From the NCBI GenBank assembly GCA_965217115.1, contig OZ244239.1, positions 320,001 through 384,000 on the forward strand: a DNA stretch of 64,000 bases, written 5' to 3'. Below are positions 1 to 64,000 of the stretch, in pieces. Source of the DNA: Bdellovibrionales bacterium (GTDB taxonomy: Bacteria > Bdellovibrionota > Bdellovibrionia > Bdellovibrionales > CAYMLA01). Each line of letters opens with the position of its first letter. The first letter of the stretch is position 1. The notes under the pieces were generated by a model that saw nothing but the letters and a program-made list of their open reading frames with translations, did no database searches and was not told the origin of the DNA. The translations under genes were made by a program, and so were the position numbers.

Positions 1-415
1 AACGCTCCTTCACCGCACTTAAGCCCTCAGTTGAAACAGTGGCCTTTTGGTATTCCTGTTCCACGTTCTCGCGCAGGCCCTTCATTGAAGCTCCACGCAA
101 GGCCGTCCTAGCGCCTTCAATTGAAAAACGATCTCGATGTAAAAGCTTGCGAATAAGAAACGCCCACTCTATATCCTTACGTGTATAAACTCTCTGCCCC
201 GTTTTTGATTTTTTAGGACGCAACATCGAAAACTCCGTCTCCCAAAAACGCAACACATACTGTTTCACTCCTAAAAGCTCCGCCGCCTCACCAATCTTAA
301 ACGTCAGCCTAACTGGAATAGATCCAAACTCTTTAACTAATTTCTCATCCCACAGAGTTCCCAGTGACGATGAAAGTTGATCCGACTGGCCTAATTCAAT
401 AAAATCCGTTTCCAT
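1..415 (-). CDS. MerR-family HTH transcriptional regulator (3' end runs off the window)
   Basis: Hand translation from ATG at 415 (GGGGG RBS upstream) gives METDF...FKIGEAAELLGVKQYVLRFWETEF...KSKTGQRVY, with no stop before position 1. Typical position downstream of ihfA. Not in the ORF track. Confidence 0.88.
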   Translation of the reverse strand, partial: METDFIELGQSDQLSSSLGTLWDEKLVKEFGSIPVRLTFKIGEAAELLGVKQYVLRFWETEFSMLRPKKSKTGQRVYTRKDIEWAFLIRKLLHRDRFSIEGARTALRGASMKGLRENVEQEYQKATVSTEGLSAVKER

Positions 416-430
416 TGCATTTCCCCCGAA

Positions 431-775
431 TTATAGTTTGTCTAAGTCTTCCACGACGTTGCTAATATCTTCCCCATTGAGCATAGCCTTCAAAACTTGG
501 CTTGGACGAAACGTCAAAACTTTACGGGCACTGATCGTAATTTGATCACCCGTCTGTGGATTACGACCCACACGGGCCTTCTTCTCACGAACAATGAAAT
601 TACCAAAGCCAGATATTTTTACCTTATCCCCTTCAGACAAAACATCCTTAAGGCTCTCAAAAACCATCTCCACAAATTCAGAGGCCTCTTTCTTAGAGAA
701 ACCAATCTTTTGATAAACTTGCTCAACAATATCAGCCTTCGTCACTGTTGATTTTCCCAAATTCTGACCCGCCAT
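431..775 (-). CDS. ihfA: Integration host factor subunit alpha
   Basis: HU/IHF motif VKISGFGNF...GRNPQTG...VLTFRPS; lies directly after pheT. Confidence 0.93.
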   Translation of the reverse strand: MAGQNLGKSTVTKADIVEQVYQKIGFSKKEASEFVEMVFESLKDVLSEGDKVKISGFGNFIVREKKARVGRNPQTGDQITISARKVLTFRPSQVLKAMLNGEDISNVVEDLDKL

Positions 776-849
776 TCTAATGTCCCCTTAAACAACTTTT
801 TACCTGATCACCTCTTTAGGCTACCAAGTCCCTGAAAACTTTCAAGATT

Positions 850-3330
850 TTATCTTATGCCAATGGAAAATTTTTCTCCTACTGCCGATAAAATCCTGTT
901 CTGTAGCTCTACCAGCCTCTCTTCATCCAACGTACCCGTCCCATCTTGATACTCCATGCGAAATCCCACGGACCTTTGTCCTGTCTCTAGATTCGTGCCT
1001 TCATAAATATCAAACACTTCCACCTCTTTAAGCACCTTACCACATATCTTTTTAATCACCTGAGCCACATCCATGACTGCAAGGTTCACTGGCATAACCA
1101 GAGCTAGATCCCTCTTCACCACAGGAAATTTAGAGATATCCCTAACCTTATTCACCCGGGGCTGACGCACGGACAAGAGGTCTAAATCCAACTCCGCCAC
1201 AGCGACATCTCCACGTAATTTCCATTCTGATTTTAAACGCGGGTGCAGAGTGCCAACACAGCCGACCCTCTTCCCTTCACATTTTAGAACTGTTCTCTGA
1301 CCCGAGTGTAAAAACTCTAACCCAGCGTCAAACAAACTCTCTGGCTCTTGCAGCCAAGTCCAAGAAGAAATACCCAGCATAGATAATAATTTTTCAATCG
1401 CAGATTTTAATTCAAACACCACGGGAAAACCATCACTCTTCTGCCAAACAGAACTTCCCTGACCCCAAGAGGCAAAAGCCAAGCGAGCAGATTCCTTATA
1501 ATCCCCGTCTCCCTGTTGACAAAAAACAAAACCCGTCTCAAACAAACGGCCATAGGAATTACCGTAACTATTATTAAAAGAGAGATTTTTTAACAACCCT
1601 GGAATCAATGACATACGCATCACATTTAACTCTTCACTCAAAGGGTTGCGCACCCTCACCACTCCATCGACACCTGCATTCCCTAATATTTTTTCCTGAA
1701 ATTCTGAAGAGACAAAAGCATAATTCAGCGCCTGTCTATAACCCAACGACACCAACCCATCGGCCACTCGGTTATGAAAAACAAAACCTCCGTGGTTAGG
1801 CTTAGGGCTGATATTCATTAATGGCAAAGTCTCAGGGATCTTATCGTAACCCTGCAAACGGGCCACTTCCTCCACCAAATCCATATCCAGCGAAATATCC
1901 CAGCGGTACAATGGAGGCAACACTTGAATAAAACCCTCACGAGCTTGCACGACCTCACAACCCACCCGTCTAAGACAATCCTCCACGTCCTCTTGGGAGA
2001 CATGGAAACCCAACCTCTCACCCACATAGTTTACACTCAACTCAATAGGCTCTCTTTTCAAAGGCTCAGGGTAATGATCGTGATGATCGCAATAAGCCTC
2101 TCCACCTGCCACATCCAAAATTAACTGACAAGCTCTATCCAGAGCCTGTCCCGCCACATCTGGATTCACTCCACGGGAGAAGCGATAGGCCGAGTCCGTT
2201 TCAATACCAAATCGTTTAGATGTTTTGCGAACCGTTGCTGGAGCAAAATAAGCCGACTCAATGAAAAGATCACAGCTGTCATCCTTAACTCCCGAATTCA
2301 ACCCACCAATAACTCCAGCCAGAGCCACCGCCTGTTGATTCCCGTCTCGAATCAGCAACTCCTCACCAGTTAATTTAATTTCCGTTCCATCCAAGGTGAC
2401 AAATTCTTCATCCTTAGAAGACATGTTAACGATGATCTTTTGTCTCTGTAAAAAACGCATATCAAAAGCATGGAGAGGTTGCCCTAATTCCAACATCACA
2501 TAATTCGTAACATCCACCACATTATTGATCGAATTAATTCCCACCGACTCTAATCTCTGACGCAACCACGCAGGACTCTGGGCAACCTTAACTCCTTTCA
2601 CCACACGCCCTGCATAACGTAAACAGAGATCCGTCGCGCGCACATCTAACGCCATCTCTTTTTTCGTCGAATGATCCACCGTTTGCAAAACCGGTTCTTC
2701 ACCAGATTCAACAGAGCACGGACGGCCCAATTGAGGTTGCCGTAGCGGTCGATCTTTTAGAAGGCAGGAGACCTCCCTCGCCAAACCATAATGGCTCAAA
2801 CAATCCGCTCGATTGGGAGTGACCTTTAACTCAAAAACCACATCATCAAAACCAAAATACTCAGCTGCCGATTGGCCCACTAAGATCTCCACATCGGCCT
2901 TGGCTTGAAGAATAATGATTCCTCCACTGCCGTCATCATCCATGCCCAATTCTTCCATCGAGCAAAGCATACCACTGGACTCAACTTCACGTATCTTCGA
3001 ACGTTTGATTTTAAAATCACCCGGCAACACAGCTCCGGGAAGAGCCACAATCACCAAGTCATCGACATGATGATTCTTCGCCCCACACACAATGGTGTGG
3101 CACACACCCTCACCCGTCATCACCTGACAAACGCTTAACTTGTCAGCATCAGGATGTTGGTTCTTTTCTAAAATCTGCCCCACCACCACATGTTCAAAAT
3201 TCTTCGCTCGATCCTCTATCTGCTCAACCTCTAAGCCACCAGCAGTCAGAACAGCCGCCAACTTTTCAGGATTCAAAAAGAATTCTTGTACATCTACATA
3301 TTGATTTAACCACTTAAGAGAAATTTTCAT
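850..3330 (-). CDS. pheT: Phenylalanine-tRNA ligase beta subunit
   Basis: MKISLKWL start, tRNA-binding OB domain (HPDADKL, SSGMLCS), TPNRADCLS, B3/B4 and C-terminal FDX-ACB (RDLALV). Confidence 0.98.
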   Translation of the reverse strand: MKISLKWLNQYVDVQEFFLNPEKLAAVLTAGGLEVEQIEDRAKNFEHVVVGQILEKNQHPDADKLSVCQVMTGEGVCHTIVCGAKNHHVDDLVIVALPGAVLPGDFKIKRSKIREVESSGMLCSMEELGMDDDGSGGIIILQAKADVEILVGQSAAEYFGFDDVVFELKVTPNRADCLSHYGLAREVSCLLKDRPLRQPQLGRPCSVESGEEPVLQTVDHSTKKEMALDVRATDLCLRYAGRVVKGVKVAQSPAWLRQRLESVGINSINNVVDVTNYVMLELGQPLHAFDMRFLQRQKIIVNMSSKDEEFVTLDGTEIKLTGEELLIRDGNQQAVALAGVIGGLNSGVKDDSCDLFIESAYFAPATVRKTSKRFGIETDSAYRFSRGVNPDVAGQALDRACQLILDVAGGEAYCDHHDHYPEPLKREPIELSVNYVGERLGFHVSQEDVEDCLRRVGCEVVQAREGFIQVLPPLYRWDISLDMDLVEEVARLQGYDKIPETLPLMNISPKPNHGGFVFHNRVADGLVSLGYRQALNYAFVSSEFQEKILGNAGVDGVVRVRNPLSEELNVMRMSLIPGLLKNLSFNNSYGNSYGRLFETGFVFCQQGDGDYKESARLAFASWGQGSSVWQKSDGFPVVFELKSAIEKLLSMLGISSWTWLQEPESLFDAGLEFLHSGQRTVLKCEGKRVGCVGTLHPRLKSEWKLRGDVAVAELDLDLLSVRQPRVNKVRDISKFPVVKRDLALVMPVNLAVMDVAQVIKKICGKVLKEVEVFDIYEGTNLETGQRSVGFRMEYQDGTGTLDEERLVELQNRILSAVGEKFSIGIR

Positions 3331-3345
3331 AAAACTGCATCCAAA

Positions 3346-4362
3346 TTAAAATTGCTCTAGAAAACGCACATCGTTCTCACTGAATAAACGAATATCTTCA
3401 ATTCCATATTTTATAATAGCCATCCTTTCAATACCAAAACCAAAAGCAAAGCCCTGCCATTTTTCAGGATCGATCTTCACCGCATTAAAGACATTAGGAT
3501 TCACCAATCCACAGCCACCGATCTCTATCCACCCCGAGTGACCACACATTCGACAGCCCTCATCACAAATTGGACAAGAACAATCAAACTCTGCCGAAGG
3601 TTCTGTAAAAGGAAAGAAGCTTGGGCGAAAACGCGTTTGTATTTTCTCACCAAAAAAGGCTTGCATAAAATAAGTGATTGTTCCTTTTAAATCCGCCATA
3701 GAAACTTTCTTATCTACAAGCAGGGCCTCGATTTGATGAAAGTTCGGCGAGTGGGACACATCACTATCACAACGAAACACAGAACCAGGCGCTATCACTC
3801 GCAAGGGCAATTTCCCCTGTTCCAACGCATGAATTTGTACAGGGCTGGTGTGAGTTCTTAAAACATGGCTATCATCAATATAGAAAGTATCTTGCATATC
3901 TCTAGCGGGATGATCTCCCGGAATGTTTAAAGCTTCAAAATTATACCAATCACTCTCAATCAAAGGACCTGAGTGAACGCTGTATCCAAGACGTCCAAGA
4001 ATTTCGACCACTTCATTAATCACTAAACTCACAGGGTGGCGGCTTCCCAAGGACATAAAAGCCCCAGGTAACGTCATGTCTATTTTCTCTTTAGACATTT
4101 TCTCTTGCAGCTCTCTCTCCACGAAAGACTTCTCTAAACTATTATAAAGATCTTCAGCCTCCCGCTTAGCTCCATTGACCAGTTGGCCAAAGGCAGGTCT
4201 CTCATCCTTGGGAATTTTACCCATCCCCCGCATAAGCAGAGACAATTGACCACTTTTTCCCAAGTACTCAACCTTGAGGTCATAGAGCTCTTTTGACGAT
4301 CCGGCACCCTTGAAGGCCTGTAGCGCTGCTTCCTTAACTTCTTCTATTTCTACTTTTGACAT
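3346..4362 (-). CDS. pheS: Phenylalanine-tRNA ligase alpha subunit
   Basis: [32 protein letters not shown] and [10 protein letters not shown] motifs. Confidence 0.98.
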
Positions 4363-4459
4363 AGTCCACTACTATTGTATAATCCACTTGTTTTCTCAAA
4401 CACTTAGGGTTTTTAACGCGATTTGACATAATCTTCGGAAAGAGCTAAGGTCAGCCGCC

Positions 4460-5260
4460 ATGGCCCATAAGAATAGGAAAAATTACAGCCCTTACAAAGC
4501 CCGCAGACAAGAGCAGGGGGAGTCGGTTCTTCATGGTCATGACAGTCGTCATCACAAAAAACCAGAGATCATCTACTCCCTGAATGAAGCCAATGATCGA
4601 ATCTACGATATTTTCCGTAACCATGGCCTAAAAGATTTCCCCCACGATAAAAGACTCCTTCTCGCCCAGTTCTACCAGCTCCTGATGGAAAACCAACAGA
4701 GACAAAACTTCACCCGTCTGCTAAAATTAAAAGACATCGCTATAAAGCACTTTGTCGACTCCCTTATTGTCTCTGAACTCACCGACTTGTGCTTTCCTCT
4801 AATGGATGTCGGGACAGGGCCAGGGGTTCCTGGAATCCCCCTCAAAATTCAACATCCTGATAGAGAGATCATCCTCGCCGAAGGCGTACAAAAAAGAGTT
4901 TCTTTTTTAAAGGAAGTCAGAGAGCAAATGAACCTCAAAGAACTGAACATCATCGGTCGCAACATCAATGAAGATTTCATGTACCCCGTTCAAGGAGTTA
5001 TCACCCGTGCCGTAGAGGACATCCCCAACACTCTCCGCAACGTCAGTCAATGCCTGCAAACTGGCGGCAAGGTCTTTCTAATGAAAGGGCCTGCCGTGGA
5101 TCATGAGATTAAAATGTTCCAAGACAGTCCATGGACTCAGTACTACAAACTCACAGAAGACCACTCTTATACAATTATAAACACACCCCATAAACGACGG
5201 CTTGTTGTTTTCCAAAAAATACGACAGGTTGACTTAGCACACCTAAGCAGCCAGCTATAA
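4460..5260 (+). CDS. rsmG: 16S rRNA m7G527 methyltransferase RsmG/GidB-like
   Basis: NFTR...KHFVDSL, SAM-binding DVGTGPGVPGIPL, TRAV and MKG motifs. Confidence 0.9.
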   Translation: MAHKNRKNYSPYKARRQEQGESVLHGHDSRHHKKPEIIYSLNEANDRIYDIFRNHGLKDFPHDKRLLLAQFYQLLMENQQRQNFTRLLKLKDIAIKHFVDSLIVSELTDLCFPLMDVGTGPGVPGIPLKIQHPDREIILAEGVQKRVSFLKEVREQMNLKELNIIGRNINEDFMYPVQGVITRAVEDIPNTLRNVSQCLQTGGKVFLMKGPAVDHEIKMFQDSPWTQYYKLTEDHSYTIINTPHKRRLVVFQKIRQVDLAHLSSQL

Positions 5261-5298
5261 AGCTTAATCCATAAGACTTAATCCATAAGGCTTAATCT
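5257..5298. repeat. Three tandem imperfect 14-bp repeats
   Basis: ATAAAGCTTAATCC / ATAAGACTTAATCC / ATAAGGCTTAATCT fill the whole rsmG-trmH spacer. Confidence 0.85.
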
Positions 5299-6102
5299 AT
5301 GAATTCTATCACCAGCCCTCAAAATGAAAAGTTCAAAACATGGCTCTCCTTACTCGACAGTAAGAACAACAGCAAAAAGGGCATCAAGAGGCATCAGCTC
5401 TTTATTCTATCTGGCCCCAAAGTCGTTAATGAAACACTTCTCTACCATCAAAACTCTGTTGTTAGCGTTCTACATTCAGAAAAAAATCAGCCTGATAGAG
5501 GACAAACTCAACACTATCAAGATAAGCACTTTCTACTTGAAAATAAACTCTTTAAGGAGCTTGATGTTTTCGGCACTGATTCAACACTCCTAGTCTGTCA
5601 GACACCCACCCTTCATCTATGGGATTCACAGTCATCTCCTGAAGGGCTAGAAATCCTCTGCCCACTCGGTGATCCACGGAACCTTGGCGCAGTCGTGCGA
5701 ACCTGTGCGGCTTTCGGTGTCAGTAAACTCATACTACTCCAAGAGAGCTGCTCTGTGTTTCTACCTAAAAGTCTGCGCGCTGCCAGTGGGCAGATATGGA
5801 ATGTGCCCCTCTATCAAGGCCCTTCTCTACATGACATGACCAACGGATCATCTCCTAACAAATCACCTAATAACCACTCACTCACCGATCATGTTCTTAG
5901 CTTGGATATGCACGGGGAAAACATTCATCGGTTTCAATGGCCCAAGAACTGCCGTTTACTCATAGGAGAAGAAGGCCAAGGTGTTCCTAGAAATTTAAAA
6001 ACCCAACCCCTCTCCATACCTATGGAAGAATCAGTTGAATCACTCAATGCCGCCCACTGTATCAGTATTGCACTCAGCTCTTACTATTCTCAACACAAGT
6101 AA
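5299..6102 (+). CDS. TrmH/SpoU-family RNA 2'-O-methyltransferase
   Basis: SPOUT motifs DPRNLGAVVRT, IGEEGQG and IPM...SLNAA. Confidence 0.92.
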   Translation: MNSITSPQNEKFKTWLSLLDSKNNSKKGIKRHQLFILSGPKVVNETLLYHQNSVVSVLHSEKNQPDRGQTQHYQDKHFLLENKLFKELDVFGTDSTLLVCQTPTLHLWDSQSSPEGLEILCPLGDPRNLGAVVRTCAAFGVSKLILLQESCSVFLPKSLRAASGQIWNVPLYQGPSLHDMTNGSSPNKSPNNHSLTDHVLSLDMHGENIHRFQWPKNCRLLIGEEGQGVPRNLKTQPLSIPMEESVESLNAAHCISIALSSYYSQHK

Positions 6103-6117
6103 TGGGAAAGAAAACAA

Positions 6118-6933
6118 TTACAGAGCCTTGCCTACTTCTTTTAAGAGGGCTATCACCTTATTGACTCCCTTTGTTCTCAACTTATCAGATCTAAATATTA
6201 ATGAGATCTCAACATTGGGACGAAATCTCTTAATCAAAACAAGCCCTCCTACACTCTCTTCCACTTGATTTGGCAGTAGGCCCATAAAATTATTCCCTTT
6301 CAAAACCGAATAGAGAACATTGTAGTCATTTAACTTCCTGGTTATGCATCGTGGGTATCTCGCCAATATTCTCTGGGCATGAATCATTAACGAATTGTAT
6401 AATATCGTCTCCCTCTCAGCACCATCCCTTGAATACAATCCAATAAACTCATCCCATAACTTGATCTTCACAATATCAGGGTAGGCTTTCACATCAGCCA
6501 CTATCGCTATATCTGATTCAAATTTCATCACACTTTCAACAGCATCTCTAGAATTCTCAAAACTATATTCAATGGAAATCCCACTTAAAGTAGACATTCT
6601 AGCTTCAAACTCTGGAATGATGTGTCTACCCAAAATGGGGTGTACAGAGATTTTATAATGACCATGAAGCCCATCTCTTAACCCCTTAGCATTCATCTCA
6701 GTATTTTTTAATTCTCTAATGATTTTGTTAAAACCTCTCTGGTAAACAGCGCCCTCTTCTGTCAATTTCAAACCCCTCGGAAGCCTCAGAAAAAGTTTTG
6801 CCCCAAGCTCCTCCTCCAGTGCCTTTATCTCACGGGACAAAGAGGGCTGTGAAACCCCTAAAAAATCAGCCGCCTTTGATATATTCAGATACTTGCATAC
6901 TGTAGAAAATACATTTATCTCTCTTATATCCAT
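6118..6933 (-). CDS. LysR-family transcriptional regulator
   Basis: N-terminal HTH NISKAADFLGVSQPSLSREIKALEEELGAKLFLR...LTEEG; divergent from the 7072-9101 operon. Confidence 0.95.
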   Translation of the reverse strand: MDIREINVFSTVCKYLNISKAADFLGVSQPSLSREIKALEEELGAKLFLRLPRGLKLTEEGAVYQRGFNKIIRELKNTEMNAKGLRDGLHGHYKISVHPILGRHIIPEFEARMSTLSGISIEYSFENSRDAVESVMKFESDIAIVADVKAYPDIVKIKLWDEFIGLYSRDGAERETILYNSLMIHAQRILARYPRCITRKLNDYNVLYSVLKGNNFMGLLPNQVEESVGGLVLIKRFRPNVEISLIFRSDKLRTKGVNKVIALLKEVGKAL

Positions 6934-6944
6934 ACAAATAAGAT

Positions 6945-6978
6945 ATATCAGCTATTAGTATTCATGTATAGCTAATAT
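6945..6978. promoter_or_regulatory. Inverted repeat in the divergent promoter region; candidate LysR operator
   Basis: ATATCAGCTA-N14-TAGCTAATAT (9/10 complementary), just upstream of the LysR start codon. Confidence 0.4.
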
Positions 6979-7071
6979 TTTGTTTTTTCTATAAACTCCT
7001 TTTTAAGAGATCAAGGGAGCCTACACTCTGGTCTTGCAACTATTAAATTTTTTCCTTAAGGAGGACATACC

Positions 7072-7488
7072 ATGAAAATCACACTTAACATCATTAAAAT
7101 TCTTAGCCTACTCTTCTTCTCTACATCAGCTATGGCAGCAGAACATCTTGTAGATATTAAAGCCTTTCAATTTGTTCCAAATGAAATTTCAGTGCAACCT
7201 GGAGATACGATCGTTTTTACAAATCGTGACAGCGCTCCCCATTCAGTCGTGCCCAAAGAAGATTCCTCTGGAGTATTTGAACCCAGTTCTGTTCTCTCCA
7301 CAGACGATCAATTCACCATGGAGATACCCAGTGAAATTAACAGTATTGAGGCTGGCTGTGGTGTGCACCCTCGTATGCCAAGTATTACAATCCTCATTGA
7401 GACAGAATCACAAGTTCTTCTTAAAGAAATCAGGCACAGACTGAATAAATTAGAAACTATTATTACAGCCAACGGGAAACGACTCTAA
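7072..7488 (+). CDS. Secreted cupredoxin (plastocyanin/amicyanin-like blue copper protein)
   Basis: Signal peptide (AMA|A), F.P.EISV.PGDTIVFTN.D.APHSV, and C-x2-H-x2-M (CGVHPRM) type-1 copper ligands; strong AGGAGG RBS. Confidence 0.9.
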   Translation: MKITLNIIKILSLLFFSTSAMAAEHLVDIKAFQFVPNEISVQPGDTIVFTNRDSAPHSVVPKEDSSGVFEPSSVLSTDDQFTMEIPSEINSIEAGCGVHPRMPSITILIETESQVLLKEIRHRLNKLETIITANGKRL

Positions 7489-7489
7489 T

Positions 7490-7930
7490 ATGCTATCAGT
7501 CCTTCTACGAATGACGATTATGCCCTTTTTTATCTCTTTAATGTTAATCTCTTGCAGCCAGGAGCACATGTCATTGAGTGATTTAGAATCTCCAGGTGAT
7601 GAAGATATAAGCTTTAGCGAAGTTTATACAAAAATACTACAACCAAAATGTAGTACCTGTCACTCTGGAGCGGGGGCCCCCAAAGGGCTCGATATGATCA
7701 CTGAAAATAGCGCTTTTGAGAATCTGGTTAATCAATCCAGCCAAGATCGGTCTACTGTGCTACGGGTTTCTCCAGAGAATTCCAACCCTGAGAGTAGTTA
7801 CCTTATTGCAAAGATAATTTCTGACGACACCTCAAGAGATAATTCACGAATGCCTCTAGGTGGACCTTATTTAGAGGAAGAAGACATTAACTTTTTAAAA
7901 GAATGGATTAACTCTGGTGCGAAAAGATAA
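7490..7930 (+). CDS. Monoheme c-type cytochrome lipoprotein
   Basis: Lipobox LISC, heme motif CSTCH, distal Met in RMP, C-terminal EWI..GA helix. Confidence 0.85.
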   Translation: MLSVLLRMTIMPFFISLMLISCSQEHMSLSDLESPGDEDISFSEVYTKILQPKCSTCHSGAGAPKGLDMITENSAFENLVNQSSQDRSTVLRVSPENSNPESSYLIAKIISDDTSRDNSRMPLGGPYLEEEDINFLKEWINSGAKR

Positions 7931-9101
7931 TATAAAATTCGGTCTATTGTTAATCACACTGCTCATTCCCTTCTCTTCATGGTCACGTCCAGAGTATGCC
8001 AATAGAGTTAAAACAAATTGCAGCGCCTGCCACTATAACCCTACAGGTGGAGGACCAAGAACTGTATTCGGTAAGACCTATGGCTCCCATGGTTTTAGTA
8101 TCGCAAAAAGCTCCCTGAAAGATTTAATATATGGAGACTTTCGCGCACTTTATTTTCTCCCCGAAAAACCTCTCAAAAGTAAAAATGGTGCTGCATTAAT
8201 GAAGGCCAGCTTAGCAGTCAATATTGAGATTGAAGACAACGATGAGAAAAAAATGTCTGCCCTATTCCACTATGATCTAGGTCTTCTCTCACATCAACCT
8301 GTTAGGGAGGCCTACATCAAATGGGCCACTAAGGAATCTAAGTTAATTATTGGTCGATTCTATTTACCCTTTGGACTCTTAACAGACGAACATCGAACAT
8401 ACACAAAAATTCAAATCAATACCTCACTAAGAAATTTTGAACTCGGCGCACTCTATTCAAATGATTTAATGCAAGAACTCCACTATGATGTCTCCCTCAC
8501 AAATGGACTCAGATCTTCTGGTGGAGACTTTACAGAAAATGGTGATCAAACCTTTGCCATCAACGTCAATTTCAGATGGAACCCCATTGGGAAATCATTT
8601 CTACTCGGCAGCAGTATCCTACATCAAGCAAGTCAAAAATATCGTCCACAACCCTTGGCCACTTCTATTTACGGTGTCTGGGCTTTAGATCAAATGTGGG
8701 CTCAGCTTCCAAAAATAGATGTCCTCAGTGAAGTCGTTTTGGCTGACGGCTTTAACCAAGGTGAATTTAATCCATGGATACCTATCTACTTTACTGGAGA
8801 ACATCAAACTTGGAACGATAATCTCCAACTTAGCCAATCCTTGGGGCTTTTACTAAAACTAAAATGGACAATTAACAATCACTGGAAACTCCATTATAAA
8901 TTCGATAGAATTCTATTAGATTCCAGATTTGGCGGAGATCAATTCACCAGACATGGTCTTGGTTTCGGATATCAGTGGAGCTCTAATTCATCCCTGTCAG
9001 TCAGATTAGAAAAGGCCTTCGTTGGACGCGATGATTTTAATACCGACCGAATACTGGCTGCACAAAATGCCATTCATGCAGTATTTAGAACATGGTTTTG
9101 A
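7917..9101 (+). CDS. Cyc2-like N-terminal monoheme cytochrome / outer-membrane beta-barrel fusion
   Basis: Signal peptide, then PEYANRVKTNCSACH...RTVFGKTYGSHGF, followed by amphipathic beta-strand-like sequence ending in an aromatic C-terminus (FRTWF). Confidence 0.72.
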   Translation: MRKDNIKFGLLLITLLIPFSSWSRPEYANRVKTNCSACHYNPTGGGPRTVFGKTYGSHGFSIAKSSLKDLIYGDFRALYFLPEKPLKSKNGAALMKASLAVNIEIEDNDEKKMSALFHYDLGLLSHQPVREAYIKWATKESKLIIGRFYLPFGLLTDEHRTYTKIQINTSLRNFELGALYSNDLMQELHYDVSLTNGLRSSGGDFTENGDQTFAINVNFRWNPIGKSFLLGSSILHQASQKYRPQPLATSIYGVWALDQMWAQLPKIDVLSEVVLADGFNQGEFNPWIPIYFTGEHQTWNDNLQLSQSLGLLLKLKWTINNHWKLHYKFDRILLDSRFGGDQFTRHGLGFGYQWSSNSSLSVRLEKAFVGRDDFNTDRILAAQNAIHAVFRTWF

Positions 9102-9155
9102 CTCCATAGACAAAGACCCATGACCTTTAATCATTGACGATAATGGTGGAAATGT

Positions 9156-10058
9156 TTAACAGGGAATTAAATCTTTCTTTAGCTCTTCTGGAGGCTCTTC
9201 CGACCACAAACTCAACACAAACCCCCCACAACCTGAACCCGTTGGTTTTACTGAAGCAGCTCCATGGTCTTTTAAAAAAAACATATGCTCATTCAACTTG
9301 CTCGAAAGAAGATCCCATTCCTGAAAACACTCTCTAGCTAATTCAATACCCTTGCATAAAAGCGGGAATCCCTCTGCCTCTCCACAAGCTAACGCTTTTT
9401 CACATAAATCCACTGCCTCAGACATTTTACCATCCAGAGAGGTTAAAACTTCTGGGGCCTTCTCACCCATTTTCTGCACTCTCTGCACACAATCACTCGT
9501 ATTTGATTTTTCACCACTATAAGATAAAAACCAATGGGGTTGCCACTTGATTTCCAATGGACGGCGAACTCCTTTTTTTTCAAAGTAAAGCCCTCTACCA
9601 CCTAGTGCCACAGCAATGTCTAATCCACTGCTCTGCCCATGGAACAGGTCTTCCAATCCACGGGCAAACTCATAGACTTCCGACTCTCTCTTTAAACCCA
9701 AGGCCGCCACCCAACGGGAGATAATCACACACAGAGACGCCGAAGCACCGATACCAGCCCCAAAGGGCAAGTTATTATGAACAACCAACTCACCCTTGAT
9801 AGCCTCCAAAGTAACTTCGCACTCCTTCAAAGCACGATCAATCACCTCTTGCACCGTCTTATGTAAGTTTTGATCAATCTCGCAATGAACATGCAAAGAG
9901 AATTTCTGATCTGTCTTCGTATAACTAAGAGTCATCTTCTTACCAATGACAGGAAACACCAGCGCTGGACAACCCCTAAGAACAGAGTGTTCACCCGCTA
10001 AAATCCACTTTCCATAGGCCTCAGTTTTGAATATTCCTGCCATCTCTGACTCTTCCAT
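9156..10058 (-). CDS. mvk: Mevalonate kinase (GHMP family)
   Basis: GKWILAGEHSVL, PFGAGIGASAS, HGQSSGLD and KPTGSGCGG motifs; cluster context. Confidence 0.88.
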   Translation of the reverse strand: MEESEMAGIFKTEAYGKWILAGEHSVLRGCPALVFPVIGKKMTLSYTKTDQKFSLHVHCEIDQNLHKTVQEVIDRALKECEVTLEAIKGELVVHNNLPFGAGIGASASLCVIISRWVAALGLKRESEVYEFARGLEDLFHGQSSGLDIAVALGGRGLYFEKKGVRRPLEIKWQPHWFLSYSGEKSNTSDCVQRVQKMGEKAPEVLTSLDGKMSEAVDLCEKALACGEAEGFPLLCKGIELARECFQEWDLLSSKLNEHMFFLKDHGAASVKPTGSGCGGFVLSLWSEEPPEELKKDLIPC

Positions 10059-10085
10059 ATTTAACCCTTCTTAATCGCATTAAAT

Positions 10086-11087
10086 TCATGAAAAATCACG
10101 ACTGTCAATCACTGAGAACTTTCCATTAAAAGAAGCGCTTAAAGAATCCAATATCTCTGCCTGATCCTCTCTAAACAATAAGTGTACATTCGCTCCAGCA
10201 TCCATAGTTACAATGGGACCATCAGAAAATTGATTCCACTGCTCACGCACGGTCTCTAAAACTTCCAAAGACCCGGAAGACATATAACCAAATGGCGGAC
10301 AACTCGTCTCAAACAGAGAATGCATGTCCCAAAACTCTGACCATGTGACTTCATAAGCCCTACGCCAGTCTTTCTTAATAAGGGCCTCTTTTAATTCCCT
10401 TAGTCTGTCTTCAGCACGAGTCACTCGACCTGAAAACAAAGCACTTTCCAAAATTTTTACATGGGCTGCAGAAGATGACACCTCTTTCTTCTCTTTACTC
10501 ACCACCACGCATAAGTGCAGTAGATGATTGTAAGGTATTTTGCTAATCTCTTTAACTCCCTCTTGACCCCACTCTACCCAAGAATTTATATTCCTCGATT
10601 CCATAAAAGAACGGCACGACGATCCCGACCCCCTACGACTCAATTCTATCATTTCAAGAAGAGACAACTCCTTTCCCGTCTCTTCACCCAGAGCCTGACA
10701 AGCGGCCAAAGTTAAAGCGGCAAAACTCGATGCAGAACTTGCCAGCCCACAGTCAGATGGGAATCCATTGGTAGAACGAACGTTAAAGTTTCCCACATAG
10801 GAAAACTCCTTTTTTATCGCACTCAAATGATTCAAATATCTTTTCTGTCCCTCTTCTGAAAGCTCGACTTGAAAACCTCCCTTGCTAAAGGTCTTTGTCA
10901 AAGGCTTCCAACTGTCACAAGTGTCATCTGTTTTTTCAATCTCAACATAGGATCGTAAATGCCCAAGAGTGTACGATAGTGAAGAGTTTGTAGGCTTGTT
11001 TACACTCGTATCCGATTTACCCATGTACTTAATCAATGCAATATTAGAGGGGGCTGAGGCTTTCCATGTTTTCATCTCACACACCAC
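10086..11087 (-). CDS. mvaD: Diphosphomevalonate decarboxylase
   Basis: APSNIALIKYMGK, GLASSASSFAAL, RRGSGSSCRS and TMDAGANVH motifs. Confidence 0.95.
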   Translation of the reverse strand: MVCEMKTWKASAPSNIALIKYMGKSDTSVNKPTNSSLSYTLGHLRSYVEIEKTDDTCDSWKPLTKTFSKGGFQVELSEEGQKRYLNHLSAIKKEFSYVGNFNVRSTNGFPSDCGLASSASSFAALTLAACQALGEETGKELSLLEMIELSRRGSGSSCRSFMESRNINSWVEWGQEGVKEISKIPYNHLLHLCVVVSKEKKEVSSSAAHVKILESALFSGRVTRAEDRLRELKEALIKKDWRRAYEVTWSEFWDMHSLFETSCPPFGYMSSGSLEVLETVREQWNQFSDGPIVTMDAGANVHLLFREDQAEILDSLSASFNGKFSVIDSRDFS

Positions 11088-12042
11088 CCATGGCTACGAT
11101 AGGTAGGTCCTTACTAGAAAATAATTCGAGCAACGACTCTTTATAGTCATTCGCAAAAAAAACAAGTATCGTATCGGCCCCCATCGCTCCGCAACCTTTG
11201 GCCGCAAGAACTCCTCTCTCATTTTTAATAAAAGACAGCAACTCCTTCGTGTATGCTGCCACCCAATTTCTCTCAGAGAGAAGATCGCCATATTTTTTAA
11301 TACTCCCCAGAAATAAATCATCTAACCCTTCACGTAAAGACTTCTGTAACTCTAAAACCACCTCAGTAAAGTCATTTACATCACCCAACAATAATGAATT
11401 CAAATGCTCATGGGTGGATAACTTCTTCCCCGTACGCAAAATCAAATAACCCATATTAGAAAAGGGCCACGACAACTGAGAGTAGGGTGAATCTCCCTGA
11501 CAAGAATCAAAAAAAATAGCACTCTTATCCCCATGATCACCGTTATCAGTATTGCCTTCATCAATATACGTTCCAAAAAGCTGCGCTATCAAGTCAACAC
11601 CACTAGGTGGAATCCCGACCCCACTCCAAGCCATTGAACGATAAGCATCAAGTAACGAACCTGTTTCTAAGGACGAAATATCTGATAATTCCTCTAATGA
11701 TGGAGAATCTGCCGACAAAAGATACACCAACAGGAATTGTGCCGTTGAAGCTCCAAACCCACCTTGCCCTTTATGGGGGTCATAAAAGAAACAACTCTTC
11801 TGTGAAAACACTTCTGAATACAAATCCATCCACTTCCCCGCTGGACTTTTACAGTGTAACGCCTCACTAAGAAATTCCCCAATAAATTCACCACTCGATG
11901 CAGACCCATGGGCTTCATCTTGTTTAGATAAAAAACCACATTGAAAATAAGGTGCAGCCGTCAATAACACCGACGGACCACCCATCAACGTTGCATACTC
12001 ACCACATAAAAATGTCTTACTTGGAACTTTGCAGGTTTTCAT
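11077..12042 (-). CDS. Probable phosphomevalonate kinase (divergent GHMP kinase)
   Basis: PSKTFLCGEY, GFGAS, SGVD and KGCGAMGAD GHMP motifs; second GHMP kinase in the mevalonate cluster. Confidence 0.75.
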   Translation of the reverse strand: MKTCKVPSKTFLCGEYATLMGGPSVLLTAAPYFQCGFLSKQDEAHGSASSGEFIGEFLSEALHCKSPAGKWMDLYSEVFSQKSCFFYDPHKGQGGFGASTAQFLLVYLLSADSPSLEELSDISSLETGSLLDAYRSMAWSGVGIPPSGVDLIAQLFGTYIDEGNTDNGDHGDKSAIFFDSCQGDSPYSQLSWPFSNMGYLILRTGKKLSTHEHLNSLLLGDVNDFTEVVLELQKSLREGLDDLFLGSIKKYGDLLSERNWVAAYTKELLSFIKNERGVLAAKGCGAMGADTILVFFANDYKESLLELFSSKDLPIVAMGGV

Positions 12043-13348
12043 ATCTCAGCTTACGAACCTCTTGTAAAACTTCAATGGCTTGACTCAAAGAGATTCTCTT
12101 CGTCGTCATTAACATTTTCTCTAACTGTTTACGCATTAAAGGGATTTCCTCTTCTCTAGCTCCCGCTCCTAAAGCTAAATTATTAATGTGTAGCTTCATA
12201 TGACCACGAACAATACCCTCATCGGTCAAAGCCTTCAACGCACCGAGATTCTGCACCAACCCCACTGCCGCAATCACAGATGACAACTCACCAGCCGACC
12301 CAACATTGAGCATATTCAAACACATCTTGGCCGTTGGATGTAAACTCGTCACCCCACCCACTGTTCCCACGATAATCGGGGCGCGCAGAGTTCCCACTAA
12401 GTTTTTTCCCTCTACCTTCCATTGAGTTAAAGAACGATAACGACCGCCACGAACACAATAGGCGTGCATTCCCGCCCCCACAGCACGCCAATCATTCCCT
12501 GTAGCAATTAAAATAGGGTCAACTCCATTAAGAACCCCTTTATTATTGGTCGCTGCACGATAGGGGTCTTGCTCGGCAAACAATGAAGCTTCTTCAATCT
12601 TGTGAGCCATCTCTAAATCAACATTCTCAATAGTAGCTCGAACTTCCGTCAATTTAGAATCAACGAGATTCGATAAAATACACATCGTCACCTTGTCGCC
12701 CGTTAACTTTTCAATATAGGGTTTTAAAAATTCACAGACCTGATTAATAATATTTGCACCCATCGCATTACAGGAGTTCAAATAAATATGAACCACTGCC
12801 ATATCACCGCCACTGCCGTCATCTTTTCTCGGTACACGACGAACCGTGATATCTCCCACGCCGCCACCACGCTTAACCATATTTACGACAGCTTTCTCGT
12901 TACACATTTCTATAAGACGTGACTTATGATCTTCTATCATCTGTGCAAATTTTCCATAATCTGTAACATGGGCCACCTGCACCTGCCCGATGATCTCATC
13001 ACCAATCATGCGACTCTCTATACGACCATTTTGCCTAATCCACTTAGCATTCTTACAACAGGCGGCCACGATGGATGTCTCTTCCACCGCCATAGGTACA
13101 ACGTAATCCTTGCCATCCACATTTAAATTAGTAATCACCCCCAGGGGTAACTGAAAATAACCAATCACATTCTCAATGAATTTCTCACCAAGAGTTGGGT
13201 CCTTGATTCCACCCTGATTTAAATACTCAATATCAACAGGATCTAAAGCGCCAAATTCAATCAAACGCCCAAAACGCTCTTCACGTGAGAGTTTTGAAAA
13301 GCCAGAAAACAGTGCGGAGACTGTGTCTTTTACGTCTTTCTTGTCCAT
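12017..13348 (-). CDS. mvaA: HMG-CoA reductase, class II
   Basis: ENVIG, PMAVEETSIVAA, AMGAN, RAATNNKG, GNDWRA and GHMKLH motifs. Confidence 0.95.
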   Translation of the reverse strand: MDKKDVKDTVSALFSGFSKLSREERFGRLIEFGALDPVDIEYLNQGGIKDPTLGEKFIENVIGYFQLPLGVITNLNVDGKDYVVPMAVEETSIVAACCKNAKWIRQNGRIESRMIGDEIIGQVQVAHVTDYGKFAQMIEDHKSRLIEMCNEKAVVNMVKRGGGVGDITVRRVPRKDDGSGGDMAVVHIYLNSCNAMGANIINQVCEFLKPYIEKLTGDKVTMCILSNLVDSKLTEVRATIENVDLEMAHKIEEASLFAEQDPYRAATNNKGVLNGVDPILIATGNDWRAVGAGMHAYCVRGGRYRSLTQWKVEGKNLVGTLRAPIIVGTVGGVTSLHPTAKMCLNMLNVGSAGELSSVIAAVGLVQNLGALKALTDEGIVRGHMKLHINNLALGAGAREEEIPLMRKQLEKMLMTTKRISLSQAIEVLQEVRKLRYENLQSSK

Positions 13349-14382
13349 ACCTGTCTCTGTCGTAATTCCTCTAGATTTTCACAGCCCGTGCAAAACATCG
13401 CTGTCCTTAACTCAAACTCCAACTGCTCCATCTCTTGCAACAGTGATTCATAACCCTCAATGGCCGCCTTCATCATCGGCATCGCAACACCAACCATTCC
13501 AGCACCCATAGCCAATAACTTAGCACCATCGACTCCTGAACGAACTCCCCCAGAAGCCCAGACATGGTAATCTTTTTTTATCTCAAGAGCACTCAACATC
13601 GAATTCACTGTACTAATGCCCCAATCCTGAAAAGACGTGAACGCCTTAGCCCGCGTGTCGTTTTCACCAGCCCTTAAACTTTCAACCCTTCCCCAATGGG
13701 TCCCACCAAGACCACTCACATCCACAGCAAAAACACCCAAACCAATGAGCTTCTGTAATGTTCTCTGTGATAATCCCGTTCCTGTTTCCTTCACAATGAC
13801 TGGAACCGATAGCCCTTGGCAGAGGCGAGAGATCGCCTCCGTTCCACCACGGAAATCAGTCGTTCCCTCTGGTTGAAAACACTCCTGCAAAGGGTTCAAG
13901 TGAACCACCATCGCCCCAGCACCGAGACTCTTCACTAATTTTTCTACACTGCTCACGGGAGTTTTAATCAACTGCGCCACACCAATATTGCCAAGAAATA
14001 AGACATCAGGCGCAAGCTCTCTGACCCTCTTCCACTCATCTCCTGCATCAGAATCTAATAACTCCTTGCGCTGGGAACCCACACCCATCACCCAATTTTT
14101 TTTCTGAGCCCCACGGGCCAATGTCTGATTAATAGATAACGAATCCCCATGACCAGCCGTCATACAGCTAATAAAGAATGGACTGTTTATTTTTTTAGAA
14201 AACAACGAACACTCAATAGAGACATCGGAACAATTAATATCAGGTAAAGCCTCATGGATAAGATCAATATCCTCAAATCCCGACAGTCCAAAGGCTTGAG
14301 TTCTCCCATCCAAAGCTAAACGAATATGATCTCGTTTACGCTCTTCAAAAATTTTATTTTTCTCAATATCTGTAAGAGCCAT
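13330..14382 (-). CDS. fni: Type 2 isopentenyl-diphosphate isomerase
   Basis: RKRDHI, MTAG, GVGSQR, HLNPLQE..QPEG, VKETG, GGTHW and SGGVR motifs. Confidence 0.95.
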   Translation of the reverse strand: MALTDIEKNKIFEERKRDHIRLALDGRTQAFGLSGFEDIDLIHEALPDINCSDVSIECSLFSKKINSPFFISCMTAGHGDSLSINQTLARGAQKKNWVMGVGSQRKELLDSDAGDEWKRVRELAPDVLFLGNIGVAQLIKTPVSSVEKLVKSLGAGAMVVHLNPLQECFQPEGTTDFRGGTEAISRLCQGLSVPVIVKETGTGLSQRTLQKLIGLGVFAVDVSGLGGTHWGRVESLRAGENDTRAKAFTSFQDWGISTVNSMLSALEIKKDYHVWASGGVRSGVDGAKLLAMGAGMVGVAMPMMKAAIEGYESLLQEMEQLEFELRTAMFCTGCENLEELRQRQVWTRKT

Positions 14383-14450
14383 GATATCACAGTACCAAAG
14401 TTTGGCGGTAAAGACAGTCTCGAAAGTAACAAAAGTCTCTGCAAATCAGT

Positions 14451-14478
14451 TAATAGGTAAATAAATATTTACCTATTA
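14451..14478 (-). terminator. AT-rich perfect hairpin immediately after the rplT stop; possible terminator
   Basis: TAATAGGTAAAT-AAAT-ATTTACCTATTA, a 12-bp perfect stem; no clear U-tract. Confidence 0.45.
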
Positions 14479-14826
14479 CTAAGTACTCACTTCTTTTACA
14501 ATAGCGGTGAATCCAGCTACATCAAAAACAGCCATATCAGCTAGGATTTTACGATCTAATTCTATCCCTGACTTCTTCAATGCACCAATAAGACGGGAGT
14601 ACGTTGTGCCATTCATACGGGCTGCCGCATTTATTCTCTGTGTCCAAAGACGACGAAAGCTCCGCTTTTTAACACGACGGTCGCGGTAGGCAAATGCCAG
14701 TGCACGATCATTTCTCTCAATAGCAACAGTGAATGTGCGACTTCCTGCCGAGTAATAACCCTTCGCACGTTTTAAAACTTTATTTCTTCTTCTTCGAGCT
14801 TTAAAGCCTCTCTTGACTCTAGGCAT
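14479..14826 (-). CDS. rplT: 50S ribosomal protein L20
   Basis: MPRVKRG...AYRDRR.KKR.FR.LW..RINAA...LDRKILAD. Confidence 0.99.
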
Positions 14827-14891
14827 GATATTCCTCCAGTGGTCTCTTTACTGTATTTTAATGATTTTTACGGTTTTCTTAAAGTGATAGA

Positions 14892-15083
14892 TTAAAAAAC
14901 AAGGAGTCGACGGGCTTCACCCATGTTTGTCCCATGGACATAGGATGTATCATCCAAATGTCGCTTAGTCTTGGAACTCATATGGGAGAGCAAATGTCTC
15001 ATACGAGTTTGCCCTCTTTTAACCTTACCGTTACCGACTTGGCGGAGACGCTTCTTAGCGCCACTGTGGGTTTTAGTTTTCAT
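14892..15083 (-). CDS. rpmI: 50S ribosomal protein L35
   Basis: KTKTHSGAKKR...GKVKR...HLL; lies between infC and rplT. Confidence 0.95.
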   Translation of the reverse strand: MKTKTHSGAKKRLRQVGNGKVKRGQTRMRHLLSHMSSKTKRHLDDTSYVHGTNMGEARRLLVF

Positions 15084-15275
15084 CTTTTCATCCTTTCACT
15101 AAAGGGGCGGTAAATATATATGATTTACTCTTGTTCTAGCCCATTCTAGCCATTTAACATAGACGGACAAATTTACCCTATCCCGCTATGCATCGCAAGT
15201 TTAAAGTGGTCTAAAGAAGACATCTTATCATTTAGCTCTCTATTATAATTATATGACCCCTTGGGATATCAACAT

Positions 15276-15899
15276 CTAAATACTGCTGACATTCTCTTCC
15301 TTGTTTTGCTTATCTTCCTTTGCCAGTTTATCTTCGTAGGCCTTAACTTTAACCGCATCAGGAGCCATCAAAGTAAACATCTGACGACCTTCCATCTTTG
15401 GAGGAGCCTCAGAAACAGCCACTTCCCCTAAAATCTCCACCACTCGCTTCAATAAATTTAAACCCACTTCTTGGTGGGCCATCTCCCGTCCTAAGAAACG
15501 CAAATTGACCTTCACCTTATCTCCACTCAATAAAAACTTCCGGGCATTGCGCATCTTCACCATCAAATCATGCTCATCTGTACGGGGGCGTAATTGAATT
15601 TCTTTTGTATTAATAACCGTTTGCCTCTTACGGGACTCATTGGCTTTCTTCTTGGCCTCGTATTTCCACTTCCCATAATCCATAATCTTACACGTGGGAG
15701 GTGTCGCATTGGGGGCAATCTCAATTAAGTCCATGCCAATATCCTCAGCCATTTGCAGAGCATTAGGCACCGACATCACTCCAGACACCTCACCACCAGC
15801 CCCAATCACACGCACCTCAGAAGCACGAATGTTTCCATTAATGCGGTAACGCTCTTTCTCTCTTAAATCCTTACCTCTCTTACCCTTAAAACTCTTGAT
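15276..15899 (-). CDS. infC: Translation initiation factor IF-3 (non-AUG start, ATC)
   Basis: IF-3 motifs PPTCKIMDYGK, KEIQLRP and GREMAH. The frame is open 28 codons upstream of the track's start (includes RINGNIR) to an ATC 6 nt after AAGGAGG. Confidence 0.92.
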   Translation of the reverse strand: MKSFKGKRGKDLREKERYRINGNIRASEVRVIGAGGEVSGVMSVPNALQMAEDIGMDLIEIAPNATPPTCKIMDYGKWKYEAKKKANESRKRQTVINTKEIQLRPRTDEHDLMVKMRNARKFLLSGDKVKVNLRFLGREMAHQEVGLNLLKRVVEILGEVAVSEAPPKMEGRQMFTLMAPDAVKVKAYEDKLAKEDKQNKEENVSSI

Positions 15900-15921
15900 G
15901 ATAGGCCTCCTTTGGCATCAA

Positions 15922-17853
15922 TTAAAAAGAACTCTTTATATGTCTGTTTCTAATCTCAGCCAATAAAGGTTCTATAAATTCAATCTCGTTTAATCCCTGG
16001 AGAGTTTCCCCGTTGGGCAGGCGCAAAGAAATCTTCCTCTCCTCCGCTTCCCGATCTCCAATAATCAGCATATAAGGTACCTTATGTAACTGAGCCTCAC
16101 GGATTTTTCTATTTAATTTTTCATTGCGTTGGTCAAAAACAGCTCTGACTCCCTGAGAACGTAAACTATGCAAAAGCTCTGTGCAATAATCATTCACCCG
16201 ATCAGTCACATTTAAGATAATCACCTGCTCTGGAGACAGCCAAGTGGGCAAACGCCCCCCCGTATGCTCCAAATACACACCAATAAATCTCTCCAAAGAA
16301 CCCAAAATCGCCCGATGAAGCATCACTGGACGATGTTCATGGTTATCCTCACCCACATAAGACAATTCAAAAGATTCTGGCATATTAAAATCACACTGCA
16401 AAGTCCCCAATTGCCAGGGCCTTTTCAAGGCGTCCACAAACATAATATCCAGCTTAGGGCCGTAAAAAGCTCCCTCACCGGGGGTCACCTCATAGGGCAA
16501 TTTCAGACGCTTCAATCCTTTTTCTAATGACCCTTCAGCTTTATCCCAAACATCATCAGTGCCCATGCGCTTTTCAGGCCGAGTAGACAAATAGACTTTG
16601 TACTCTGACATACCCAATGCCTCATAGGTCTCTGTCAGCATTTTCATAAAACCTTCAATTTCATCCTGCATCTGATCAAGGGTGCAAAAAATATGGGCGT
16701 CGTCCTGACAAAACGTCCTCACTCGCGTCAAACCATGGACAACTCCACTTCTCTCATAACGATGTAAACGACCAAAATCCGCAATTCGCCAAGGCAATTC
16801 ACGGTAGGATTTTTTCTCTGCTCCATAGAGTACACAATGTCCTGGACAGTTCATCGGTTTCACAGAAAAATCTCTCTCATCAATTTTTGTGAAATACATG
16901 TTATGGGAATAATTTTCGTAATGCCCCGAACGCTTATAAATATCCACATCAAAAATCTGAGGAGTGATCACCTCCTGATAATTATACTTTGCATGAAGCT
17001 CTCTCATCAAATCCTGTAAACTTCGATATATCGTCGTGCCCTTCGGAGTAAAAAATGGCGCCGCTGGAGAGTACCTATGGAAGTGGAACAACCCCAATTC
17101 CTTTCCCAGTTTTCTATGATCTCTCTTCTTCGCCTCTTCCAAACGATAGAGATAATCCTGCATATCTTTTTTATCCACAAATGCCGTTGCATAAATACGC
17201 TGCAACCGTTCACGACTCTCATCACCTCGCCAATAGACCCCTGCTATAGACAGCACTTTGAACGCCTTGATTTGACTTGTCCTCTGCACATGGGGTCCTC
17301 GACATAAATCAAGCCATTCACCCTGCCTATAGACAGTGACTTCCTCAGTTGCCAGATCTTCAATGATTTCTTTTTTAAAAGACTCTCCGATTTTTAAAAA
17401 ATATTCGACCGCTTTTTTAGATTCCCAAGTCTCTTTCACCAAATTATCATTGCGCTTAATGATCTCAGACATTTTTTTCTCAATGCGCAAAAGACAATCT
17501 TCAGTGAAAGGATTTTCTGTTTCAAAATCGTAATAGAAACCTTCGTTAATCACAGGGCCAATAGTGATCTTCACCCCAGGCCATAACTCTTTCACTGCTT
17601 GCGCCATCACGTGGGCCGCTGAATGGCGAATCACCTCATTAGCTTCAAGATGATCTTTGATTGTTATAATTTCTAAACGTGTCCCATCTTCAAGAATTGT
17701 CCGTAAATCTATGACATCTTTGCCGCCATCAAGTCTAGCTCCAATGGTTTCCTTGGCAAGTCGGCTTCCTATACTCTCAGCAACTTCAAGAACTGTGGGT
17801 TTGTGCGGGAACTCTTTAACCGATTCATCCGGTAGAATAACTTTGACTGACAT
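15922..17853 (-). CDS. thrS: Threonine-tRNA ligase
   Basis: TGS domain, RHSAAH, DLCRGPH, RDHRKLG, KPMNCPGH and HRAILGSLERF motifs. Confidence 0.99.
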   Translation of the reverse strand: MSVKVILPDESVKEFPHKPTVLEVAESIGSRLAKETIGARLDGGKDVIDLRTILEDGTRLEIITIKDHLEANEVIRHSAAHVMAQAVKELWPGVKITIGPVINEGFYYDFETENPFTEDCLLRIEKKMSEIIKRNDNLVKETWESKKAVEYFLKIGESFKKEIIEDLATEEVTVYRQGEWLDLCRGPHVQRTSQIKAFKVLSIAGVYWRGDESRERLQRIYATAFVDKKDMQDYLYRLEEAKKRDHRKLGKELGLFHFHRYSPAAPFFTPKGTTIYRSLQDLMRELHAKYNYQEVITPQIFDVDIYKRSGHYENYSHNMYFTKIDERDFSVKPMNCPGHCVLYGAEKKSYRELPWRIADFGRLHRYERSGVVHGLTRVRTFCQDDAHIFCTLDQMQDEIEGFMKMLTETYEALGMSEYKVYLSTRPEKRMGTDDVWDKAEGSLEKGLKRLKLPYEVTPGEGAFYGPKLDIMFVDALKRPWQLGTLQCDFNMPESFELSYVGEDNHEHRPVMLHRAILGSLERFIGVYLEHTGGRLPTWLSPEQVIILNVTDRVNDYCTELLHSLRSQGVRAVFDQRNEKLNRKIREAQLHKVPYMLIIGDREAEERKISLRLPNGETLQGLNEIEFIEPLLAEIRNRHIKSSF

Positions 17854-18109
17854 AAACGTCCAACGACTCCCTAAAACAATAAACAGCTTACCTAAGCTCG
17901 TTATTTTACTCTCAAATCATACAAAATACCAATTTTTAAAAGGCTCTCATCGGTTTTTCGCTATGTGCGTCAAACTGCCTCCCCCATGTCTGATACTCAA
18001 ACTAACTGCCATTTCCTCCCGTCAGCTGTTAAGCATCGAATCTATTGCTTGCTTTCATTTATTTTTTTTTGATAGAGTTTTTTCTCATTTAAATAAGTGG
18101 GAGAAACCA

Positions 18110-18514
18110 ATGGAGCAAAAACATAGAAAAATCACTGTAGACGAGTACACCACCCCCTCAGCTGTTGCTATCTCTGAAGACACGTCCTTCGTTAAAATTA
18201 GAGAACTCATGTTTAAAAACAGTATTCGTCACATACTTGTTACTAAAGGAGACGAACCTATCGGTATCATCAGCGAACGTGATATTTTATTAGCCATAAA
18301 GATCGATCGCCTCCCCGATAAACTCACCAGCAAAGACGTTATGACTTTAGACCCCTACATCGTCTCTCCCAACACTTCTATTGATGAAGTTGCTCTTAAT
18401 ATGTCTAAAAATAAATTTGGCAGCGCTATTGTTCAATATGGCGATGGAGAATTTGGTATTTTCACATCCACCGATGCCCTCAATGCACTCATTGAAATTT
18501 CGCGAGGCCAATAA
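18110..18514 (+). CDS. Stand-alone CBS-pair protein
   Basis: Two CBS repeats (IRHILV..GIISERD; VMT..P; GIFTSTDAL). Start moved to ATG 18110 with GGGAG RBS, because the longer ORF overlaps thrS. Confidence 0.88.
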   Translation: MEQKHRKITVDEYTTPSAVAISEDTSFVKIRELMFKNSIRHILVTKGDEPIGIISERDILLAIKIDRLPDKLTSKDVMTLDPYIVSPNTSIDEVALNMSKNKFGSAIVQYGDGEFGIFTSTDALNALIEISRGQ

Positions 18515-18541
18515 CCCAAACCTCTCAAGGAAAACATAGGG

Positions 18542-18919
18542 CTAAAGTCGTTTTCTCAACACTTGCCACGCAAATAAAAACCAAGCACCTATGAAAGAAA
18601 CCCCACCAAGAGGGATGAGCGTGGCAAATATTTTAATTTGAGTCACAGCGTACAGATAACAATTTCCACTAAAAAATAAAATCCCAAAAACAAATAAAAT
18701 TTTAACCACAGAGAATCTTTTATTTAAATGTAACTCTAAACACCCCAAAAGCATCAAACCCAACCCATGATACATATGATACTCAACACCTACTTGAAAA
18801 ACTGACATCTTATTGATATCTAATTGCGCCTTTAGTAAATGCGCCCCGATAGCTCCAAGCCCTACGGCAACCCCCATAAAGACAGCTCCCATAGCCAAGG
18901 TGTTTTTTCCATATTCCAT
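18542..18919 (-). CDS. DUF423/YgdD-like small membrane protein
   Basis: V.LGAIGAH, YHMYH, GILFFSG..Y and P.GG motifs; four hydrophobic segments. Confidence 0.88.
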   Translation of the reverse strand: MEYGKNTLAMGAVFMGVAVGLGAIGAHLLKAQLDINKMSVFQVGVEYHMYHGLGLMLLGCLELHLNKRFSVVKILFVFGILFFSGNCYLYAVTQIKIFATLIPLGGVSFIGAWFLFAWQVLRKRL

Positions 18920-18999
18920 GACCACCCCTTCTCTGCAAACCTTCGTTGTACCCATTCAGGTATAGATTTTAAATCAGAGTCTCTTACCCAAATCAGATC

Positions 19000-20199
19000 T
19001 CAGTAGATAACTTGGTGATTACAAGATTCCTGCACACGCGGGTCTTTAAGAGGCACAAGATTGTTCTTGGCCAAAAACTGATGGAAGGTCATCAAGAACA
19101 ATCCGCCAAACCCCAGCAATATACCAATCTCCCAACCAGAAAACTGGGGAATATTTCCATTAAAATTTGGATACACCAACCAGTAAATATCTACATACTG
19201 AGTGATAATCACCAACACACTCACAGCAATCAGATGACCGTAACTCCTCTTAGCCGCTTTAGGCAATAACGCCACAAAGGGCACAATAAACTTAAACACC
19301 AACAAGAAAAGTGAAACCATCATCCAACCATTGTGCGCTCTCTCCAAATAAAACTCTGTCTCTTCAGGAATATTTGCATACCAAATCAACATAAATTGAG
19401 AGAAAGCAATATAAGCCCAAAAAACGGTAAAACCTTTCAAGTATTTTGCCAAATCATGAATATGCTCACCCGTCACTAAACCATTAAAAAGCCCCTTACG
19501 TATGGCCCAAATCAAAGTGATAATCATAAACGCCAATGCCGCCTGCAAAGACCCCACAAAACAATAGACACCATAAATCGTACTGTACCATGTCGGTTGA
19601 AGGCTCATCAGCATATCCACCGAAAATATCGAAAACGAAAGGGAGTAAAAAACAAGAAAGGCTATGGAAATCAAACCATTCCTGCGACTGTGTTTCCAAT
19701 CACCATCAGTGTCCTGCTTGATTGAGTTCCCCACTATGTATTTCCTAAAAACTAACCAGCCCAATACAAAAACAACTATACGAATGGCAAAGAAAGAAAA
19801 ATTCAAATACCCCGTTTTGGAGCGAATCAAAGCGCTGTTCGCCAAAACATCCCCATTCAACCAAGGGTAAATAAGCTCAACGCCCATAAAATAAACTAGG
19901 GACCCTACTAAAATCCAAGGGAAAAACCCTGTCATCGCCTCCATAAAACGACGAATATTCACACTCCAACCAGCATTGGTCACAAATTGTAATGCAATGA
20001 AAAAAAGCGTGGTCACAGATATCCCCGACACAAAAAAGAAACTTGTTAAATAGGAAGTCCACAACCTCTCAGGATTTCTCATCAAACCGGCAATGAAAGT
20101 CAATAATCCGATAAAAATACACACTGAGTATAAAGTTTTTGTACGAGTGGAAATTTCGTATTTTTCTGGATTGATCGAAAAAACCTTGTTGTGACTCAT
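19000..20199 (-). CDS. actF: Alternative complex III subunit F
   Basis: Polytopic membrane protein with MSLQPTWYST, HDLAK and FSQFMLIWYANIPEET; last gene of the act cluster. Confidence 0.9.
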   Translation of the reverse strand: MSHNKVFSINPEKYEISTRTKTLYSVCIFIGLLTFIAGLMRNPERLWTSYLTSFFFVSGISVTTLFFIALQFVTNAGWSVNIRRFMEAMTGFFPWILVGSLVYFMGVELIYPWLNGDVLANSALIRSKTGYLNFSFFAIRIVVFVLGWLVFRKYIVGNSIKQDTDGDWKHSRRNGLISIAFLVFYSLSFSIFSVDMLMSLQPTWYSTIYGVYCFVGSLQAALAFMIITLIWAIRKGLFNGLVTGEHIHDLAKYLKGFTVFWAYIAFSQFMLIWYANIPEETEFYLERAHNGWMMVSLFLLVFKFIVPFVALLPKAAKRSYGHLIAVSVLVIITQYVDIYWLVYPNFNGNIPQFSGWEIGILLGFGGLFLMTFHQFLAKNNLVPLKDPRVQESCNHQVIY

Positions 20200-20225
20200 A
20201 AACCCTACCTATTATTAATATTTAT

Positions 20226-20783
20226 CTACTCTTCCGAATTTTGTTTTTGCAAATTACGAACATAATTCACTAGTTCCCAACGGAATTCTGCAGGAACAAT
20301 ATTACGATAACTACCCATTAAACCCTGACCTTCGGAGATAACATGATAAATACGGCCGTCAGTGTAATTTCTTACTTTCTTAGAAATTAATTTCGGCATC
20401 GGTAATGGCCATTTCTTAGACACAGTTCCATCTCCCTTCCCTGTATGTCCATGGCAAACAGCACAAGCAATTTCGTAATACTTGCGACCTCTCTTTAATA
20501 TTTGGGGAGTCATTTTACCCCTCAAAGGGTTCTTGTTACGATTAGCCCCCTCGATATTATCCTTGTATTTATAGGGCGTAAATCCTCTAGGAACAGTCCC
20601 CTTAGGTGGCACTCGCATCGCTCGACCGTGGGGATTAGAAGCATCACCCTCTTGAGTTTTAATACTTTCAGTTTCCATCATATCTTGGATCAACTCAACG
20701 TTGGGCCTTTTCTCATCACTGCAACTAACAATAGTCAACAACACCCCGGTTAATAATACGATCGTCAATGCTATCCTATTCAT
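20226..20783 (-). CDS. actE: Alternative complex III subunit E, monoheme cytochrome c lipoprotein
   Basis: Lipobox IVSC, MRVPPKGTVPRG, CAVCH and DG.IYHVI..G.G.M; start placed at ATG 20783 (GAGG RBS). Confidence 0.88.
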   Translation of the reverse strand: MNRIALTIVLLTGVLLTIVSCSDEKRPNVELIQDMMETESIKTQEGDASNPHGRAMRVPPKGTVPRGFTPYKYKDNIEGANRNKNPLRGKMTPQILKRGRKYYEIACAVCHGHTGKGDGTVSKKWPLPMPKLISKKVRNYTDGRIYHVISEGQGLMGSYRNIVPAEFRWELVNYVRNLQKQNSEE

Positions 20784-20826
20784 TAAGAAAAAACCTCTTT
20801 TTACCGTCTCTACTATTTTTATCAAT

Positions 20827-21348
20827 TTAATACTCCGCAATTTTTTTTATTTCTTCAGCGCCCACTTCATTAAAAATCTCACGCACACGATTCTCATCGT
20901 AACCGTAATCCGTCTCTGGAATAAACACAGCAAACTTGTGAGAAGTTAAATCCAAATCAATCACTGGTGGATTTACCTTAGGCAGACCGCAGGCCACTAA
21001 TAAACTACCAATTGTTGCTAAAGCACCAAATAAAATAGTTAACTCGAAAATCACAGGAATAAATGCTGGTAAAGAAAAATAAGGCTTCCCACCTATATTG
21101 ATTGGCCAATCCACAGCCGATGTCCACCAAGTTAACAAGAATCCTGCACACAATCCTGTCAGGCCTCCAAAAAATGTTATCCAAGGAATCCAAGAACGTT
21201 TAATTCCAATAGCCTCTTCCATCCCATGCACAGGATAGGGGGTGATTGCATCGAATTTTCGAAACCCCGCTTTACGCACATAAATCGCCGCCTTGATCGT
21301 TGCGGCTTCATCACTCCATATACCAGCTAACCCACTGACTTTAGCCAT
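20827..21348 (-). CDS. actD: Alternative complex III subunit D (DUF3341)
   Basis: [17 protein letters not shown] and [13 protein letters not shown] motifs; start at ATG 21348 with GGAGG. Confidence 0.9.
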
Positions 21349-22717
21349 GATCCTCCTCCTCTTTTCCAACATGTAAACAAGGCTTCACCTCTGCAATAGA
21401 AATTGCTGGGAAGACTCTCAAGTAAAGCAAAAAGATCGTGAAGAACATACCGAAACTACCCAAGAGAATCATGGTATCGTAAATACTCCACTCGTACATT
21501 CCCCAGTTAGAAGGCAAAAAATCTCGATGTAAAGATGTCACCGTAATCACAAAACGTTCGAACCACATACCGATATTGACAAAGATAGAAATAACAAACA
21601 TCACTGGCAAACTACGACGGAAGCGTCTAAACCAAAAAAGCTGGGGAATTATCACGTTACAGCTAACCATAATCCAGTAAGCCCACCAGTAAGGACCAAA
21701 AGCACGGTTTACAAAAGTAAATGATTCATAATCATTCCCCGAATACCAAGCAATAAAAAATTCAGACCCATAGGCGTAACCCACCATCAACCCCGTGGTC
21801 ATAATGATCTTATTCATCACCTCCATATGATCAATCGTCACATAATTCTTAAACTGAGGAAAACCCTCACGCACAAGAACCATCAAAGTGATCACCATCC
21901 CGAAGCCTGAGAAAATTGCCCCTGCCACAAAATAAGGAGGAAAAATAGTTGTGTGCCAACCAGGAAGACCTGCCACCGCAAAATCAAAGGAGACAATCGT
22001 ATGAACTGATAAAACCAACGGCGTGGCTAAAGCCGCCAAAAGCATGTAAAGCATTTCATAATGACTCCAATCACGGGCCGAACCTCTCCAACCCAAAGAC
22101 AACATGCCATAAATCTTTTTTCTTATTTTATGTTTTGCCCGATCACGAATGGTCGCAAAATCAGGAACCATTCCAATATACCAAAATAAAATCGATACTA
22201 TTGCATAAGTCGATACCGCAAACACGTCCCATAACAAAGGCGATCTAAAATTCACCCATAGAGGGCCCCGTTGATTCGGGTACGGTAATAACCAAAAATC
22301 AAGCCACGGACGACCCGTGTGCAACAATGGAAAAAGTCCCGCCGTCATCACTGCAAAAACAGTCATTGCCTCCGCCGTCCTCGCCACTGAAGTTCGCCAT
22401 TTTTGACGAAACAAGAACAGCACCGCAGAAATCAGCGTTCCCGCATGACCAATTCCAATCCAGAAAACAAAGGTCACAATATCAGTTCCCCATCCGACTG
22501 GATGATTCACCCCCATTAACCCCATACCCGTCGACACAATGATTGCAATAGCGACGATATACATAAAAAACACGCTCTTTGCAGCAAAGAACATTGCAAA
22601 CCAGCCCTTGCCTGGCATGGATTCTAGAGGAGAACAAATATCCTCTGTCACATCACTTAAGCTCTTATTGCCAGTTACTAAAATTTTCCTATTCGGTGAA
22701 TAACTATCGACACTCAT
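21341..22717 (-). CDS. actC: Alternative complex III subunit C (NrfD/PsrC family)
   Basis: [36 protein letters not shown] and [12 protein letters not shown] motifs. Confidence 0.95.
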
Positions 22718-25700
22718 TAGTGATGACCTCCATCATGTGCCGCAGTTGTCTTTTCATTGTTGCGAACCTTCGTCTGATAACGTATCACCGAACCCGCATT
22801 AAATTCTTCAAGGGCCGTGAATGATCTTGCGTCTTTATAACTCTGACTCACCTTACTCGTAAGATCATTGAAATCACCAAAAACAATGGCATCAGTTGGA
22901 CAGCTCGACTGACAAGCCGTCACCACATCTCCATCCCTTAACTTACGATTCTCATCCTTGGCCTCATTCTTAGCCGATTTAATTCTCTGCACACAGAAAG
23001 AACACTTCTCCATGACACCTCGACTACGAACTGTCACTTCAGGGTTATAAACCATTTGTTCTGGTTTTTCTAAATCCTTGTGCAAGTTAAACCAATTGAA
23101 ACGACGTACTTTATAAGGACAATTGTTGGAACAATAACGAGTTCCCACACAGCGGTTATAGATCATTTCGTTTAACCCTTCATCACTGTGACTGGTCGCA
23201 ATCACTGGACAAACTGTCTCACAAGGGGCGTTGTCACAATGTTGACAGAGCATTGCCTGAAAAACTGAATCTGGATTTTCTGGACTTCCAGAAAAATAAC
23301 GATCAATGCGAATCCAATGCATCTCACGCCCCTGCATCACATATTTTTTGCCCACTGTCGGAACATTGTTTTCCGCCTGACAAGCCACCACGCAAGCCGA
23401 ACAGCCCGTGCACTGATTCAAATCAATGGTCATGGCCCACTTATGTCCCTTGTACTCATGTGTTGGCCAAATACTAAAAGTAGGATGCTTATGAATACCT
23501 GCACGATTATCCTTCAAGTAGTCCTTTAAAGTCACATCCAAGGCAATCGGTCGACCGTGGGTTGTGTGCTGATCTTGGGGACTCACCAAGGAATATATTT
23601 CAGCATCCACCTTTTCAAAAGAAACCTTCAACCCTGAGGCGACAACACCTGAACTGGAAACATTCAAAAGAGAGTACGCATTCACACCCACTCCATCACC
23701 CACTTTCCCCGCAGCCCTTCGACCATAGCCCAAAGCTAGACCGAGAACATCATCATGCACACCAGGGGCTATATGAACAGGAACTCTCAGTTCCCGATCT
23801 CCCACCTTTAGTGTTACAAGTTGACCTTCTTTGAGAACCTTCTCTTCAGCGGTTTTCAATGAAACATTTAAGTAATTATCCCAAACAATCTTCGTCACAG
23901 GGTCAGGCAGCTCTTGCAACCAAGAGACATTCGCCATTGAGCCATCCCCAATAGAATTTTTTGTGTATAAAACCAATTCATAACCATCACTCTTGAGACG
24001 GCCAATACCTTTTAAAGAACCCACCCGAAAAGAGCGGGAATTCTGAGTTTTATTTGCAGAATTTGAAATGGCAAAAAAACCAGCTTGCAAAAGCTTTAAC
24101 CAGCGATCCTCAAAGGAACCTGAAATCCATTTTTTAGTAAAAATACTGTCTTTCCAGTTTCTGCGCAAATAAGTGTACCAGTCTTCAGACTTATTCTGCC
24201 ATTTCAACAGAGAGTCCTGAAAAGATCGAGTGTCATACATGGGGCTGATTGTCGGCTGTTGCACATGGTACAAGCCTCTGTACATTTCAGCATCCCCCCA
24301 ATTCTCCAAAGGATGATGATCAGGGGCTATGTAATTTGCCAACCGACCCGTTTCATCATTGCGATCCCCCGTATAAACAACCAAATCCACTTTCTTGATA
24401 GCTTCATGGAAACCCAAACTCTCAGGCAACGCATAGGCAGGGTTAACACCATGAACGATTAAGGTTTTTACCTGACCCGCTTTCATCGCTTCTACTAATT
24501 TCACAACATCAGCGTACGACCCACGGGGAGTCACCATGGCCTCTTTACCGTGGGAAACAGTCTTCCCATCATTGCGCAAAACATGATTTAAAAAATTCAC
24601 CGCTGTCTGAAGGGATAATGCATTTTCCGTCTGCGCCTCTAACCCCCCTGCTACAATTAAACTCTCGCCACGATGCTGCCAAAGTTTCTGTGCCAGTTGA
24701 CTAAACACTGCTTCCTCAATTCCCAATTCAACAGCCACGTTTGCAAATGGCTTAAGAGCCCTTGTCACCGAAGACTGAAACTTGTAGGAAGAATGTCCTT
24801 GTTTGATAATCAGTTCATGCAAGATTCCCATGACCACATCAACTTGCTGTGACGGCTTAATACGAGTGCGAATATCAGCGTTCATACCCGTTAAACTCAT
24901 ATTAGATTCAAAAACAACAAGCTGACTCATCTGCTTGCCTGGTTTACGAGACTTGGAAAAATCTTTGGTGAAAATCGTTGGCGTCAACCAGGTTCCCAAA
25001 AAATCCGCACTCACTGACACAATCACTTTTGCCCGATCAAAACGATAGCGTGGCAACACCGCTCTACCATAACTTAAACTCTGCCCCGCGATCACATCCT
25101 CATTTGAAACTGGCTCCCAACGATGATGTTTCACACCGTAACGATTTTTAAATTCTTTCACTAATTTTTCCGTGGACGGAGAGTTTATCTCTCCACTCAG
25201 AAGAGCCACGCGCCCTCTCTTCAAGGCCGTCACCACTGATTTGTCCATTCTCTTCCATGAAGTGGACACCGTATCGCGATTGGCTTTCTCTTTATTCAGA
25301 AGATTTCTCTTGGGCCCCTTAATACGTTCAGGATCATAGAGACGTAAAATATGGGCAATTGCACGGGGGCTCATCCCACCACGATTTGCAGGGTGATCGT
25401 GATTCCCCTCCACTAAAATAGGACGACCTTCACGGGTTTTCACCAACAAGCCATGGGACTCCAAACCATCTGTCCAATTCGAAGCGTACCAATTAGGCAT
25501 ACCCAAAATCAGCTCTTCAGGACGGTTCACATAAGGCACAATTTTCTGCACAGGTCGGCGTAAACAGCTAACAGATCCCAGAGCCAAACTAGCTCCCATC
25601 AGAGTTAAGAACTCACGGCGCGCCCAGCCTCCATCTTTATCTCCTTGGGATTTTTCATCCTCTTTAAATGGAGAAGATTGGAATTCCTCTTCGGCTAATT

Positions 25701-25779
25701 TTTGGAATTGAGAGTCACCAGCCCACTGTTCAAGGCTTAGCCAATACTTTGGAGATTCATTCATTGCTTTTTTATCCAT
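22717..25779 (-). CDS. actB: Alternative complex III subunit B (molybdopterin-oxidoreductase-like plus Fe-S domain)
   Basis: YWLSL, Tat-type RREFL signal, and C-terminal Fe-S motifs [37 protein letters not shown] and MEKCSFC. Confidence 0.95.
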
Positions 25780-25806
25780 TAACCATAACTCCAGTTTTTT
25801 CTTAAT

Positions 25807-26340
25807 CTAATGATGACAAGCCGTGCAATCTAAAGATGCTTTATTCTCTGGCTTGCGATGACAATTTACACACCAGCCCATTGATAAATCAGAATGTTGT
25901 TTTAACACTTTCATTTTTTCCACTTCTCCATGACAGGTGGTACAAGAAACTCCTCGCTTCACATGCCGTCTATGATTGAAATGAACAAAATCGGGAAGCA
26001 TATGCACCCTCACCCACTCAATAGAGCCCCCATCATGATAAGCCGTCTGTAATTTCTCAATGTGTGGGCTATCAGTTTTGATCATTATGTGACAATTCAT
26101 ACAAATATTTAAACTCGGCACCGCTGCCTGTTTAGAACGTTCTGTTTGTGTGTGACAATACTGACAGGGAATTTTATAGGTCCCCGCGTGCAGTGAATGA
26201 TCGTAGGGAATGGGTTGTTTCGGAGCATATCCCCTATTATAACCAATCTCTGGACGCTCACAGCCCGTTAAAGAAAGTCCTAAAATAAAAAACAATCGTA
26301 CAAGCAAAGTATTCTCCCCTAATCTGCTCATCCTTAACAT
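25807..26340 (-). CDS. actA: Alternative complex III subunit A, pentaheme cytochrome c
   Basis: P.QPIPY.H..HAG and five CxxCH motifs (CQYCH, CMNCH, CTTCH, CVNCH, CTACH). Confidence 0.93.
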   Translation of the reverse strand: MLRMSRLGENTLLVRLFFILGLSLTGCERPEIGYNRGYAPKQPIPYDHSLHAGTYKIPCQYCHTQTERSKQAAVPSLNICMNCHIMIKTDSPHIEKLQTAYHDGGSIEWVRVHMLPDFVHFNHRRHVKRGVSCTTCHGEVEKMKVLKQHSDLSMGWCVNCHRKPENKASLDCTACHH

Positions 26341-26741
26341 GTTCTGTCCTCTCCTTAAAATTGCCTGGGATAAAACTCCCTTAGTCAGTGCGCTAAAAGA
26401 ACCGCTCTCTAGCAGGGTCTTCTTCGCTCTCTTTAGTCAGGCAGTAGATATTATTTCTTCAAAAAATAAAATCAGCTCAATTAATAAGTCTCTGCAATCA
26501 CTTAGACAACTAAAGAATTCATCTAATTTTCAAATAATCTCAATACCCCATATAATGACTAGATTCATTTTATCTAAACCCAATATCCAGCAAAAGAATT
26601 GGAAGTTCTGATTGAGAAATACACGGCGGAAAAAAGATAAAACTCCTTCCTATAAAGGTTTTCAATAACACTCCTTCAGAGTTTCACTGCCAGAGAATTG
26701 CCACGTGACATTTATGTTCCATAATTTAAACAGATTTAAAA

Positions 26742-28466
26742 TCACAAGGTCAATTTCGAGCGCTCTTTGCGCACCGTGTAAACACCTGAGACATAGACAA
26801 TATGCAAAGCTATAAAACCAGACACGTACTCAAGTCCTCCTCCACCAAAACCGTAGGAATGAAGTCCCGCTCCTAAAATATAATTAACTCCATACCAGGC
26901 CATAATAACCAGAGAAAATGACAGCACTCCCCCTACGATCATACCAAAATTACGCAACCAACCAGACATACGACCATGCAGCATGGCCAAGTATCCTAAC
27001 AAGGCAATCAAGGCCCAGGTCTCTTTAGGGTCCCACCCCCAAAAACGCCCCCAAGAGTAATCCGCCCAGACACCACCTAAAATAGTTCCCGCTGCTAAAA
27101 GCACCACTCCAATCTGAATGCAACGATAAATAGAATCCACCACAGCACGCACACGGGGTGAATGATCTCCGTCTCCACGCAGATAATAAAAAAGTCCCAC
27201 ATCTGCTAAACCAAACGCCAAGAAAAAGGCCGCATAACTAATCGTGATCGTCAAAACGTGGATCATCAGCCAAAGGTTACTCCGTAGAACAGGCTCCAAA
27301 GGCTGCAAGCTGGAATCCAAAATTACTGGCGCCATCCCCGCCACTATAAGAGCAAAGAACCCCACGACCGATCCTGCCAGAAACACCATCTTCTTGCGAT
27401 AAATAACTCCTAAAACCATGGCAAAAAGCACCACACCAAAAGACACCCACACCACTGTCTCATACATATTCGACACAGGGGGACGCCCCGTCAAATACAC
27501 ACGCAAAGCAAATCCATAGATGTGAATAAGAAAACCTGTCACCATTGACCCTGCCCCCAAAACAGTCGCCCATGAACGATGGCCACCCAAAGCAAAACCC
27601 CAAAAAATAGATGCCACTAAATAAAAAATCCACGCCCATAAAAAAGGTTGGAGATCATTGTAATGAACCTCCAAGGAAATTTCTTTTTGACTAGGGTAGG
27701 CCTCTGGATTTCTCTGACGAGCTAAATCTATAAAAGTTGACACCTCCTTTTCTAAATTTATTTCAGCCACGGCTTTTTTCTCTTCTGCCCCCTCTTTTTG
27801 AGAAGCTGAAATCACTCCTAGGAATGCTCTTGTTAAGGATCTAAATTTTTCCTGAAACTCTGTCTCTAACTGAACTAAAGACCCCCATGCAGTCTCCTCG
27901 CCCTTCCATGACGTTTTCTTTTGATTCTTCATATTCCTTTTATCAGGTGGTAAAACCCGAAGCCCATTCCCAGAGGCAATGTATCTAAAGGTTCTGAACT
28001 GATCCTCTAAACGACTCACTGCTTGATAATAAGCATCTAGCTTTACCTTTTGCTGACGCTGATTATTCAACTCTTGAAATAGTAAAACCATTCGAGGATT
28101 TTCAAAAACCTCTACGGGTGAAAAATATTTCTGCTCTCTCTCAAGTTTTAAACTTTTTTTAATATCCCTACGATTGATCTCTACCATTTTCTTTTCTAAC
28201 CACATTTTGGGCGTTAACATCCAAGTAAACACCACTTCCGAAGCGGATCGACCGTGATAAGATTGCTTGCCATAAATAAGTTGCAACGACTCTCGCGCAA
28301 AAGTGTCATAGGGTTTCACCCGCCCCGCCGCCTGCACTGGTAAATATTTTAATGACTCAGTTCCACTCGAAGAACCCAAAAAAGGCTTTGCAAAAGCGCC
28401 TTCACTCAACCCAACAACTGCAATGATAGCTAAACTCATCAATTCACTGTAACGCTTGCACTTCAT
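26742..28466 (-). CDS. ccsA: Cytochrome c biogenesis system II, CcsA/ResC-type
   Basis: WWD domain GGVWADYSWGRFWGWDPKETW, GRPPVSNMYE and GLHSY; start at ATG 28466, overlapping the upstream stop (ATGA). Confidence 0.92.
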   Translation of the reverse strand: MKCKRYSELMSLAIIAVVGLSEGAFAKPFLGSSSGTESLKYLPVQAAGRVKPYDTFARESLQLIYGKQSYHGRSASEVVFTWMLTPKMWLEKKMVEINRRDIKKSLKLEREQKYFSPVEVFENPRMVLLFQELNNQRQQKVKLDAYYQAVSRLEDQFRTFRYIASGNGLRVLPPDKRNMKNQKKTSWKGEETAWGSLVQLETEFQEKFRSLTRAFLGVISASQKEGAEEKKAVAEINLEKEVSTFIDLARQRNPEAYPSQKEISLEVHYNDLQPFLWAWIFYLVASIFWGFALGGHRSWATVLGAGSMVTGFLIHIYGFALRVYLTGRPPVSNMYETVVWVSFGVVLFAMVLGVIYRKKMVFLAGSVVGFFALIVAGMAPVILDSSLQPLEPVLRSNLWLMIHVLTITISYAAFFLAFGLADVGLFYYLRGDGDHSPRVRAVVDSIYRCIQIGVVLLAAGTILGGVWADYSWGRFWGWDPKETWALIALLGYLAMLHGRMSGWLRNFGMIVGGVLSFSLVIMAWYGVNYILGAGLHSYGFGGGGLEYVSGFIALHIVYVSGVYTVRKERSKLTL

Positions 28467-29968
28467 ACCGAATGTCTCCTCTTCCAATTTTGCACAATGA
28501 TTTTTTTAAAATAAAACATCAAAATAATTCCCAAAACGATAAGTAAACTCCCTAAATACTTTAAAAAACGACCTGGGTCATAGTTCACTGACAAAATAGA
28601 CGCCACAGGCTGGCCTTGTTCATCGCTCTCAAAACTAGCTTGATAAAAAGTAAACCCTCCATGCTTTAAAGGCTCATTCATAGAGATCAAGGTCTCCCCT
28701 AACTCGCCATCAATCGTTATCAAGCTTTGATAACTGGCTGCTCGCATTGTTCCTTGGTAACGCCCTACTTCGAACTCTTTAAGATTTATCTGAAAATCAA
28801 TTTGTAGTCGACGATTCTGATAAAAAAATATGTACGCTGTCTCATTATCAAAGACTCGTAAAATCGAATTCATCGCTAACCAATGCTCTTTTCCCTTAAA
28901 CTGAATTTTAACAGCAGGTGAAGTTAGTTCACTCAACTGACCCATAGCGCGAACATTTACTCCCTCTTTAGCATTGGGAAAATACTTGAACAGACGAAGC
29001 TTCAACCCCATCCAGCCTGTCTCTATGGAGTCCCCAGGAGCTATAACTCCCTTTTTGACTCCGGTCCTAAGATTTTTAGAGTAGATTCCATAGCACAATC
29101 TCTTATCAGTTGCTGAATTGTTAACTGTTGAGTTATCAAGTAAGCGGTTAAATGAATAAAGCACAATCTCATTGCGCCCTTTAGGAACATAACCAGAAAT
29201 GCGTTTCTGATTGACTCTCCTACACACGCTGCGCCAATCAGCATAAGATGGCCCCTGAGGAAGACGAACCAAAGTCACCGATGCAGGGCCTAAATTTAAA
29301 GATTCTTTTTTTCCACCCTTGCTAAAAATCCATTTAGTGAGATTTACATGTTGATTGGACAATTGAAAACGAATCGCAGCTCCCTCTCCCCGGACTTCTT
29401 CTCCTTCTGTTTTCTTCTCCACAGAGGTGATTTTTGTCTCCATAAGCGCATAGGGAATGTAATCCACAACCTTAATGTCTTCTCTCGGCAAAGGGACAAC
29501 AAAAGGCGACGCTTCACTAGGGGATTGCTTTAAAAAGTGCACCTCTTTTTCAAAGACCTTAGTAAAGCTATCTCCATCCATCGAGGCGTAGACCACTACA
29601 TCAGTCTCTGGCACAGTGATATGGCTGCTTTTACCTCCAACAGAAAAACGCATAGAACCATCCACACCATAAAAATACGTGATTGCTGACCCTATTAATA
29701 ACAAAATGATTCCCACATGGGCCAAAATAAATCCCGCATGATGGGAACGCCACGGCCAACGATCTACCATCACTGCGAGTAAATTGATTGCCAGAAAAAT
29801 CAATGTCCCCCACGTATACCAAGCGTGAAAAACCAAAACCTGAGCCATACGTGCATCATTAAACCGAGATTCAACAATCGTTCCCGCTGCAAAAATAACA
29901 ATCAAGATCACAATAATAATAACTGCTAAATTCAGTGACGCTAGAATTCTAAGTATTTTTTTGAACAC
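28463..29968 (-). CDS. Cytochrome c biogenesis system II, ResB/CcsB-type
   Basis: N-terminal TM helices (GTIVES, HVGIILLLIG), ISMNEPL.HGG.TFYQAS and DPG motifs. Confidence 0.88.
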   Translation of the reverse strand: MFKKILRILASLNLAVIIIVILIVIFAAGTIVESRFNDARMAQVLVFHAWYTWGTLIFLAINLLAVMVDRWPWRSHHAGFILAHVGIILLLIGSAITYFYGVDGSMRFSVGGKSSHITVPETDVVVYASMDGDSFTKVFEKEVHFLKQSPSEASPFVVPLPREDIKVVDYIPYALMETKITSVEKKTEGEEVRGEGAAIRFQLSNQHVNLTKWIFSKGGKKESLNLGPASVTLVRLPQGPSYADWRSVCRRVNQKRISGYVPKGRNEIVLYSFNRLLDNSTVNNSATDKRLCYGIYSKNLRTGVKKGVIAPGDSIETGWMGLKLRLFKYFPNAKEGVNVRAMGQLSELTSPAVKIQFKGKEHWLAMNSILRVFDNETAYIFFYQNRRLQIDFQINLKEFEVGRYQGTMRAASYQSLITIDGELGETLISMNEPLKHGGFTFYQASFESDEQGQPVASILSVNYDPGRFLKYLGSLLIVLGIILMFYFKKIIVQNWKRRHSV

Positions 29969-30024
29969 AGCTGAACCACTCCATTTGATTTTTTTGAATC
30001 AATAGCACATTTCTTAAAATAGAC

Positions 30025-30816
30025 TCACTCAATACCTTCATAAATAAAACTTAAAGCCTCTTTGACCATCAACTGAACCCTCTTACACTCCTGTTCTTTT
30101 ATTTTCTTTGTCTCCTCATTCATATAGAGACGGCGATTCATCTCCACTTGAATAGAGTGACGTCCCCTCTGAGGGTCACCGTAACGCTCCGTCACCCGCC
30201 CGCCGATATAAGGCCAATTATAGGCCACTTGAAAACCTGCTCTCTCATAGGAGCTAATGACTAAATCTTTGAACCTCTGACTACAACTCACTCCATTGAC
30301 ATCGCTCACCACTATCTCTGCCCGCTCTTGACCGGGATCACGATGGAAAGATGTCCCTAGCGAAGGCATACTATGGGCGTCCAAGTGATATACCTCTTTA
30401 AGACCCTTCTCTTCAAAATTTAAAAATCTCTCTTCAACAGCTCCATGAAAAGGCAAGTAATAAGCAGTATAAATTTTCTCGTGAAGCTCTTGGGACATTG
30501 GCTTTGATAATAAAATGTCATTTTTAGTGGTTACCGACCAGTGAAGCCCCTTAGAATGGGTCCCGCTTGCGTTCGAACTTCCTTGAACAGAATCCACATC
30601 AATGTCTTCTTTAAAACGGTTTAAATCCACAACATAACGATGCCAACGGGCTTTAATAAAAGGCACTTTAATTTTATCGACAGCCAATTGATAGATCACA
30701 TCTACATAGCGATCCACATCACACATCAAAACTTCTTCTGGTAAACCCTGAAGCCAAGAAGTCTCAGAAACTATCTCCTCTCCTGAGTGTGGGCTAGTCA
30801 CAAAAAATGCTGTCAT
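30025..30816 (-). CDS. N-formylglutamate amidohydrolase family protein
   Basis: SPHSG, RYVVDLNR, YYLPFH, DAHSM, NWPYIGG and QVEMNR.LYM motifs. Confidence 0.92.
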   Translation of the reverse strand: MTAFFVTSPHSGEEIVSETSWLQGLPEEVLMCDVDRYVDVIYQLAVDKIKVPFIKARWHRYVVDLNRFKEDIDVDSVQGSSNASGTHSKGLHWSVTTKNDILLSKPMSQELHEKIYTAYYLPFHGAVEERFLNFEEKGLKEVYHLDAHSMPSLGTSFHRDPGQERAEIVVSDVNGVSCSQRFKDLVISSYERAGFQVAYNWPYIGGRVTERYGDPQRGRHSIQVEMNRRLYMNEETKKIKEQECKRVQLMVKEALSFIYEGIE

Positions 30817-30980
30817 ATAAAAACACCACGAGTATAAATAACATCACCATTACAAACCATTTTCCATCAAAAACAATCATTGACTCAAAGCCAACAAACT
30901 TGAAAAATCAAATAGAATTAATGCTCCAAATTTATTAACGGCAGAATATACTGTAAATAGACGGGAAAGAGAACTTTATT

Positions 30981-31556
30981 ATGGCAAAAATCTACACAAA
31001 AACAGGCGATAAGGGCCAAACAGGCTTAGTTAGTGGACAGTGTGTCAGTAAAGACCATCCCCGCGTAGATGCTTATGGACAAATTGATGAACTCAACAGC
31101 CGCATTGGCATGGCACGAATTCACACAAATGACGATGAAACTCTCAACTCTTTATCTCAATATCTCGAACGTATTCAGAATGAACTTTTTAATCTCGGCA
31201 GTTTGTTAGCATGTGATGACGATTCTCTACGACTGAATCTTCCTGCTATTAATGAAGAGCATGTACAGTTCCTCGAATCAATCATTGATCAATTCGATCA
31301 AGAGCTACCAGAACTTAAAACGTTCATCATCCCCGGGGGGTCAGCACTTGCCAGCCAATTGCACCTCTGCCGCACTGCTTGCCGCAAAGCTGAGCGCAGC
31401 TGTGTTACTCTTAAAAAACAGAGCTCTGTTCCCGAAGTCTACTTGCAATACTTAAATCGCCTCAGTGATTTTTTCTTCGTCTCTGCTCGTATGGCTAATT
31501 GGTGGCTGGGCATCAAAGATTTTCCCTGGCGCTTTGGGCAAGGGAACCGCCTTTAG
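30981..31556 (+). CDS. PduO-type ATP:cob(I)alamin adenosyltransferase
   Basis: KIYTKTGDKG.T, AYGQIDELNS, FIIPGG, CRKAER and YLNRLSD motifs. Confidence 0.95.
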   Translation: MAKIYTKTGDKGQTGLVSGQCVSKDHPRVDAYGQIDELNSRIGMARIHTNDDETLNSLSQYLERIQNELFNLGSLLACDDDSLRLNLPAINEEHVQFLESIIDQFDQELPELKTFIIPGGSALASQLHLCRTACRKAERSCVTLKKQSSVPEVYLQYLNRLSDFFFVSARMANWWLGIKDFPWRFGQGNRL

Positions 31557-32470
31557 CTGGAACTCTATCGTAAAGCTCAGACATTCGTTTGGCAGCGCCG
31601 CTCGCTGAAGCGAGCATCGCACCAAGCCGAACTCGCTTTACGATAGAGTTCCAGCTAAAGGCTTTTGCTTGAAAGCTTCTGGTACTGAGAACAACGGGGC
31701 GCTTTGGGCAAGGAACCGCCTTTAGATGGAACTCTATCGTAGAGCTCAGACATTCGTTTGGGCAGCGCCGCTCGCTGAAGCGAGCATCGCGCCAAGCCGA
31801 ACTCGCTATACGATAGAGTTCCATCTAAAGGCTTTTGCTTGAAAGCTTCTGGGACTGGGAACAACGGGGGGCTTTGGCAAGGAACCGCCTTTAGGTGGAA
31901 CTTTATCGTATAGCTCAGACATCGTTTGGGCAGCGGCGCTCGCTGAAGCGAGCATCGCGCCAAGCCGAACTCGCTATACGATAGAGTTCCATCTAAAGGC
32001 TTTTGCTTGAAAGCTTCTGGGACTGGGAACAACGGGGGGCTTTGGCAAGGAACCGCCTTTAGGTGGAACTTTATCGTATAGCTCAGACATCGTTTGGCAG
32101 CGGCGCTCGCTGAAGCGAGCATCGCGCCAAGCCGAACTCGCTTTACGATAGAGTTCCATCTAAAGGCTTTTGCTTGAAAGCTTCTGGGACTGGGAACAAC
32201 GGGGCGCTTTGGCAAGGAACCGCCTCTAGATAGGACTCTATCGTATAGCTCAGACATTCGTTTGGGCAGCGGCGCTCGCTGAAGCGAGCATCGCGCCAAG
32301 CCGAACTCGCTTTACGATAGAGTTCCATCTAAAGGCTTTTGCTTGAAAGCTTCTGGGACTGGGAGCAACGGGGGGCTTTGGGTAAGGGAACCGCCTTTAG
32401 GTGGAACTCTATCGTATAGCTCAGACATCGTTTGGGTAGCGGTGCTCGCTTTAGCGAGCACCGCACCAAA
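31528..32470 (+). repeat. Tandem array of ~167-170-bp palindromic units (5 full plus 1 truncated)
   Basis: Leader GCTTTGG recurs at 31531, 31701, 31871, 32039, 32206 and 32375. Each full unit is leader + 28-bp arm + ~58-nt core with GCTCGC-TGAA-GCGAGC hairpin + complementary 28-bp arm + tail ending GAACAACGG. Confidence 0.97.
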
Positions 32471-32506
32471 GATCGTTAGTTTCTTGAGTTAAATACGGGT
32501 GGGTAA

Positions 32507-32875
32507 TTAGTTAGTCTCTTTTAAAAATTGAAGCGCTTCTTGTTTTTTCTTAAGAAGGTATTTATTACAATTTTTTAATTGAGTGTTTCGTCTAATTTCA
32601 GCTGGGCTTAGTTCACCAGCGAGAGCAGAAACGTCAGGAAAACCTAGGCTTTGTATTCTACAAAAGCTAACTCTATTTTTTAAAAGTACTTTTCTAAGTG
32701 CTAACTGTCCTATATATAATTGTGCTATAATTTCGTCCTTAGACATTTTTGTAATTTCGTTTTTTATGTTATCAACATCATAGAATTCACTATTTACTCC
32801 AGAAAAGAGTAATACTTCATCAGCAAATGCTGATACAGAACCTAAAAGGACTAAACTTAATAATATTTTTTTCAT
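32507..32875 (-). CDS. Small secreted hypothetical protein
   Basis: AGGAG RBS, Sec signal MKKILLSLVLLGSVSAFA; AT-rich; no family recognised. Confidence 0.8.
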   Translation of the reverse strand: MKKILLSLVLLGSVSAFADEVLLFSGVNSEFYDVDNIKNEITKMSKDEIIAQLYIGQLALRKVLLKNRVSFCRIQSLGFPDVSALAGELSPAEIRRNTQLKNCNKYLLKKKQEALQFLKETN

Positions 32876-32973
32876 ATTTTTTCTCCTTATAAATAAGTTT
32901 ATTGTGAGTTTTGCTTGCAACTTGTCTTACTAGACAAATAATAAAAAGAAATATTTGTCCTCGTTTTTAGAGC

Positions 32974-33261
32974 CTAGTGGTTTATGAGAGTGTTACACCT
33001 CATTGATTTCTCAATGATTAGTTCTGTTATTGCTAAATCAAACTCTGCCATTTTTTCTTGTGAAACTGATAGTCCAACAGCAAGATTTGCGATCGCATTT
33101 TTATTTAGAGATAATGCAGCTCTCATTTCACTTAGTCGATTAGTACAAAATTCTAGTCTTGTTTTCTCTGAAGCCAGTTTTCCAGCTCTGCTCTGATTTA
33201 ATGCAAAAACCGAATTACTTAACATTAAGATGCTGATCGTTCCAAGTAATAATTTTTTCAT
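32974..33261 (-). CDS. Small secreted hypothetical protein
   Basis: GGAG RBS, Sec signal MKKLLLGTISILMLSNSVFA, two Cys, helical character; AT-rich. Confidence 0.8.
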   Translation of the reverse strand: MKKLLLGTISILMLSNSVFALNQSRAGKLASEKTRLEFCTNRLSEMRAALSLNKNAIANLAVGLSVSQEKMAEFDLAITELIIEKSMRCNTLINH

Positions 33262-33479
33262 AATATTCTCCGTTTTTTGAGTAATGACTCTTAACCTTAG
33301 ATGAATAGGAACTATAGTCGAAAAAAGTATACATCTCTAGAGCTATAGTCATTTGTGCAAAACTTACAAAAAAATGTGGCCTGTCACTTTTTAATGGAAA
33401 TTACACCCCCTAGGGCATCTTTTTTATTAAAATGAGCCTTAAGCTGCTTTGAGGAACATATCCAGATACTCACGGATTT

Positions 33480-33679
33480 CATCTAAAGGCTTTTGCTTGA
33501 AAACTTAGGGGGCGCTTTGGCCAATGGAACCGCCTTTAGCTGGAACTCTATCGTATAGCTCAGACATTCGTTTGGCAGCGCCGCTCGCTTCAGCGAGCAG
33601 CGCACCAAGCCGAACTCGCTTTACGATAAAGTCCCATCTAAAGGCTTTTACTTGAAAGCTTAGGGACTGTGAACAACGG
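33480..33679 (+). repeat. Right-arm remnant plus one further full copy of the ~170-bp unit
   Basis: CATCTAAAGGCTTTTGCTTGAAA at 33480-33502, then a complete leader-arm-core-arm-tail at 33511-33679. Confidence 0.93.
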
Positions 33680-33724
33680 AGTTTAGGGGGGAAACAACGG
33701 AGCTCAACGGGAACAACGGGGCGG

Positions 33725-33889
33725 CGTTGTTCACAGTTAAGTGCACTTTTAGATAAGAGTGGTCCAAAGGGGGTTTGTCTTCAAATGAGTTCGGATTGGT
33801 GCGATGCTCGTGAAGCGAGCGGCGCTGCCAAACGCATGTTTGAATTTGAAGATAAACCCCCTTTGGACCACGGCTTACCTACCCAAAGC
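33725..33889 (-). repeat. Inverted copy of the ~170-bp unit carrying different 28-bp arms
   Basis: The minus strand has a recognisable leader, core and tail. Arms at 33759-33786 and 33844-33871 are complementary (27/28) but unrelated to the array arms. Confidence 0.9.
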
Positions 33890-33891
33890 AA

Positions 33892-34641
33892 CTAAGCGGT
33901 TTGTGTTTTTTTAAACCAACCCAACATAGGATCTTCCCCTATAAACTCAAGCACCTCAACATTGAAGGTTTTTAAATATTCTTTTTGCATTGAATTTAAA
34001 ACAATATCTCCCGATCCAATATGAATAACTTTATGGCCCTTATTTTTCTCTGCTACCATAACCGCTAATTTAGTTAAATCCATTTCACAAGTCTTCAGAG
34101 AGGTCAGTCCATCATCTGAAAAATGATAGGCTCCGTATTTCTTCAAACTCTTGCCCACTAAAAAAGGAACACCCTCATCAATAGGAACTAGTTGCAAGTG
34201 TCTTTTTTCCTTTAGTTTCTTTATATGGGCGTTCACCCACTCTTCCATATTCTCTTTTCCAGTATAGAAACTCAAAGCAGAGACATCGGCACAATCACCA
34301 ATCAAATAAGACGGGGTCCCGTGCAAGCGGCAATAACGACGGTACAACCCTATTTGCACCAACTCCATGATCATATCTCGCCAAACACCCTCTTTCATAA
34401 TCTGGTTATCATCGGCTGTCATGGCATTCAACAGATCCCAATGCTTTTGGGCAGAGGTTGAATATTTAGCATCCAGACACGATTGGGCCTCTCTAAAACA
34501 CTGGCGAATCTCTGGAATACGTTGCACACCCATGCACAAATCCTCATCACCTAACTGATAACTTCCCGAAAAAATAACAATTGCCATAACTTCCCGCCCC
34601 TTCATTTTTAACTCCTCCTCCATATAAAGTAACTTTTCCAT
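33892..34641 (-). CDS. Hypothetical protein, degenerate FabD/acyltransferase-like fold
   Basis: By-eye similarity to FabD segments (VIFSG, PEIRQCFREA, VQIGLYRRY, PSYLIG, IHIGSG); lacks GHSxG. Confidence 0.55.
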   Translation of the reverse strand: MEKLLYMEEELKMKGREVMAIVIFSGSYQLGDEDLCMGVQRIPEIRQCFREAQSCLDAKYSTSAQKHWDLLNAMTADDNQIMKEGVWRDMIMELVQIGLYRRYCRLHGTPSYLIGDCADVSALSFYTGKENMEEWVNAHIKKLKEKRHLQLVPIDEGVPFLVGKSLKKYGAYHFSDDGLTSLKTCEMDLTKLAVMVAEKNKGHKVIHIGSGDIVLNSMQKEYLKTFNVEVLEFIGEDPMLGWFKKTQTA

Positions 34642-34684
34642 GGTTACTTAATTGAAAGATTTCATTTTCTTAACAACATACCTG

Positions 34685-34700
34685 AGCAACAGATATGCCA
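34685..34700 (-). promoter_or_regulatory. Candidate sigma-54 promoter
   Basis: Minus strand TGGCAT-ATCTG-TTGCT has exact -24 GG / -12 GC spacing, ~45 nt upstream of the 33892-34641 ORF. Confidence 0.65.
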
Positions 34701-34943
34701 GCCAAAAACAGTTTTAAATAGAACTGACCCCCTCGGCCTTATAGACTTTTCTCAAAGCAGTGTATTTATTTTTTATGCAGCGCACATACGCTAAGCGTCA
34801 TTTCCCTTTTAAATGCCGGCCTCTCCTAGACTTTTTACATATTTTCCTGCACCTAAGTCCTTTGTTTTGCTAGCATGATTGGGATGACCTTTTTTTAGGA
34901 CAACCAGCTATTGTCTTAAATTTGCAACCAAGGACTGGCAGCA

Positions 34944-35828
34944 TTGAAGTTCAAATATCTTATCGCTATTATTTTAGGTGCAGCCGTCGCTGACATCACT
35001 ATCTTAAACGTCCATGATCTCATTCTTCCTAAAAAAACTCTTTCAATTAAATCAAAGCAGAATCAAAGCACTCGCCTTCAACTCTCTGAGTATAACTCTA
35101 TAGTCAGCAGAAATATTCTTAGTGCCGATGGATTTATGCCCAAGGCCCTTGTCTCTGACTCAGAAGGAGGCCAAAACGGCAAGTTTCTCTCCAGTGCAAA
35201 ACCCGTTCTGTCTCAACTCCCAATAAAGCTTATCGGCACGATTGTCCACGCCAACCCTGAACGCTCCGTAGCCAGTGTCGAACTTAAAAGCAAAAATAGA
35301 ATCTCCCCTTTCTCCAATAACGACGTCATTGATAATATTGCCCGTGTTAAAAAAATCACCCGGCGACAACTCATATTTCAGAACCTCAATAACAATCGTT
35401 TGGAATATATTGAAATGGTCATCAATGCTAAAATATCCTATGAACTTACAAAGAAATCCTCTGACAAAAAAAGCTCCTTCGTTGATGGCATCTCAAGAAA
35501 CGGCAATAAGTTTTCTATTAAACGCTCTACTCTGGAGAAACATCTTAAAAACCTGCCTAAACTATTACAAGAAGCACGGGCCGTTCCTAACCGCGACCCT
35601 CTCACTGGAGAAATTAACGGTTTTCGTATCTTAGATATTTTGCCTGGTAGCCTCTTTGAGTCCCTTGGCGTCAAGAGGCTTGATGTTATCAAGGGAGTTA
35701 ACGGAGAAAATATCGACAACCCCTCCAAGGCTATGGAAGCGTTTAATCGACTCAAAGGCTCAAACAATATAAAAATAACAATTAATCGAAGTGGCAAAAA
35801 CGAAGAGTATGATTACTCTGTCGAATAA
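34944..35828 (+). CDS. gspC: Type II secretion protein C (HR plus PDZ domains)
   Basis: N-terminal TM, RNI, LKLIGT-type HR domain and C-terminal PDZ (GSLFESLG...DVIKGVNG); first gene of the T2SS cluster. Confidence 0.88.
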   Translation: MKFKYLIAIILGAAVADITILNVHDLILPKKTLSIKSKQNQSTRLQLSEYNSIVSRNILSADGFMPKALVSDSEGGQNGKFLSSAKPVLSQLPIKLIGTIVHANPERSVASVELKSKNRISPFSNNDVIDNIARVKKITRRQLIFQNLNNNRLEYIEMVINAKISYELTKKSSDKKSSFVDGISRNGNKFSIKRSTLEKHLKNLPKLLQEARAVPNRDPLTGEINGFRILDILPGSLFESLGVKRLDVIKGVNGENIDNPSKAMEAFNRLKGSNNIKITINRSGKNEEYDYSVE

Positions 35829-35840
35829 ACGAGGTTTTAA

Positions 35841-38207
35841 ATGGTAAGACGACAAAACAAGACAACGGCATCACACTGTAAGAATTTGCATTGTAAGAGT
35901 TTGCACTGTAAAAAATTACACTGTAAAAATTCACCCTGCGGGAAATCACTGTCCCCCACTCACAGGCTTTGTCTCCTGTTGGGGTTTCTTGTTCTCCCAT
36001 TCTTTCTCTCCACTCACGATTCCCATGCTCAACGGGGGAAAAATCGTTTTAACAGTCTCTCAAGCAACTCTGCATCCAGTTCCAAAACAGGGAAGGGCAT
36101 TGTTGCTCAACCTCTAAGCCCAGAGGCTAAGAAGAAATTTGCTAAAGCTCAACCAGAAGACATCACCTCGAAAAATTTTCCACAAACCATTGAAAGTTTC
36201 GATTATCAGAACGCTGAAATCACAGATTTAATCAAGGCCATGGGAGAGCTCACTGGGAAGAATTTTATTATTGATGGCAAGGTTCGCGGCAAAGTCACCA
36301 TCATTGCGCCCTCAAAAATAACTGTGGCAGAAGCCTATAAAGCCTTTCTCTCAGCACTGGCTATTAACGGCTTCACCGTTGTTCCCAGTGGACCTTTCTT
36401 GAAAGTTCGTCAATCAAGAGCCGACGCCAACCGCGACAGTATTGAAACTTACTCAGGAGATTATTTCCCTAACTCAGACCAACTTATCACCTACATCATG
36501 CAGCTTAAACATATCTCTGCCGCACAGGTTAGAAAAGATATTCGTATCCTCAACTCCAAAGATGGAGAGATCTCGGCCTACGAACCGACCAATTCATTAA
36601 TCATCACTGACTACGGTTCAAACGTGGAACGAGCTGTAAAGATACTCTCTCGCCTCGACACGCCTGGGTTTCAAGATCAAATGGAAGTCATGCCCGTCAA
36701 ACACGCCAAAGCCAAAGACATCGCCGAGCTCATTGATCAGATTGTTTCTAAAGGGACTGGGAAGAAATCTCGCTCCTCTCGCAGAGGTTCTTTCTCCTCT
36801 TCACGCCTTCGAAATAACCAGGCTAAATCAGTGAACCAACCTCGGTTTAACGTCATCCCCGATGGCCGAACCAACTCTCTTATTGTTGTTGGCAACAATT
36901 CAGGAATCGGCCGCATTCGCAAGCTTGTTAAAAAATTAGACTTCCGCCTAAATCCAGAGGATGCTGGTGGAGTTTATGTCTACTACGTCAAACATGGCTT
37001 GGCCGTAGAAATTGAAAAAACCCTACAAGGTATCACCAAAGACACCAAGAAAAAGAAAACAAGTTCTCTGCTCAGGGCGAGATCATTTTCTCCTCCCAGC
37101 CCAACAGAGCAAATATTTGGTGGAGATGTTAGAATTAAAGCCGACAAACAAACCAACAGTCTTTTAGTCACATCGAGCAAACAAGACTACCAGGCTGTTC
37201 TCAATCTTTTACAAAAAATTGATATCCCAAAGGATCAAGTCTTTGTGGAAGCCATCATTATGGAAATGAGTCTCGATAACAGCAGATCATGGGGAACAGG
37301 GTTTTATAAATTCAACAAAGAAGGGACAGGGAAAGTTGGTTTCAACACCATTAAAGACTTTGTCAGTCTTCTTAGCCCTACTAGTAATACCCAAGGAGCT
37401 GTTCTCGGATTTGGTTCAGGGGATATCATCGAAGTTGCTGGGACGTCCATTAGCTCTACTATTGGTTTAGTTAATTTCTTAAAATCTAATGCAAACACCA
37501 ACGTTTTATCTACGCCACAAATAATGACACGGGATAACGAAGAAGGTGTGATAGAAGTGGGAGACAAGGTTCCCATCGCAAGTGAAACCACTACCGCAAA
37601 CAACGGAAGCACAACTAACAGTGTTAAGTTTGAAGATGCCACTATTAAGCTCAAAATAAAACCTTTTATTAGCCCCAATAGGACGAAGGTGCGCTTAGAG
37701 GTGGACCAGAGAGTTCAACAACTCTCCAATCGTCAACCACCTGCGGGAGTCACGACTGTGTTTCTTCAAGCAATTTCCAAACGATCTATAAAAACACAAA
37801 TTGAAGTGAACAACAAAGACACGGCAGTTCTGGGTGGTTTGATGAGTGACAGGATCACCGAAAGCGTCTCTAAAGTTCCCGTATTGGGGGATATCCCCAT
37901 TCTCGGATGGCTTTTCAAATCGAATGTAAAAACAACAACAAAAGTTAATCTCTTGGTTTTTATAACTCCTACTATTATTCAAAATTCAGATGATAATTCA
38001 AAACTCCTAGGTGATAAACTCAATCAACGCATTGATTTTGTTAAATCCACCGGTGGCAAAGACTCTTTTGGAAAATACATTGACCGCCTTCCTCGACAAG
38101 CGACTCTTAATGACAATGACTCTGATGGGGAAGATGACGACGAGAATGACTCTGATAAGGAAGATAACGACGAGAATGATAGCGAAGAAGTGATTGAGGA
38201 TGAATAA
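35841..38207 (+). CDS. gspD: Type II secretion secretin
   Basis: N0 domain (LTGKNFII...GKVTII), N-domain repeats, and secretin core (QVFVEAIIME, AVLGGL, KVPVLGDIPILGWLF). Confidence 0.96.
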   Translation: MVRRQNKTTASHCKNLHCKSLHCKKLHCKNSPCGKSLSPTHRLCLLLGFLVLPFFLSTHDSHAQRGKNRFNSLSSNSASSSKTGKGIVAQPLSPEAKKKFAKAQPEDITSKNFPQTIESFDYQNAEITDLIKAMGELTGKNFIIDGKVRGKVTIIAPSKITVAEAYKAFLSALAINGFTVVPSGPFLKVRQSRADANRDSIETYSGDYFPNSDQLITYIMQLKHISAAQVRKDIRILNSKDGEISAYEPTNSLIITDYGSNVERAVKILSRLDTPGFQDQMEVMPVKHAKAKDIAELIDQIVSKGTGKKSRSSRRGSFSSSRLRNNQAKSVNQPRFNVIPDGRTNSLIVVGNNSGIGRIRKLVKKLDFRLNPEDAGGVYVYYVKHGLAVEIEKTLQGITKDTKKKKTSSLLRARSFSPPSPTEQIFGGDVRIKADKQTNSLLVTSSKQDYQAVLNLLQKIDIPKDQVFVEAIIMEMSLDNSRSWGTGFYKFNKEGTGKVGFNTIKDFVSLLSPTSNTQGAVLGFGSGDIIEVAGTSISSTIGLVNFLKSNANTNVLSTPQIMTRDNEEGVIEVGDKVPIASETTTANNGSTTNSVKFEDATIKLKIKPFISPNRTKVRLEVDQRVQQLSNRQPPAGVTTVFLQAISKRSIKTQIEVNNKDTAVLGGLMSDRITESVSKVPVLGDIPILGWLFKSNVKTTTKVNLLVFITPTIIQNSDDNSKLLGDKLNQRIDFVKSTGGKDSFGKYIDRLPRQATLNDNDSDGEDDDENDSDKEDNDENDSEEVIEDE
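35874..35933 (+). repeat. Four 15-bp tandem repeats encoding HCKxL
   Basis: CACTGTAAGAATTTG / CATTGTAAGAGTTTG / CACTGTAAAAAATTA / CACTGTAAAAATTCA. Confidence 0.85.
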
Positions 38208-38239
38208 CACGGCGGGTGCAATAGGGAGCTTATTGTAGT

Positions 38240-39934
38240 ATGACCAATACAAATATTGATCTTCTTTTATATAAAAACACCAAAATGTCTGAAGACCAGG
38301 TGAGGAGCCTTCTGGATTCACCCGTCATTGGGACGACAGATAGTATTGGACAGAAGCTCAGTCAAAAAAAATACGGCACCGTGGATGAAATCATCATTGA
38401 TCTTTGTAAAGAGTTGGGCGTGGATTTTATTAAAGATATTCCTGTTAATGATATTCCTGTGGATCTCATTCGTCATATCCCTATCAACTATGCAAAAACC
38501 CATGAGATCATGCCCATTCGTGAAGAGAGCAACCAGCTGCTCGTCTTAACCAGCAATCCCATCAACACCCGATCCATGGATGATCTTCGGGTTATCTTTG
38601 GAAAAAAAGTCGTTCCCGTCATTAGCACCAGTGAGCGTGTGCAAGATGCCATTAACCGTGTTTATGAGAAAAGCACCGCCGCGCTTGAGGGATTAGACAC
38701 GATCGAAGGGGAAGACTACGATCTCGACGATCCCATTGTTGATCTTCTCGATGCGGCCGATGACGATGCTCCTGTTATCAAATTGGTAAATACACTTTTA
38801 TTCCGTGGCGTTAAAGAAAAATGCTCTGATATTCACATCGAGCCCTACGAAAAAGATATCTCCGTGCGTTTCCGCATTGACGGACTCCTCTACGAAATTT
38901 TTAAGCCGCCTAAGAGACTTCAAAATGCCATAACCTCGCGTATCAAGGTGATGGGCAATCTCAACATCGCTGAAAAACGTCTTCCCCAAGATGGCCGTAT
39001 TCCATTAAAGGTCGGAGGTAAAGACATTGATATTCGTTTGAACACCATCCCCACTTCCCATGGTGAAAGAATTGTTATGCGTCTACAGGACAGATCCAAC
39101 GTCATTCTTGAACTTGACCAATTAGGATTTTCCAAAAGATCCCTCACGATCCTTGAAGACAATCTCTTAACTAAAACTTACGGTATCATCCTTGTTACGG
39201 GACCGACAGGAAGTGGTAAATCCACCACTCTCTACGCTTGTTTACAAAAAATCAATGCTCCCAATCGTAACATTATCACCATCGAAAATCCTGTCGAACA
39301 AAACATACATGGTATCGGACAAATTCAAACTAATTCCAAAATTGGACTGACTTTTGCCTCAGGATTGCGAGCCATCTTACGTCAAGATCCCGATATTGTT
39401 ATGATAGGGGAAATTCGTGATTTAGAAACCGCTGAAATTTCTATCAACGCATCTTTAACGGGTCATCTCGTTCTCTCAACCATTCACACCAACGATGCCT
39501 CTGGGGTGTTTCCCCGTTTGATTGATATGGGTTGTGAACCATTCTTGATAGCCACTTCTATTATGGGAGTTTTAGCACAGAGATTAATCCGAGTTCTCTG
39601 CCCCCACTGTAAAGTTCCCTATGAACCCACAGATATTGAACTCGCCAGTATTGACATGACACGTCAGCAAGCCAAAAAAGGCAATCCTTGCAAACCTATG
39701 GGTTGTCACGAATGCAATCAAAAAGGTTACATCGGACGAACCAACGTTCAAGAATTACTCGTTGTCACCGATGAAGTTCGCTCTATGATAATGCAACGAG
39801 TGGACTCTGGACAAATTAAAGCCAAGGCGATCGAGCAAGGCATGCTCACTGTTCGCGACCACGGTGTTGAGAAGGTCCTCAATGGCGTGACATCTATTGA
39901 AGAAATACTCAGTAGCACACAGGTAGATAATTAA
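38240..39934 (+). CDS. gspE: Type II secretion ATPase
   Basis: SDIHIEP, EKRLPQDGR, Walker A GPTGSGKST, LRQDPDIVMIGEIRD and the Cys4 motif. Confidence 0.97.
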   Translation: MTNTNIDLLLYKNTKMSEDQVRSLLDSPVIGTTDSIGQKLSQKKYGTVDEIIIDLCKELGVDFIKDIPVNDIPVDLIRHIPINYAKTHEIMPIREESNQLLVLTSNPINTRSMDDLRVIFGKKVVPVISTSERVQDAINRVYEKSTAALEGLDTIEGEDYDLDDPIVDLLDAADDDAPVIKLVNTLLFRGVKEKCSDIHIEPYEKDISVRFRIDGLLYEIFKPPKRLQNAITSRIKVMGNLNIAEKRLPQDGRIPLKVGGKDIDIRLNTIPTSHGERIVMRLQDRSNVILELDQLGFSKRSLTILEDNLLTKTYGIILVTGPTGSGKSTTLYACLQKINAPNRNIITIENPVEQNIHGIGQIQTNSKIGLTFASGLRAILRQDPDIVMIGEIRDLETAEISINASLTGHLVLSTIHTNDASGVFPRLIDMGCEPFLIATSIMGVLAQRLIRVLCPHCKVPYEPTDIELASIDMTRQQAKKGNPCKPMGCHECNQKGYIGRTNVQELLVVTDEVRSMIMQRVDSGQIKAKAIEQGMLTVRDHGVEKVLNGVTSIEEILSSTQVDN

Positions 39935-41154
39935 TGCCTATCTTTGAGTACAAAGGCCTCAACAAAAAAGGGGCTCATGTTCGCGGTTCCATTGACGCTG
40001 AAAATTCACGAGCCGCACGTAGCAAATTAAAAGCTAAAGATATTTATGTCACTCAACTCAAAGACAAAAAGAAAGATCAAAATAAAAAGGATAAAACCCA
40101 TAAAACTCATAGCCAAAAAGTCTCCGTAGAAGATCTCTCAATGATGACTCGCCAACTAGCCACTCTGATAAGGGCAAATATTCCGCTGGTAGATTCTCTA
40201 ACAGCCGTCTCCGAACAAGTTGAAGAACCTGTTCTAAAAGAAGCTATTTCTGATATAAAAAACATGATCAATGAAGGTACGAGCTTCCATAAAGCTCTGG
40301 GCAAGTACCCTAAAATTTTTAATACAATTTACATCTCCATGTGTGAAGCTGGTGAAATGTCAGGAACCCTTGATTCCATACTCATTCGTTTAGCAGAATT
40401 CACTGAAGCCCAAGCTGCTTTAAAAAGTAAAATTAAATCTGCCATGCTCTATCCCGCTATTATGATGTTCGTAACAATGGGGCTTCTCGGTTTTCTCTTT
40501 GTTTATCTCATTCCAAAAATGGTTGTCGTTTTTGAATCTGCTCCAGAGTTAGTCTTGCCTTGGTATACAAAAATGATCATCGACACCAGTGATTTTATGG
40601 TCGCTTACTGGTATGTTTTACTTATCAGTCTCGTTGGAGTCTATTTTATATTTAACAATTGGAAAAAAACACCCAGTGGACGCGTTCAATGGGATCAAAT
40701 CTCGCTGACACTACCTGTGTTCGGAGCACTCACGCGCATAGTTGCAGTCAGTCGTTTCACTAGAACTTTATCCACACTCCTCGAAGGTGGTGTCGATATG
40801 TTAACCTCGATGAATATTGTGCGTAATGTGGTCAACAATGAAATCATTGCCAAGGCCATAGATGAGGCTCGCGATAATATCAGCGAAGGGGAATCCGTCG
40901 CTGGACCTTTAAAAAAATCAGGACAATTCCCTCCCCTTGTTATACACATGATTAATATCGGTGAAAAAACAGGAGAGCTAGAAAACATGCTCCTACAAAT
41001 CAGTGATGCCTATGACTTTCAAGTGAAAAACAAAGTTGACGGTATCACCAGTATTCTTGAGCCCGTTATGATTGTCATCATGGGTGGAGTGGTTGGCATT
41101 ATTGTTCTCGCGATTATGGTGCCTATGTTTGAAATGACCAATCTTGCTGGGTAG
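39934..41154 (+). CDS. gspF: Type II secretion inner-membrane platform protein
   Basis: TRQLATL, AGEMSGTL, AMLYP and GEKTGEL...LEP motifs. Confidence 0.96.
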   Translation: MPIFEYKGLNKKGAHVRGSIDAENSRAARSKLKAKDIYVTQLKDKKKDQNKKDKTHKTHSQKVSVEDLSMMTRQLATLIRANIPLVDSLTAVSEQVEEPVLKEAISDIKNMINEGTSFHKALGKYPKIFNTIYISMCEAGEMSGTLDSILIRLAEFTEAQAALKSKIKSAMLYPAIMMFVTMGLLGFLFVYLIPKMVVVFESAPELVLPWYTKMIIDTSDFMVAYWYVLLISLVGVYFIFNNWKKTPSGRVQWDQISLTLPVFGALTRIVAVSRFTRTLSTLLEGGVDMLTSMNIVRNVVNNEIIAKAIDEARDNISEGESVAGPLKKSGQFPPLVIHMINIGEKTGELENMLLQISDAYDFQVKNKVDGITSILEPVMIVIMGGVVGIIVLAIMVPMFEMTNLAG

Positions 41155-41334
41155 TGACAAGAAAACCAGTGAGCCAAGACGAATGTATGGTTTTGCCTAC
41201 GATAAATCAAGCACCACCAATGTGACTCAAAAAATTCTTTCCCATACTGGAATATATTGCCAAAAGCAGGCATGATATGTTGAATTATTCTAATTACAAA
41301 CTATAATGAGCTTTGTCTTTTAAACTTATTTCAC

Positions 41335-41859
41335 ATGGATGCCTCGATAATGGATAAGAACGCAATGAATAAGAACACGAAGAGTAAAACCGATCATGAA
41401 TATGCCAGCAATGATCCCTCCCCTTTTCTAAAAAACACGGAAGTGCTTAGTAACCAAAGAGGGATGACTCTTATAGAGATTATGATTGTTATTGCAATTA
41501 TTGGTGGTCTTGCGGCCATGCTCCTTCCTCGGCTCGTTGGCTCTCAAGAGAAGGCCAAAGCCAAACAAGCTAAAATACAGGTGGCACAAATTATCAGCTC
41601 CTTAGAGCTGTATTACAGCGATTGTGGTGTTTATCCCAGCCAAGACTCTGGCCTCAACGCCCTTGTCGAAGCTCCACCTGAAGATGAGTGTGATAACTGG
41701 GGGCCATCTCCCTATATGAAAAAAGAGCCCAAAGACCCCTGGAAAAGGGACTTTGTCTATGAAATTGATGACGGGGAGCCCGTCGTTATTTCCCTCGGCA
41801 AAGATGGCCAAGATGGGGGATCTGCCTATGATAAAGACATCTCTTCTGAGGATTTTTAA
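41335..41859 (+). CDS. gspG: Major pseudopilin (start uncertain)
   Basis: QRG|MTLIEIMIV prepilin motif; YP...GL.AL, W..PY, DPW and SLG.DG..GG motifs. Confidence 0.93.
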   Translation: MDASIMDKNAMNKNTKSKTDHEYASNDPSPFLKNTEVLSNQRGMTLIEIMIVIAIIGGLAAMLLPRLVGSQEKAKAKQAKIQVAQIISSLELYYSDCGVYPSQDSGLNALVEAPPEDECDNWGPSPYMKKEPKDPWKRDFVYEIDDGEPVVISLGKDGQDGGSAYDKDISSEDF

Positions 41860-41949
41860 AGAGACCTCTCTAGAAATCCACTTTTGGCTACAAACATCAA
41901 AGCCCATGGCCTTTGCAACAGACTCAATTTAACGATACAATGATGCAGT

Positions 41950-42558
41950 ATGCAGCTGCGTAGATTAAAAAATCAGTATGGTTTTACTCTCATAGAAATC
42001 ATGATTGTTCTAGCCATCATCGCTGGTGTTATCACTGTTGCAGCTCCCCGTCTTTTTAAAAACAAAATCAAAGCACGGCCTGCTGTAAGAAAAATGGAGC
42101 TTCTCTCCAAACAACTGCATCAAATATCCCGAGTGCAAAATAAAGTTTTTCGATGGGTCATCCAAATTGGTGGTGCCGAAAAACTCTCAAGTTATTGGGT
42201 GGAGTCAGCTCCTGCCAACACACTGTTTCTCACAAATAAAGATGCTGAAGACCTTACCCCTGAACAATTTAAAGAATACCAACAGCAATTCAAAATGGAC
42301 ACTTCTTTTTTTAAAAAGAAGATAACGCTGCCTGAAGGCCTTTTCTTTTTCGAGATAGAATCTACCTACCGCAGAGATTCTGTCACAGAGGGCAGAGGGT
42401 ATATTCACTACTTTCCCAACGGCTTATCCGAAGAGTCAGCTCTTCATATCAAAAACCAAGAGAAGCTCAATTGGACCATTGCCATTCACCCTCTAACAGG
42501 CCATGCTCATCTTATCAGAAAATATATTTCCCTCGAAGATTTAGCTAACAGAGACTAA
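41950..42558 (+). CDS. gspH: Minor pseudopilin, GspH position
   Basis: G|FTLIE prepilin motif, F.PNG; gene order. Confidence 0.75.
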   Translation: MQLRRLKNQYGFTLIEIMIVLAIIAGVITVAAPRLFKNKIKARPAVRKMELLSKQLHQISRVQNKVFRWVIQIGGAEKLSSYWVESAPANTLFLTNKDAEDLTPEQFKEYQQQFKMDTSFFKKKITLPEGLFFFEIESTYRRDSVTEGRGYIHYFPNGLSEESALHIKNQEKLNWTIAIHPLTGHAHLIRKYISLEDLANRD

Positions 42559-42560
42559 TT

Positions 42561-43124
42561 ATGAAACTAATAACACCCTTGCGTAAAGAATCTAATTCCA
42601 CTCATAGGTCTGTTAACGGTTTTACCTTAATTGAAACGCTCATTGCTATGGCGATTCTCACCGGGGGCATTATCTTAATGGCCAATAGCTGGGGAGGGAA
42701 TCTCCTGCGTATGCGAAAATCAAAAATAGTTTTCGAAATATCCACCCTTATCGAAAGAAAAATGGTGGATATAGATAATCAATATCGCGACAATGTCTCT
42801 AGTATACCAGAGAGTGATGAAGGTGACTTTGAAACTGACGATAAAAACTTAAAAAAATATCGTTGGAAACTCGAATCTAAACAAATGGTCGTTCCTAACC
42901 TCTCAGACCTTCTTGGCACAGAAGAAAATGATCAGATCTCAGTTGCCATGGTGAAAACTCTCACTAAAACTCTCGAAAAATCCATAAAAGAAGTAAAGCT
43001 CACCATCATTGGTGATTTTGGTAAACGTGAACTCAAACAATCCATTGTGACTTACTTTGTTGATTTTGATCAGAGGTTAGAAGTTCAAGGTCTCCCCTCA
43101 TTTAGCGGAGCACCAACAAAATGA
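42561..43124 (+). CDS. gspI: Minor pseudopilin, GspI position
   Basis: G|FTLIETLIAMAIL, EGDF...YRW; gene order. Confidence 0.75.
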   Translation: MKLITPLRKESNSTHRSVNGFTLIETLIAMAILTGGIILMANSWGGNLLRMRKSKIVFEISTLIERKMVDIDNQYRDNVSSIPESDEGDFETDDKNLKKYRWKLESKQMVVPNLSDLLGTEENDQISVAMVKTLTKTLEKSIKEVKLTIIGDFGKRELKQSIVTYFVDFDQRLEVQGLPSFSGAPTK

Positions 43125-43972
43125 ATCTTCGCTATTTGAACTCTCGCGGCATGACTCTGATTGAACTTATGATTTCCATTGCAATTCTAAGTACACTCAC
43201 TATTATGACGACCCAAAGCATTCGCCAAGGACTTAAAGCAAAAAAAAAGGTGCAAACCAATATTGATAGTTTTTCCATCGTGCGAGATACGCTTAATATT
43301 CTGCGGCAAGATATTGAAAAATCTTTCCACTACCGTGACCTCAATATCATTCTTAATTCTCAAATCGATCTTGAGACAAAGCCCCAACCAGGAGATAAGT
43401 CCAAGCCAGGAGACGAACCCAAACCGGGGGACAAGCCCAAGCCGGGGGACAAACCCAAACCAGTGGTCAAAGCCAAACCTAAACCTAAACCATTACCTGA
43501 AGATAAGGCTGCCACACATTTTATTGGTTATGAAGACAAGCTTCATTTCGTCACTCTTAATCATAAAAAAATTTACTCTGACACTCCCGAAGCCAACTAT
43601 GTTGAAGTCGGTTATTATCTAAATCGTTGTCGCAATCAAAGCAAAAAAGGAAAAACCAGTCAGTGTCTGTGGAGACGAACAAATTCCTTGGTGGATGACG
43701 ATGTAGAAAAAGGAGGTCGGTCTATTGTCCTCCTTGAATATATCAGCGAATTTGGCTTAAGGTACCTTGGCAAAGGCAAACAAGACTGGGTCAGTACCTG
43801 GCATTCAGATAATAGAGGAGATGCGGCAACAAAAGATCACTTCCCAGATGCTGTGGAAATTTCACTGACAATCAAGAGTAGTGGCGATGACAAAGCCAAA
43901 AAATACTCCTTTCAAATAGTGGTTCCTATTCGTTTCCCTAATAATCAAAGAGACGAAGATAAAGGAGGATGA
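43121..43972 (+). CDS. gspJ: Minor pseudopilin GspJ
   Basis: G|MTLIE, L.QDI, V.Y.L, LWRR and W...W...P.AVEI motifs; contains a PKPGDK repeat insert at 43382-43462. Confidence 0.8.
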   Translation: MNLRYLNSRGMTLIELMISIAILSTLTIMTTQSIRQGLKAKKKVQTNIDSFSIVRDTLNILRQDIEKSFHYRDLNIILNSQIDLETKPQPGDKSKPGDEPKPGDKPKPGDKPKPVVKAKPKPKPLPEDKAATHFIGYEDKLHFVTLNHKKIYSDTPEANYVEVGYYLNRCRNQSKKGKTSQCLWRRTNSLVDDDVEKGGRSIVLLEYISEFGLRYLGKGKQDWVSTWHSDNRGDAATKDHFPDAVEISLTIKSSGDDKAKKYSFQIVVPIRFPNNQRDEDKGG

Positions 43973-43976
43973 ATTT

Positions 43977-45200
43977 ATGTTAAGGGAGATAAAGACACTC
44001 ATCGCAAAACCACTCAGAAATGAACGGGGCATGGCTCTCATCATAGCCCTGGCTGCTGTGTCTCTTATCTTCTATTTAGTCACTGAAACAACCTATGAAA
44101 CTGTCATAGAATACAAACTCTCGTCTTCTATGGTTAATGATTTAAAAGCCCACTACGCCGCACGGGCGGGAATTGAGATGAGTCTACTGCGCCTCCAAAT
44201 TTACAAGAAAGCTGTCCATCAATTTGGTAAAACTCTAGGACCCAACAGCTCAGTCCTCAATCAGATTTGGCAAATGCCATTTGTCTGGCCTCCAGTCATA
44301 CCTAATGAGGCGCAACGTATTGACCGCGAAGCAATCAAAGAAATCGTTAAAGAATCTCTAATGAAATCAAGTTACATAACCACAATCACTGATGGGGGGT
44401 CCAAAATAGATTTAAGTGACCTCGATTCACCTTCCAAAACTTTAAAACAGAGCATCCATAGACAGTTGCTTAATGTCTTGTATAACAAAATTGATAATGA
44501 CCCTGATTGGTCCGATAACAACAGTTTTGACCCTGAACAAATCGTAGACAATATCCAAGATTGGGTGGATAAAGATGAACAAACCACCGATGGCGGCAGT
44601 GAGTCCTCTCTTTACACAGATTACAAAGAGGGGCAGTGGCCTCCTAATCGAACATTTCGCACCATCGAAGAGCTACGCCTCGTCTCTGGGGTCACAGAGA
44701 ATATCTACCAGCTTCTCGCACCACAAGTGACCATCTATGGGTTCAAAGGCATTAACGTCAATTTAGTAGCAAAAGAAGTTTTCCAATCATTTAGCTCCGA
44801 AATCACCGATGAATTAGCCGAACAAATCGTCGAGTACCGTGATGATCCACAACTCCATGGGCCCTTTAAGAGCGAAAAGGACTTTCTCCAGTTCATGTCC
44901 GAGCAAATAGGTGTCACCCTCAACCAGAAGGATGACAGCAAGATACCCATCGTTGTTGATGCTGTGCATAATTTTATCATTAAAAGCACGGCTTCTTTTG
45001 CTAATTCCACTAAAGAGATCACGGCTGTAACCTACAATATGAGTAAAGTCCGAAAACGCTTACAGCACTTTGTAGACAAGGAGAAAACTCCCACTGCAGC
45101 TGATGGGGCCTCCGCCCGAAAGACTGGAAAAGGCACTTCAGATAAGAGAGGACTTCCCCCAAAAGGTCGTCCAAGAGTTGTCTTTTGGCTTGAAAAGTAG
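43977..45200 (+). CDS. gspK: Minor pseudopilin GspK
   Basis: RG|MALIIAL (no Glu5), DWVDKD, EELRLVSG and INVN motifs. Confidence 0.88.
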   Translation: MLREIKTLIAKPLRNERGMALIIALAAVSLIFYLVTETTYETVIEYKLSSSMVNDLKAHYAARAGIEMSLLRLQIYKKAVHQFGKTLGPNSSVLNQIWQMPFVWPPVIPNEAQRIDREAIKEIVKESLMKSSYITTITDGGSKIDLSDLDSPSKTLKQSIHRQLLNVLYNKIDNDPDWSDNNSFDPEQIVDNIQDWVDKDEQTTDGGSESSLYTDYKEGQWPPNRTFRTIEELRLVSGVTENIYQLLAPQVTIYGFKGINVNLVAKEVFQSFSSEITDELAEQIVEYRDDPQLHGPFKSEKDFLQFMSEQIGVTLNQKDDSKIPIVVDAVHNFIIKSTASFANSTKEITAVTYNMSKVRKRLQHFVDKEKTPTAADGASARKTGKGTSDKRGLPPKGRPRVVFWLEK

Positions 45201-45212
45201 AACAATATCTCT

Positions 45213-46889
45213 ATGAAGTCAGTCGGTATAGACATCGGAAGTTCTAGCATCAAAGTCGCCGAAATAACCCCCACCTCCAAAGGGGTTACTATCGATCAGC
45301 TCTTTGAGTATCCCCTCAATCCAGATCCAAATCACGATTCCGAATTAGATATCTTAGAATTTCTGCGTGATCTGACACGGAAGTACGACTCTTCTAAAGT
45401 TTATTTTATTTTAGGCATCAAACAGAGGCTTATTAGTGGACGGCGTAAAACCTTTCCTTTCAAAGAAAAACAAAAAATTCTACGCAGCCTTCCCTTTGAA
45501 CTTGAAGAAGATATTCCCTTCTCTCAAGACGATAGTATCTTTGATGCTAAAATCATACAAACCCAGGGAACTTCTACAGAAGTTTATGCCTGCTCTTGCT
45601 CTAAGGAAGTGATAGAGCAATCTCTCAACTTCTGCCAAGACATTAACATCATTCCCCATATTCTTAGTGCCGATGGCTTGTCTTTGGGGAATCTTGTCGA
45701 AAATTGGCAGAGCCCCCCTGTCACTAATACGGCTTTCTCCGATGATCTCGCCGATAAATCAATCAACGACTCGGTTAAAACACTCGATGCTATTTTAAAC
45801 ATCGGACATCAACGTTCTCTCATTGTTTTTTACGATAACATCACGCAAGCCCCCGTAGGCGCTAAGTCTATTTTATGGGGAGGGCATAATATTATTGAGG
45901 CGATTGCAAAAGTCTATGAACTCCCCTATGTGGAAGCGAGTAACGAAACAAAACTACAATCTTTTCTGCTGTTGACCGACGAAGGCGCCACCTCAGATCA
46001 AATCGCTTTTTCTAAAACCATAGGCAAAGTCATCGATGATCTTGGACGTTCCCTGCGCCTCGTCTTCATGGATATTCAAAGTGAATTTCGATCCAAAGTA
46101 AAAGAACTACATTTTACAGGTGGATCGAGCCAAATTCGCAATTTCGGCCCCTATCTTACACAACAATTAGAAGTCCCTTGTAACAGATTCCAGTATTTAT
46201 CCAAATTCGCCAGATTGAGTAAAAATATAAATGTCTCTCCTGAGAGTGAAGCAAAATACTCGTTGGCTCTCTCTCTAGCTATTGAAGGCTTAAAAACCCC
46301 TCGCAATCCAGCCGTTAATTTTTTAAAAGGAGAATTTGCCCAACAGAGCCAAGCCTTTAGGGTATTTTGGAAAAAGTGGCGTCCGACCATTACTCTTGCA
46401 GCATCTATCACAGGTATTTTCTTTGTGTACTCAACACTTCGACATGTCTCGACTGAATCTTTAGATCGAAGAACTGAAACACTCATGAAAGAACAAGCCA
46501 AATCTGTGGCTAAACTCTCACGACGAAAGGCATCCATAACTAACATACGTAAATTTATTGATAATAAAAAATCCATAGCCAAAAAAAGACTGCACATCCT
46601 CTCTCTTGTTCAATTGCCTTCTGCACTCGATGTCTTTAAAAAAATCAATGATGCTCTACCCAGTAAGAAACTAACACGGCTGAGTGTCACGCATCTCAAA
46701 ATTAAAGATAATAATATCGCCATTCAAGGGTTAGCACGCCGTCAAGACATTCCACATATTAAACAAGCGTTGAAGAGAATTTCTTCTAATCAGAAGATAA
46801 AAGTATTTAACTCTTTTGAAAAACCAGCTTCAGGCAAAGCTGTCTTCGCTTTTAAATTCAAGTACAACAGGAAAAAAAATAAGCTATGA
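45213..46889 (+). CDS. gspL: GspL/PilM-like actin-fold protein with TM and periplasmic domain
   Basis: VGIDIGSSSIK, PFELE..IPF, TGG, NFLKGEF, then a TM helix. Confidence 0.8.
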   Translation: MKSVGIDIGSSSIKVAEITPTSKGVTIDQLFEYPLNPDPNHDSELDILEFLRDLTRKYDSSKVYFILGIKQRLISGRRKTFPFKEKQKILRSLPFELEEDIPFSQDDSIFDAKIIQTQGTSTEVYACSCSKEVIEQSLNFCQDINIIPHILSADGLSLGNLVENWQSPPVTNTAFSDDLADKSINDSVKTLDAILNIGHQRSLIVFYDNITQAPVGAKSILWGGHNIIEAIAKVYELPYVEASNETKLQSFLLLTDEGATSDQIAFSKTIGKVIDDLGRSLRLVFMDIQSEFRSKVKELHFTGGSSQIRNFGPYLTQQLEVPCNRFQYLSKFARLSKNINVSPESEAKYSLALSLAIEGLKTPRNPAVNFLKGEFAQQSQAFRVFWKKWRPTITLAASITGIFFVYSTLRHVSTESLDRRTETLMKEQAKSVAKLSRRKASITNIRKFIDNKKSIAKKRLHILSLVQLPSALDVFKKINDALPSKKLTRLSVTHLKIKDNNIAIQGLARRQDIPHIKQALKRISSNQKIKVFNSFEKPASGKAVFAFKFKYNRKKNKL

Positions 46890-47581
46890 ATTTAGAAGAT
46901 ATTAAAGAACAGCTGAAGGACCATACACAAAACCTCTGGAACTATATTCAAGAGCATCCCGTCTATGTTTCCTCTAAAGAGCGTTTTCAGAGTTTTCCGC
47001 CACGAAGGCAGAAATGGGTTTTATCAGTCAGTCTGACGCTTATTATTTTGCTTATCCTCTCCATCCCTCTTAGTGAATTGAGTAGCTCGTTTGACTCAGA
47101 AAACGACTTCAAGGAAAAGCGTCAACTTATTAACGACCTCCTCAAACCTAATCAGGCAAATGGCCCGAATATACCTCCCCCTATGTTATCTTCTGCTCTT
47201 CAAAGCAGAGCTCAGAACATACTTCAATCTGCTGGCCTGGTTGCTAAACAAATTAAAGGAGTGAGAAACACAGCCTTCACTATAGAGAAGTCACCATTGA
47301 TCCCTAAATCCATTGAAGCTCAATCAGTGGAAATCTCTGTGGTTAAGGTAAATTTAAAACAAGTCGTTAATATTGCCCATCGTCTTTCAAGTATGAATCG
47401 CTATGTTAAGTTAAAAGATATGGCTATCTCTCCTAACCATGAAGACAGAAACTATTCAAATGCCACCTACACTCTTGTCGCAGTAGGTTTAACTCCATCG
47501 AAAATCGCGGCAGAAAAACCTTCTTCACGTCGCTCCCGTTCAAAACGGTCAAAACGTTCAAAACGTCGAGGGCGTAAATAA
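46886..47581 (+). CDS. gspM: GspM-like protein
   Basis: Single TM plus periplasmic domain; lies between gspL and gspN. Confidence 0.6.
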   Translation: MNLEDIKEQLKDHTQNLWNYIQEHPVYVSSKERFQSFPPRRQKWVLSVSLTLIILLILSIPLSELSSSFDSENDFKEKRQLINDLLKPNQANGPNIPPPMLSSALQSRAQNILQSAGLVAKQIKGVRNTAFTIEKSPLIPKSIEAQSVEISVVKVNLKQVVNIAHRLSSMNRYVKLKDMAISPNHEDRNYSNATYTLVAVGLTPSKIAAEKPSSRRSRSKRSKRSKRRGRK

Positions 47582-47582
47582 A

Positions 47583-48557
47583 ATGCTATCATCAATTATA
47601 GGGAATCTTAAAATCCCCTTCCTACTACTTCGCCAAAATAAAAAAGTCGTTTTTATTTTTTTAATCTCTACTCTCTTCTTTGGCTTTGTTTTACTCCCTA
47701 TAAACGATTTAGGTCGTCTTGCTTCATCTAAACTCTCAGAGCTTACAAAGGGACAAGTTTCAATACAGTTTGATAATTTTGGTTTTTCTCTCCTCCCCCT
47801 AGGAATTAAATTCACCGGTCTTTCCCTTGAGACAGAACACTTCCCAACTTTTAAGAGTGATCAAGTCATCCTTTCTCCCAATATACTTGGACTACTAACC
47901 TTTAATCTTGGAGCTTCGATCCAAGCCAAGGGCTTTATGGGAGGAGCGCTTACCATCTCAACAGAGGGCGCTGGTAAAACACCAGAGGGTGATAAAAAAC
48001 AAGCGGTTAAAGTTTCGGCTAAAAAGCTTAATTTATCTTTATCGAAGATATATTCTATGCCTTTAGAAGGGGAAGCTTACCTAAAGGCGAATGTGACATT
48101 AGACACTAAATTCAAGGAACAACCTAAGGGCGACGTCACTGTCTACATCGAAAAGTTTGTCTTACCTTCGGCTAGCATCAGCAGCCCAATGGGCCCCCTC
48201 ACATTGCCCTATCTAAATCTCTCTAAAATATCTATGACAGGAAAATTAAAAGATGGACAGCTACAGATTTATAAAACACAAATTGGTGACCCCCAAGGGG
48301 AGCTCTACGGCAATATCAAAGGAAGTCTAGCTATAAAATTTATACGTCGTGGACGAAGTTTTATTCCTGTCCCAGGCTCCTACAGCTTTAATGTTGATCT
48401 CACTGTAAAGGATAGCCTCTCGAAGAGGGCGAGGCTGTTTCTCTCCTTTGTCGATCAATACAAATCTAGAACACAGAGCGGAACGGGGCAGAGATATGCC
48501 TTAAAGATATCTGGAGTGAATTTCCACGCTTTTCCTCGTATCAATCCACTCCGTTAA
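47583..48557 (+). CDS. gspN: Type II secretion protein N
   Basis: N-terminal TM and beta-rich body (LTLP.LNL, G.LYG...G); last gene of the cluster. Confidence 0.7.
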   Translation: MLSSIIGNLKIPFLLLRQNKKVVFIFLISTLFFGFVLLPINDLGRLASSKLSELTKGQVSIQFDNFGFSLLPLGIKFTGLSLETEHFPTFKSDQVILSPNILGLLTFNLGASIQAKGFMGGALTISTEGAGKTPEGDKKQAVKVSAKKLNLSLSKIYSMPLEGEAYLKANVTLDTKFKEQPKGDVTVYIEKFVLPSASISSPMGPLTLPYLNLSKISMTGKLKDGQLQIYKTQIGDPQGELYGNIKGSLAIKFIRRGRSFIPVPGSYSFNVDLTVKDSLSKRARLFLSFVDQYKSRTQSGTGQRYALKISGVNFHAFPRINPLR

Positions 48558-48602
48558 GAGTTAAGTCACTGTTTTTGAAATTTTATCAATGTGGGTGCAT
48601 AA

Positions 48603-50246
48603 TTAATCTAGTGCAATCCCTTTGATAAACGACTTAGGAATTTGTTTTAAAAAATCCTTCACTGTTTTCACACCTTTGCAAGAAAACCTCAAATCCATCG
48701 TTGGGATATTAACAGTCATTTTATCTAATTCTCGACTAAATTTTGCAGGATAGCCTATCAATGCAGAAGAGCTTTCATCCCCTTCACTTTCAACGACAAC
48801 CCCACGGATTTTTTCTGTGTTCTCCTGCAAGTCATCCCGCTTTCCCTTACGCAAGAGGCAGCCTACATTGGCTTTCTCGTAACTTTCATATGCATCTAAA
48901 CTACTTATCACACGTCCATCTTTTTCCATGAAAGTCATCTTATCAAGAGAAGATAGTTTAAAATCAAGACTTATAAGGGCATAAATATCTGCACTCAGGT
49001 GAGCGCCTCCCATAAATGGGTTCACGTACTGCTTCTTAACCTTTTTACACTCAAATTTTAGAAGATCACAACCATAATTGTAATCAAACCATAGATCAGA
49101 ATTCATTTTCCTGTTCTTAGTTAAGTGTTCCAAAGAAGCATTGCCTTTTAAAACATTTAAATCTTCTTCTTCCTCAACTCTCTCTTCTATGTCTTCAATA
49201 TCAATATCGCGAACATTCGTTTCGTCCATTATCTGCAAGTAAATCGTCTCTCCAGATGGCCTTATAAATGTTTCAAAAGGCTGGTTCTTTCCAAAAGCAG
49301 AACCTTCATTTAAATTCAGAGATCCAAATCTAAAAGGCTCCCTTGTCGTCCATTGGCGATAGTAGCCGTCATTTTCTAGAACCTTGTTTTCAGTCTTCTC
49401 AATAGGGATGTTAAAATCCTTTGCTGTGTTCTGTAGCGCTTTACCTTCAACGGTGTTTATATTTAGAATACGATGACTCAAACCACGAATAGACAAATCA
49501 TCCATCAGTCTGACAACTCGTATGGCACGATCGAGTTGACGACTTAGTCCGTAGTCATTAACACGGGCTATTCTATGAAGAAGAGATTCCTCAAAACCGT
49601 ACAATCGCCAATCTTTACCAACCTTAACCATGTAACCCGGAATTCTTCTTCCTTTCTCATAAATAACTACAGTGTGGATTGTTTCCATCTTCAAAGATAA
49701 CATCAACGTCAACTCCGTCATTGCCTCTTTATTATAGATACCGTCATACAAAAGTTTTTTCATGAATTTATTTAGGTAACCAAAGCGTCCATCAATACTG
49801 TTAAATCTATCTTCATGCCTTATTCTTTCACCTCTAAACAGTTCCTGATAAATTAATCTGTTCAAATTCTGCAAAGAACCTGCCGTTTTTGCATTTGCCT
49901 CCAAACGACTTAATCGATCTCTCACTCTTTGTCCATTTGGCGAATTATCCTGACTAGACACAATTCTTTCACGCAAAAAACTATACAGATCTTTACTAGA
50001 AACTTTATTTTTAGTCAGTTGCTCAGCAACTTTGTGCTCACTGGCTATAAACCCACCTTGATTTAGATCTATAACTGCATTGACCGGAGAACTTTGTGAT
50101 CCATTATTACCCTTCGGAGAATGGCTCACAGAACTTCCCTTCGAACACCCAAACATCACTAAAGGGAGAAACACAAAAATAATCAAAAAATGAATCATGA
50201 AAAACACAACTGGCTGTCTCTTATTTGTTCTTTTATGGGCACTCAT
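48603..50246 (-). CDS. Hypothetical lipoprotein
   Basis: 547-aa ORF with a hydrophobic signal ending MFGC and a Ser/Gly/Asn linker; no family confidently recognised. Confidence 0.75.
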   Translation of the reverse strand: MSAHKRTNKRQPVVFFMIHFLIIFVFLPLVMFGCSKGSSVSHSPKGNNGSQSSPVNAVIDLNQGGFIASEHKVAEQLTKNKVSSKDLYSFLRERIVSSQDNSPNGQRVRDRLSRLEANAKTAGSLQNLNRLIYQELFRGERIRHEDRFNSIDGRFGYLNKFMKKLLYDGIYNKEAMTELTLMLSLKMETIHTVVIYEKGRRIPGYMVKVGKDWRLYGFEESLLHRIARVNDYGLSRQLDRAIRVVRLMDDLSIRGLSHRILNINTVEGKALQNTAKDFNIPIEKTENKVLENDGYYRQWTTREPFRFGSLNLNEGSAFGKNQPFETFIRPSGETIYLQIMDETNVRDIDIEDIEERVEEEEDLNVLKGNASLEHLTKNRKMNSDLWFDYNYGCDLLKFECKKVKKQYVNPFMGGAHLSADIYALISLDFKLSSLDKMTFMEKDGRVISSLDAYESYEKANVGCLLRKGKRDDLQENTEKIRGVVVESEGDESSSALIGYPAKFSRELDKMTVNIPTMDLRFSCKGVKTVKDFLKQIPKSFIKGIALD

Positions 50247-50708
50247 AATTTAACCTCTTGTTTTATAGTTTTAAAAAGCTTCTACTCTCAATATATGATA
50301 ATTCAATTTTTAGGCCATAGTATCTACCTGTATTCAGGTACTTACGAGCCATTAAACTCCACGGCAAGGGCCTTTAGACGGTAATTGTCCTTCACTGTCA
50401 AAAAGAATGACTCTTTATTAGTTCTTTCCCTTTTTTGTGGGAGGGCTAAATCACAGGCATCTCCTGCTTATGGAAGGTTGAGTTCAGACGACATGTTACT
50501 ACGTACTTTTTTGCAAACTTCCCATTTACGCTTTTCACGAAAAAATATGACTTCCACCTGCCAACCCATCATCTTTAAATGCTTTGTCCGAAGTTGATAT
50601 TGATCGTGATAATTTCCTAACTCGTTATCAAAGACAATTTTAAAGATTCTTTATGACAAACATATGACAAAAAAAAATAGTGGAGCCAGTTTTTTTCTGA
50701 TGAGCTGG

Positions 50709-50858
50709 TTTTTTTCTAGAGTTCTCCCAAAAGAATCCAGCCCTTTTCTTGCTCAAACATTCGTTTGTCACCTTCCATTGCAGGGAAATGCAATGGAAGT
50801 CGCCAAGCCAAACTCGCCGAAAAGAACTGGACTCTTTTGGGAGAACCCTAGAAAAAAA
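50709..50858 (+). repeat. Diverged member of the ~170-bp palindromic element family
   Basis: GCTCAAACATTCGTTTG...CCAAGCCAAACTCGC junction motifs enclose a different inner hairpin, inside a different ~40-bp outer stem. Confidence 0.8.
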
Positions 50859-51031
50859 GGCCCTATTCAATCAATGGGTCAATGGACCTCTTTCTATGAC
50901 TGGCCTCCATGTATAACAACGCTGTTATCCATGGATAGTTTTAGAAAGAGAGCCCTCAAGATGGGTCTCTTGGGAATAGTTCCACTATTTATCACAAAGA
51001 ATCACTTTAAAAGACGAGCTTTCTCGAACCC

Positions 51032-51060
51032 AAAAAAAAAGGCGACTCAATCGTCGCCTT
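51032..51060 (-). terminator. Rho-independent terminator for the 51112-51531 gene
   Basis: Minus strand AAGGCGAC-GATTGA-GTCGCC followed by T9. Confidence 0.8.
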
Positions 51061-51111
51061 CTCACCATCCCCTAGCTTTGTCGGCTGAGGGCTAATCATT
51101 TATCTAGTGTT

Positions 51112-51531
51112 TTAGTTTGTTGGCTGAAACATCTCACTCAAAAACATCTCACTGAAATCACAAGAAACAACACTTAACCCCTGGCTATCAGAAATTCTAC
51201 CTATTTTATCCATAACATGAACAAGTACATTGTTTGCATCGTCATCATAAAAACTAAAATTTAGAATATTATTGATTGCTGCTATGATTTTAATATCTCG
51301 AATAACGGTAATGCCCCCAAGCTCTATCAATGCTCTGACGACCCCAGATCCTGTATTGCGAGTATTCGTCCAATCTTTAAGATTAAAATGTGCATTGAAG
51401 ACCAAACCATCAAAGTTTTCAAATCCAGTGCAAGAAACTGCTTTGAAATAAAAATTTTCATTCATCTCTGCCTCAGGCTCTGCTGTTGCCTGTATAGACA
51501 AGCTTGCTAAAATAATTAGTATTAATTTCAT
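51112..51531 (-). CDS. Small secreted hypothetical protein
   Basis: AGGAG RBS, signal MKLILIILASLSIQATA, beta-rich with two Cys; AT-rich. Confidence 0.8.
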   Translation of the reverse strand: MKLILIILASLSIQATAEPEAEMNENFYFKAVSCTGFENFDGLVFNAHFNLKDWTNTRNTGSGVVRALIELGGITVIRDIKIIAAINNILNFSFYDDDANNVLVHVMDKIGRISDSQGLSVVSCDFSEMFLSEMFQPTN

Positions 51532-51856
51532 TTCTATCTCCTACCTAGAAGGTTAAATTTACTCCATTTAATTTATCTGAATGATTATAACAAAAAAAAG
51601 GAGACCTGAAAGATTTTATTACAGAACTCAACCATTATATGTAAAAAATACATTTTCTTGAAGAATGGTTTATTTATTCGATTCGTTTATAATTCCTGAT
51701 TGAAGGCTTGTGGAATATATAATCTGGGTCTCATAATGGCTCCTATTTGATGAGGTTTTTAGCAAACAAAATCAAATCAGGTTTTTTACATTATGAGGCC
51801 CACTCTAGGTTTTTAACTCAGTGCTTTCCCACAAATATTACCTAGAGCCCTCTTTA

Positions 51857-53680
51857 TTATTTTACTAGATTTTCCAGATTTTCCCGCACTTTTCCTAATT
51901 CTTGCTCCAGCTCCATCCACTTTTCCTCAGATTTCTCCAATAATATCTGAGACTCAGACAGGTCATCTAATATCTCTCTATGACCCCCCGCCATCGCCCT
52001 CTTATTTAATTCTTTTATCTGATGGTTCAGATGCTCCATTTCCCTGTTAGTCATCTTTAACTCTTTTTCTAATTCTCGCCGTCTCTTCTCCCATATCTTT
52101 TTCGACTCTTTGTAATTAAATTTTTTATCCATGGGATGACTCTCCCTTTCAGCCGTCATCTCTGCCTCTTCTGATGAAAGGGATGACAATAAACCCATAG
52201 CTCCCTTCTGCACGCTCCACACATATTCATCATAGTTCCCAGGGTAAAGACCTACTTCCCCGTCTCGTATCTCTAAAATTTTTTTCGCAACTCTCTTAAT
52301 AAAACTGCGGTCATGACTCACCACAACCACTGTGCCTTTATAAGCTTGTAGAGCCTGAGTCAAAGCCTCCACCGTGTAAAAATCTAAATGATTTGTCGGT
52401 TCATCGAGTAATAGAACTGGAGTTTTCTGTGCCAGTATTTGACCCAGAGCCACACGCGCTTTTTCTCCTCCAGACAGTAATACTATTTTTTTCTTCACAT
52501 CATCGCCAGAAAACATAAGAGCCCCTGCCAGATCTTTTAAGTCCTGTAACGTCATGTCAGTCGCGGCATAAGTCCCCAGAGACTCCAGTACAGTGTCTTC
52601 ACCTAATAAATATTCACTCACATGTTGTGCAAAGTATCCTACTTTCATTCCCTCACTTATTTTCACGTCGCCCTTTAATGGTTTTAATAACTGGGCCAGG
52701 GACTTTAACAATGTGGATTTACCTGCACCATTGAAACCCACAACTCCAATATGATCTCCTTTTTGAATTTCAAGGGAGACGTTTGAGAGGACCACATTCT
52801 GATCGTAACCGAGGTCTGTACTGTTTAATTTTATAAGGATTCGACCAAAATGAGGTGGCTCTGGTAAATTGATTCTCGCCTTAACTGATAAGGGCCTTAC
52901 CTCTACTTTTTGCAATTTACCCATTTGCTTTAACCGCGATTGCACTTGTTTTGCTTTTGTCGCCTTCGCTCCAAATTTAGCCGCAAAATCCTGAATCTGC
53001 TTGCGCTTTGCCTGAACCTTAAGTGCTTTTTTTTCTATGAGCTCTCTCAACTGAGATTTTTGCTCAAAGTAATCATCAATATGTCCGCTAAATTTACAAA
53101 CATCCCCCTGTTCAATTTCTAAAATATGATCTGTCGTTCTTTTTAAAAATTCACGGTCGTGGGAGATGAGCAAAAATGCACCTTGAAAATCAATTAAGAA
53201 ACTCTCAAGGATTATTAATGTTTCCAAATCCAAATAGTTTGTCGGTTCATCCAAAAGCATCACATTAGGTTCCTGACCAATTAACGCCAGCAACTTGCAA
53301 CGCATACGATAACCGCCACTGAGACTTTGCACGGGTGAAGAAAACATCTCTTCACTTAATCCCAAGCCCTTACCTATTTTTTTCAAATTCCAAACAGGAA
53401 GAGAGCTACCCTGAACAATATAATCTTCCACTGTCTCCCTTGGTCCCCAGTTAACCTCTTGGGCTAAATAACCCAGGCGCAGTTGACGGGATTGGACCAC
53501 CTGTCCGACATCCAACTCTTCTTCACCAATAAGAATTTTAAATAAAGTTGTTTTTCCTGCTCCATTGGGGCCGATGACACCAATGTGCTCCCCTTCATTG
53601 ACAGAAAATCTAATATCTTCAAACAAATATCTTCCACCATAAGCTTTGCTTCCATTTTGCAGTTGAATCAAATTAGACAT
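51857..53680 (-). CDS. ABC-F family ATP-binding protein
   Basis: Two ABC domains (GPNGAGKTT and GFNGAGKST; LSGG; LLDEPTN; SHDR), no TM domain, C-terminal coiled coil; start probably ATG 53680. Confidence 0.95.
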   Translation of the reverse strand: MSNLIQLQNGSKAYGGRYLFEDIRFSVNEGEHIGVIGPNGAGKTTLFKILIGEEELDVGQVVQSRQLRLGYLAQEVNWGPRETVEDYIVQGSSLPVWNLKKIGKGLGLSEEMFSSPVQSLSGGYRMRCKLLALIGQEPNVMLLDEPTNYLDLETLIILESFLIDFQGAFLLISHDREFLKRTTDHILEIEQGDVCKFSGHIDDYFEQKSQLRELIEKKALKVQAKRKQIQDFAAKFGAKATKAKQVQSRLKQMGKLQKVEVRPLSVKARINLPEPPHFGRILIKLNSTDLGYDQNVVLSNVSLEIQKGDHIGVVGFNGAGKSTLLKSLAQLLKPLKGDVKISEGMKVGYFAQHVSEYLLGEDTVLESLGTYAATDMTLQDLKDLAGALMFSGDDVKKKIVLLSGGEKARVALGQILAQKTPVLLLDEPTNHLDFYTVEALTQALQAYKGTVVVVSHDRSFIKRVAKKILEIRDGEVGLYPGNYDEYVWSVQKGAMGLLSSLSSEEAEMTAERESHPMDKKFNYKESKKIWEKRRRELEKELKMTNREMEHLNHQIKELNKRAMAGGHREILDDLSESQILLEKSEEKWMELEQELGKVRENLENLVK

Positions 53681-53880
53681 CGATACAAATTGCCAGTCTC
53701 CCACCTTTTTGACCACTACATCTTTAAGTCTTTTAAAAAAATGGCGCGTTAAGTTATCTCCCCTCTTCACTTTGTCTTGAGGCTTTTACGTTGACTTATT
53801 TGGGCCAGGCTGCGATTCATTATAAACTTTAGTTTGTGGGAGTCTATGTGGGCTCTATATCTTTTAAAAAGGAGTTATTT

Positions 53881-54309
53881 ATGTCTGGAGTGAACAAAGT
53901 CATTATTGTAGGACGCTTAGGTGTTGATCCTGAAGTTAAGACTGTTACAAGTGGGCAAACCGTTACCCGTCTAAGTGTCGCTACAAGCGAAAACTGGACA
54001 GACAAAGAAGGCAATCGCCAGGAACGCACTGAGTGGCATCGTATTGTCGTTTGGGGAAAACTCGCTGATATTTGTGGCAAGTATCTCGCCAAGGGAAGAG
54101 AAGTCTATGCCGAGGGTCGTTTGCAAACACGTTCTTGGGAGGACCAGCAAGGACAAAAGCGTTACACAACAGAGATCGTTGCCAATACGATTCAGTTTAT
54201 CGGTGGTAAATCCGATTACCGTGAAGATTCTAATACTCAAAGTACAAATGACGTTGGTGATTTTGGCCCCGAACCAACTTTTAATACCACTGAAGAAATT
54301 CCATTCTAG
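53881..54309 (+). CDS. ssb: Single-stranded DNA-binding protein
   Basis: [30 protein letters not shown] and acidic IPF tail; AAGGAG RBS before ATG 53881. Confidence 0.98.
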
Positions 54310-54355
54310 GTTTTACGATTCAACTTATATCATAAAATGTTTTCATTTAATTGCG

Positions 54356-54382
54356 ACGACCACTCACTGTTTGAGTGGTCGT
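54356..54382. terminator. Hairpin between convergent genes; likely terminator
   Basis: ACGACCACTCA-CTGTT-TGAGTGGTCGT, an 11-bp perfect stem. Confidence 0.65.
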
Positions 54383-54411
54383 GGTGATTGATGACATTAC
54401 TTTCAATATGT

Positions 54412-55296
54412 CTAGTGACTCGCCTCGTGGGACACTTCATCGGCTTGTAGATTCTCGCCATGTCGATAACGGTCGACCAGAGATTTATCCTTCGTGGGAA
54501 ATGAGAAGAGAAGGGCATGCATATTCGACTCCTCATCTTCTTGAGTCACAACAATATAATGAAGATCCTCAACCCCCTCATCTGGGTGTTCCTTAATAAA
54601 AGACACTAAAATATTACCACTTAAATCTGTGTTACGCCAAATCTCATCCGCCGCTTCTATGGTCTGATGACGGAGGGATGAAAATTGACGGTAATCTTCA
54701 TCAGGGATATCACTCTCACTACGCAGAGTGAGCATTGCTTTAAAAAGACCGACAGATAGAAAATCACCCTCTCCCAAAGCATCCCCTTCAAGGGAGGCAA
54801 ATTCAATTTGTTCAAAATCTTGATCAAATATCAATTCACCGGCACAGTATGTATCTAAAAATTCAATGTCTTTTGTTGGGAAATGCAAATAGACAAAAGT
54901 TGGAAGGTCATTGGTCAAATAAGCCGTCACGACATAAGAAAATTTCTTTCCATTAACTTCACACTTAGAGACAAAATGATTTAAAATTTCCCCTTCAACA
55001 GTGAAAGTATCTTCCCATACCTCATCAGGATAATCTAAAGTCGCATTCAAGTATTTCTCATACTTTTCATGATCTTCAACAGAGATATCTGTATCAGAGC
55101 GTAGGGAAAAGAACTTCTTCTCCAGTACGTCAACAACGGGTCTAAAGTATTCAAGTAAGTCTTCCTCTGTAGAGAAGATCAACCCTTTGCCTTCATCAAT
55201 CACAATGGTCTCTGCGTCTAGATCAACCACAGAATTGCTAGCCTTCTTTTTTGCTTTCATCTTTAACTGTGGAGGTTTCTTTTTAGGGGGCGACAT
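54412..55296 (-). CDS. Acidic hypothetical protein with an internal domain duplication (PBECR-like motif)
   Basis: Two copies of LRS..DI..ED...T(L/I)...DE(V/I)W...Y(V/I)V...FPTKD. Confidence 0.7.
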   Translation of the reverse strand: MSPPKKKPPQLKMKAKKKASNSVVDLDAETIVIDEGKGLIFSTEEDLLEYFRPVVDVLEKKFFSLRSDTDISVEDHEKYEKYLNATLDYPDEVWEDTFTVEGEILNHFVSKCEVNGKKFSYVVTAYLTNDLPTFVYLHFPTKDIEFLDTYCAGELIFDQDFEQIEFASLEGDALGEGDFLSVGLFKAMLTLRSESDIPDEDYRQFSSLRHQTIEAADEIWRNTDLSGNILVSFIKEHPDEGVEDLHYIVVTQEDEESNMHALLFSFPTKDKSLVDRYRHGENLQADEVSHEASH

Positions 55297-55367
55297 AGAC
55301 GCTAACTGTACTGATAAACAATCAACATTCCACGTCCTGCCATGTCATTTATAGAATGCTTAAGCTT

Positions 55368-55556
55368 TTATTCCTTAGTTTCAACCGAGGGCTGAATCTC
55401 TCTTAGCATAAAGGTCAAACGACCTGTGAGGTCTTCTAGATGTTCAACTGTCTGGGTGAAACCCTCAAGAATATCTATGACAGGCTCAATCTGAACAGAA
55501 GTTTCTATTCTATCAGCAACTGTCGTCTTATTTATCAATCCATCCGTTAAATCCAA
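55368..55556 (-). CDS. Small hypothetical protein
   Basis: GAGGTG RBS before TTG; 62 aa with a coiled-coil-like C-terminus. Confidence 0.6.
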   Translation of the reverse strand: MDLTDGLINKTTVADRIETSVQIEPVIDILEGFTQTVEHLEDLTGRLTFMLREIQPSVETKE

Positions 55557-55592
55557 AGTTCACCTCATCAAGATTTAGACCTAGTCTATACA

Positions 55593-55619
55593 TACTCGGC
55601 CAAGCAACAACTTAAATTA
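55593..55619 (-). promoter_or_regulatory. Candidate sigma-28 (FliA) promoter
   Basis: Minus strand TAAT-N15-GCCGAGTA versus consensus TAAA-N15-GCCGATAA. Confidence 0.45.
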
Positions 55620-55699
55620 TCTTACAAACTGAGTTTTTATGTCGTTTTCCTCCTGGAAAGGGCTCAATTTGTAAAATTGACACTTCCTTTTAAAAAAAA

Positions 55700-56350
55700 T
55701 CAGTATTCACAACTCAGAGACTCCCTATCCCCTTCTGGGATATTCCTACGAATCTCACCTTTTTCCAGTCTCCAGCTCATCACACTGCCAATCAATGAAT
55801 CATTGTGGGCTAAGCCCAATACATGGCCCAATTCATGGACCATCAAACTCTCAAAATCGACCTTTTGAACATCCACAGACTCTCCAAAAGAGTACCGATA
55901 GTTCCTGCCATTGACTTTAATATCAGCCTCTTTTATCTCGTCTCCCCGCCAATGTGTGCCTGTCACAGCCTGTTTGCTATCACTGCTGTCCCAATTAAGG
56001 AGATAATAGATGACTGAGTACCCATCTTTGCGAGGGCGATTCTCTCCTTCCACATAGCCAGAAATAGTAAATATCTGACGACCAATAACCTCTTTCCATC
56101 TCTCCATAGCACGTTCCAAAGCTGGTATGAGCACCCTAGGAAAGCTCTCATGCATGTACAGTTCAATAGGAGCACCTGAATTCCAGGACACTCTCTCATC
56201 ATAGTTATTCAAAACAAAATTACAGGGCTCCTCACCACGCTTCTGCCCACAGGCCTGTACAAGAAGAGTGATCACCATCACAACTCCTAAGACCCATTTC
56301 CCCTTTAGAATTTTTATTCCACCTATCCTCATAGGCATATGATAAGGCAA
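55700..56350 (-). CDS. Matrixin (M10-like) zinc metalloprotease, probable lipoprotein (true start likely downstream of 56350)
   Basis: HELGHVLGLAH zinc motif, SVM Met-turn, EADI; VQAC lipobox-like sequence. Confidence 0.9.
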   Translation of the reverse strand: MPYHMPMRIGGIKILKGKWVLGVVMVITLLVQACGQKRGEEPCNFVLNNYDERVSWNSGAPIELYMHESFPRVLIPALERAMERWKEVIGRQIFTISGYVEGENRPRKDGYSVIYYLLNWDSSDSKQAVTGTHWRGDEIKEADIKVNGRNYRYSFGESVDVQKVDFESLMVHELGHVLGLAHNDSLIGSVMSWRLEKGEIRRNIPEGDRESLSCEY

Positions 56351-56361
56351 GGACGATACCA
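56346..56361 (-). promoter_or_regulatory. Candidate sigma-54 promoter of the matrixin gene
   Basis: Minus strand TGGTAT-CGTCC-TTGCC has correct -24/-12 spacing. Confidence 0.5.
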
Positions 56362-56714
56362 GTTAGATTTGGCCCATGGAAAAGCCCCCAAGCTACTGAT
56401 TATAATTGCCTTTTATCAAATTCAAAATAACCCAGCTAAAACGACCATTTGTCATAAAATAACACTGATCTAGATAAATAAACCTCAAAAACACTTCAAG
56501 TGCTTGATTTTAAAGTGTTTTCCATGTGTCTATTTTCTAATCATGGCAGTAACAAGATAAGACCCCCGCCATCCAGAGTGGTATTTACCATAAGACATCC
56601 TAATAGTAGTGCCTATATGTCCCTAAAAAATAGCTCTCCCCAGATAATCCCCCGTTTTATTTATTTAGAGAGGGTCTCATTGCAGCTCAAGAACTATCAT
56701 GACACCAAGAAACA

Positions 56715-56730
56715 TGGCCCTATCCTTGCT
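56715..56730 (+). promoter_or_regulatory. Candidate sigma-54 promoter facing putA
   Basis: TGGCCC-TATCC-TTGCT has correct -24/-12 spacing. Confidence 0.5.
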
Positions 56731-56988
56731 CAAGTTATAAAGCAACATACCAGCTCACCCACGATCGTGGATTTCTAGAAGAGCTACACGGCCCACCAAA
56801 CCATCCCACCACCACCGGATGAAGCTAAAAAGCTTCCTCTCCGGCCTCGTCTGATGGTCAGTCATATATTAAGCCTTTGAAAAGCATGGAACCTTCTAAG
56901 TCTCTTTACCAACCCATAAACCCATGGTAATGACACATACAAACACATCCTTTGTGAATTGTAACAATTGCCCTCCAGGAGAATCTTA

Positions 56989-59934
56989 ATGGATGATTTT
57001 CAAAAGCAAATTCTTCAATACGGTCAGGGCATTTTTAAGAGAGCTTCGGAACAATCATCAGGCTCCATCTTTAACAGAGACTGGTGGTATGGAAAGGTCA
57101 TGGAATGGAGCATGAAGAATGGGCAGTTTAAAACACAAATGTTTCGTTTTGTTGATGTGCTCCCCTATCTCAACTCCAGTTCTGAAGTTGCCAAACATTT
57201 AAAAGAATATTTTGGTGAAGGCGGCGAAGAGTTTCCCGCTATCTTTAATAAGGGCGTTGCCCTTGGTTCACTCACACCTGGTCTTATGGCAGGAGCCATT
57301 CGTAAAAATGTCACTCAAATGGCTAAACTCTTTATCACTGGAGAAACACCCAAGAAAGCTCTCCCTCTTCTTAGAAAACAACGGCAAGATCATATCGCCT
57401 TTACCGCCGATCTTCTTGGCGAAGCGACTCTTTCAGAAAAAGAGGCCACTGATTATCAAAACCGTTACCTCGAACTAATCTCATGCCTCAGTAAAGACGC
57501 AAAAAACTGGGCCCATCTTGAACAAATAGATACTGACCACCGAGGAGATATTCCCAAGGTCAACGTCTCTATCAAAATCAGCACCCTCTATTCACAAATA
57601 AATAGTAAGTCATGGGCCGAGTCTAAAAAGCATATTAAAGAACGCCTCCGACCTATCATGAACATGGCTCTTGAGGAGAATGTCTTTATCAATATAGATA
57701 TGGAAGATTATTCTCTTAAACACATCACCATCGAAATTTTTAAAGAACTCATCAATGAAGAAAAATATCTTCAATATCCCCATTGGGGAATCGTGATACA
57801 AGCTTACCTAAGAGATTCTTTGACAGACATTCAAGATCTCTGTGTTTTTGCCTCTCAAAGAGGGACTCCATTCACTGTTAGGCTGGTCAAAGGAGCCTAT
57901 TGGGATTATGAAACTATTCACGCAGCTCAACAGAATTGGCCAACCCCTGTCTACACTATCAAAAAAGAGTCTGATGCTAACTATGAAAGATGCGGTCGCT
58001 ATCTGTTAGATCAACATCTCCATATTAAAGTCGCTTTTGGCTCTCACAATATCAGATCTCTGGCAGCCATGATGGCCTATGCTGAAAACAAAAAATTAGA
58101 GAAATCCAGTTTTGAAATTCAAATGCTCTACGGAATGGCCGATCATTTCAAAAAAAGTATTTCTGACATGGGCTATCGTGTGCGCGAATACGCAACCATT
58201 GGTGATCTCATTCCTGGTATGGCTTACCTTGTGCGAAGACTTTTAGAGAACTCCTCTAATGAGTCTTTCTTAAGACATAATCTCTCTTCTGATCACTCCA
58301 GCCAAGAACTCCTCGCATCTCCCGAAGAGAACCTCTCTGTGTCATCGGAGAAAACAACTCTTAATTTAGAACAATTCTACAATGAGCCTCTCCTTGACTG
58401 GGTTATTGAGGAAAACAGAACATCCCTGACCCATGCTTTAAATAATTTCCAAGCCAAAGAGTTTCAACTTGTTATCAACAATAAAAACATCAAAACCTCA
58501 CAAATCATTGATCGCCTGAACCCCTCACATCCACAGGAATCTGTGGCTAAAATTCATTTTGCAGACACAGACAATGCAGACTTGGCAATACAAACTGCAA
58601 AAGAGGCTCTTTCCACTTGGAAGAGAACAACCATCGAGGAACGAGCTGAAATCATTGAAAAGCTGATCCAACAAATAATAGAAAGACGTTTTGAACTCAT
58701 TGCCCTAGAAATTAAAGAAGTGGGTAAGCCCTGGGCAGAAGCCGATGGCGACATCACTGAGGCCATTGATTTTTGTCGTTATTATCTTAAAGAGATGAGA
58801 AAACTCTCACAGCCAAAACGAGTCGGTCACGCACCTGGAGAATTGAGTCATTATATCTATCAGGCAAGAGGTGTGACCGCCGTCATCGCCCCGTGGAATT
58901 TCCCTCTAGCAATCCTCACAGGAATGGTCTCGGCCTCTATTATTACTGGTAACACTGTTGTTATGAAACCCGCCGAGCAAAGCTCCGCCATTGCTGGTGA
59001 ACTTATGAATATGCTTATCGCGGCGGGACTTCCCCCAGGAGTCGTTAATTATCTGCCTGGCTACGGAGAGACAGTGGGTGAATATTTAGTAAACCATAAA
59101 GACATCTCTCTTATCACTTTCACTGGTTCAAAAGATGTCGGCCTGCGCATCATTAAACAAGCAAGCCGAGTGCAGCCAGGACAAGAACACGTCAAACATT
59201 GTATCACCGAAATGGGCGGTAAAAATGCTCTCATTATTGACTCTGATGCCGATCTTGATGAAGCTGTGGCAGCCACTATATATTCTGTTTTTGGTTTCCA
59301 GGGACAGAAGTGTTCAGCATGTAGCCGTGTCATTGTTCTTGCTGATAATTACGACCGCTTCCTTCAGAGACTCTTAGAGGGAACCAAAAGTATCAAAGTG
59401 CGCTCTGCAGAAGACCCTGAAGCCTTTGTCGGTCCAGTCATCGATCAACAAGCCAAAATAAATATCTTAAAATTTATCGAGCAGGGGAAAAAAGAAGCCA
59501 CTCTACTCTATCAAGGGGAAACACCTAGCGAGGGTTACTTCATCCCTCCGACTATTTTCACTGACGTTAATCCTAAATCTTACATTGCTCAAAATGAAGC
59601 TTTTGGCCCTGTGCTGGCTATAACTCAAGCTCACTCAATAGAAGAAGCTGTCAATATTGCCAATGGCAGCCAGTACGCCCTTACTGGCGGTGTCTTCTCC
59701 CGTAGCCCATCTAATATTGAATATGTAAAACTTAATTTAGAAGTCGGTAATCTCTATATCAATCGCAGTATCACAGGGGCCATGGTTGATCGACATCCTT
59801 TCGGTGGATACAAGATGTCGGGAATCGGTCATAAAACAGGTAGCCCTGATTATTTACAACAATTCCTAGAGTCCAAAGTCATTATCGAAAACACGGTCAG
59901 AAGAGGTTTTGCCCCTGAAGAGGAGGTTATTTAA
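56989..59934 (+). CDS. putA: Bifunctional proline dehydrogenase / P5C dehydrogenase
   Basis: FRFVDVLP, DLLGE, RLVKGAYW and YLVRRLLEN (PRODH); PWNFP, EMGGKN and FQGQKCSACSR (ALDH); AGGAG RBS before ATG 56989. Confidence 0.97.
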   Translation: MDDFQKQILQYGQGIFKRASEQSSGSIFNRDWWYGKVMEWSMKNGQFKTQMFRFVDVLPYLNSSSEVAKHLKEYFGEGGEEFPAIFNKGVALGSLTPGLMAGAIRKNVTQMAKLFITGETPKKALPLLRKQRQDHIAFTADLLGEATLSEKEATDYQNRYLELISCLSKDAKNWAHLEQIDTDHRGDIPKVNVSIKISTLYSQINSKSWAESKKHIKERLRPIMNMALEENVFINIDMEDYSLKHITIEIFKELINEEKYLQYPHWGIVIQAYLRDSLTDIQDLCVFASQRGTPFTVRLVKGAYWDYETIHAAQQNWPTPVYTIKKESDANYERCGRYLLDQHLHIKVAFGSHNIRSLAAMMAYAENKKLEKSSFEIQMLYGMADHFKKSISDMGYRVREYATIGDLIPGMAYLVRRLLENSSNESFLRHNLSSDHSSQELLASPEENLSVSSEKTTLNLEQFYNEPLLDWVIEENRTSLTHALNNFQAKEFQLVINNKNIKTSQIIDRLNPSHPQESVAKIHFADTDNADLAIQTAKEALSTWKRTTIEERAEIIEKLIQQIIERRFELIALEIKEVGKPWAEADGDITEAIDFCRYYLKEMRKLSQPKRVGHAPGELSHYIYQARGVTAVIAPWNFPLAILTGMVSASIITGNTVVMKPAEQSSAIAGELMNMLIAAGLPPGVVNYLPGYGETVGEYLVNHKDISLITFTGSKDVGLRIIKQASRVQPGQEHVKHCITEMGGKNALIIDSDADLDEAVAATIYSVFGFQGQKCSACSRVIVLADNYDRFLQRLLEGTKSIKVRSAEDPEAFVGPVIDQQAKINILKFIEQGKKEATLLYQGETPSEGYFIPPTIFTDVNPKSYIAQNEAFGPVLAITQAHSIEEAVNIANGSQYALTGGVFSRSPSNIEYVKLNLEVGNLYINRSITGAMVDRHPFGGYKMSGIGHKTGSPDYLQQFLESKVIIENTVRRGFAPEEEVI

Positions 59935-60619
59935 TAACCATTGAGAGAAAACGTCCCTCAGTGTCCATATTAAATTCCACTTCAGCTATCACTTTCTCTC
60001 CATTATTTCTTAACTCATAGACCTCTTGAATTTTATTACCTACAACCAGATTCTCCTTCAACCGAACATCAGAAAAAGACACTGGCAATAGACTTTTATA
60101 TTTTCCTATGAACGCCTGACGATTAACAACATAATTAGGCGTTCCTATTCCAGAACTATCATTGAAATTAATCTTTTTGATTTTATTCCTCTCATAAGAT
60201 ATTGCGTATTTTCCCTCTAAATATCCAAATTGCAGCATTTCTTTCAGGTTTGGCTTACGACCAATACTGGCTATATCGCGCCCCGCTGCCACACGAGAAA
60301 CTCTCTCCGCAATTTCGTGTTCCCAACGTAGGTTTTTAATTCTCTGCTCAGAAGTTTTTGACAGACTCGCTAATGTTCTTCCAGGTTTTACACCGGCATT
60401 TAAATTATCCTCAAAACTTGAATTTAACACTGCCGTTCCCACGATAACAAAAGCCAATGATATCCCAGCTAAAATGCGTGTTCGAGTCAAATTTTTCTCT
60501 GTCTCTTCAACGAGCTCATTACTCGTCTTGCTTCGAGATGTTGGAAACAACAATAACTTTCCTTTTTCTTTAGAAACTTTCCTACTCACAACAAACCTCC
60601 AAAAGTAACACTCAAACAA
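59927..60619 (-). CDS. Hypothetical single-TM protein
   Basis: Long ORF with one TM segment and RTLAS/RDIAS linker motifs; no function recognised. Confidence 0.7.
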   Translation of the reverse strand: MFECYFWRFVVSRKVSKEKGKLLLFPTSRSKTSNELVEETEKNLTRTRILAGISLAFVIVGTAVLNSSFEDNLNAGVKPGRTLASLSKTSEQRIKNLRWEHEIAERVSRVAAGRDIASIGRKPNLKEMLQFGYLEGKYAISYERNKIKKINFNDSSGIGTPNYVVNRQAFIGKYKSLLPVSFSDVRLKENLVVGNKIQEVYELRNNGEKVIAEVEFNMDTEGRFLSMVIK

Positions 60620-60674
60620 GGGGTCTTCATCTCATACCTTATCAAGTTATTTTAAAAACGGATAAACCCCTAGC

Positions 60675-61100
60675 TTAAGCCGCCCTACGACGACGTGCCT
60701 GTGTGTGATCAATTTCGTACTGCTTCACTTTGCGATACAAGGTTGCCCGTCCAATTCCCAATGCCTTGGCGGCTTCAGTCAGATTTCCTCTAAACTCATA
60801 AATAGCCTCTTCTATTGCTACGCACTCCAATTGATTGATCGTTCTTACACGCAGATCATCTGATGATTTAAGAGGTTTAAATTGCAGAACCTTTGCCTCT
60901 TCATTCAAAGGGCTTGAACCTAGAGCCAACGATGGAACGCCAATCTTAACTTGATAACAAAATTCTTCTGTATCCAATCCTCTATTCCACTCTAGAGGAG
61001 AAAATACTTTAACAGACACTCCCTTAGGCTTCCAGAACTCTCGCGCATCATGTATTATCTTAGCATCATCTGAAACCAAGTAAAAAACTGAATATGACAT
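60675..61100 (-). CDS. Fis-type HTH domain protein
   Basis: C-terminal GNLTEAAKALGIGRATLYRK; no AAA+ domain; start at ATG 61100 with GGAGG. Confidence 0.88.
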   Translation of the reverse strand: MSYSVFYLVSDDAKIIHDAREFWKPKGVSVKVFSPLEWNRGLDTEEFCYQVKIGVPSLALGSSPLNEEAKVLQFKPLKSSDDLRVRTINQLECVAIEEAIYEFRGNLTEAAKALGIGRATLYRKVKQYEIDHTQARRRRAA

Positions 61101-61156
61101 CAAAAACCTCCAAAAGTGGGACAAACTATATCTCAAAAAGATATACGCACATCTTC

Positions 61157-61183
61157 CTATCGGTGGATCAGACTGAGAATTTA
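61157..61183 (-). promoter_or_regulatory. Candidate sigma-28 (FliA) promoter
   Basis: Minus strand TAAA-N15-ACCGATAG, upstream of the Fis-HTH gene. Confidence 0.6.
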
Positions 61184-61301
61184 AGAAAAAAATATTTGAA
61201 TCTTGATCTCAACCCCAGGGGGGGAAGAGACTGTAAACTGTCGAACTTATATACAAAGGTCCGACCGGAGAGGCATGAAGTCGAATATACTGGCTAATAA
61301 A

Positions 61302-61793
61302 TTAGCGGCGACCAGATTTAATTTTAACCTGTATCTTAGCAATAAGATGGACGGCCATTTTTTCTTGAACACGACACATCTTTAACTCATCCTTGCGATA
61401 AGCTCTCTGACTAGGAGTCAAAGTACCCATTTCCAATTCCATTTCATAGTCTAACTTATTAGAACGAATTCCCTCTAGCTCCTTAGACTGTTGCTTAAAT
61501 ACTTTTTTAGCCATGCTTAGAGGTGCCACCTCAATCCATTCTTCCTTCGCCCTATACCAACTCACCATCCGTAAAAAACGGGCCTTGTTCTTAGCCAATG
61601 TGAACTTAGGAAAATCACCTTCTTCTAAGCTCAATATATTATCAATAGCATCTAGCTCAAAAGCATCCTCAACATCAGGGGTCGCCACTTCCGACAATAT
61701 CTCCTCAGTGGTGCCTAGACTAGTGGTACCTAGACTCTGTCCATCTAATTTATCTTCTAACTCTTCTTCATGATTAACAGTGTTGATTTCCAT
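61302..61793 (-). CDS. Hypothetical protein
   Basis: GAGGAG RBS; acidic N-terminus and helical basic C-terminus. Confidence 0.75.
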   Translation of the reverse strand: MEINTVNHEEELEDKLDGQSLGTTSLGTTEEILSEVATPDVEDAFELDAIDNILSLEEGDFPKFTLAKNKARFLRMVSWYRAKEEWIEVAPLSMAKKVFKQQSKELEGIRSNKLDYEMELEMGTLTPSQRAYRKDELKMCRVQEKMAVHLIAKIQVKIKSGRR

Positions 61794-61980
61794 GGTGAGT
61801 CTATCTCCTCTTCTCTAAACTGTTCAACAAATGAGCAAACTATAGCACAAAGGTTATGTCCTTATATAATATTCCATTTTAAAATGCAATGAGTCACTTG
61901 TTTCGTCTTAGAACTACCTACTTTTTACCATTTGGTTTTATATAAAATACAGAGCCCCTATAAAATCAAATGAAGACTAT

Positions 61981-62361
61981 TTATTTTGATAAATTCCAAC
62001 CTAGCCAACAAAAGGCGATACTCAGGGTATTATTGAGTAGGATATTTAGCAATGCTTTTACAACAACACCCTCTTGCAACAGTCTTAAAGTCTCAAAACT
62101 AAAACTGGAAAATGTTGTTAGAGCCCCCAAAAGGCCAATCATTACAGCCCACTTCCACTCTGAGTTCTCAACTGTTGCTCTCTCAGCCAAGGGAAAGAGG
62201 AATCCTATGGAAAAGGCCCCAATAACATTCACCAACAGAGTTGACACTGGGAACCCACCAAAAGCAGGAACCCATCTGCCCATCACGTAGCGGAGAAGAA
62301 CTCCCACACCACCTAAAATAAAAAGCAATACATAAAAGCTTAGACTGCCTCTCAAGCCCAT
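61981..62361 (-). CDS. crcB: Fluoride channel Fluc/CrcB
   Basis: GG.G..LRY, TLLVNVIG.F and GLLGALTTFSSFS.E motifs. Confidence 0.93.
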   Translation of the reverse strand: MGLRGSLSFYVLLFILGGVGVLLRYVMGRWVPAFGGFPVSTLLVNVIGAFSIGFLFPLAERATVENSEWKWAVMIGLLGALTTFSSFSFETLRLLQEGVVVKALLNILLNNTLSIAFCWLGWNLSK

Positions 62362-63603
62362 CTACTTATCGCCAGAGACACTTTGATCAATCACCGCAGC
62401 ACCCACAGAGTCTGACCATACATTGGTTGCCGTACGAGCCATATCGACCACTCGATCCACAGCCCAAATCATTCCCGTCGCCTCCAGAGGCAAGCCAACG
62501 GCCTGCAAGATGATAACCATCATCACCAATCCCGCATGGGGTATTCCCGCCGCTCCAACCGAAACCAGCAGAGCTGTAAATAATACCAGTATCTGTGAAC
62601 CCAATGACAAATCCACATTCATCACCTGGGCAATAAAAAGAACTGCCACGCCCTCGTACAGTGCAGTGCCATCCATGTTCACCGTCGCTCCCAAGGGCAA
62701 GACCATTGAAGAAATCTTACGGGACACCTTTCCCTTCTTCTCCACACATTCCATGGTCAAAGGCAAAGTCGCAGCACTCGATGCCGAAGAAAAGGCCGTC
62801 AAAAGAGCTGGAGACATTTGGCTCATGTAAGAGTAGCTATTCCTGCCAGTGAATATTTTGTAAATAAGTGGCAGAACAATAAAGAAGTGAATCGCCAACG
62901 CCGACATAACTGCAATCATATATTTAGATAAAGGAATAAAAGCTTCAAATCCAGTATTGGCAACCAATTTACTCAACAAACAAAAGACCCCAATAGGTGC
63001 CAAATTAATAACTGCATCAACAAGCTTCATTATTATCTCATACACAGCTTGAAAGAAATTGCTCATCGTCTCCTGAGGTTTCCCTCCGACCTTTAAAGTA
63101 AAGACAGCAAAGATAATTGTAAAAAAGATAATTCCCATCATGTCCATAGAAGCTAAGGCTTGAAATGGATTTGTCGGAACGATGCGCGCCAAAATATCAA
63201 AAATAGAATCTGGAGGAGTCACTTTTTTTACCGCATCCCCCAAGGAGATATTAGCACCAACACCAGGCTGCAATAAATTCACAACCAAAAGACCCACTGA
63301 AATTGAAATCAAGCTCGTAAATAAATAATAAATAGCTGTGCGTCCACCGATTCTTCCCAGGTCTTTTGTCGAGGAGATATTACAGACACCCACAAATAAC
63401 GAACTCACAACCATCGGCACAATACACATTTTCAAAAGTTTAATAAAGACCGTTGCTCCCAGAGAAAGGGCATAGATAATTTGCTCCTTTGCTCCTCCTA
63501 AAAAACCACTCTGGGCTAATCCTCCAACCACAACTCCCAATACAAGGGCTATTAATATTTTCCAATGAAGAGCCAAACCTGATTTACCTAAGCTGTTACC
63601 CAT
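62362..63603 (-). CDS. Dicarboxylate/amino acid:cation symporter (DAACS, GltP-like)
   Basis: AFSSASSAATLP, LPLGATVNMDGTALY, GAAGIP and DMARTATNV..D motifs. Confidence 0.96.
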   Translation of the reverse strand: MGNSLGKSGLALHWKILIALVLGVVVGGLAQSGFLGGAKEQIIYALSLGATVFIKLLKMCIVPMVVSSLFVGVCNISSTKDLGRIGGRTAIYYLFTSLISISVGLLVVNLLQPGVGANISLGDAVKKVTPPDSIFDILARIVPTNPFQALASMDMMGIIFFTIIFAVFTLKVGGKPQETMSNFFQAVYEIIMKLVDAVINLAPIGVFCLLSKLVANTGFEAFIPLSKYMIAVMSALAIHFFIVLPLIYKIFTGRNSYSYMSQMSPALLTAFSSASSAATLPLTMECVEKKGKVSRKISSMVLPLGATVNMDGTALYEGVAVLFIAQVMNVDLSLGSQILVLFTALLVSVGAAGIPHAGLVMMVIILQAVGLPLEATGMIWAVDRVVDMARTATNVWSDSVGAAVIDQSVSGDK

Positions 63604-63703
63604 ATACCCTCACTCCTTTCCGCCCATGCGTTCGTTTAGCATTAAGACTAAATTATAAGAAAGGCTTGGACAAGAAAAAACAAAAAAGAGAGAGCCGAAC
63701 GCT

Positions 63704-64000
63704 TCATTCTCCAGAGCTTGAGGACCATCGGCCAATCTCAATTTCAGGACCTAAAACAGTTCCTCTAAGGGAAAAATTGACGCCATTTCCATTCCCATTA
63801 ACAGCTGCACCTGGCAATCCTCCGTAGGACCCAGAGCCTTTTTGCCCTAAATTCCCACCCGGGTTTCCAGGACTGTAACAACTGGACTGATCATCCCTAT
63901 AACCACAGGTCTCTTCCACCCACTGGGCAGTCCCCCCACCTGAACTATTGGTGCCACTCACCCCAGAAGTGCGACTCGTAAAGTTATTTTGATCACCACA
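63704..64000 (-). CDS. C-terminal end of a glycine-rich protein (5' part outside the window)
   Basis: The frame is open from 64000 to the stop at 63704; it ends ...GSYGGLPGAAVNGNGNGVNFSLRGTVLGPEI... Confidence 0.7.
   Translation of the reverse strand, partial: CGDQNNFTSRTSGVSGTNSSGGGTAQWVEETCGYRDDQSSCYSPGNPGGNLGQKGSGSYGGLPGAAVNGNGNGVNFSLRGTVLGPEIEIGRWSSSSGE

Follow-up and report, generated by a model that had tools for sequence, protein, structure and literature searches.

A LysR-linked cupredoxin, lipoprotein cytochrome and haem-barrel operon in a Bdellovibrionales bacterium, probably a distant relative of the Cyc2 systems

The window, i.e., the whole stretch of 64,000 nucleotides of a Bdellovibrionales bacterium (GCA_965217115.1, OZ244239.1:320001-384000) that was analysed, contains a three-gene operon divergent from a LysR-type regulator gene. 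The features are presented in Table 1. A 1-nt gap (7489) separates the cupredoxin and cytochrome genes, and the cytochrome and haem-barrel genes overlap by 14 nt (7917-7930). This gene order, with its gap, overlap and divergent LysR, had been described in an earlier note on the same DNA and was recovered as described; the four component classes named there (LysR, cupredoxin, lipoprotein cytochrome and haem-barrel) were likewise borne out by motifs, Pfam matches and fold. The module is flanked upstream by GidB and a SpoU methylase, and downstream by mevalonate genes. The genome is 2.17 Mb in size, neutral in GC content and of heterotroph type, and encodes two haem-copper oxidases, one of which is fused to FixO. 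The CxxCH motif is present in just 28 of its 4,836 ORFs of at least 60 aa. An alternative complex III (ACIII), whose ActD subunit matches PF11821 with an E-value of 1e-59, and a system-II cytochrome c maturation pair are encoded further along the window. The operon had been proposed to feed this ACIII, 10 kb away, yet no tie between the two was found: housekeeping genes lie between them, and the ACIII is simply the genome's own quinol:cytochrome c reductase.

Table 1. Features of the locus and its surroundings, in window coordinates.
Feature	Position	Strand	Remarks
LysR-type regulator	6118-6933	-	271 aa; divergent from operon
Divergent control region	6934-7071		138 bp
Dyad AGCTAT-N12-ATAGCT	6950-6973		read from sequence; candidate LysR site
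Ribosome-binding site AAGGAGG	7058-7064		7 nt ahead of cupredoxin ATG
Type-1 cupredoxin	7072-7488	+	138 aa
Cu ligand H57	7240-7242		cupredoxin
Cu ligands C96-x2-H99-x2-M102	7357-7377		cupredoxin
Monohaem lipoprotein cytochrome c, PSCyt1 type	7490-7930	+	146 aa
Haem site C54-x-x-C57-H58	7649-7663		cytochrome
M121-P122	7850-7855		cytochrome; likely sixth haem ligand
Haem-barrel fusion	7917-9101	+	394 aa, GTG start
Haem site C35-x-x-C38-H39	8019-8033		haem-barrel
Conserved loop PFGLLTDEHRTY	8367-8402		haem-barrel, residues 151-162
Mevalonate genes	9156-14382		downstream flank
Alternative complex III	~19000-26340
CcsA/ResB maturation pair	26742-29968		system II

The LysR protein exceeds the Pfam cut-offs for both HTH_1 (68.3 bits) and LysR_substrate (32.8 bits), and reached no NCBIfam equivalog cut-off. 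It shares 30% identity over its full length (E 1e-37) with the LysR protein encoded beside the orthologous cupredoxin in genome G180. In the control region, the 6-bp dyad is not beyond chance in AT-rich DNA, and a promoter scan returned 11 sites against a shuffle mean of 9.3, i.e., no excess.

The cupredoxin passes the Pfam model PF00127 with 28.7 bits (cut-off 21.2), has a plastocyanin match with an E-value of 6.8e-6, and carries a signal peptide that ends between AMA and AEH. Its phmmer alignment with amicyanin chains is ungapped, with query residues 24-102 matching chain residues 20-98, and spans H57, C96, H99 and M102. These four residues are in register with H53, C92, H95 and M98, which we take to be the amicyanin ligands. 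The protein resembles amicyanin and plastocyanin in its above-cut-off match and its copper ligands, and differs from them in an extra C-terminal tail of ~30 aa after the Cu loop, which appears helical. The G180 orthologue, at 51% identity, keeps the segment CGVHPRMP, the Cu ligands and this tail. A search of 5.8 billion proteins returned no close cupredoxin relative, and a close orthologue was found in one of the 300 other genomes searched.

The second protein has, by inspection, a lipobox L-I-S-C22, of which C22 is the lipobox Cys. With 19.7 bits it falls below the PSCyt1 (PF07635) cut-off of 22, which is exceeded by the family relatives L002 (25.1), L034 (34.0), L036 (24.9) and L050 (23.5). 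In an alignment of 34 cytochrome domains, every one has the C, C and H of CxxCH and the later M and P. The AlphaFold2 model (pLDDT 86.3) is mainly helical, and a Foldseek search with it gave no significant match, its weak rows being mostly class-I cytochromes c.

The third protein combines a signal peptide (residues 1-23, an n/h/c-type leader by inspection), a haem domain (residues 24-68) and barrel strands (residues 71-393), and ends in Phe. Its ORF has a single CxxCH (C35, C38 and H39), from which none of the 34 aligned homologues departs. A total of 51 barrel homologues were found, with 29-42% identity. The barrel's invariant charged residues are D157, E158, H159, R160, D191, R220, E272 and E365, and the conserved loop joins strands 5 and 6. 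Haem-less barrel relatives retain M95 and the D-H-R of this loop; hence, these residues are no proof of haem ligation. The earlier note would have given up its reading had the 394-aa protein not folded as a barrel. The AlphaFold2 model, computed without haem (pLDDT 85.5, pTM 0.84), shows a porin of 16 strands preceded by the haem domain, and its best Foldseek matches are PorB (E 7.5e-13), OprP 2o4v (E 3.6e-12) and OprO 4rjw (E 8.5e-12). Pfam's Porin_O_P (PF07396) does not match the window protein; it appears below threshold in sister proteins (E 0.0075 and 0.031), and weakly too in an Atlas neighbour cluster.

The protein was compared with Cyc2 according to the Keffer et al. 2021 / FeGenie rules, as given in an excerpt of PMC8406198. 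It has a signal peptide and a single CxxCH, its 394 aa lie above the minimum of at least 365 aa, and its C-terminal part is a 16-strand porin in the AlphaFold2 model, with OprP/OprO among the top Foldseek matches. OprP/OprO are the published templates for the Cyc2 barrel, according to excerpts of PMC8406198 and PMC13741234. The excerpted motif A-x-P-x-F-A-R-[Q/K]-[T/Y] upstream of CxxCH is absent from the window protein, which reads S-R-P-E-Y-A-N-R-V in that register. The family consensus there is A-R-P-E-Y-A-x-K-x, generalised A-x-P-x-Y-A-x-[KR], such that P, A and K/R are kept, Y stands in for F, the Arg varies, and nothing corresponds to [T/Y]. The motif P-x-L four residues after CxxCH is also lacking from the protein: the window family has Pro at His+3 followed by x-G-G-G-P-R, whereas Cyc2-motif ORFs have Pro at His+4 followed by x-L. 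NCBIfam and Pfam searches of the window proteins gave no match to a Cyc2 model. Given the published motif rules fail, membership of the 394-aa protein in Cyc2 was rejected, and it is regarded as a distant relative.

This relationship was quantified against 52 metagenomic ORFs picked by motif, whose Cyc2 status is thus by motif only. With hhalign, the family alignment A1 matched this set with 97.0% probability and an E-value of 1.2e-10 over 300 columns; the values were 95.8% and 7e-9 with signal peptides removed, and 96.7% and 3.3e-10 for the haem domain alone. The barrel alone against the Cyc2-motif barrels gave 0.7% and 0.075, which is not significant, and the reversed controls gave 0.6% and 0.1%. 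Judged by these profile comparisons, the haem domain at the N-terminus is remotely homologous to the Cyc2-motif proteins. The predicted cleavage between SWS and RPEYA makes the first haem Cys mature residue 12. According to an excerpt of PMC13741234, the signal peptide of A. ferrooxidans Cyc2 is 31 aa long and its axial ligand is His47, which puts CxxCH at the same mature position. In nearly all pattern matches the Cyc2 motif is placed three residues ahead of the Cys.

All named barrel relatives are from Bdellovibrionota, and all are annotated as "hypothetical protein". Given the family profile matched 201 of the 301 sampled Bdellovibrionota genomes, the earlier note's view that such a system is unexpected in this presumed predatory lineage does not hold. 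The pairing of the barrel with a PSCyt1 lipoprotein is conserved. A partner HMM was built from the lipoprotein haem domain, and a match was counted when its gene lay within ~600 bp of the barrel. Such matches were found at 17 of 25 genome loci, 4/5 same-order loci and 5/6 sister-subfamily loci, in G180, and beside all three barrel relatives that lack the haem, in which the cytochrome gene runs into the start of the barrel gene, just as in the window. The counts at the genome, same-order and sister-subfamily loci are partly circular, since the HMM was built iteratively from neighbour ORFs that were counted there. The matches at L050-L053, the test on the window's own genome and the control on Cyc2 loci are the sole results that do not depend on how the HMM was built. 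In the window's own genome, two of the 4,836 ORFs matched strongly, both abutting a CxxCH-x-x-P-x-GGG protein, and none of the 1,856 ORFs of 80 Cyc2-motif loci matched. Another CxxCH ORF is held by 19 of 75 Cyc2-motif loci.

The remaining neighbours are more varied. Of the 25 loci, 20 have a CxxCH protein encoded directly next to the barrel, and a soluble cytochrome c (~95-125 aa) adjoins it in 8/25 and in 5/5 same-order loci. At locus L003, a type-1 cupredoxin unrelated to that of the window stands in place of the soluble cytochrome c, beside an A1-type barrel. BLASTP found no match to the window cupredoxin and LysR in 24 of 25 barrel loci, and other cupredoxin relatives occur in different contexts, with no haem-porin within 1.5 kb. 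In G180, the cupredoxin and LysR genes are divergent from an operon encoding YceI, a sister haem-porin and a dihaem PSCyt1 protein; across 16 kb there, the 9-mer GGTATTCCT has exactly two copies, one ahead of each transcription unit, a number reached in only 1 of 200 shuffles. Hence, of the co-occurrence predicted for other genomes, the cytochrome/barrel pair proved very consistent and all four classes recur in one other genome, G180, but LysR and cupredoxin are rare. The latter two are rare accessories, outside the conserved core.

Taken together, the three-gene unit is a distant, undescribed relative of the iron-oxidising Cyc2 system and probably carries electrons across the outer membrane. 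With somewhat better than even confidence, we read the module as an inducible conduit that brings electrons from the outer membrane into the periplasm, i.e., a short, LysR-controlled chain with inward flow. The LysR protein, presumably answering to an inducer, would control the operon that builds this chain. The 394-aa protein would be a Cyc2-like pore whose first ~45 mature residues carry one covalent haem of the c type, and the 146-aa lipoprotein, an apparent His/Met monohaem cytochrome tethered in the periplasm, would be its direct partner, in physical contact with it. The soluble cupredoxin may then act as the shuttle, filling the place taken by a ~100-aa soluble cytochrome c in most related loci, and pass electrons to the cytochrome-c-dependent oxidases of the same genome, of caa3 and cbb3 type. 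Electrons most likely flow inward. Some small reductant in solution, Fe2+ if Cyc2 is a guide, would give up its electron at the pore haem, and that electron would move from haem to haem to copper to oxidase. As to the substrate, the first guess would be Fe(II) oxidation, although Fe(II), Cu and Mn are all conjectural in this role.

The same chain might instead run outward, from ACIII, cytochrome c or the cupredoxin by way of the lipoprotein cytochrome and then the haem of the pore to an external acceptor, in metal acquisition or detoxification; candidate acceptors are Fe(III), Cu(II), humics, or oxidants such as superoxide or peroxide. Since His/Met cytochromes and cupredoxins are reversible carriers, the components do not tell the direction, and a ChaN-type haem/iron uptake protein adjoins the barrel at one locus, L020. 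However, type-1 cupredoxins usually have a high potential, suited to accepting electrons toward an oxidase, which counts against outward flow. A Cyc2 homologue with a potential down to -130 mV, reported in an excerpt of PMC13692758, indicates that potentials in the superfamily span a wide range, and the excerpt of a preprint reports both oxidative and reductive extracellular electron transfer matches in Bdellovibrionia MAGs. Yet the characterised proteins Cyc2, Cyc2PV-1, Cyt572 and Cyc2TAG1 are all Fe(II) oxidases in the excerpts of PMC8406198, PMC13692758 and PMC13741234, and we consider outward flow rather unlikely. A role of the barrel mainly as a solute channel like OprP/OprO, passing a metal ion or an anion, e.g., phosphate, with the haem and cytochrome gating it, sensing redox or conditioning the solute instead of serving respiration, seems quite unlikely. 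In its favour, general and phosphate-selective porins are the best fold matches, the Porin_O_P signals in sister proteins and the Atlas neighbour cluster point the same way, haem-less members occur, and many charged residues of the barrel are invariant. The operon, however, has no transporter or binding-protein gene, 20 of 25 loci have electron carriers beside the barrel, and even the haem-less barrels keep the cytochrome partner (3/3), which points to redox chemistry as the constant feature.

It is very unlikely that two unrelated units simply abut here, with LysR and the cupredoxin forming a copper/redox-stress unit and only the cytochrome and barrel forming a system. The near-absence of the window's cupredoxin and LysR from other barrel loci, the unrelated cupredoxin of L003 and the haem-porin-free contexts of other cupredoxin relatives agree with such a split. 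On the other hand, the cupredoxin gene is 1 nt from the cytochrome gene with no terminator-like site between them, the sole close orthologue pair, in G180, again adjoins a haem-porin operon and shares the upstream 9-mer, and the cupredoxin of L003 is a third, independent one beside an A1-type barrel.

The family is of interest in that Cyc2 serves as a marker gene for microbial iron oxidation. The window family has the Cyc2 architecture and haem domain, yet lies outside the published motif rules, in a phylum noted for predators rather than lithotrophs. If outer-membrane electron transfer is true, redox exchange in Bdellovibrionota would be far wider than annotation suggests, marker-gene surveys would have to separate Fe(II) oxidases from sister haem-porins, and the conserved PSCyt1 lipoprotein would for the first time be placed in a functional context; no experimental function of PSCyt1 was found in the excerpts of the literature searched. 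The operon is small: two of its proteins carry a single haem and the other a single copper, which makes it convenient for reconstitution. A wider reading, which we regard as unlikely, is that predatory Bdellovibrionota have their own undescribed, phylum-wide porin-cytochrome system. It would consist of a 16-strand barrel and an obligate PSCyt1 lipoprotein, with interchangeable carriers (cytochrome c, cupredoxin, YceI) and with the barrel's own haem optional, since haem-less forms keep the partner. Such a system might allow these predators, with their small genomes, to exchange electrons with the outside, e.g., with dissolved Fe(II) or redox-active prey-envelope material, and the Cyc2 iron oxidases would be just one specialised branch of a much larger outer-membrane haem-porin superfamily.

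In comparison with PSCyt1 "Planctomycete cytochrome C" proteins, the window cytochrome shares the CxxCH ... MP ... W-I-x-x-G-A pattern, but it is a stand-alone lipoprotein beside a haem-porin, with 2-4 tandem copies in relatives. The barrel shares the 16-strand fold of OprP/OprO, PorB and OmpF/OmpC (Foldseek E 7.5e-13 to ~1e-10, query-normalised TM 0.53-0.59), although identity to OprP/OprO and the general porins is 8-15% and those porins have no N-terminal haem domain. As in MtrAB, MtoAB and PioAB, an outer-membrane barrel is co-encoded with a separate cytochrome, and barrel relatives without the haem but with the lipoprotein cytochrome gene resemble that split design. The barrels of those systems, however, have ~26 strands and sheathe a decahaem cytochrome (excerpt of PMC10654088), whereas the window barrel has 16 strands and the whole unit one or two haems.

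According to the same excerpt of PMC10654088, the Acidithiobacillus rus operon (cyc2-cyc1-cup-cox...-rus) combines a haem-porin of the outer membrane with a c-type cytochrome of the periplasm and a type-1 copper protein, and these are the three component classes found in the window. The window unit differs in having three genes, without oxidase or haem A genes; a PSCyt1 monohaem lipoprotein in place of dihaem c4; an amicyanin-type C-x2-H-x2-M loop in place of rusticyanin; and an adjacent LysR gene, putatively in control, in a genome of the neutral-GC heterotroph type. With regard to Cyc2 itself (A. ferrooxidans Cyc2, Mariprofundus Cyc2PV-1, Ghiorsea Cyc2TAG1 and Leptospirillum Cyt572), the upstream motif is half kept, P-x-L is replaced by P-x-GGG-P-R, and the barrel sequence has no detectable similarity; the window family also has its own invariant loop PFGLLTDEHRTY and a PSCyt1 lipoprotein partner, and its named members are restricted to Bdellovibrionota. 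What both have in common is a signal peptide, a conserved mature N-terminal segment with a single CxxCH at about mature residue 12, a 16-strand OprP/OprO-like barrel in a protein of ~400 aa, remote homology of the haem domain, and an operon that also encodes a periplasmic cytochrome and a cupredoxin as partners, which for Cyc2 is the rus operon.

In the window, three exported redox proteins are encoded by one regulated operon. The four genes involved, that of the LysR regulator included, lie where the earlier note had placed them, with the 1-nt gap and the 14-nt overlap that it described. A site scan found no terminator-like sites between the three forward-strand genes, and promoter-like sites were no more frequent in a scan of the operon region than in shuffled sequences. 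Upstream of the operon are GidB and a SpoU methylase, while downstream come mevalonate genes, then IF3 and ThrRS (Pfam). The coordinates of these and related features are presented in the table.

Coordinates of the redox operon, its genome setting and the related loci
Feature	Sequence	Position	Strand	Remark
LysR	window	6118-6933	-	gene layout
Dyad AGCTAT-N12-ATAGCT	window	6950-6973	.	read from sequence; by itself not beyond chance
Strong ribosome-binding site AAGGAGG	window	7 nt before cupredoxin ATG	+	read from sequence
Cupredoxin, exported, 138 aa	window	7072-7488	+	gene layout
Lipoprotein with one CxxCH, 146 aa	window	7490-7930	+	gene layout
Barrel, 394 aa, one N-terminal CxxCH, GTG start	window	7917-9101	+	gene layout
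Alternative complex III (ACIII)	window	about 19.0-26.3 kb		Pfam
CcsA/ResB cytochrome c maturation genes	window	26.7-30.0 kb		Pfam
GGTATTCCT, left copy	locus L050 (G180:C66)	8307-8315	-	flanks LysR gene, points outward
GGTATTCCT, right copy	locus L050 (G180:C66)	9135-9143	+	flanks LysR gene, points outward
293-aa dihaem PSCyt1-type protein	window's genome (G000:C1)	1315935-1316816	+	outside window; locus L027 covers part of the two-gene stretch
538-aa protein	window's genome (G000:C1)	1316827-1318443	-	convergent with 293-aa gene, 10 nt apart

The genome is a single contig of 2,170,531 bp and is 99.4% complete. A foreign origin of the operon was considered and rejected: its GC content (0.39-0.40) equals the genome mean (about 0.40) and therefore bears no mark of foreign DNA, and its weaker GC skew agrees with its coding strand. 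The replication-strand GC skew of this genome is very strong (about +/-0.15-0.22 in 50-kb bins), with sign changes at about 170 and 1,240 kb. Given the window lies within the negative-skew arm, most neighbours of the haem-porin operon are encoded on the other strand.

The barrel belongs to no Pfam or NCBIfam family. Its AlphaFold2 model (pLDDT 85.5, pTM 0.84) has 16 strands, with the haem motif carried on short helices within residues 24-67, and its top Foldseek matches are the 16-strand porins PorB (7.5e-13), OprP (3.6e-12) and OprO (8.5e-12); the earlier reading of the 394-aa protein as a barrel is thus borne out by the model. The protein ends in Phe, and among the residues invariant in its family are C35, C38, H39, M95 and the loop PFG..DEHR between strands 5 and 6. 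The modelled protein is a 16-strand outer-membrane barrel with a covalent-haem motif predicted 12 residues from the mature N-terminus. Fifty-one homologues were found at 29-42% identity, all named ones being a "hypothetical protein" from Bdellovibrionota or Oligoflexia, and the barrel loci in species-representative genomes are all in Bdellovibrionota MAGs (25/25). The barrel profile obtained nothing significant against PDB sequences (best E 0.028, haem motif only), and a tblastn search of the barrel against plasmids returned no match.

The lipoprotein cytochrome has the lipobox L-I-S-C22, and its scores stay below the Pfam cut-offs for both PSCyt1 (19.7 against 22) and Cytochrom_C (17.1 against 21.3). 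In an alignment of 34 related domains of about 90 aa, taken from genes neighbouring barrel homologues, C-x-x-C-H and M-P are invariant and a Trp is nearly so, a residue pattern that identifies a predicted His/Met monohaem electron carrier. Its AlphaFold2 model has high confidence (pLDDT 86.3). A Foldseek search with it yielded no match at E <=0.001, the weak ones being mostly class-I cytochromes c, and a word-indexed search for close homologues found only the window's own protein.

A CxxCH protein is immediately beside the barrel in 20 of the 25 loci. The exceptions are L003, with a type-1 cupredoxin instead, L020, with a ChaN-type protein, L006, with neither, L024, where the barrel is broken, and L025, which is cut at a contig end. 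At L024 (OZ251471.1, 5911-7211), two ORFs of 248 and 174 aa make up the barrel homologue, which suggests a frameshift or stop. An HMM of the partner, iterated from the window's lipoprotein domain and built from the same loci as were then counted, matches a gene lying no more than about 600 bp from the barrel in 17/25 loci; lipoprotein cytochrome and barrel do co-occur in other genomes, as the earlier note's reading required. At the same distance it matches in 4/5 loci of the same order and in 5/6 loci of the sister subfamily, related haem-porins with a YceI-like neighbour.

Because the counted loci had also served to build the HMM, independent checks were run. In the window's own genome, only two of 4836 ORFs match strongly, one being the window gene and the other a 293-aa dihaem protein, which adjoins a 538-aa dihaem protein with a CxxCH-x-x-P-x-GGG motif. 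The HMM also matches the dihaem lipoprotein of G180, the other genome with a cupredoxin orthologue, and, in all three of the genomes G042, G140 and G128, the gene that directly precedes a haem-less barrel relative and overlaps it. Against 1856 ORFs of 80 canonical loci chosen by the published Cyc2 motif it gave no match, and 19 of 75 such loci have another CxxCH ORF. The neighbour counts and these checks therefore identify the barrel plus the PSCyt1 lipoprotein as the conserved core, specific to these barrel families, and the lipid-anchored monohaem partner is conserved across three barrel subfamilies.

The 538-aa protein of the window's genome, whose last residue is Phe, carries a pair of CxxCH near its N-terminus, the second of them in the window barrel's CxxCH-x-x-P-x-GGG-x-R context; possibly, it is a larger porin fusion with two haems. 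Together with the 293-aa gene (G000:C1:1315935-1318443), it appears to form a second module, built to the same logic as the window operon.

A third, soluble carrier is often present at barrel loci, but which protein it is varies. A cytochrome c of ~95-125 aa adjoins the barrel in 8/25 loci and in all five same-order loci, whereas the slot holds a YceI-like protein in the sister subfamily and a cupredoxin in the window, L003 and G180. In the window, a type-1 Cu protein thus occupies the soluble carrier's slot. The match of the window's cupredoxin to PF00127 scores 28.7 bits against a cut-off of 21.2 (Pfam), and in a phmmer search of PDB sequences amicyanin chains align to it ungapped (query 24-102, chain 20-98), with H57, C96, H99 and M102 in register with the amicyanin Cu ligands.

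In a word-indexed search of a 5.8-billion-protein index, the cupredoxin had no close relatives but the window's own, and neither it nor the LysR matched anything in the 25 barrel loci (BLASTP). Among 300 other Bdellovibrionota genomes, the sole close orthologue is in G180 (46-51% identity), where both CGVHPRMP and the C-terminal tail are kept. It is preceded by a LysR with 30% identity to that of the window (E 1e-37), and this pair is divergent from an operon of YceI, a sister haem-porin and a dihaem PSCyt1. The 9-mer GGTATTCCT has exactly two copies in 16 kb of this locus, L050, where 0.10 are expected and two or more occurred in 1/200 shuffles. The copies lie about 85-100 nt upstream of each unit, i.e., the cupredoxin and the YceI/haem-porin/cytochrome operon, and the right one makes the dyad ATTCC-N5-GGAAT, of the T-N11-A type, a candidate LysR operator. 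This arrangement and the paired GGTATTCCT copies argue for a single regulon of regulator, cupredoxin and haem-porin operon in G180. Coming from a single other genome, this favours taking the four genes of the window as a unit. As for the recurrence check proposed in the earlier note, LysR and cupredoxin do recur beside a haem-porin, but in one genome only and with a barrel of the sister subfamily.

In L048 and L049, ORFs with the look of a LysR adjoin cupredoxins; they show no similarity to the window's LysR at E 1e-3 and were not counted. In L042 (G246:C1:276512-278288), two adjoining ORFs, one of 337 aa and one of at least 225 aa that reaches the edge of the locus, carry tandem cupredoxin repeats, with five matches to the window's cupredoxin at 33-42% identity. 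More distant relatives (30-34% identity) in L043 and L045 directly follow an exported protein of 172-187 aa that belongs to another conserved type; there is no haem-porin within 1.5 kb of them, which indicates a different cupredoxin context.

Two related barrel types were observed. The haem-less relatives (L051-L053, from G042, G140 and G128, and proteins P0174, P0175, P0180 and P0185; 360-376 aa) keep the strand-2 Met and the PFG...DHR loop. At the three loci examined, a PSCyt1 lipoprotein cytochrome of 131-137 aa is encoded just before each barrel, in a gene that overlaps the barrel's, forming a pair that, as read from sequence, is a putative "split" porin-cytochrome form. The sister subfamily (L034, L036, L038, L039 and L050; 352-379 aa) has the N-terminal motif A-F-P-E-M-x-R-H-G-Y-x-x-C-x-x-C-H, with a YceI-like gene (PF04264) between or beside cytochrome and barrel. 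YceI proteins are lipid- or quinone-binding.

Of the 301 Bdellovibrionota genomes sampled, 201 matched the family profile at E <=0.001, among them 16 with full-length matches (the window's genome included) and four with haem-less barrels. Most other matches span positions of about 6-165 of the profile and fall in open frames 355-440 aa long, and the seven such cases inspected (L034-L039, L050) are sister haem-porins. In one genus, all 18 genomes matched, and an all-against-all representative library gave 142 clusters at E <=1e-30 and 1847 at E <=0.001. This range indicates that the system is usual for Bdellovibrionota and no oddity of the window's genome, contrary to the earlier view that it is not expected in a presumed predatory lineage.

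The feature in the window is real, and what is new from it is the A1 subfamily (that of the barrel), the cupredoxin replacing a soluble cytochrome, the LysR control, and the haem-less barrels that retain a PSCyt1 partner. In the available portions of the literature on Cyc2, cytochrome-porins or extracellular electron transfer (EET) in Bdellovibrio/Bdellovibrionota, no description of the barrel family was found. The supplements of PMC7029218 do not mention Bdellovibrio, Oligoflexia or Bacteriovorax, and a preprint, in its accessible part, reports EET hits by FeGenie in MAGs of Bdellovibrionia but gives no detail on them.

The haem domain would sit in the pore or at its periplasmic mouth, as modelled for Cyc2 in the accessible text of PMC13692758 and PMC13741234. 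A small reductant would enter the pore and be oxidised there, its electrons passing from the pore haem to the lipoprotein cytochrome, the cupredoxin and an oxidase. Encoded in the genome are ACIII, a cytochrome c maturation system and oxidases of the caa3 and cbb3 types that depend on cytochrome c. The link to the ACIII encoded 10 kb away, which the operon was proposed to feed, comes down to ACIII being the genome's quinol-cytochrome c route. By analogy, Fe(II) is the leading candidate substrate, only because every characterised superfamily member, in the available parts of PMC8406198, PMC13692758 and PMC13741234, oxidises Fe(II). Electrons may instead flow in the reverse direction, and the barrel may serve as a channel or in sensing.

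According to the accessible text of PMC8406198, a Cyc2 has a signal peptide, one CxxCH, at least 365 aa and a 16-strand porin like OprO/OprP, with A-x-P-x-F-A-R-[Q/K]-[T/Y] upstream of CxxCH and P-x-L downstream. The barrel has the signal peptide, single CxxCH, length and 16-strand porin, but neither motif: its family reads A-R-P-E-Y-A-x-K-x ... C-x-x-C-H-x-x-P-x-G-G-G-P-R. For comparison, metagenome contigs were scanned for the back-translated motif plus CxxCH. The published spacing was inferred from A. ferrooxidans Cyc2 (PMC13741234, in part) and from the metagenome matches, nearly all of which have three residues from motif to Cys. The scan yielded 52 complete ORFs of 405-591 aa with the full published signature, including P-x-L. 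Aligning the two families with hhalign gave probabilities of 97.0% (E 1.2e-10) for the whole alignments over 300 columns, 95.8% (E 7e-9) with signal peptides removed, and 96.7% (E 3.3e-10) for the 45-residue haem domain alone, against 0.7% (E 0.075) for the barrel part alone and 0.6% and 0.1% for reversed controls.

The register is likewise shared. In A. ferrooxidans Cyc2, the signal peptide is 31 aa long and the axial His is His47 (PMC13741234, in the part available), so that the first Cys is mature residue 12, which is also where the predicted cleavage SWS|RPEYA puts C35 of the barrel. Mature Cyt572 starts YPGFARKYNF by Edman sequencing, so that in it, as in the window's barrel, the motif is at the extreme N-terminus of the mature protein. 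The barrel is a remote relative of Cyc2 with the same architecture, probably belonging to a sister family that published screening rules would leave out.

What the first reader, a model, noticed from the sequence alone, without database searches (positions are those of the whole stretch)
31528..32470. Tandem array of ~170-bp long-hairpin units with compensatory base changes
Seen: unit 1 has a perfect 28-bp inverted repeat (31549-31576 / 31635-31662) around a 58-nt core that folds as an asymmetric bubble plus an inner hairpin. Arms co-vary between units: agCtgg/ccaGct (unit 1) becomes agAtgg/ccaTct (unit 2), and cgtaAagc/gctTtacg becomes cgtaTagc/gctAtacg (unit 3). In unit 6 the inner stem is re-paired as GCGGTGCTCGCT-TT-AGCGAGCACCGC. 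Indels between units break all reading frames. Inference: the structure is maintained at the ssDNA or RNA level, either by selection or by arm-to-arm templated correction as in REPIN/BIME elements. Mismatch types are mixed, so the active strand cannot be assigned.
Basis: partly seen in the sequence, partly recalled or inferred. Interest (0 to 1): 0.8.

Follow-up and report, generated by a model that had tools for sequence, protein, structure and literature searches.

The report
Orphan REPIN-like hairpin repeat array
The tandem array is a locally amplified copy of a family of about 70 hairpin-forming "junk DNA" repeats, found only in Bdellovibrio-like bacteria, that resemble the known REPIN elements but sit in a genome with no enzyme to move them.

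Summary
The array is real: period 169, 5.6 units, 94% match. It is one locus of a genome-wide family with 62 strong model hits at 45 loci in a closed 2.17-Mb Bdellovibrionales genome.

Each ~175-nt element has a conserved asymmetric 64-nt core. The core is clamped by 25-28-bp arms that differ between loci yet stay Watson-Crick paired. A left motif holds the upstream gene's stop codon, and a conserved tail follows the hairpin.

Covariation is very strong: 95.7% of cells are paired against 78.7% in shuffles, and 25 of 26 arm pairs have double changes. Wobble pairs are not enriched on either strand, which points to DNA-level palindromy and not to an RNA fold.

Relatives occur patchily in the order. 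In one genome they adjoin RAYT-class Y1 transposase genes. This genome has no Y1 gene, and no copy is 90% or more identical to any copy over 20 kb away. It is therefore an orphan population that now amplifies only locally.

The array once had at least 7 units and was split by a ~1-kb ORFan insertion.

The closest known kind is REPIN/RAYT, and this is a new variant of it. The scan met similar core-plus-variable-stem repeats before in other Bdellovibrionales genomes. No RNA data were available.

The parts
30981..31556 (+). Cob(I)alamin adenosyltransferase gene (PduO type). Its last 7 codons and its stop codon lie inside unit 1 of the array.
   Evidence: Pfam PF01923, E 2e-60, domain ends at aa 172 of 191. 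Orthologues in 29 of 30 relatives align only to residues 1-177..185 of 191.
31531..32469 (+). Tandem array of 5.6 element units: u1 31531-31700, u2 31701-31869, u3 31870-32037, u4 32038-32205, u5 32206-32373, and u6 32374-32469, which is truncated inside the core.
   Evidence: TRF. Unit identities are 93-99%, with u3/u4 at 98.8%. Covariance-model hits of 144-169 bits.
31574..31638 (+). Conserved asymmetric 64-65-nt core of unit 1: two imperfectly inverted halves around a small variable loop.
   Evidence: nhmmer with this core finds 70 copies genome-wide. Between loci the core is 84.6% identical against 61.5% for the arms.
31549..31576 (+). Arm L of unit 1. It pairs with arm R at 31635-31662.
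   Evidence: 28 nt, 100% complementary (I8). Helix 1 of the family has double changes in 25 of 26 pairs.
32470..33476 (.). About 1 kb of inserted DNA that splits the former array. It carries two small ORFs on the minus strand: 32507-32920 (137 aa) and 32974-33261 (95 aa).
   Evidence: Boundaries read from the sequence. No Pfam or NCBIfam family for either ORF. The 137-aa ORF has no homologue except itself among 5.8 billion proteins.
33477..33508 (+). Remnant of the split unit: the end of arm R plus the tail.
   Evidence: Matches unit positions 119-148 at 90%. Sequence.
33509..33684 (+). Full 'solitary' unit of the same arm type, about 90% identical to the array units. It is the former continuation of the array.
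   Evidence: Model hit of 159.4 bits. Identities.
33719..33894 (-). Inverted copy of another arm type, lying tail-to-tail with the previous unit. Its left motif abuts the stop codon of the 249-aa ORF 33892-34641(-).
   Evidence: Model hit of 154.5 bits. Stop codon 46 nt before the core.
50703..50882 (+). Copy of a second subfamily. It has the same loop motifs and inner boxes, but a different apical hairpin and no tail.
   Evidence: Model hit of 46.3 bits. Sequence and fold. The same unit appears in the TRF arrays at genome positions 1377175 and 1673700.

Best explanation
The array is a local tandem amplification of one member of a non-coding palindromic repeat family restricted to Bdellovibrionales. 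The family is a variant of the REP/REPIN kind.

Anatomy of one element (about 175 nt):
- A REPIN-like core made of two imperfectly inverted ~30-nt halves, with conserved bulges and mismatches.
- Arms of 25-28 bp clamping the core. Their sequence drifts but stays Watson-Crick complementary.
- A left motif (TTGATTTGGGCAAAG) that pairs with the start of the tail and usually contains or follows the upstream gene's stop codon.
- A single-stranded tail (GACTGGGAACARCGGGG), often reiterated and G-rich.

Shown:
- The family, its anatomy and its covariation.
- Its polarity relative to genes in this genome.
- Its patchy spread in the order.
- The absence of any Y1, IS110, TnpB or DDE_Tnp_1 gene in this closed genome.
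- The absence of recent long-range copies.
- Local amplification, and the splitting of the array by an ORFan insertion.

Inferred:
- The element was spread as folded single-stranded DNA by an HUH Y1 (RAYT/IS200-class) transposase that recognises the asymmetric core.
- That gene has been lost here.
- Since then, copies multiply only by replication slippage or unequal recombination. This gives tandem arrays, half-unit arrays, and seams that include the neighbouring gene's end.
- The arrays act as soft spots where foreign DNA lands.
- Arm complementarity is kept either by selection for hairpin formation or by mismatch correction within the extruded hairpin. The data do not separate the two.
For: Family and anatomy:
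- 70 core copies by nhmmer.
- 62 model hits of 125.7 bits or more, against 94 bits or less for reverse-strand echoes.
- 45 loci and 30 arm types among 61 full copies.

Covariation:
- 42 pairs, 28 with double changes.
- 95.7% of cells paired against 78.7% in shuffles (0 of 500 reach it) and 34-46% when the partner is slid.
- Helix 1 has double changes in 25 of 26 pairs.

DNA-level signature:
- In this genome 1559 W-C, 23 G.T, 24 A.C and 28 other; in relatives 996, 18, 24 and 30.
- In the 529-534 kb subfamily the core is inverted relative to the outer frame.

Polarity:
- A co-oriented ORF stops 16-64 nt before the core at 22 of 45 loci. The mirrored side gives 4 of 45, and random intergenic positions 799 of 5000.
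- TTGAT lies 44-50 nt before the core at 15 of 45 loci, against 866 of 20000 random windows.

Link to a Y1 enzyme:
- In G020, 6 of about 10 copies or fragments lie 35-240 nt from 5 of 8 ~188-aa Y1 ORFs, and one ORF is flanked on both sides.
- That protein passes Pfam Y1_Tnp (29.5 bits, cut-off 23).
- Many of its 363 homologues are named RayT by JGI.

Orphan state:
- No PF01797 hit and no homologue of the G020 protein at E<=1.
- Best identity to a copy more than 20 kb away: median 79%, maximum 88.4%, none at 90% or more. Within 20 kb the median is 95.9%.

Known REPIN behaviour matches. Compensatory changes are 'common' and tandem clusters include flanks (PMC3116915, passages read). REPIN populations erode after RAYT loss (bioRxiv 10.1101/2021.07.10.451892, passages read).
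Against: The Y1 link rests on one genome.
- No adjacency in G005, G007, G011 or G021.
- 0 model hits in 80 metagenomic loci encoding this Y1 clade at 43-61% identity, and 0 in 20 control loci. No blastn or motif hit there either, apart from one 24-nt match at E 0.37.
- Only 2 of 26 such loci share any repeat between their two flanks.
- The G020 adjacency could therefore mean that the hairpins attract insertions, not that the Y1 moves them.
- The G020 Y1 gene is multi-copy (8-12 copies) and falls below NCBIfam's cut-offs for both IS200 TnpA (27.9 of 55 bits) and RAYT (18.2 of 80 bits). That is unlike the single-copy RAYTs said to accompany REPINs.

The architecture differs from a REPIN. The conserved part is central and the flanking arms are the variable part.

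The genome with no Y1 has the largest population found, though the model was trained on it. Its core is much better kept than its arms (84.6% against 61.5%) and its arms are still about 95% paired. A neutral decaying relic would not obviously show this, and it leaves room for a host function.

One core pair shows G.T 13 times against A.C once, a hint of strand-specific folding.
Confidence: 0.6

Rival explanations
1. The element is primarily a functional RNA module in 3' untranslated regions. It would be transcribed with the upstream gene. The long hairpin, whose base holds the stop codon, would block exonucleases, stop convergent transcription, or throttle termination of translation. The core and G-rich tail would bind a protein.
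For: - Fixed polarity in this genome: 22 of 45 loci against 4 of 45 mirrored.
- The stop codon sits in or just before the hairpin base.
- In the per-copy tally, the gene on the far side is convergent (on the opposite strand) for 57 of 70 copies.
- The core is conserved at 84.6% against 61.5% for the arms, in a genome with no transposase.
- The tail is conserved, and a G-quadruplex motif follows it on the element strand in 14 of 66 copies against 20 of 5000 random windows.
- One core pair has G.T 13 times against A.C once.
Against: - G.U is not enriched over A.C in the arms on either strand, unlike what I would expect of a selected RNA helix (my general knowledge).
- The core can be flipped relative to the frame.
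- In other genomes there is no polarity: 12 of 27 co-oriented against 12 of 27 mirrored.
- No T-run terminator or promoter signal lies in the array.
- No Rfam family matches.
- The polarity can also come from a strand-specific DNA target that contains TGA.
Confidence: 0.2
2. The elements are recombination (att-like) sites of a gene-capture system. An unidentified recombinase inserts cassettes at them, which gives the repeat-bounded ORFan islets.
For: - Islets bounded by same-type copies in direct orientation occur at the window locus and at 427-430, 474-483, 913-920 and 1814-1822 kb. Their genes lie mostly on the opposite strand.
- At 1814-1822 kb the seam includes a decayed copy of the core gene's last ~95 nt. 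At 913-920 kb earlier notes e1-2388045 and e1-2388046 report a copy of the hldA gene's end in each seam; I saw only that the repeated seams there reach beyond the element.
- The window's ORFan pair lies inside an element unit.
- The 137-aa ORF has no homologue except itself.
Against: - No recombinase lies at any islet. The four PF00589 hits are at 605, 743, 1564 and 1679 kb, and the nearest is about 14 kb from a copy.
- The window insertion deleted about 26 nt and broke a unit at a point not shared with other islets. That looks like illegitimate insertion.
- Tandem duplication with arbitrary unit boundaries, followed by insertions, explains the seams without any special enzyme. Such clusters with flanks are known for REPINs.
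- The order of the paired 7-mers is the reverse of integron attC sites. This is my reading of the sequence against a recalled consensus.
Confidence: 0.1
3. The array is an assembly artefact, or it encodes a repetitive protein (the 214-aa minus-strand ORF).
For: - One frame is open for 218 codons because u3-u5 are each 168 nt.
- Copy number was not checked against reads.
Against: - The units differ by 1-7% with private variants.
- The same family forms 11 other multi-unit loci and 33 single ones.
- The genome is a single contig.
- Covariation is palindromic and uses all codon positions.
- Other arrays have periods of 187, 224 and 172, which are not multiples of 3.
Confidence: 0.04

Closest known systems
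REPINs (REP doublets forming hairpins) with RAYT transposases, e.g. Pseudomonas fluorescens SBW25 (Bertels and Rainey 2011, PMC3116915; passages read)
   Same: - Dozens of extragenic copies.
- Two inverted conserved halves that form a hairpin in single-stranded DNA.
- Compensatory changes across the hairpin.
- A single-stranded tail on the hairpin.
- Tandem clusters of near-identical units that include flanking sequence.
- A Y1-class gene beside copies in one related genome.
- Populations persist after loss of the enzyme.
   Different: - The conserved halves are central and are clamped by long, fast-evolving arms. They do not form the element's ends.
- No RAYT gene in this genome.
- The candidate enzyme in G020 is multi-copy and below the RAYT model's cut-off.
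- Strict placement on stop codons with one polarity.
- I saw no conserved GTAG-type head. This is by eye only, and the motif is recalled.
REP/BIME arrays of enterobacteria
   Same: Clustered palindromic units sit at the 3' ends of genes, often between convergent genes.
   Different: As I recall, BIMEs alternate REPs in opposite orientations with short linker motifs. Here whole 169-nt hairpins repeat head to tail.
IS200/IS605-family derived palindrome-associated elements (recalled; not read here)
   Same: Folded-strand recognition of imperfect hairpins by a Y1 HUH enzyme, and insertion 3' of a short fixed target without duplication. This would explain TTGAT at the left edge. I recall TTGAT as the target of ISDra2.
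   Different: This element has one large hairpin, not separate left-end and right-end hairpins. No such IS is in this genome. The TTGAT also pairs with the tail, so it may belong to the element itself.
ERIC/IRU and Correia (CREE) elements; bacterial MITEs
   Same: Imperfect palindromes of 100-200 bp near gene ends. They can supply stop codons and terminal codons to genes.
   Different: - No autonomous IS with the same ends.
- I saw no target duplication (by eye only).
- The arms vary between copies, whereas MITE terminal repeats are the conserved part.
Undescribed core-plus-variable-stem repeats noted earlier by this scan in other Bdellovibrionales (e1-4751913, e1-2404643, e1-2415265, e1-2145633)
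   Same: A fixed core with freely changing but paired stems, restriction to Bdellovibrionales, and a proposed DNA-level reading.
   Different: No sequence look-alike turned up in the scan's index. Two of those notes derive the stems from the neighbouring gene flank. Here the arms are homologous between loci (61.5% identity).

Membership tests
REPIN / REP-RAYT system | Two conserved REP-like sequences in inverted orientation that form a hairpin in single-stranded DNA | tested here: met
   The core halves pair, with conserved asymmetries. The core is invariant at 40 alignment columns.
REPIN / REP-RAYT system | Many copies, confined to extragenic space | tested here: met
   62 strong model hits at 45 loci. 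The only overlaps with genes are at the last codons.
REPIN / REP-RAYT system | A cognate RAYT gene in the same genome, flanked by the repeats | tested here: not met
   No PF01797 match in the closed genome, which is 99.4% complete. No homologue of the G020 Y1 protein at E<=1.
REPIN / REP-RAYT system | Physical linkage of repeats and a RAYT-class gene somewhere in the lineage | tested here: inconclusive
   G020: 6 of about 10 copies lie beside 5 of 8 Y1 ORFs. Against this: none in four other genomes, 0 of 80 metagenomic Y1 loci, and 2 of 26 loci with any shared flank repeat.
REPIN / REP-RAYT system | Conserved parts lie at the element's ends and the spacer is variable | tested here: not met
   Between loci the core is 84.6% identical and the arms 61.5%. 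The conserved doublet is central.
MITE | A related autonomous insertion sequence with the same terminal repeats | tested here: not met
   No DDE_Tnp_1, IS110, TnpB or Y1 gene. There is one rve gene and one truncated resolvase elsewhere. The Y2 hit is PutA. The G007 terminal repeat does not bracket larger units.
MITE | Target-site duplication | tested here: inconclusive
   I saw none when reading the flanks of solitary copies, but the element ends are not defined to the base.
Integron attC site | An integron integrase nearby, with variable tip and conserved base boxes in the attC order | tested here: not met
   The four PF00589 hits are far from the arrays. The tip is conserved and the stem variable. 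The box order is reversed, by my reading against a recalled consensus.
Any Rfam RNA family | Score at or above the family's gathering threshold | tested here: not met
   There are three sub-threshold matches to plant miRNA hairpin models: 34.5 of 90, 33.9 of 268 and 31.3 of 90 bits.
Retron msd/msr | A hairpin DNA template next to its reverse transcriptase | tested here: not met
   The only RT is a type VI retron at 1.868 Mb, far from any copy. It was not found in 4 of the 5 other element-bearing genomes tested (G005, G007, G011, G020); G021 has only a distant RT at 28% identity.
Intrinsic terminator | A G+C-rich stem followed by a T-run | tested here: not met
   The scan of 30800-34800 found no terminator-like site inside the array.

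The most novel reading that the evidence does not exclude
In this genome the elements are no longer parasites of a transposase. They would be host-kept modules with three properties:
- The hairpin encloses the stop codon of about two dozen genes.
- Its arms are kept as exact mirror images by repair templated within the extruded hairpin. Among near-identical local copies, 5 of 14 differing arm positions are already mirrored.
- Its tandem arrays serve as integrase-free landing pads that capture ORFan genes. This would give a Bdellovibrio-like predator a cheap way to take up foreign DNA behind housekeeping genes.
Probability: 0.15. Interest if true: 0.75.

Novelty: new variant of a known kind. 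Interest (0 to 1): 0.42.

Why it matters
The finding extends REPIN-type elements to Bdellovibrionales, where I found none in print, in an unusual form: a fixed asymmetric core inside long arms that evolve fast yet stay complementary.

It is a clean natural case for one question. How do palindromic DNA repeats keep their pairing, by selection or by templated correction, once their transposase is gone?

The family also explains features that earlier looked local and puzzling. One is the repeat-bounded ORFan islets in this genome. Another is genes whose last codons and stop codon are supplied by repeat DNA.

For annotation, it flags about 45 loci where long spurious ORFs and altered C-termini should be expected.

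Tried and rejected
- Rfam at E<=1 on 30500-33500: only sub-threshold plant miRNA hairpins.
- Retron origin: the RT is a type VI defence retron. It was not found in 4 of the 5 other element-bearing genomes tested; G021 has only a distant RT at 28% identity.
- IS110, TnpB, DDE_Tnp_1 and Y2 candidates: none. The Y2 hit is PutA.
- An autonomous element behind the G007 terminal repeats: 19 matches, no IS-like pairs.
- Viral contigs: 0 matches to the core pattern.
- Expression: no RNA holder listed. There are four rows from one sample and one study, possibly the source sample. This says nothing about expression.
Copy number is therefore unverified.
- Orientation against replichores: mixed. It follows the upstream gene (my tally).
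- My first mismatch count gave 53 A.C against 13 G.T. I rejected it because it came from fixed-offset arms and one inherited mismatch. The model-based alignment gives 24 against 23.
- Arms as inverted copies of the local gene flank (the idea in earlier notes e1-2415265 and e1-2145633): not supported here, because the arms are homologous between loci.
- Small ORF starting in arm L after a Shine-Dalgarno-like GGGAGG: rejected, because the window's own units lack the ATG (my reading).
- Synteny of the cobO locus: not pursued, because the relatives are at most 51% identical.
- Generality of the Y1 link: negative in 80 metagenomic loci.
Full report
OBSERVATION

The region 31531-32469 is a tandem array with period 169, 5.6 copies and 94% matches. 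Unit 1 has the stated perfect 28-bp inverted repeat around 58 nt (I8). Either strand folds into one long hairpin far more stable than shuffles:
- RNA: -85.8 and -85.9 kcal/mol, z -7.9 and -8.6.
- DNA: -52.8 kcal/mol, z -8.85.

The two compensated substitutions and the re-paired inner stem of unit 6 are in the sequence. Within the array there are also one to four uncompensated arm mismatches per unit in u2-u5. One sub-claim fails: u3-u5 are each 168 nt, so a minus-strand frame stays open for 218 codons. I treat that ORF as spurious.

THE ARRAY IS ONE LOCUS OF A FAMILY

The window lies in a single-contig genome of 2,170,531 bp with 39.6% G+C.
- A search with the 64-nt core finds 70 copies.
- A covariance model built from 26 representatives gives 62 hits of 125.7-190.6 bits. 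The next best hits are reverse-strand echoes of 94 bits or less.
- The copies fall into 45 loci: 34 single, and 11 with two to six units. The window's array is the largest.
- Tandem Repeats Finder shows other arrays with periods of 187, 240, 273, 224/297 and 172. It also shows arrays made of half-units or tails only: 147, 66, 96 and 132 nt.

ANATOMY

Each element has, in order:
- a left motif, TTGATTTGGGCAAAG;
- arm L of 25-28 nt;
- a core whose two halves are imperfect inverted copies, with conserved bulges and a conserved C.A mismatch, around a small variable loop. In the 427-430 kb subfamily that loop holds an extra hairpin;
- arm R, complementary to arm L;
- a tail, CTTTGAAATCTGC..TTGACTGGGAACARCGGGG, often followed by more G-tracts.

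GATTT of the left motif pairs with AAATC of the tail, so the whole hairpin is about 150 nt. There are 30 arm types among 61 full copies.

COVARIATION
- On the 26-sequence alignment, RNAalifold predicts 42 pairs, and 28 of them have compensatory double changes.
- 95.7% of 1079 cells are paired. Shuffles give 78.7% (0 of 500 reach the observed value), and sliding the partner gives 34-46%.
- 190 cells carry double changes, against 52.8 expected.
- In the long helix, 25 of 26 pairs show double changes. Seven of the 12 pairs of the apical core helix never vary.
- Between loci, the core is 84.6% identical, the arms 61.5% each, and the tail 68.4%.

DNA OR RNA?

On the model-based alignment, the 39 distinct copies of this genome have 1559 Watson-Crick cells, 23 G.T, 24 A.C and 28 other. 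Thirteen of the G.T cells sit at one core pair. The 27 copies from other genomes have 996, 18, 24 and 30. Wobble is thus neither frequent nor favoured on one strand, so the arms behave as true inverted repeats of DNA. An earlier crude count that suggested an A.C excess was an artefact of a shared inherited mismatch.

In the 529-534 kb subfamily the core is inverted relative to the left motif and tail. Recombination between the arms would produce exactly that.

POSITION
- At 22 of 45 loci, a co-oriented ORF of 80 aa or more ends 16-64 nt before the core. That places its stop in or just before the left motif.
- The mirrored test gives 4 of 45, and random intergenic positions give 799 of 5000.
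- Most of the other 23 loci are secondary copies inside local clusters.
- In the window, cobO orthologues align only up to residue 177-185 of 191. The element therefore supplies the last seven codons and the stop.
- TTGAT starts 44-50 nt before the core at 15 of 45 loci, against 866 of 20000 random windows. Its TGA is the stop codon at several of them.
- In other genomes, copies also lie near gene ends but without polarity: 12 of 27 against 12 of 27.
- The array holds no promoter-like or terminator-like site.
- A canonical G-quadruplex motif follows the tail in 14 of 66 copies, always on the element strand, against 20 of 5000 random windows.

DISTRIBUTION
- The model finds relatives in 7 of 60 genomes of the same order: G007 21-24 hits, G005 11, G020 8, G011 7, G021 1-2, and G008 and G016 one weak hit each. 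These lie in six different families. The only other genome of this genome's own family has none.
- Across these genomes the arms and the inner boxes differ but stay complementary, while the loop motifs CTCAGACA and GAACTCG persist.
- An exact-pattern scan of 185,579 species genomes gave 13 loci. All are in assemblies titled Bdellovibrionales, Bdellovibrionaceae or Pseudobdellovibrionaceae.
- The same pattern gave nothing in viral contigs.
- I found no description in print. I searched 'Bdellovibrio' with 'palindromic', 'repeat' and 'intergenic', and with 'miniature inverted-repeat' (listings only).

WHO MOVES IT?

This genome has:
- no Y1, IS110, TnpB or DDE_Tnp_1 gene;
- one rve gene, one truncated resolvase, and four tyrosine-recombinase hits far from the arrays;
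- one type VI retron. Its RT was not found in four of the five other element-bearing genomes tested, and G021 has only a distant RT at 28% identity.

Y1-like genes are common in the order: 47 of the 60 relatives, often in many copies. In G020, six of about ten element copies or fragments lie 35-240 nt from five of eight ~188-aa Y1 ORFs, and one ORF is flanked on both sides. By my arithmetic, chance would give well under one such adjacency. The protein has HUH-like and tyrosine motifs and passes Pfam Y1_Tnp, but falls below NCBIfam's cut-offs for both IS200 TnpA and RAYT. Many of its 363 homologues are named RayT by JGI.

Against a general link:
- no adjacency in G005, G007, G011 or G021;
- no model hit in 80 metagenomic loci of this clade or in 20 control loci;
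- no blastn or motif hit in those loci;
- only 2 of 26 such loci share any repeat between their flanks.

The Y1 link is therefore a lead resting on one genome. The alternative is that the hairpins attract insertions.

STATE OF THE POPULATION HERE
- No copy is 90% or more identical to any copy over 20 kb away (median best 79%, maximum 88.4%). Copies within 20 kb have a median best identity of 95.9%. Amplification is therefore now purely local, as expected without a transposase.
- Among 14 pairs of near-identical local copies, arm positions differ singly 9 times and as paired doubles 5 times. Among best matches between distant loci the counts are 43 single, 204 paired double and 16 other. Paired doubles at such low divergence are more than independent hits would give. 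Exchange between units could also create them, and the sample is small.

THE WINDOW LOCUS
- Unit 6 stops inside the core at 32469.
- The stretch 32470-33476 carries two small minus-strand ORFs with no family. One has no homologue except itself.
- At 33477 the end of arm R and the tail resume, followed by a full unit at 33509-33684 of the same arm type.
- So the array once had at least seven units. It was split by about 1 kb of foreign DNA, with roughly 26 nt lost.
- Similar repeat-bounded islets, with genes mostly on the opposite strand, lie at 427-430, 474-483, 913-920 and 1814-1822 kb. At 1814-1822 kb the seam includes a decayed copy of the core gene's end; at 913-920 kb the repeated seams reach beyond the element.
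- Earlier notes of this scan (e1-2388045, -46, -47) treated the 913-920 kb islet as a local curiosity and reported a copy of the hldA gene's end in its seams.
- One model covers all of them without a dedicated recombinase: tandem duplication with arbitrary unit boundaries, followed by insertions. Tandem clusters of this kind, including flanks, are documented for REPINs.

COMPARISON AND VERDICT

The closest known kind is the REPIN/RAYT system. Shared features are:
- inverted conserved halves that form a single-strand hairpin;
- common compensatory changes;
- tandem clusters that include flanks;
- a tail on the hairpin (PMC3116915, passages);
- erosion after RAYT loss (bioRxiv 10.1101/2021.07.10.451892, passages).

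It differs in four ways:
- the conserved doublet is central, inside long variable arms;
- it is polar with respect to stop codons;
- its genome has no RAYT;
- its only candidate enzyme is atypical.

I file it as a new variant of a known kind. It works like a REPIN, but membership is not established, because the defining RAYT linkage fails in this genome and is inconclusive elsewhere. The scan has noted comparable core-plus-variable-stem repeats in other Bdellovibrionales. No sequence look-alike was indexed.

Noticed in passing
window 32470-33476: About 1 kb with two minus-strand ORFans (137 and 95 aa) is inserted inside unit 6 of the array. The broken unit resumes at 33477.
   Followed up: yes
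window 33509-33894: Two elements of different arm types lie tail-to-tail in opposite orientation, and their reiterated tail motifs form a further palindrome. The minus-strand one abuts the stop of a 249-aa ORF with no known family.
   Followed up: partly
window 50703-50882; genome 1377175-1377525 and 1673700-1674029: A second subfamily of the hairpin element has the same loop motifs and inner boxes, but a different 11-bp apical hairpin and no tail. I did not take a census of it.
   Followed up: partly
genome 1867139-1870675 (L031): A type VI retron defence system (HTH_VI plus RT_VI). It holds the genome's only reverse transcriptase.
   Followed up: partly
genome-wide; the tails of the elements: 14 of the genome's 75 canonical G-quadruplex motifs sit at element tails, always on the element strand. 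The tail motif GGAACARCGGRG is often reiterated two or three times. Tail-only tandem arrays exist at 1657438, 1510219 and 1026087.
   Followed up: partly
relatives G001-G060: Short Y1_Tnp-like genes (160-270 aa) occur in 47 of 60 genomes of the order, with up to 29 copies per genome, yet G000 has none. 24 of 26 metagenomic loci of one clade show no repeat shared between their flanks, so these genes look neither like classic IS200 copies nor like classic RAYTs.
   Followed up: partly
genome 427-430, 474-483, 527-534, 913-920, 1814-1822, 1908-1911 kb: Clusters of same-type element copies spaced 1-3.5 kb apart bracket small genes, mostly on the opposite strand. At 1814-1822 kb the seam carries a decayed copy of the neighbouring core gene's last ~95 nt.
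   Followed up: partly
L071, L124, L067 (relatives): Small toxin-antitoxin or defence-type genes (HEPN with a nucleotidyltransferase, BrnT with CopG, Gp49-like) lie beside element copies in other genomes.
   Followed up: no
window 31655-32299 (-): A 214-aa ORF runs through 3.8 units of the array because three units are exact multiples of 3. Gene callers are likely to annotate it as a spurious gene.
   Followed up: partly

Follow-up and report, generated by a model that had tools for sequence, protein, structure and literature searches.

A family of long intergenic hairpin repeats with a constant interior junction and variable paired arms in a Bdellovibrionales bacterium

How two copies of a long hairpin can share nearly the same interior and the same dimensions, and still carry arms of quite different sequence that remain paired within each copy, is the question raised by a unit at positions 33725-33889 (minus strand) of the 64,000-nucleotide stretch of Bdellovibrionales DNA analysed here (the window). 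The original prediction described this unit, called INV below, as a relative of a nearby tandem array in which a common scaffold had been kept while the 28-bp arms were completely exchanged. Two explanations were offered: a scaffold presenting an exchangeable duplex, either guide-like or a precursor of small RNAs, or a mobile hairpin whose replication copies one arm onto the other. The analysis below follows the scaffold into further copies, locates the part of it that is constant, and weighs these explanations with several others.

The INV unit and its class A relatives

The five-part layout of INV (18+28+57+28+34 nt) was confirmed, and it is that of the array. Read on the minus strand, INV (arm class B) consists of an 18-nt leader, GCTTTGGGTAGGTAAGCC, which begins with GCTTTGGG (33872-33889), a 28-nt 5' arm (33844-33871), a 57-nt core (33787-33843), a 28-nt 3' arm (33759-33786) and a 34-nt tail ending in ACTGTGAACAACG (33725-33758). 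The arms are paired at 27 of 28 positions, the single exception being an A.C. The RNA fold of 33715-33895 (minus strand) has an energy of -74.2 kcal/mol (z = -7.9) that none of 200 shuffles equals, and the covariance model described below scores the unit at 113.9 bits (E 3.5e-26). The duplex does not stop at the 28-bp arms, as had been supposed: leader and tail also pair, through GGTAAG/CTTATC and GCTTT/AAAGT in INV and through CAAG/CTTG and GCTTT/AAAGC in the array. The variable paired zone therefore measures about 38-46 nt per side, and the unit as a whole makes up a single extended hairpin of about 150 nt. A second, small hairpin (GAACAACG, a 6-nt loop, CGTTGTTC) lies at the end of the INV tail (33711-33732, minus strand; fold -16 kcal/mol, z -3.8).

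INV starts 2 nt past the stop codon of an ORF at 33892-34641 (minus strand), which encodes 249 aa without a Pfam or NCBIfam match. A protein-language-model search places this product near malonyl-CoA:ACP transacylases, distantly (Atlas 0.91) and as a lead only. The ORF, acyltransferase-like on that Atlas lead alone, was considered as a partner protein of INV and dropped.

The tandem array (31531-32469, plus strand) comprises 5.6 units of arm class A with a period of 167-170 nt (TRF score 1608, 94% matches) and segments of 18+28+57/58+28+34 nt. Its five full units score 119-136 bits with the covariance model and the partial unit 32.2 bits. The first unit begins 26 nt ahead of the stop of a PduO-type cobalamin adenosyltransferase ORF (30981-31556), and the final unit is truncated within the junction, after CCAA. 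The same arms are found in all 5.6 array units and in U7, a single class A unit at 33514-33679 (plus strand; arms 33532-33559 and 33618-33645, core 33560-33617; 122.2 bits). A degenerate unit, U0, precedes it (33443-33513, plus strand); a start resembling the leader, the final 14 nt of the 3' arm and the tail survive in it, and the 5' arm and core are missing. Four arm mismatches are present in U7 and another four in array unit U5. U0, the truncated final unit and the four-mismatch copies U5 and U7 show that resident copies decay neutrally.

U7 and INV are arranged tail to tail, and between their tails stand four RAACAACGG-like motifs in a row (33671-33719, plus strand); AACAACGG occurs four times there and once per array unit, that is, every 167-170 bp. 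This linker and those of the array are C-rich and G-poor on the minus strand. Between the truncated end of the array and U0, the segment 32470-33442 holds two small minus-strand ORFs (32507-32920 and 32974-33261) with signal-peptide-like N-termini and no family match; this segment may have been inserted into, and so have split, a once longer array. A translated 214-aa frame running through the array found only itself among 5.8 billion proteins, at near and at shorter lengths.

Four arm classes around one junction

A covariance model of arm, core and arm was built from the seven full copies in the window and run with filters off over both strands of 74,048 bases (the window and two fetched loci). 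It recovers its own seven copies at 114-136 bits and adds two divergent ones, V4 and L002; beyond these and the copies already known, nothing rises above noise on either strand of the 74,048 bases. V4 (50709-50858, plus strand; 44.7 bits, E 7.9e-9) represents arm class C, with a stem of about 40 bp (50709-50748 with 50819-50858), a core at 50753-50815 and a fold of -81 kcal/mol (z -7.8). Both its arms and its apical hairpin are replaced and its junction strands are conserved, with TCAAACATTCGTTTG and CGCCAAGCCAAACTC at the inner arm ends as in the other copies. Downstream (50906-50935) there is a small hairpin whose stem is AACAACG-like (z -2.3). V4 is placed in an 865-nt gap between two minus-strand genes. 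It is spanned by an ORF (50664-51095, 143 aa) that has no family match and is probably spurious. An adjoining 547-aa ORF was tried as a partner protein and gave nothing.

The search of other genomes with the constant motif that the original prediction had called for used a strict 24-nt core pattern, which copies of the V4 type cannot match, on 185,579 representative genomes. It returned two loci, of which one is a true copy; the other forms no hairpin, has no covariance-model match and is taken as chance. The true copy, L002, lies on contig JADZEO010000084.1 of a Bdellovibrionales metagenome-assembled genome (2440-2615 of the locus, minus strand, with the model match at 2471-2590; 83 bits) and has unrelated arms, which make up a fourth class. 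Its neighbours are genes for a PilS-like histidine kinase and a sigma-54 response regulator, to both of which it is opposite in orientation, and downstream of it is a small hairpin (z -1.5) whose stem is similar to that of INV. The L002 region has a GC content of 50.7% and the window one of 41.7%, so the core has stayed constant across clearly different genomes and the arms have not. With one true match to the strict pattern among 185,579 genomes, the family looks rare. An AACAAC-type motif may form one side of the small downstream hairpin in the three singleton copies, a suggestion that carries weak to moderate confidence.

The family, then, consists of hairpin repeats of roughly 150-200 nt located between genes, in four arm classes. 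The idea of a constant frame around a variable duplex proves to be real and more general than first proposed, in that the apical helix is also exchanged in one class. Only the junction is constant in all four: TCARACATKCGTTYG on the 5' side and, preceded by CG(C)N, CCAAKCCRAACTC on the 3' side. It forms a helix of 5-6 bp, P1, in which GTTYG(G) pairs with (C)CRAAC, set between a bulge of 10 nt on the 5' strand and one of about 6 nt (NCCAAK) on the 3' strand. One P1 pair takes three forms, C-G in L002, U-A in V4 and U.G in both INV and the array, which supports this pairing over an alternative register. The GC-rich apical hairpin is common to three of the four classes, with TGAA, TTCA, CTTCA and GATT as loop variants. 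Short motifs also mark the ends, GCTTTGG on the 5' side and ACTGKGAACAACG on the 3' side, which are not inverted repeats of each other; the array and INV agree in an initial GCTTTGGG and a final ACTGKGAACAACG, and V4 and L002 have looser versions. Between these constant modules the paired sequence is free to vary yet stays complementary.

How far the arms and the core differ is best seen by comparing INV with array unit U1. Identities are 15/19 in the leader, 12/28 in the 5' arm, 52/58 in the core, 11/28 in the 3' arm and 23/35 in the tail, so the exchanged but still paired arms beside a nearly identical core were correctly described. Leader and tail are thus 21-34% diverged, most strongly where they pair, which argues that the array and INV are old relatives and not recent copies with a swapped insert. 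In these two, every paired position outside the core has been free to change. The arms had been said to lack evident similarity. Statistically this stands, the alignment of INV with U1 arms being no better than that of shuffles (p = 0.30); the inner 14 nt, however, share 8/14 positions and the outer 14 nt only 4/14. Over the six pairings of the four arm classes p ranges from 0.06 to 0.94, and none exceeds shuffles. The core is identical at 50/58 positions between INV and L002 and at 51/59 between U1 and L002; the lower values for V4 (39-42/63 against the other copies) arise because its apical hairpin is replaced.

Among the 28 arm pairs of the seven full window copies, 17 have changed on both sides, 8 are invariant and 3 deviate solely through unpaired cells. 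In shuffled controls the double-sided pairs number 4.2 +/- 1.6, and none of 500 reaches 17. When the table is read against the alignment, INV accounts for 15 of the double-sided changes and U1 and U3 for one each, and no core pair varies (0/15, same seven copies). Between INV and the array the pair table gives 15 double-sided changes and no one-sided change, and many of them are transversion swaps that could not have passed through G.U.

The original prediction also held that simple drift would not have kept the length of the arms. This argument points the opposite way: identical segment lengths are the outcome of substitution without insertions or deletions, whereas a cassette exchange would require four breakpoints and gives no ground for keeping 28 nt. 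It is for their perfection that the arms call for a special process. Divergence is similar in arms and core inside class A (U1 against U7, 52/56 and 55/58), so the contrast between them arises between lineages and not from faster mutation of arms, and this points to selection on the core in the lineage that founds new copies.

Genomic setting and known repeat families

The gene content of the window is that of an ordinary chromosome. It includes Phe- and Thr-tRNA synthetases, IF3, a mevalonate pathway, alternative complex III, cytochrome c biogenesis, a type II secretion cluster, an ABC-F protein, SSB and PutA. The mevalonate cluster (9156-14382, minus strand) encodes HMG-CoA reductase, GHMP kinases, diphosphomevalonate decarboxylase and an FMN-dependent dehydrogenase, and adjoining ssb (53836-54309) is an ORF (54412-55296, minus strand) with a PBECR2 domain (Barnase/EndoU/ColicinE5-D/RelE-like nuclease, E 1.9e-10). 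The neighbours of the array and INV are the adenosyltransferase, small secreted proteins, the acyltransferase-like ORF and GspC. No transposase, RAYT/Y1, HUH, integrase, reverse-transcriptase or cas family shows up in the 59 window ORFs scanned or in any window ORF of at least 120 aa (the window spans 64 kb, the contig at least 2.17 Mb). Orientation relative to genes is mixed: INV points the same way as its upstream gene, V4 and L002 oppose both flanking genes, and the array runs with the gene on one of its sides and against the gene on the other. The long close inverted repeats of the 64 kb all belong to the hairpin family; among the 25 longest of 40 pairs listed, none outside it has at least 23 nt at 85% or more.

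The family matches no described family, as the original prediction had surmised, while intergenic hairpin repeats as such are already known. Rfam 15 gives no match at gathering score in the whole window. At E<=10 in 31400-34000 there are only sub-threshold generic hairpins, the best being a plant miRNA model (34.5 bits against a gathering score of 90). A full-text literature search, judged from its result entries, found no published description of such a repeat in Bdellovibrio. Searches with blastn, using U7 and INV against plasmids, phages and E. coli genomes and V4 against plasmids, gave no real match; a 42-nt Acaryochloris plasmid match (E 0.2) was taken as chance. The chance that the element is something categorically new is small.

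The closest comparison is with REPINs. REPINs are REP doublets that form hairpins and are mobilised by RAYT transposases; they show compensatory changes on both sides of the hairpin, occur in tandem clusters, and leave the question of how their symmetry is re-established open (PMC3116915). The present family resembles REPINs as portrayed there: long extragenic hairpins of about 100-150 nt, non-autonomous, present singly or as near-identical tandem units, with part of the hairpin held by pairing alone and changed in compensatory fashion, here at 17 pairs (PMC3116915). It differs in where conservation lies, for the REPIN 16-mers are conserved in the end arms and the spacer varies, whereas here the arms vary and the junction is constant (PMC3116915). 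The compensatory changes (17 pairs against 4.2 +/- 1.6 in shuffled controls) and the tandem cluster (5.6 units at 94%) are thus as in REPINs, and the conservation of arms is not, the arms being unrelated (p 0.06-0.94) around an interior core with 50-52 of 58 positions identical. No RAYT gene occurs among the window ORFs of at least 120 aa, the window covering 64 kb and the contig at least 2.17 Mb. The foot motif of REPINs is of the GTAG type, and such a motif is found here only in INV, as GGGTAGG.

Other intergenic repeats of similar size offer a partial likeness. Correia/NEMIS, ERIC/IRU and the Bacillus cereus repeat bcr1 are multicopy hairpin repeats of 100-170 nt, often located just past stop codons and in either orientation, and they are recognised by conservation along the whole unit or by terminal inverted repeats. 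In the present family, by contrast, the terminal-proximal stems share no sequence between classes. MITEs are marked by terminal inverted repeats that are conserved among copies and by target-site duplications; here the stems are not conserved between classes, and no target-site duplication is seen by eye at the INV and V4 flanks.

A series of further candidates was set aside. A retron msr-msd RNA was rejected for want of a reverse transcriptase in the 59 window ORFs, and a CRISPR array because the 167-170-nt units abut without unique spacers and have the same arms, with no cas gene in the window. Integron attC sites follow the consensus of outer RYYYAAC ... GTTRRRY boxes with a variable centre; here the boxes, GTTYGG ... 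CCRAAC, are interior and in reverse order (GTT first), the centre is conserved and the outer stems vary. A TnpB/IscB omega RNA finds no tnpB or iscB in the window or in 5 kb of L002, and no Rfam match. By reading against consensus sequences, none of 6S RNA, Y RNA, SRP RNA or group II intron domain V fits all four classes, and the same holds for an IHF site, parS, sigma-54 and sigma-28 promoters and a CsrA-binding GGA.

Origin and maintenance of the variable arms

The explanation favoured here, tentatively and at something short of an even chance, is that the family is a REPIN/MITE-like, non-autonomous selfish hairpin. The junction and the ends would be the recognition sites of an enzyme encoded elsewhere in the genome, which would probably recognise the hairpin as extruded or single-stranded DNA. 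During copying or repair one arm would template the other, by fold-back or template-switch copying, and a mutation in an arm would accordingly be either lost or fixed on both sides. In this manner the arms could drift to unrelated sequence while remaining perfect Watson-Crick duplexes of the same length. Resident copies would then decay, with tandem amplification by unequal recombination, and as a by-product strong hairpins would be placed in the transcripts of flanking genes. If the family is such a hairpin, the arms are strictly Watson-Crick because one was copied from the other.

The step that this explanation needs has a precedent. Template switching at E. coli quasipalindromes makes imperfect inverted repeats more perfect, and in doing so copies an arm from an arm; it is, however, a mutational mechanism demonstrated with E. 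coli reporters, without an element family, and the copies described here keep mismatches (PMC7202029). U5 and U7, with four mismatches each, indeed indicate that arm copying cannot be efficient in resident copies. The mobile hairpin of the original prediction stands to the extent that it fits the absence of wobble pairs in the arms (55 of 56 pairs Watson-Crick in U1 and INV), the decaying neighbours, the occurrence in both orientations and the truncated copies; mobility itself, like the enzyme encoded elsewhere and the arm-to-arm copying, is what we infer from these features. Several observations weigh against it. REPINs and MITEs conserve their arms or ends, whereas here the interior junction is most conserved; the U.G/C-G/U-A pair of P1 and the G.U mismatches of V4 are RNA-like features; and among the copies found, none are dispersed with shared arms but different flanks. 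Nor was an empty site or, by eye at the INV and V4 flanks, a target-site duplication seen; no window ORF of at least 120 aa offers a candidate enzyme, and the apparent rarity of the family also counts against mobility.

The main alternative, somewhat less probable, is a structured non-coding or cis-acting RNA in several paralogous copies, with junction bulges bound by protein and helices kept by selection on RNA structure. Like Rfam-type structured RNAs, the family combines a conserved unpaired junction with replaceable helices, even to the wholesale replacement of the apical helix in V4, and the three-way variation of one P1 pair is of the same kind; the architectures of the array and INV also agree to the nucleotide. 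All four transition-type arm mismatches of V4 are G.U on the strand transcribed for the flanking genes, and on that strand the fold energies are lower for V4 (-90.6 against -70.8 kcal/mol) and L002 (-90.2 against -74.9 kcal/mol). Yet the strand evidence is inconsistent, a departure from structured RNAs. U3 and U4 fold better on the strand opposite to that of V4, L002, U7 and INV (-82 against -71 to -73 kcal/mol), the counts of G.U-type mismatches per copy are mixed, and the P1 pair of the array and INV becomes a C.A mismatch on the strand that V4 and L002 favour. Moreover, the arms of U1 are paired at 28/28 positions and those of INV at 27/28 with no G.U on either strand, which is unusual for old RNA helices and, together with the double-sided transversion swaps, points to complementarity that would have been maintained at the level of DNA. 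Promoter-like and terminator-like sites are absent from the elements (7 promoter-like and 1 terminator-like are predicted in 31300-34100, all at 32655-33418), there is no Rfam family, and the truncated and degenerate copies, the tandem array and the mixed orientation to genes likewise set the family apart from such RNAs. The evidence on RNA versus DNA is, in sum, split.

The remaining alternatives put the constant or the variable part to other uses. It is unlikely that the junction and AACAACGG are a host DNA site, bound by a chromosomal DNA-binding or cruciform-binding protein and extruded or spaced by the arms. An imperfect inverted repeat (TTCGTTTGG and CCAAGCCGAA) is indeed present in the junction halves, as is CRAAC in direct repetition, AACAACGG recurs with each array unit and in the U7-INV linker, and such a site would function in either orientation; but no match to a known site consensus was seen, some copies are degenerate, copies lie at unrelated loci, L002 has only a loose AACAACG motif, and nothing links the site to a protein. 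More improbable again is the insertion of a small mobile core (about 58-63 nt) into the loops of pre-existing palindromes, so that the arms would be unrelated host hairpins. The lack of relation between arm classes would follow directly, and the GC content of the arms, calculated by hand (46% in U1, 43% in INV), is nearer to that of the window (41.7%) than to that of whole hairpins (51-54%). Such insertion is argued against by conservation outside the arms between the array and INV (8/8 in GCTTTGGG, and 13/13 in ACTGTGAACAACG with U7), by the identical arm lengths (28 and 28), and by the finding that none of the 25 longest of 40 close inverted repeats listed for the 64 kb is a long palindrome without a core.

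The least probable of all is the guide-like or pre-small-RNA scaffold of the original prediction, in which the 28-bp duplex would be a payload open to exchange and, once processed, would find complementary targets. Its appeal is purely architectural, a handle that stays constant beside a duplex variable in sequence and fixed in length, and long perfect duplexes would be substrates for double-strand-specific RNases. The matches expected of a guide did not materialise: the longest exact arm matches in the window are 10 nt, at chance level (shuffled 28-mers have a mean of 10.3 and a maximum of 13), no arm match is found elsewhere in the 64 kb at up to 8 mismatches, and there is none in phages, plasmids or E. 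coli genomes. The same arms recur in 5.6 array units and U7, unlike the members of a guide array, and no effector-like gene lies near the elements among the window ORFs. A related reading with a very slim chance of its own treats the junction as a handle for a protein acting on RNA or single-stranded DNA and the length-fixed duplex of about 28 bp as a lineage-specific payload, for instance a precursor of small duplex RNA or a templated specificity module; if true, it would mean a new bacterial system of scaffold plus variable duplex in a lineage of predatory bacteria.

Whichever explanation applies, the 15-nt and 13-nt strands of the junction provide a precise handle for a census of the family and for a pull-down of its partner. 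If the copies are RNAs, they would constitute a structured RNA family that is new, confined to Bdellovibrio-like bacteria and built on a compact conserved junction. If they are instead selfish mobile hairpins, the reading preferred here, the recognised part would be the interior bulge-helix-bulge junction and not the arms, and arms that are unrelated in sequence yet strictly Watson-Crick would count as direct evidence for the regeneration of one arm from its partner.

Follow-up and report, generated by a model that had tools for sequence, protein, structure and literature searches.

The window analysed here is a stretch of 64,000 nucleotides, positions 320001–384000 of the single 2.17-Mb contig of a Bdellovibrionales bacterium genome. 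At positions 50709–50858 it holds a long hairpin that shares two short motifs with a tandem array of hairpins in the same window, raising the question of what this hairpin belongs to, how it came to be there and what its conserved part might be for. An earlier note on this DNA regarded it as a third, distant member of the array's family, in which only an asymmetric internal loop between two helices is kept. A motif search of the window located GCTCAAACATTCGTTTG at 50751–50767 and CCAAGCCAAACTCGC at 50803–50817; the two motifs have 6 and 7 matches in the window, against 0.40 and 0.20 expected, numbers reached in none of 100 shuffles. They are enclosed by an outer stem of ~40 bp, in which 50710–50750 pairs with 50818–50857, with plus-strand A-C oppositions at 50720/50847, 50735/50832 and 50741-2/50825-6, and with a TT/C loop adjoining the core. 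Every feature described earlier is in place, far beyond chance: both motifs, an inner hairpin, a stem of ~40 bp and four A-C mismatches. The parts of the hairpin, given by the strand that folds, are the following.

50710–50750, minus strand: outer stem, 3' arm of the folded strand (from the fold and the comparison of copies)
50751–50767, minus strand: first half of the conserved loop, on the bulged strand, minus-strand sequence TGTTTGAGC, with GA at 50753–50754 and a 4-nt bulge at 50755–50758
50772–50799, minus strand: inner hairpin with an 11-bp stem and a 6-nt loop (from the fold), of the TTGC...GCAA subtype also found in other Bdellovibrionales
50803–50817, minus strand: second half of the conserved loop, minus-strand sequence GCGAGTTTGG, with GA at 50814–50815
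50818–50857, minus strand: outer stem, 5' arm of the folded strand (from the fold and the comparison of copies)

The fold z-score of the hairpin is -10.5 on the plus and -12.6 on the minus strand, and the minus strand folds better both as RNA (-88.5 vs -69.3 kcal/mol) and as DNA (-50.8 vs -43.0). In this copy the lowest-energy fold of the minus strand is multibranched and does not show the internal loop; the loop is assigned from the alignment of copies and the folds of the class-B relatives introduced below. At gathering score, the whole window has no match in Rfam. A 143-aa open reading frame across the element (50664–51095) had no Pfam match and was taken as spurious. An intrinsic terminator was considered and rejected: on both strands the long stem runs into a stretch of A, and a scan found no convincing terminator in it (3 sites vs 1.1 expected over the region). 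Elsewhere in the window, a Type II secretion cluster (secretin, ATPase, F, pseudopilins, K) occupies 35841–46889, ssb adjoins a gene with a PBECR2 nuclease-like domain at 53836–55296, and the 51 bp at 50420–50470 have an exact duplicate at genome positions 1010588–1010638.

Genome-wide, the motif pair occurs 102 times, compared with 0, 0 and 0 occurrences in three order-4 Markov shuffles, and a covariance model returned 104 hits. The occurrences form two classes. Class A comprises 40 near-identical, dispersed copies, the window copy included, with a median pairwise core identity of 0.957, and class B comprises 62 copies with locus-specific stems of ~26 bp, clustered around low-GC genes. Enclosing stems were present around 37 of the 40 class-A and 60 of the 62 class-B pairs; the pair thus lies far above its chance rate and mostly within stems, as the earlier note had anticipated. 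The description of the window copy as a distant third member holds only with respect to the array, since the copy has 39 near-identical siblings in the same genome. Three further divergent members, at genome positions 412745, 417012 and 1026552, carry C for G in the loop and an altered short stem, and were missed by the motif search. Class B is represented in the window by two groups.

31575–32310, minus strand: tandem array of five class-B hairpins with the same loop, at a 168-bp period, outside the mobile element that carries the window copy
33558–33845: divergent class-B doublet, with cores at 33558–33619 (folding on the minus strand) and 33785–33845 (folding on the plus strand)

Among class-B neighbours less than 2 kb apart, 32 are tandem, 5 divergent and 1 convergent, and a short repeat word is found on the 5' side at 1.65 vs 0.21 per 170 nt; both the divergent doublets and the 5' short repeats were seen for class B. 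In genome G306, all seven hand-chosen opposite-strand pairs are divergent.

When the flanks of class-A copies were compared, sharp shared ends with inverted repeats of ~25 bp became apparent, placing the window copy within a 359-bp miniature inverted-repeat element (MITE) at 50645–51003. The earlier note had overlooked that the hairpin moves as part of this ISL3-type MITE, whose remaining parts are listed here.

50637–50644, plus strand: left 8-bp target-site duplication ATTTTAAA, 7/8 identical to the right copy
50645–50686, plus strand: left terminal inverted repeat (TIR) with a short internal tandem duplication, its first 12 bases equal to the left end of the ISL3 element in locus L123
50859–50978, plus strand: internal body, a deletion derivative of the ~290-bp body of the longest copies, with no transposase remnant detected
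50979–51003, plus strand: right TIR, the family's 24-bp right end being the part compared with the ISL3 element in locus L091
51004–51011, plus strand: right 8-bp target-site duplication ACTTTAAA

With a strict end pattern, 29 elements of 212–522 bp could be paired, 28 of them with a complete hairpin (hairpin copies lacking the strict end were left unscored); BLAST grouped the copies into 41. Among the 29 TIR-bounded copies an 8-bp target duplication was exact in 12 and present with at most one mismatch in 15, against 0.49 and 0.79 for shuffled pairings, and the other lengths between 2 and 12 bp were unenriched. The 24-bp right end of the longest MITE copy is identical at 23 of 24 positions to that of an autonomous ISL3 element in the metagenome locus L091, which encodes a complete ISL3 transposase (NF033550, E 2.4e-79), and the left end of the MITE matches a related ISL3 element in L123 at 12 of 12 bases. 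L091 was one of two loci found by scanning metagenomes with the MITE end pattern; the other, L092, has no adjoining transposase and was discarded as an ISL3 source. In unassembled contigs from four runs of one sample, depth over the element was tens of times that of the flanks, with loose ends at 50645 and 51001. Oriented by their ISL3-type ends, 31 of 40 class-A copies lie against the replication fork, with the origin taken from GC skew, or 27 of 36 loci in a hand count that merges four tandem pairs. For ISL3 itself an against-fork bias is reported in the part of PMC3971601 available to us, and the available part of PMC11448079 describes ISL3-mobilised MITEs with 8-nt repeats. Judged from these ends and duplications, class A is an ordinary ISL3-type MITE.

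Neither PF01610 nor the L091 protein detected an ISL3 transposase in the host genome (99.4% complete). ISL3 genes are present in 179 of 384 genomes of the order, making a past supply of transposase plausible. The element thus has ISL3 ends, duplicates 8 bp of target and is present in 40 hairpin-bearing copies, and we propose that an ISL3 transposase no longer found in the genome spread it in trans. A C-terminal ISL3 remnant in the MITE body, suggested by eye, was not supported, as ISL3 proteins had no match to the body at a useful E value in tblastn. Several copies carry features of their own. Those near 195700, 828930, 1589400, 1674050 and 2119700 have a common flank of ~40–70 bp beyond one TIR, which is either a preferred target repeat or a longer version of the element, and in the copy at 505317–505833 a 373-aa open frame is predicted to start within the body and leaves through the right end into the flank. 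In the window, a second dispersed repeat at 51005–51110, consisting of a terminator-like hairpin and a further stem, abuts the right target duplication of the MITE and has 12 other BLAST matches in the host genome at 70–89% identity.

The hairpin itself is probably a passenger, captured by this MITE from an older hairpin repeat family. Its motif is absent from 42 ISL3 loci (30 and 11 of the order, and L091), the closest subgroup included, so that no parent ISL3 element carrying it was found among the ISL3 loci examined. Conversely, loci L001–L075 yielded no ISL3 protein matches, and among 64 proteins neighbouring the relatives' hairpins there was no transposase, integrase or reverse transcriptase of a mobile-element family; these 64, out of 71 listed, exclude two short frames and the neighbours of three loci matched by chance, and comprise diverse housekeeping genes and genes of unknown function. 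The class-A inner hairpin is nearer to the TTGC...GCAA subtype of other genomes than to the class B of its own host, which suggests that the hairpin arrived from elsewhere. The whole hairpin is kept in 36 of the 41 BLAST groups, and the rest of the body is often deleted, in several ways. Such retention could mean more than a mere passenger: the hairpin might be a working part of the ISL3 derivative, for instance by slowing transcription or translation at the left end or by helping the ends to synapse, with the MITE as a source of the family. Its location ~20 bp inside the left TIR, intact where the right-hand body is variously deleted, would suit such a role. We nevertheless consider this improbable, given that the hairpin is missing from all 42 ISL3 loci, that members in other genomes have neither TIRs nor ISL3 neighbours, and that the MITE has no real match elsewhere in the order (383 genomes; best E 1e-4, over stretches of 21–65 bp).

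The hairpin core was found in 20 of 384 genomes of the order by exact pattern and in 32 of 151 by covariance model. A scan of a genome collection returned 40 stretches, 37 of them from records labelled Bdellovibrionota; the other three had no enclosing stems and were dropped before all counts. The same form of the motif, which we call open, had no match in viral contigs. By this distribution, the core belongs to a repeat family that spans the order and has no other link to ISL3. Throughout at least six families of the order the core is nearly fixed, while the stems cannot be aligned. We found no published description of the loop in the literature searched, subscription papers and bioRxiv supplements being outside our reach, and the family is apparently undescribed but REP-like.

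In an alignment of 52 copies, the minus strand runs from the outer stem through GA opposite GA, a G·T and a T-A pair into a short stem that leads to the inner hairpin; four nucleotides bulge from one of the two sides, in a conserved register. The loop is thus predicted to combine a tandem G·A/A·G with this adjoining bulge. In the 23 best of 26 model hits, GA is kept on the non-bulged strand in 21 and on the bulged strand in 22, and across the members that the model found, the core comes down to about CGAGTT and TGTYYGAG. Some of these members were already known from the pattern, and the 52-copy profile bears the imprint of the pattern used to search. Each of the 16 outer pairs tested has changed on both sides, with an outer-stem covariation of 0.401 vs 0.166 for shuffled pairings (reached in 0 of 500) and 0.277 for the best slid control, controls that ignore relatedness. 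This bears out the earlier proposal that the internal loop is the conserved core and that the outer helix varies freely. The inner helix, also called freely varying, turned out to keep an apical YGC...GCR and to fall into two subtypes.

That the minus strand is the one that folds is likewise upheld: the G·T at the loop is present in 52 of 52 copies, and at another pair T-A occurs 72, T·G 10, C-G 9 and C·A 0 times in 91. The four A-C mismatches of the stem had been read as G-U/G-T pairs on the minus strand; they are present in the window copy, yet only two are fixed (37 of 37 copies), and the variable stem mismatches of class A are divided 19 vs 14 between the two polarities, scored over 37 copies with three broken-stem copies set aside. 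Among the class-A stem mismatches, strand information is carried only by the two fixed A-C pairs. Among copies that are ~96% identical, three stem columns show changes on both arms, which suggests copying from arm to arm. Such copying likely keeps the long stems near perfect and can produce covariation in the absence of selection, so stem covariation alone is no proof of selection. Alternatively, the hairpins might be a neutral by-product, with template switching preserving palindromes and the loop persisting by descent and homogenisation with no reader. The both-arm changes and the strand-neutral variable mismatches both fit this account. It accords poorly with a core that is nearly fixed where the stems are unalignable, with the recurrence of the loop in a different topology in distant bacteria and with the polar placement relative to gene ends, and we give it little credence. 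The loop may be a site for protein binding or cleavage, as the earlier note proposed; no partner protein was found.

The polarity of placement is evident in relatives: a gene or tRNA converges on the 3' side of the folded strand in 45 of 60 cases in Bdellovibrionales and in 19 of 21 copies of the permuted form described below, counts that are inflated because kin and tandem copies are not independent. Class B of the host has no such bias in numbers (20 of 38), and 18 of its 20 facing genes end 30–56 nt from the core. For class A, facing genes were found in 24 of 36 cases (p 0.065). Class B has no lagging-template bias (38 vs 24). At the class-B copies 534090, 882747, 1356072 and 1657371, four of the 18 close cases, the TGA stop of the facing gene lies inside the conserved end of the element, which may supply the stop codon there.

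The loop module reaches wider than the window sequence alone could show. With the two halves of the motif in permuted order, 64 matches were obtained in 14 of 121 Gammaproteobacteria, against 9 for a reversed control; 33 of the 64 come from one genome and some singletons within genes are chance matches. The permuted pattern was also found in at least 125 stretches of viral contigs. In this form the core is capped directly: of the 74 three-base caps in a set of 132 distinct hits, 58 read GNA with a C:G closing pair, each of the four bases occurring at N, and nine further caps are a five-base C-GNA-G. Beneath the caps lies a variable complementary stem, with a mean duplex energy of -13.8 vs -8.5 for swapped arms (n=18) and of -8.4 vs -4.6 in viral stretches (n=43). 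A T-rich 3' hairpin accompanies 31 of 66 permuted loci. At gathering score Rfam found only a tRNA on 20 permuted loci; at relaxed E, 14 loci gave a single sub-threshold TwoAYGGAY hit along with a tRNA and three other weak matches. The open and permuted forms are probably homologous, to judge by a 16-base match and their shared placement. In one viral contig the permuted motif occurs four times at ~3114-bp spacing (L214–L217), and at L175, L177 and L238 the motif has no lower stem and abuts the stop codon of the facing gene, as would the end of an element in its own right.

The permuted form also bears on whether the loop acts as DNA or as RNA. A Y-GA-R context favours sheared tandem G·A pairs in DNA, and both strands of the loop usually read Y-GA-R. 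The d(GNA) triloop with a C:G closing pair is very stable in DNA according to the part of PMC3201870 available to us, so the GNA caps favour folded single-stranded DNA over RNA, an argument that applies to the permuted form only, as GNA is not a consistent feature of inner loops in the open form. The main rival is an RNA reading, in which the loop would be a non-standard kink-turn in minus-strand RNA, made either as the 3' trailer of an island gene or by antisense read-through, with a host protein bound to it. GA in tandem on both strands beside a bulge (21 and 22 of the 23 top model hits), wobble pairs confined to the minus strand and a 5'-side gene that points toward the class-B element in 22 of 28 host cases all agree with it. 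Against these stand the bulge of 4 nt where 3 nt is defining and a 3b:3n pair that is mostly Watson-Crick (79 of 91), which according to the available part of PMC8191799 predicts poor folding in ions. In addition, no L7Ae-family gene (PF01248) was found in the host genome, the gene tight against the element in relatives transcribes the opposite strand, the permuted form has GNA triloop caps and Rfam has no match in the window. Taken together, we judge a kink-turn RNA unlikely, although less so than a neutral by-product or a working part of the MITE.

The reading that we favour, with a reasonable if limited degree of assurance, is that the hairpin, inside a 359-bp ISL3-ended MITE, is likely a passenger drawn from an older REP-like family whose loop likely works on folded single-stranded DNA. 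The minus-strand core would form two sheared G·A pairs beside the 4-nt bulge, between variable helices. Since its two halves are also met in permuted order beneath a GNA cap, the core may be a modular docking site. As with REP, a trans-acting single-strand nuclease or transposase would drop the hairpins just behind gene ends. Searches for Y1, reverse transcriptase, GIY-YIG, ISL3 and L7Ae proteins revealed no mobilising or binding protein for the hairpin. No Y1 transposase was detected in the host genome, and across ten repeat-bearing genomes a credible loop motif lies near 2 of 41 Y1 loci and flanks none of the 41. The one GIY-YIG domain of the host genome, in a 655-aa frame, lies away from the hairpin clusters. 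As for an integron attC cassette array, none of the three tyrosine recombinases of the host genome is beside a cluster, and attC core ends (RYYYAAC/GTTRRRY) were not seen by eye. A 315-aa reverse transcriptase with an upstream 104-aa helix-turn-helix-like frame is encoded at genome positions 1868366–1869599, with no hairpin element nearby; this island follows rpsL-rpsG, sits beside restriction-modification-like genes and is retron-like by appearance.

More tentatively, the tandem-G·A/bulge loop could be a cross-phylum single-stranded DNA module, open in Bdellovibrionales and closed by a GNA cap in Gammaproteobacteria and phages, read by one protein family that spreads gene-less hairpins to gene ends; this would be a REP-like class independent of RAYT and related to TwoAYGGAY, of which the ISL3 MITE would be a natural transplant. 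If the same module does mark repeats in distant phyla and in two topologies, its 20 bases provide a bait for the protein that spreads or reads such repeats, a question that a September 2026 preprint leaves unanswered, in its available text, for extended TwoAYGGAY. As the 40 recent MITE copies demonstrate, covariation can arise in long stems even between mobile copies that are nearly identical, which calls for caution before covariation in the stems of repeats is read as proof of a functional RNA.

Compared with known systems, the MITE resembles that of Microcystis aeruginosa PCC 7806 (187 bp; PMC11448079, available part), which likewise has ISL3-type ends, an 8-bp duplication and no transposase, and which is present in 30–40 mostly intergenic copies with a stem-loop fold. 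Unlike that element, as far as the same part of the source describes it, the MITE reported here measures about 210–520 bp with nested deletions and ends of ~25 bp, its cognate transposase was not found in the genome, and it carries the hairpin of an unrelated repeat family. Like the standard k-turn, as given in the available part of PMC8191799, the loop sets tandem G·A/A·G pairs beside a bulge on one strand, with a helix at either end; it differs in its 4-nt bulge closed by U·G, its Watson-Crick 3b:3n and the lack of an L7Ae-family protein in the genome.

The extended TwoAYGGAY elements (RF01731; bioRxiv 10.64898/2026.09.22.753630, in its available text) are, like the hairpins described here, structured, multicopy and intergenic, very unequal in number between genomes, with divergent doublets and with short degenerate repeats on the 5' side; in both, a conserved top sits on a long basal stem, and neither has a known mobiliser. 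Four TwoAYGGAY loci also carry a 3' T-rich hairpin like that of the 31 of 66 permuted loci. Unlike TwoAYGGAY, the present family is without AYGGAY loops, and none of 19 TwoAYGGAY loci contains the loop described here. The RF01731 model had no match in the host genome, and the same model matched 6 of 111 Gammaproteobacteria. The main text of the preprint contains no occurrence of "Bdellovibrio" or "k-turn"; its supplements could show the loop.

REP, REPIN and BIME elements with their RAYT proteins (Y1 HUH) are extragenic palindromes found behind stop codons and tRNAs, in doublets or arrays, and are presumably handled as single-stranded DNA. The hairpins share with REP/REPIN the extragenic location close behind the 3' ends of genes, the doublets and tandem arrays, and the strand polarity. 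They differ in that the conserved part is an internal loop rather than the ends, with no end tetranucleotide common across genomes, and in that the search turned up no Y1 gene with the element on its flanks, unlike REP/REPIN with RAYT. By test a member of neither, the hairpin family behaves most like REP/REPIN and extended TwoAYGGAY.
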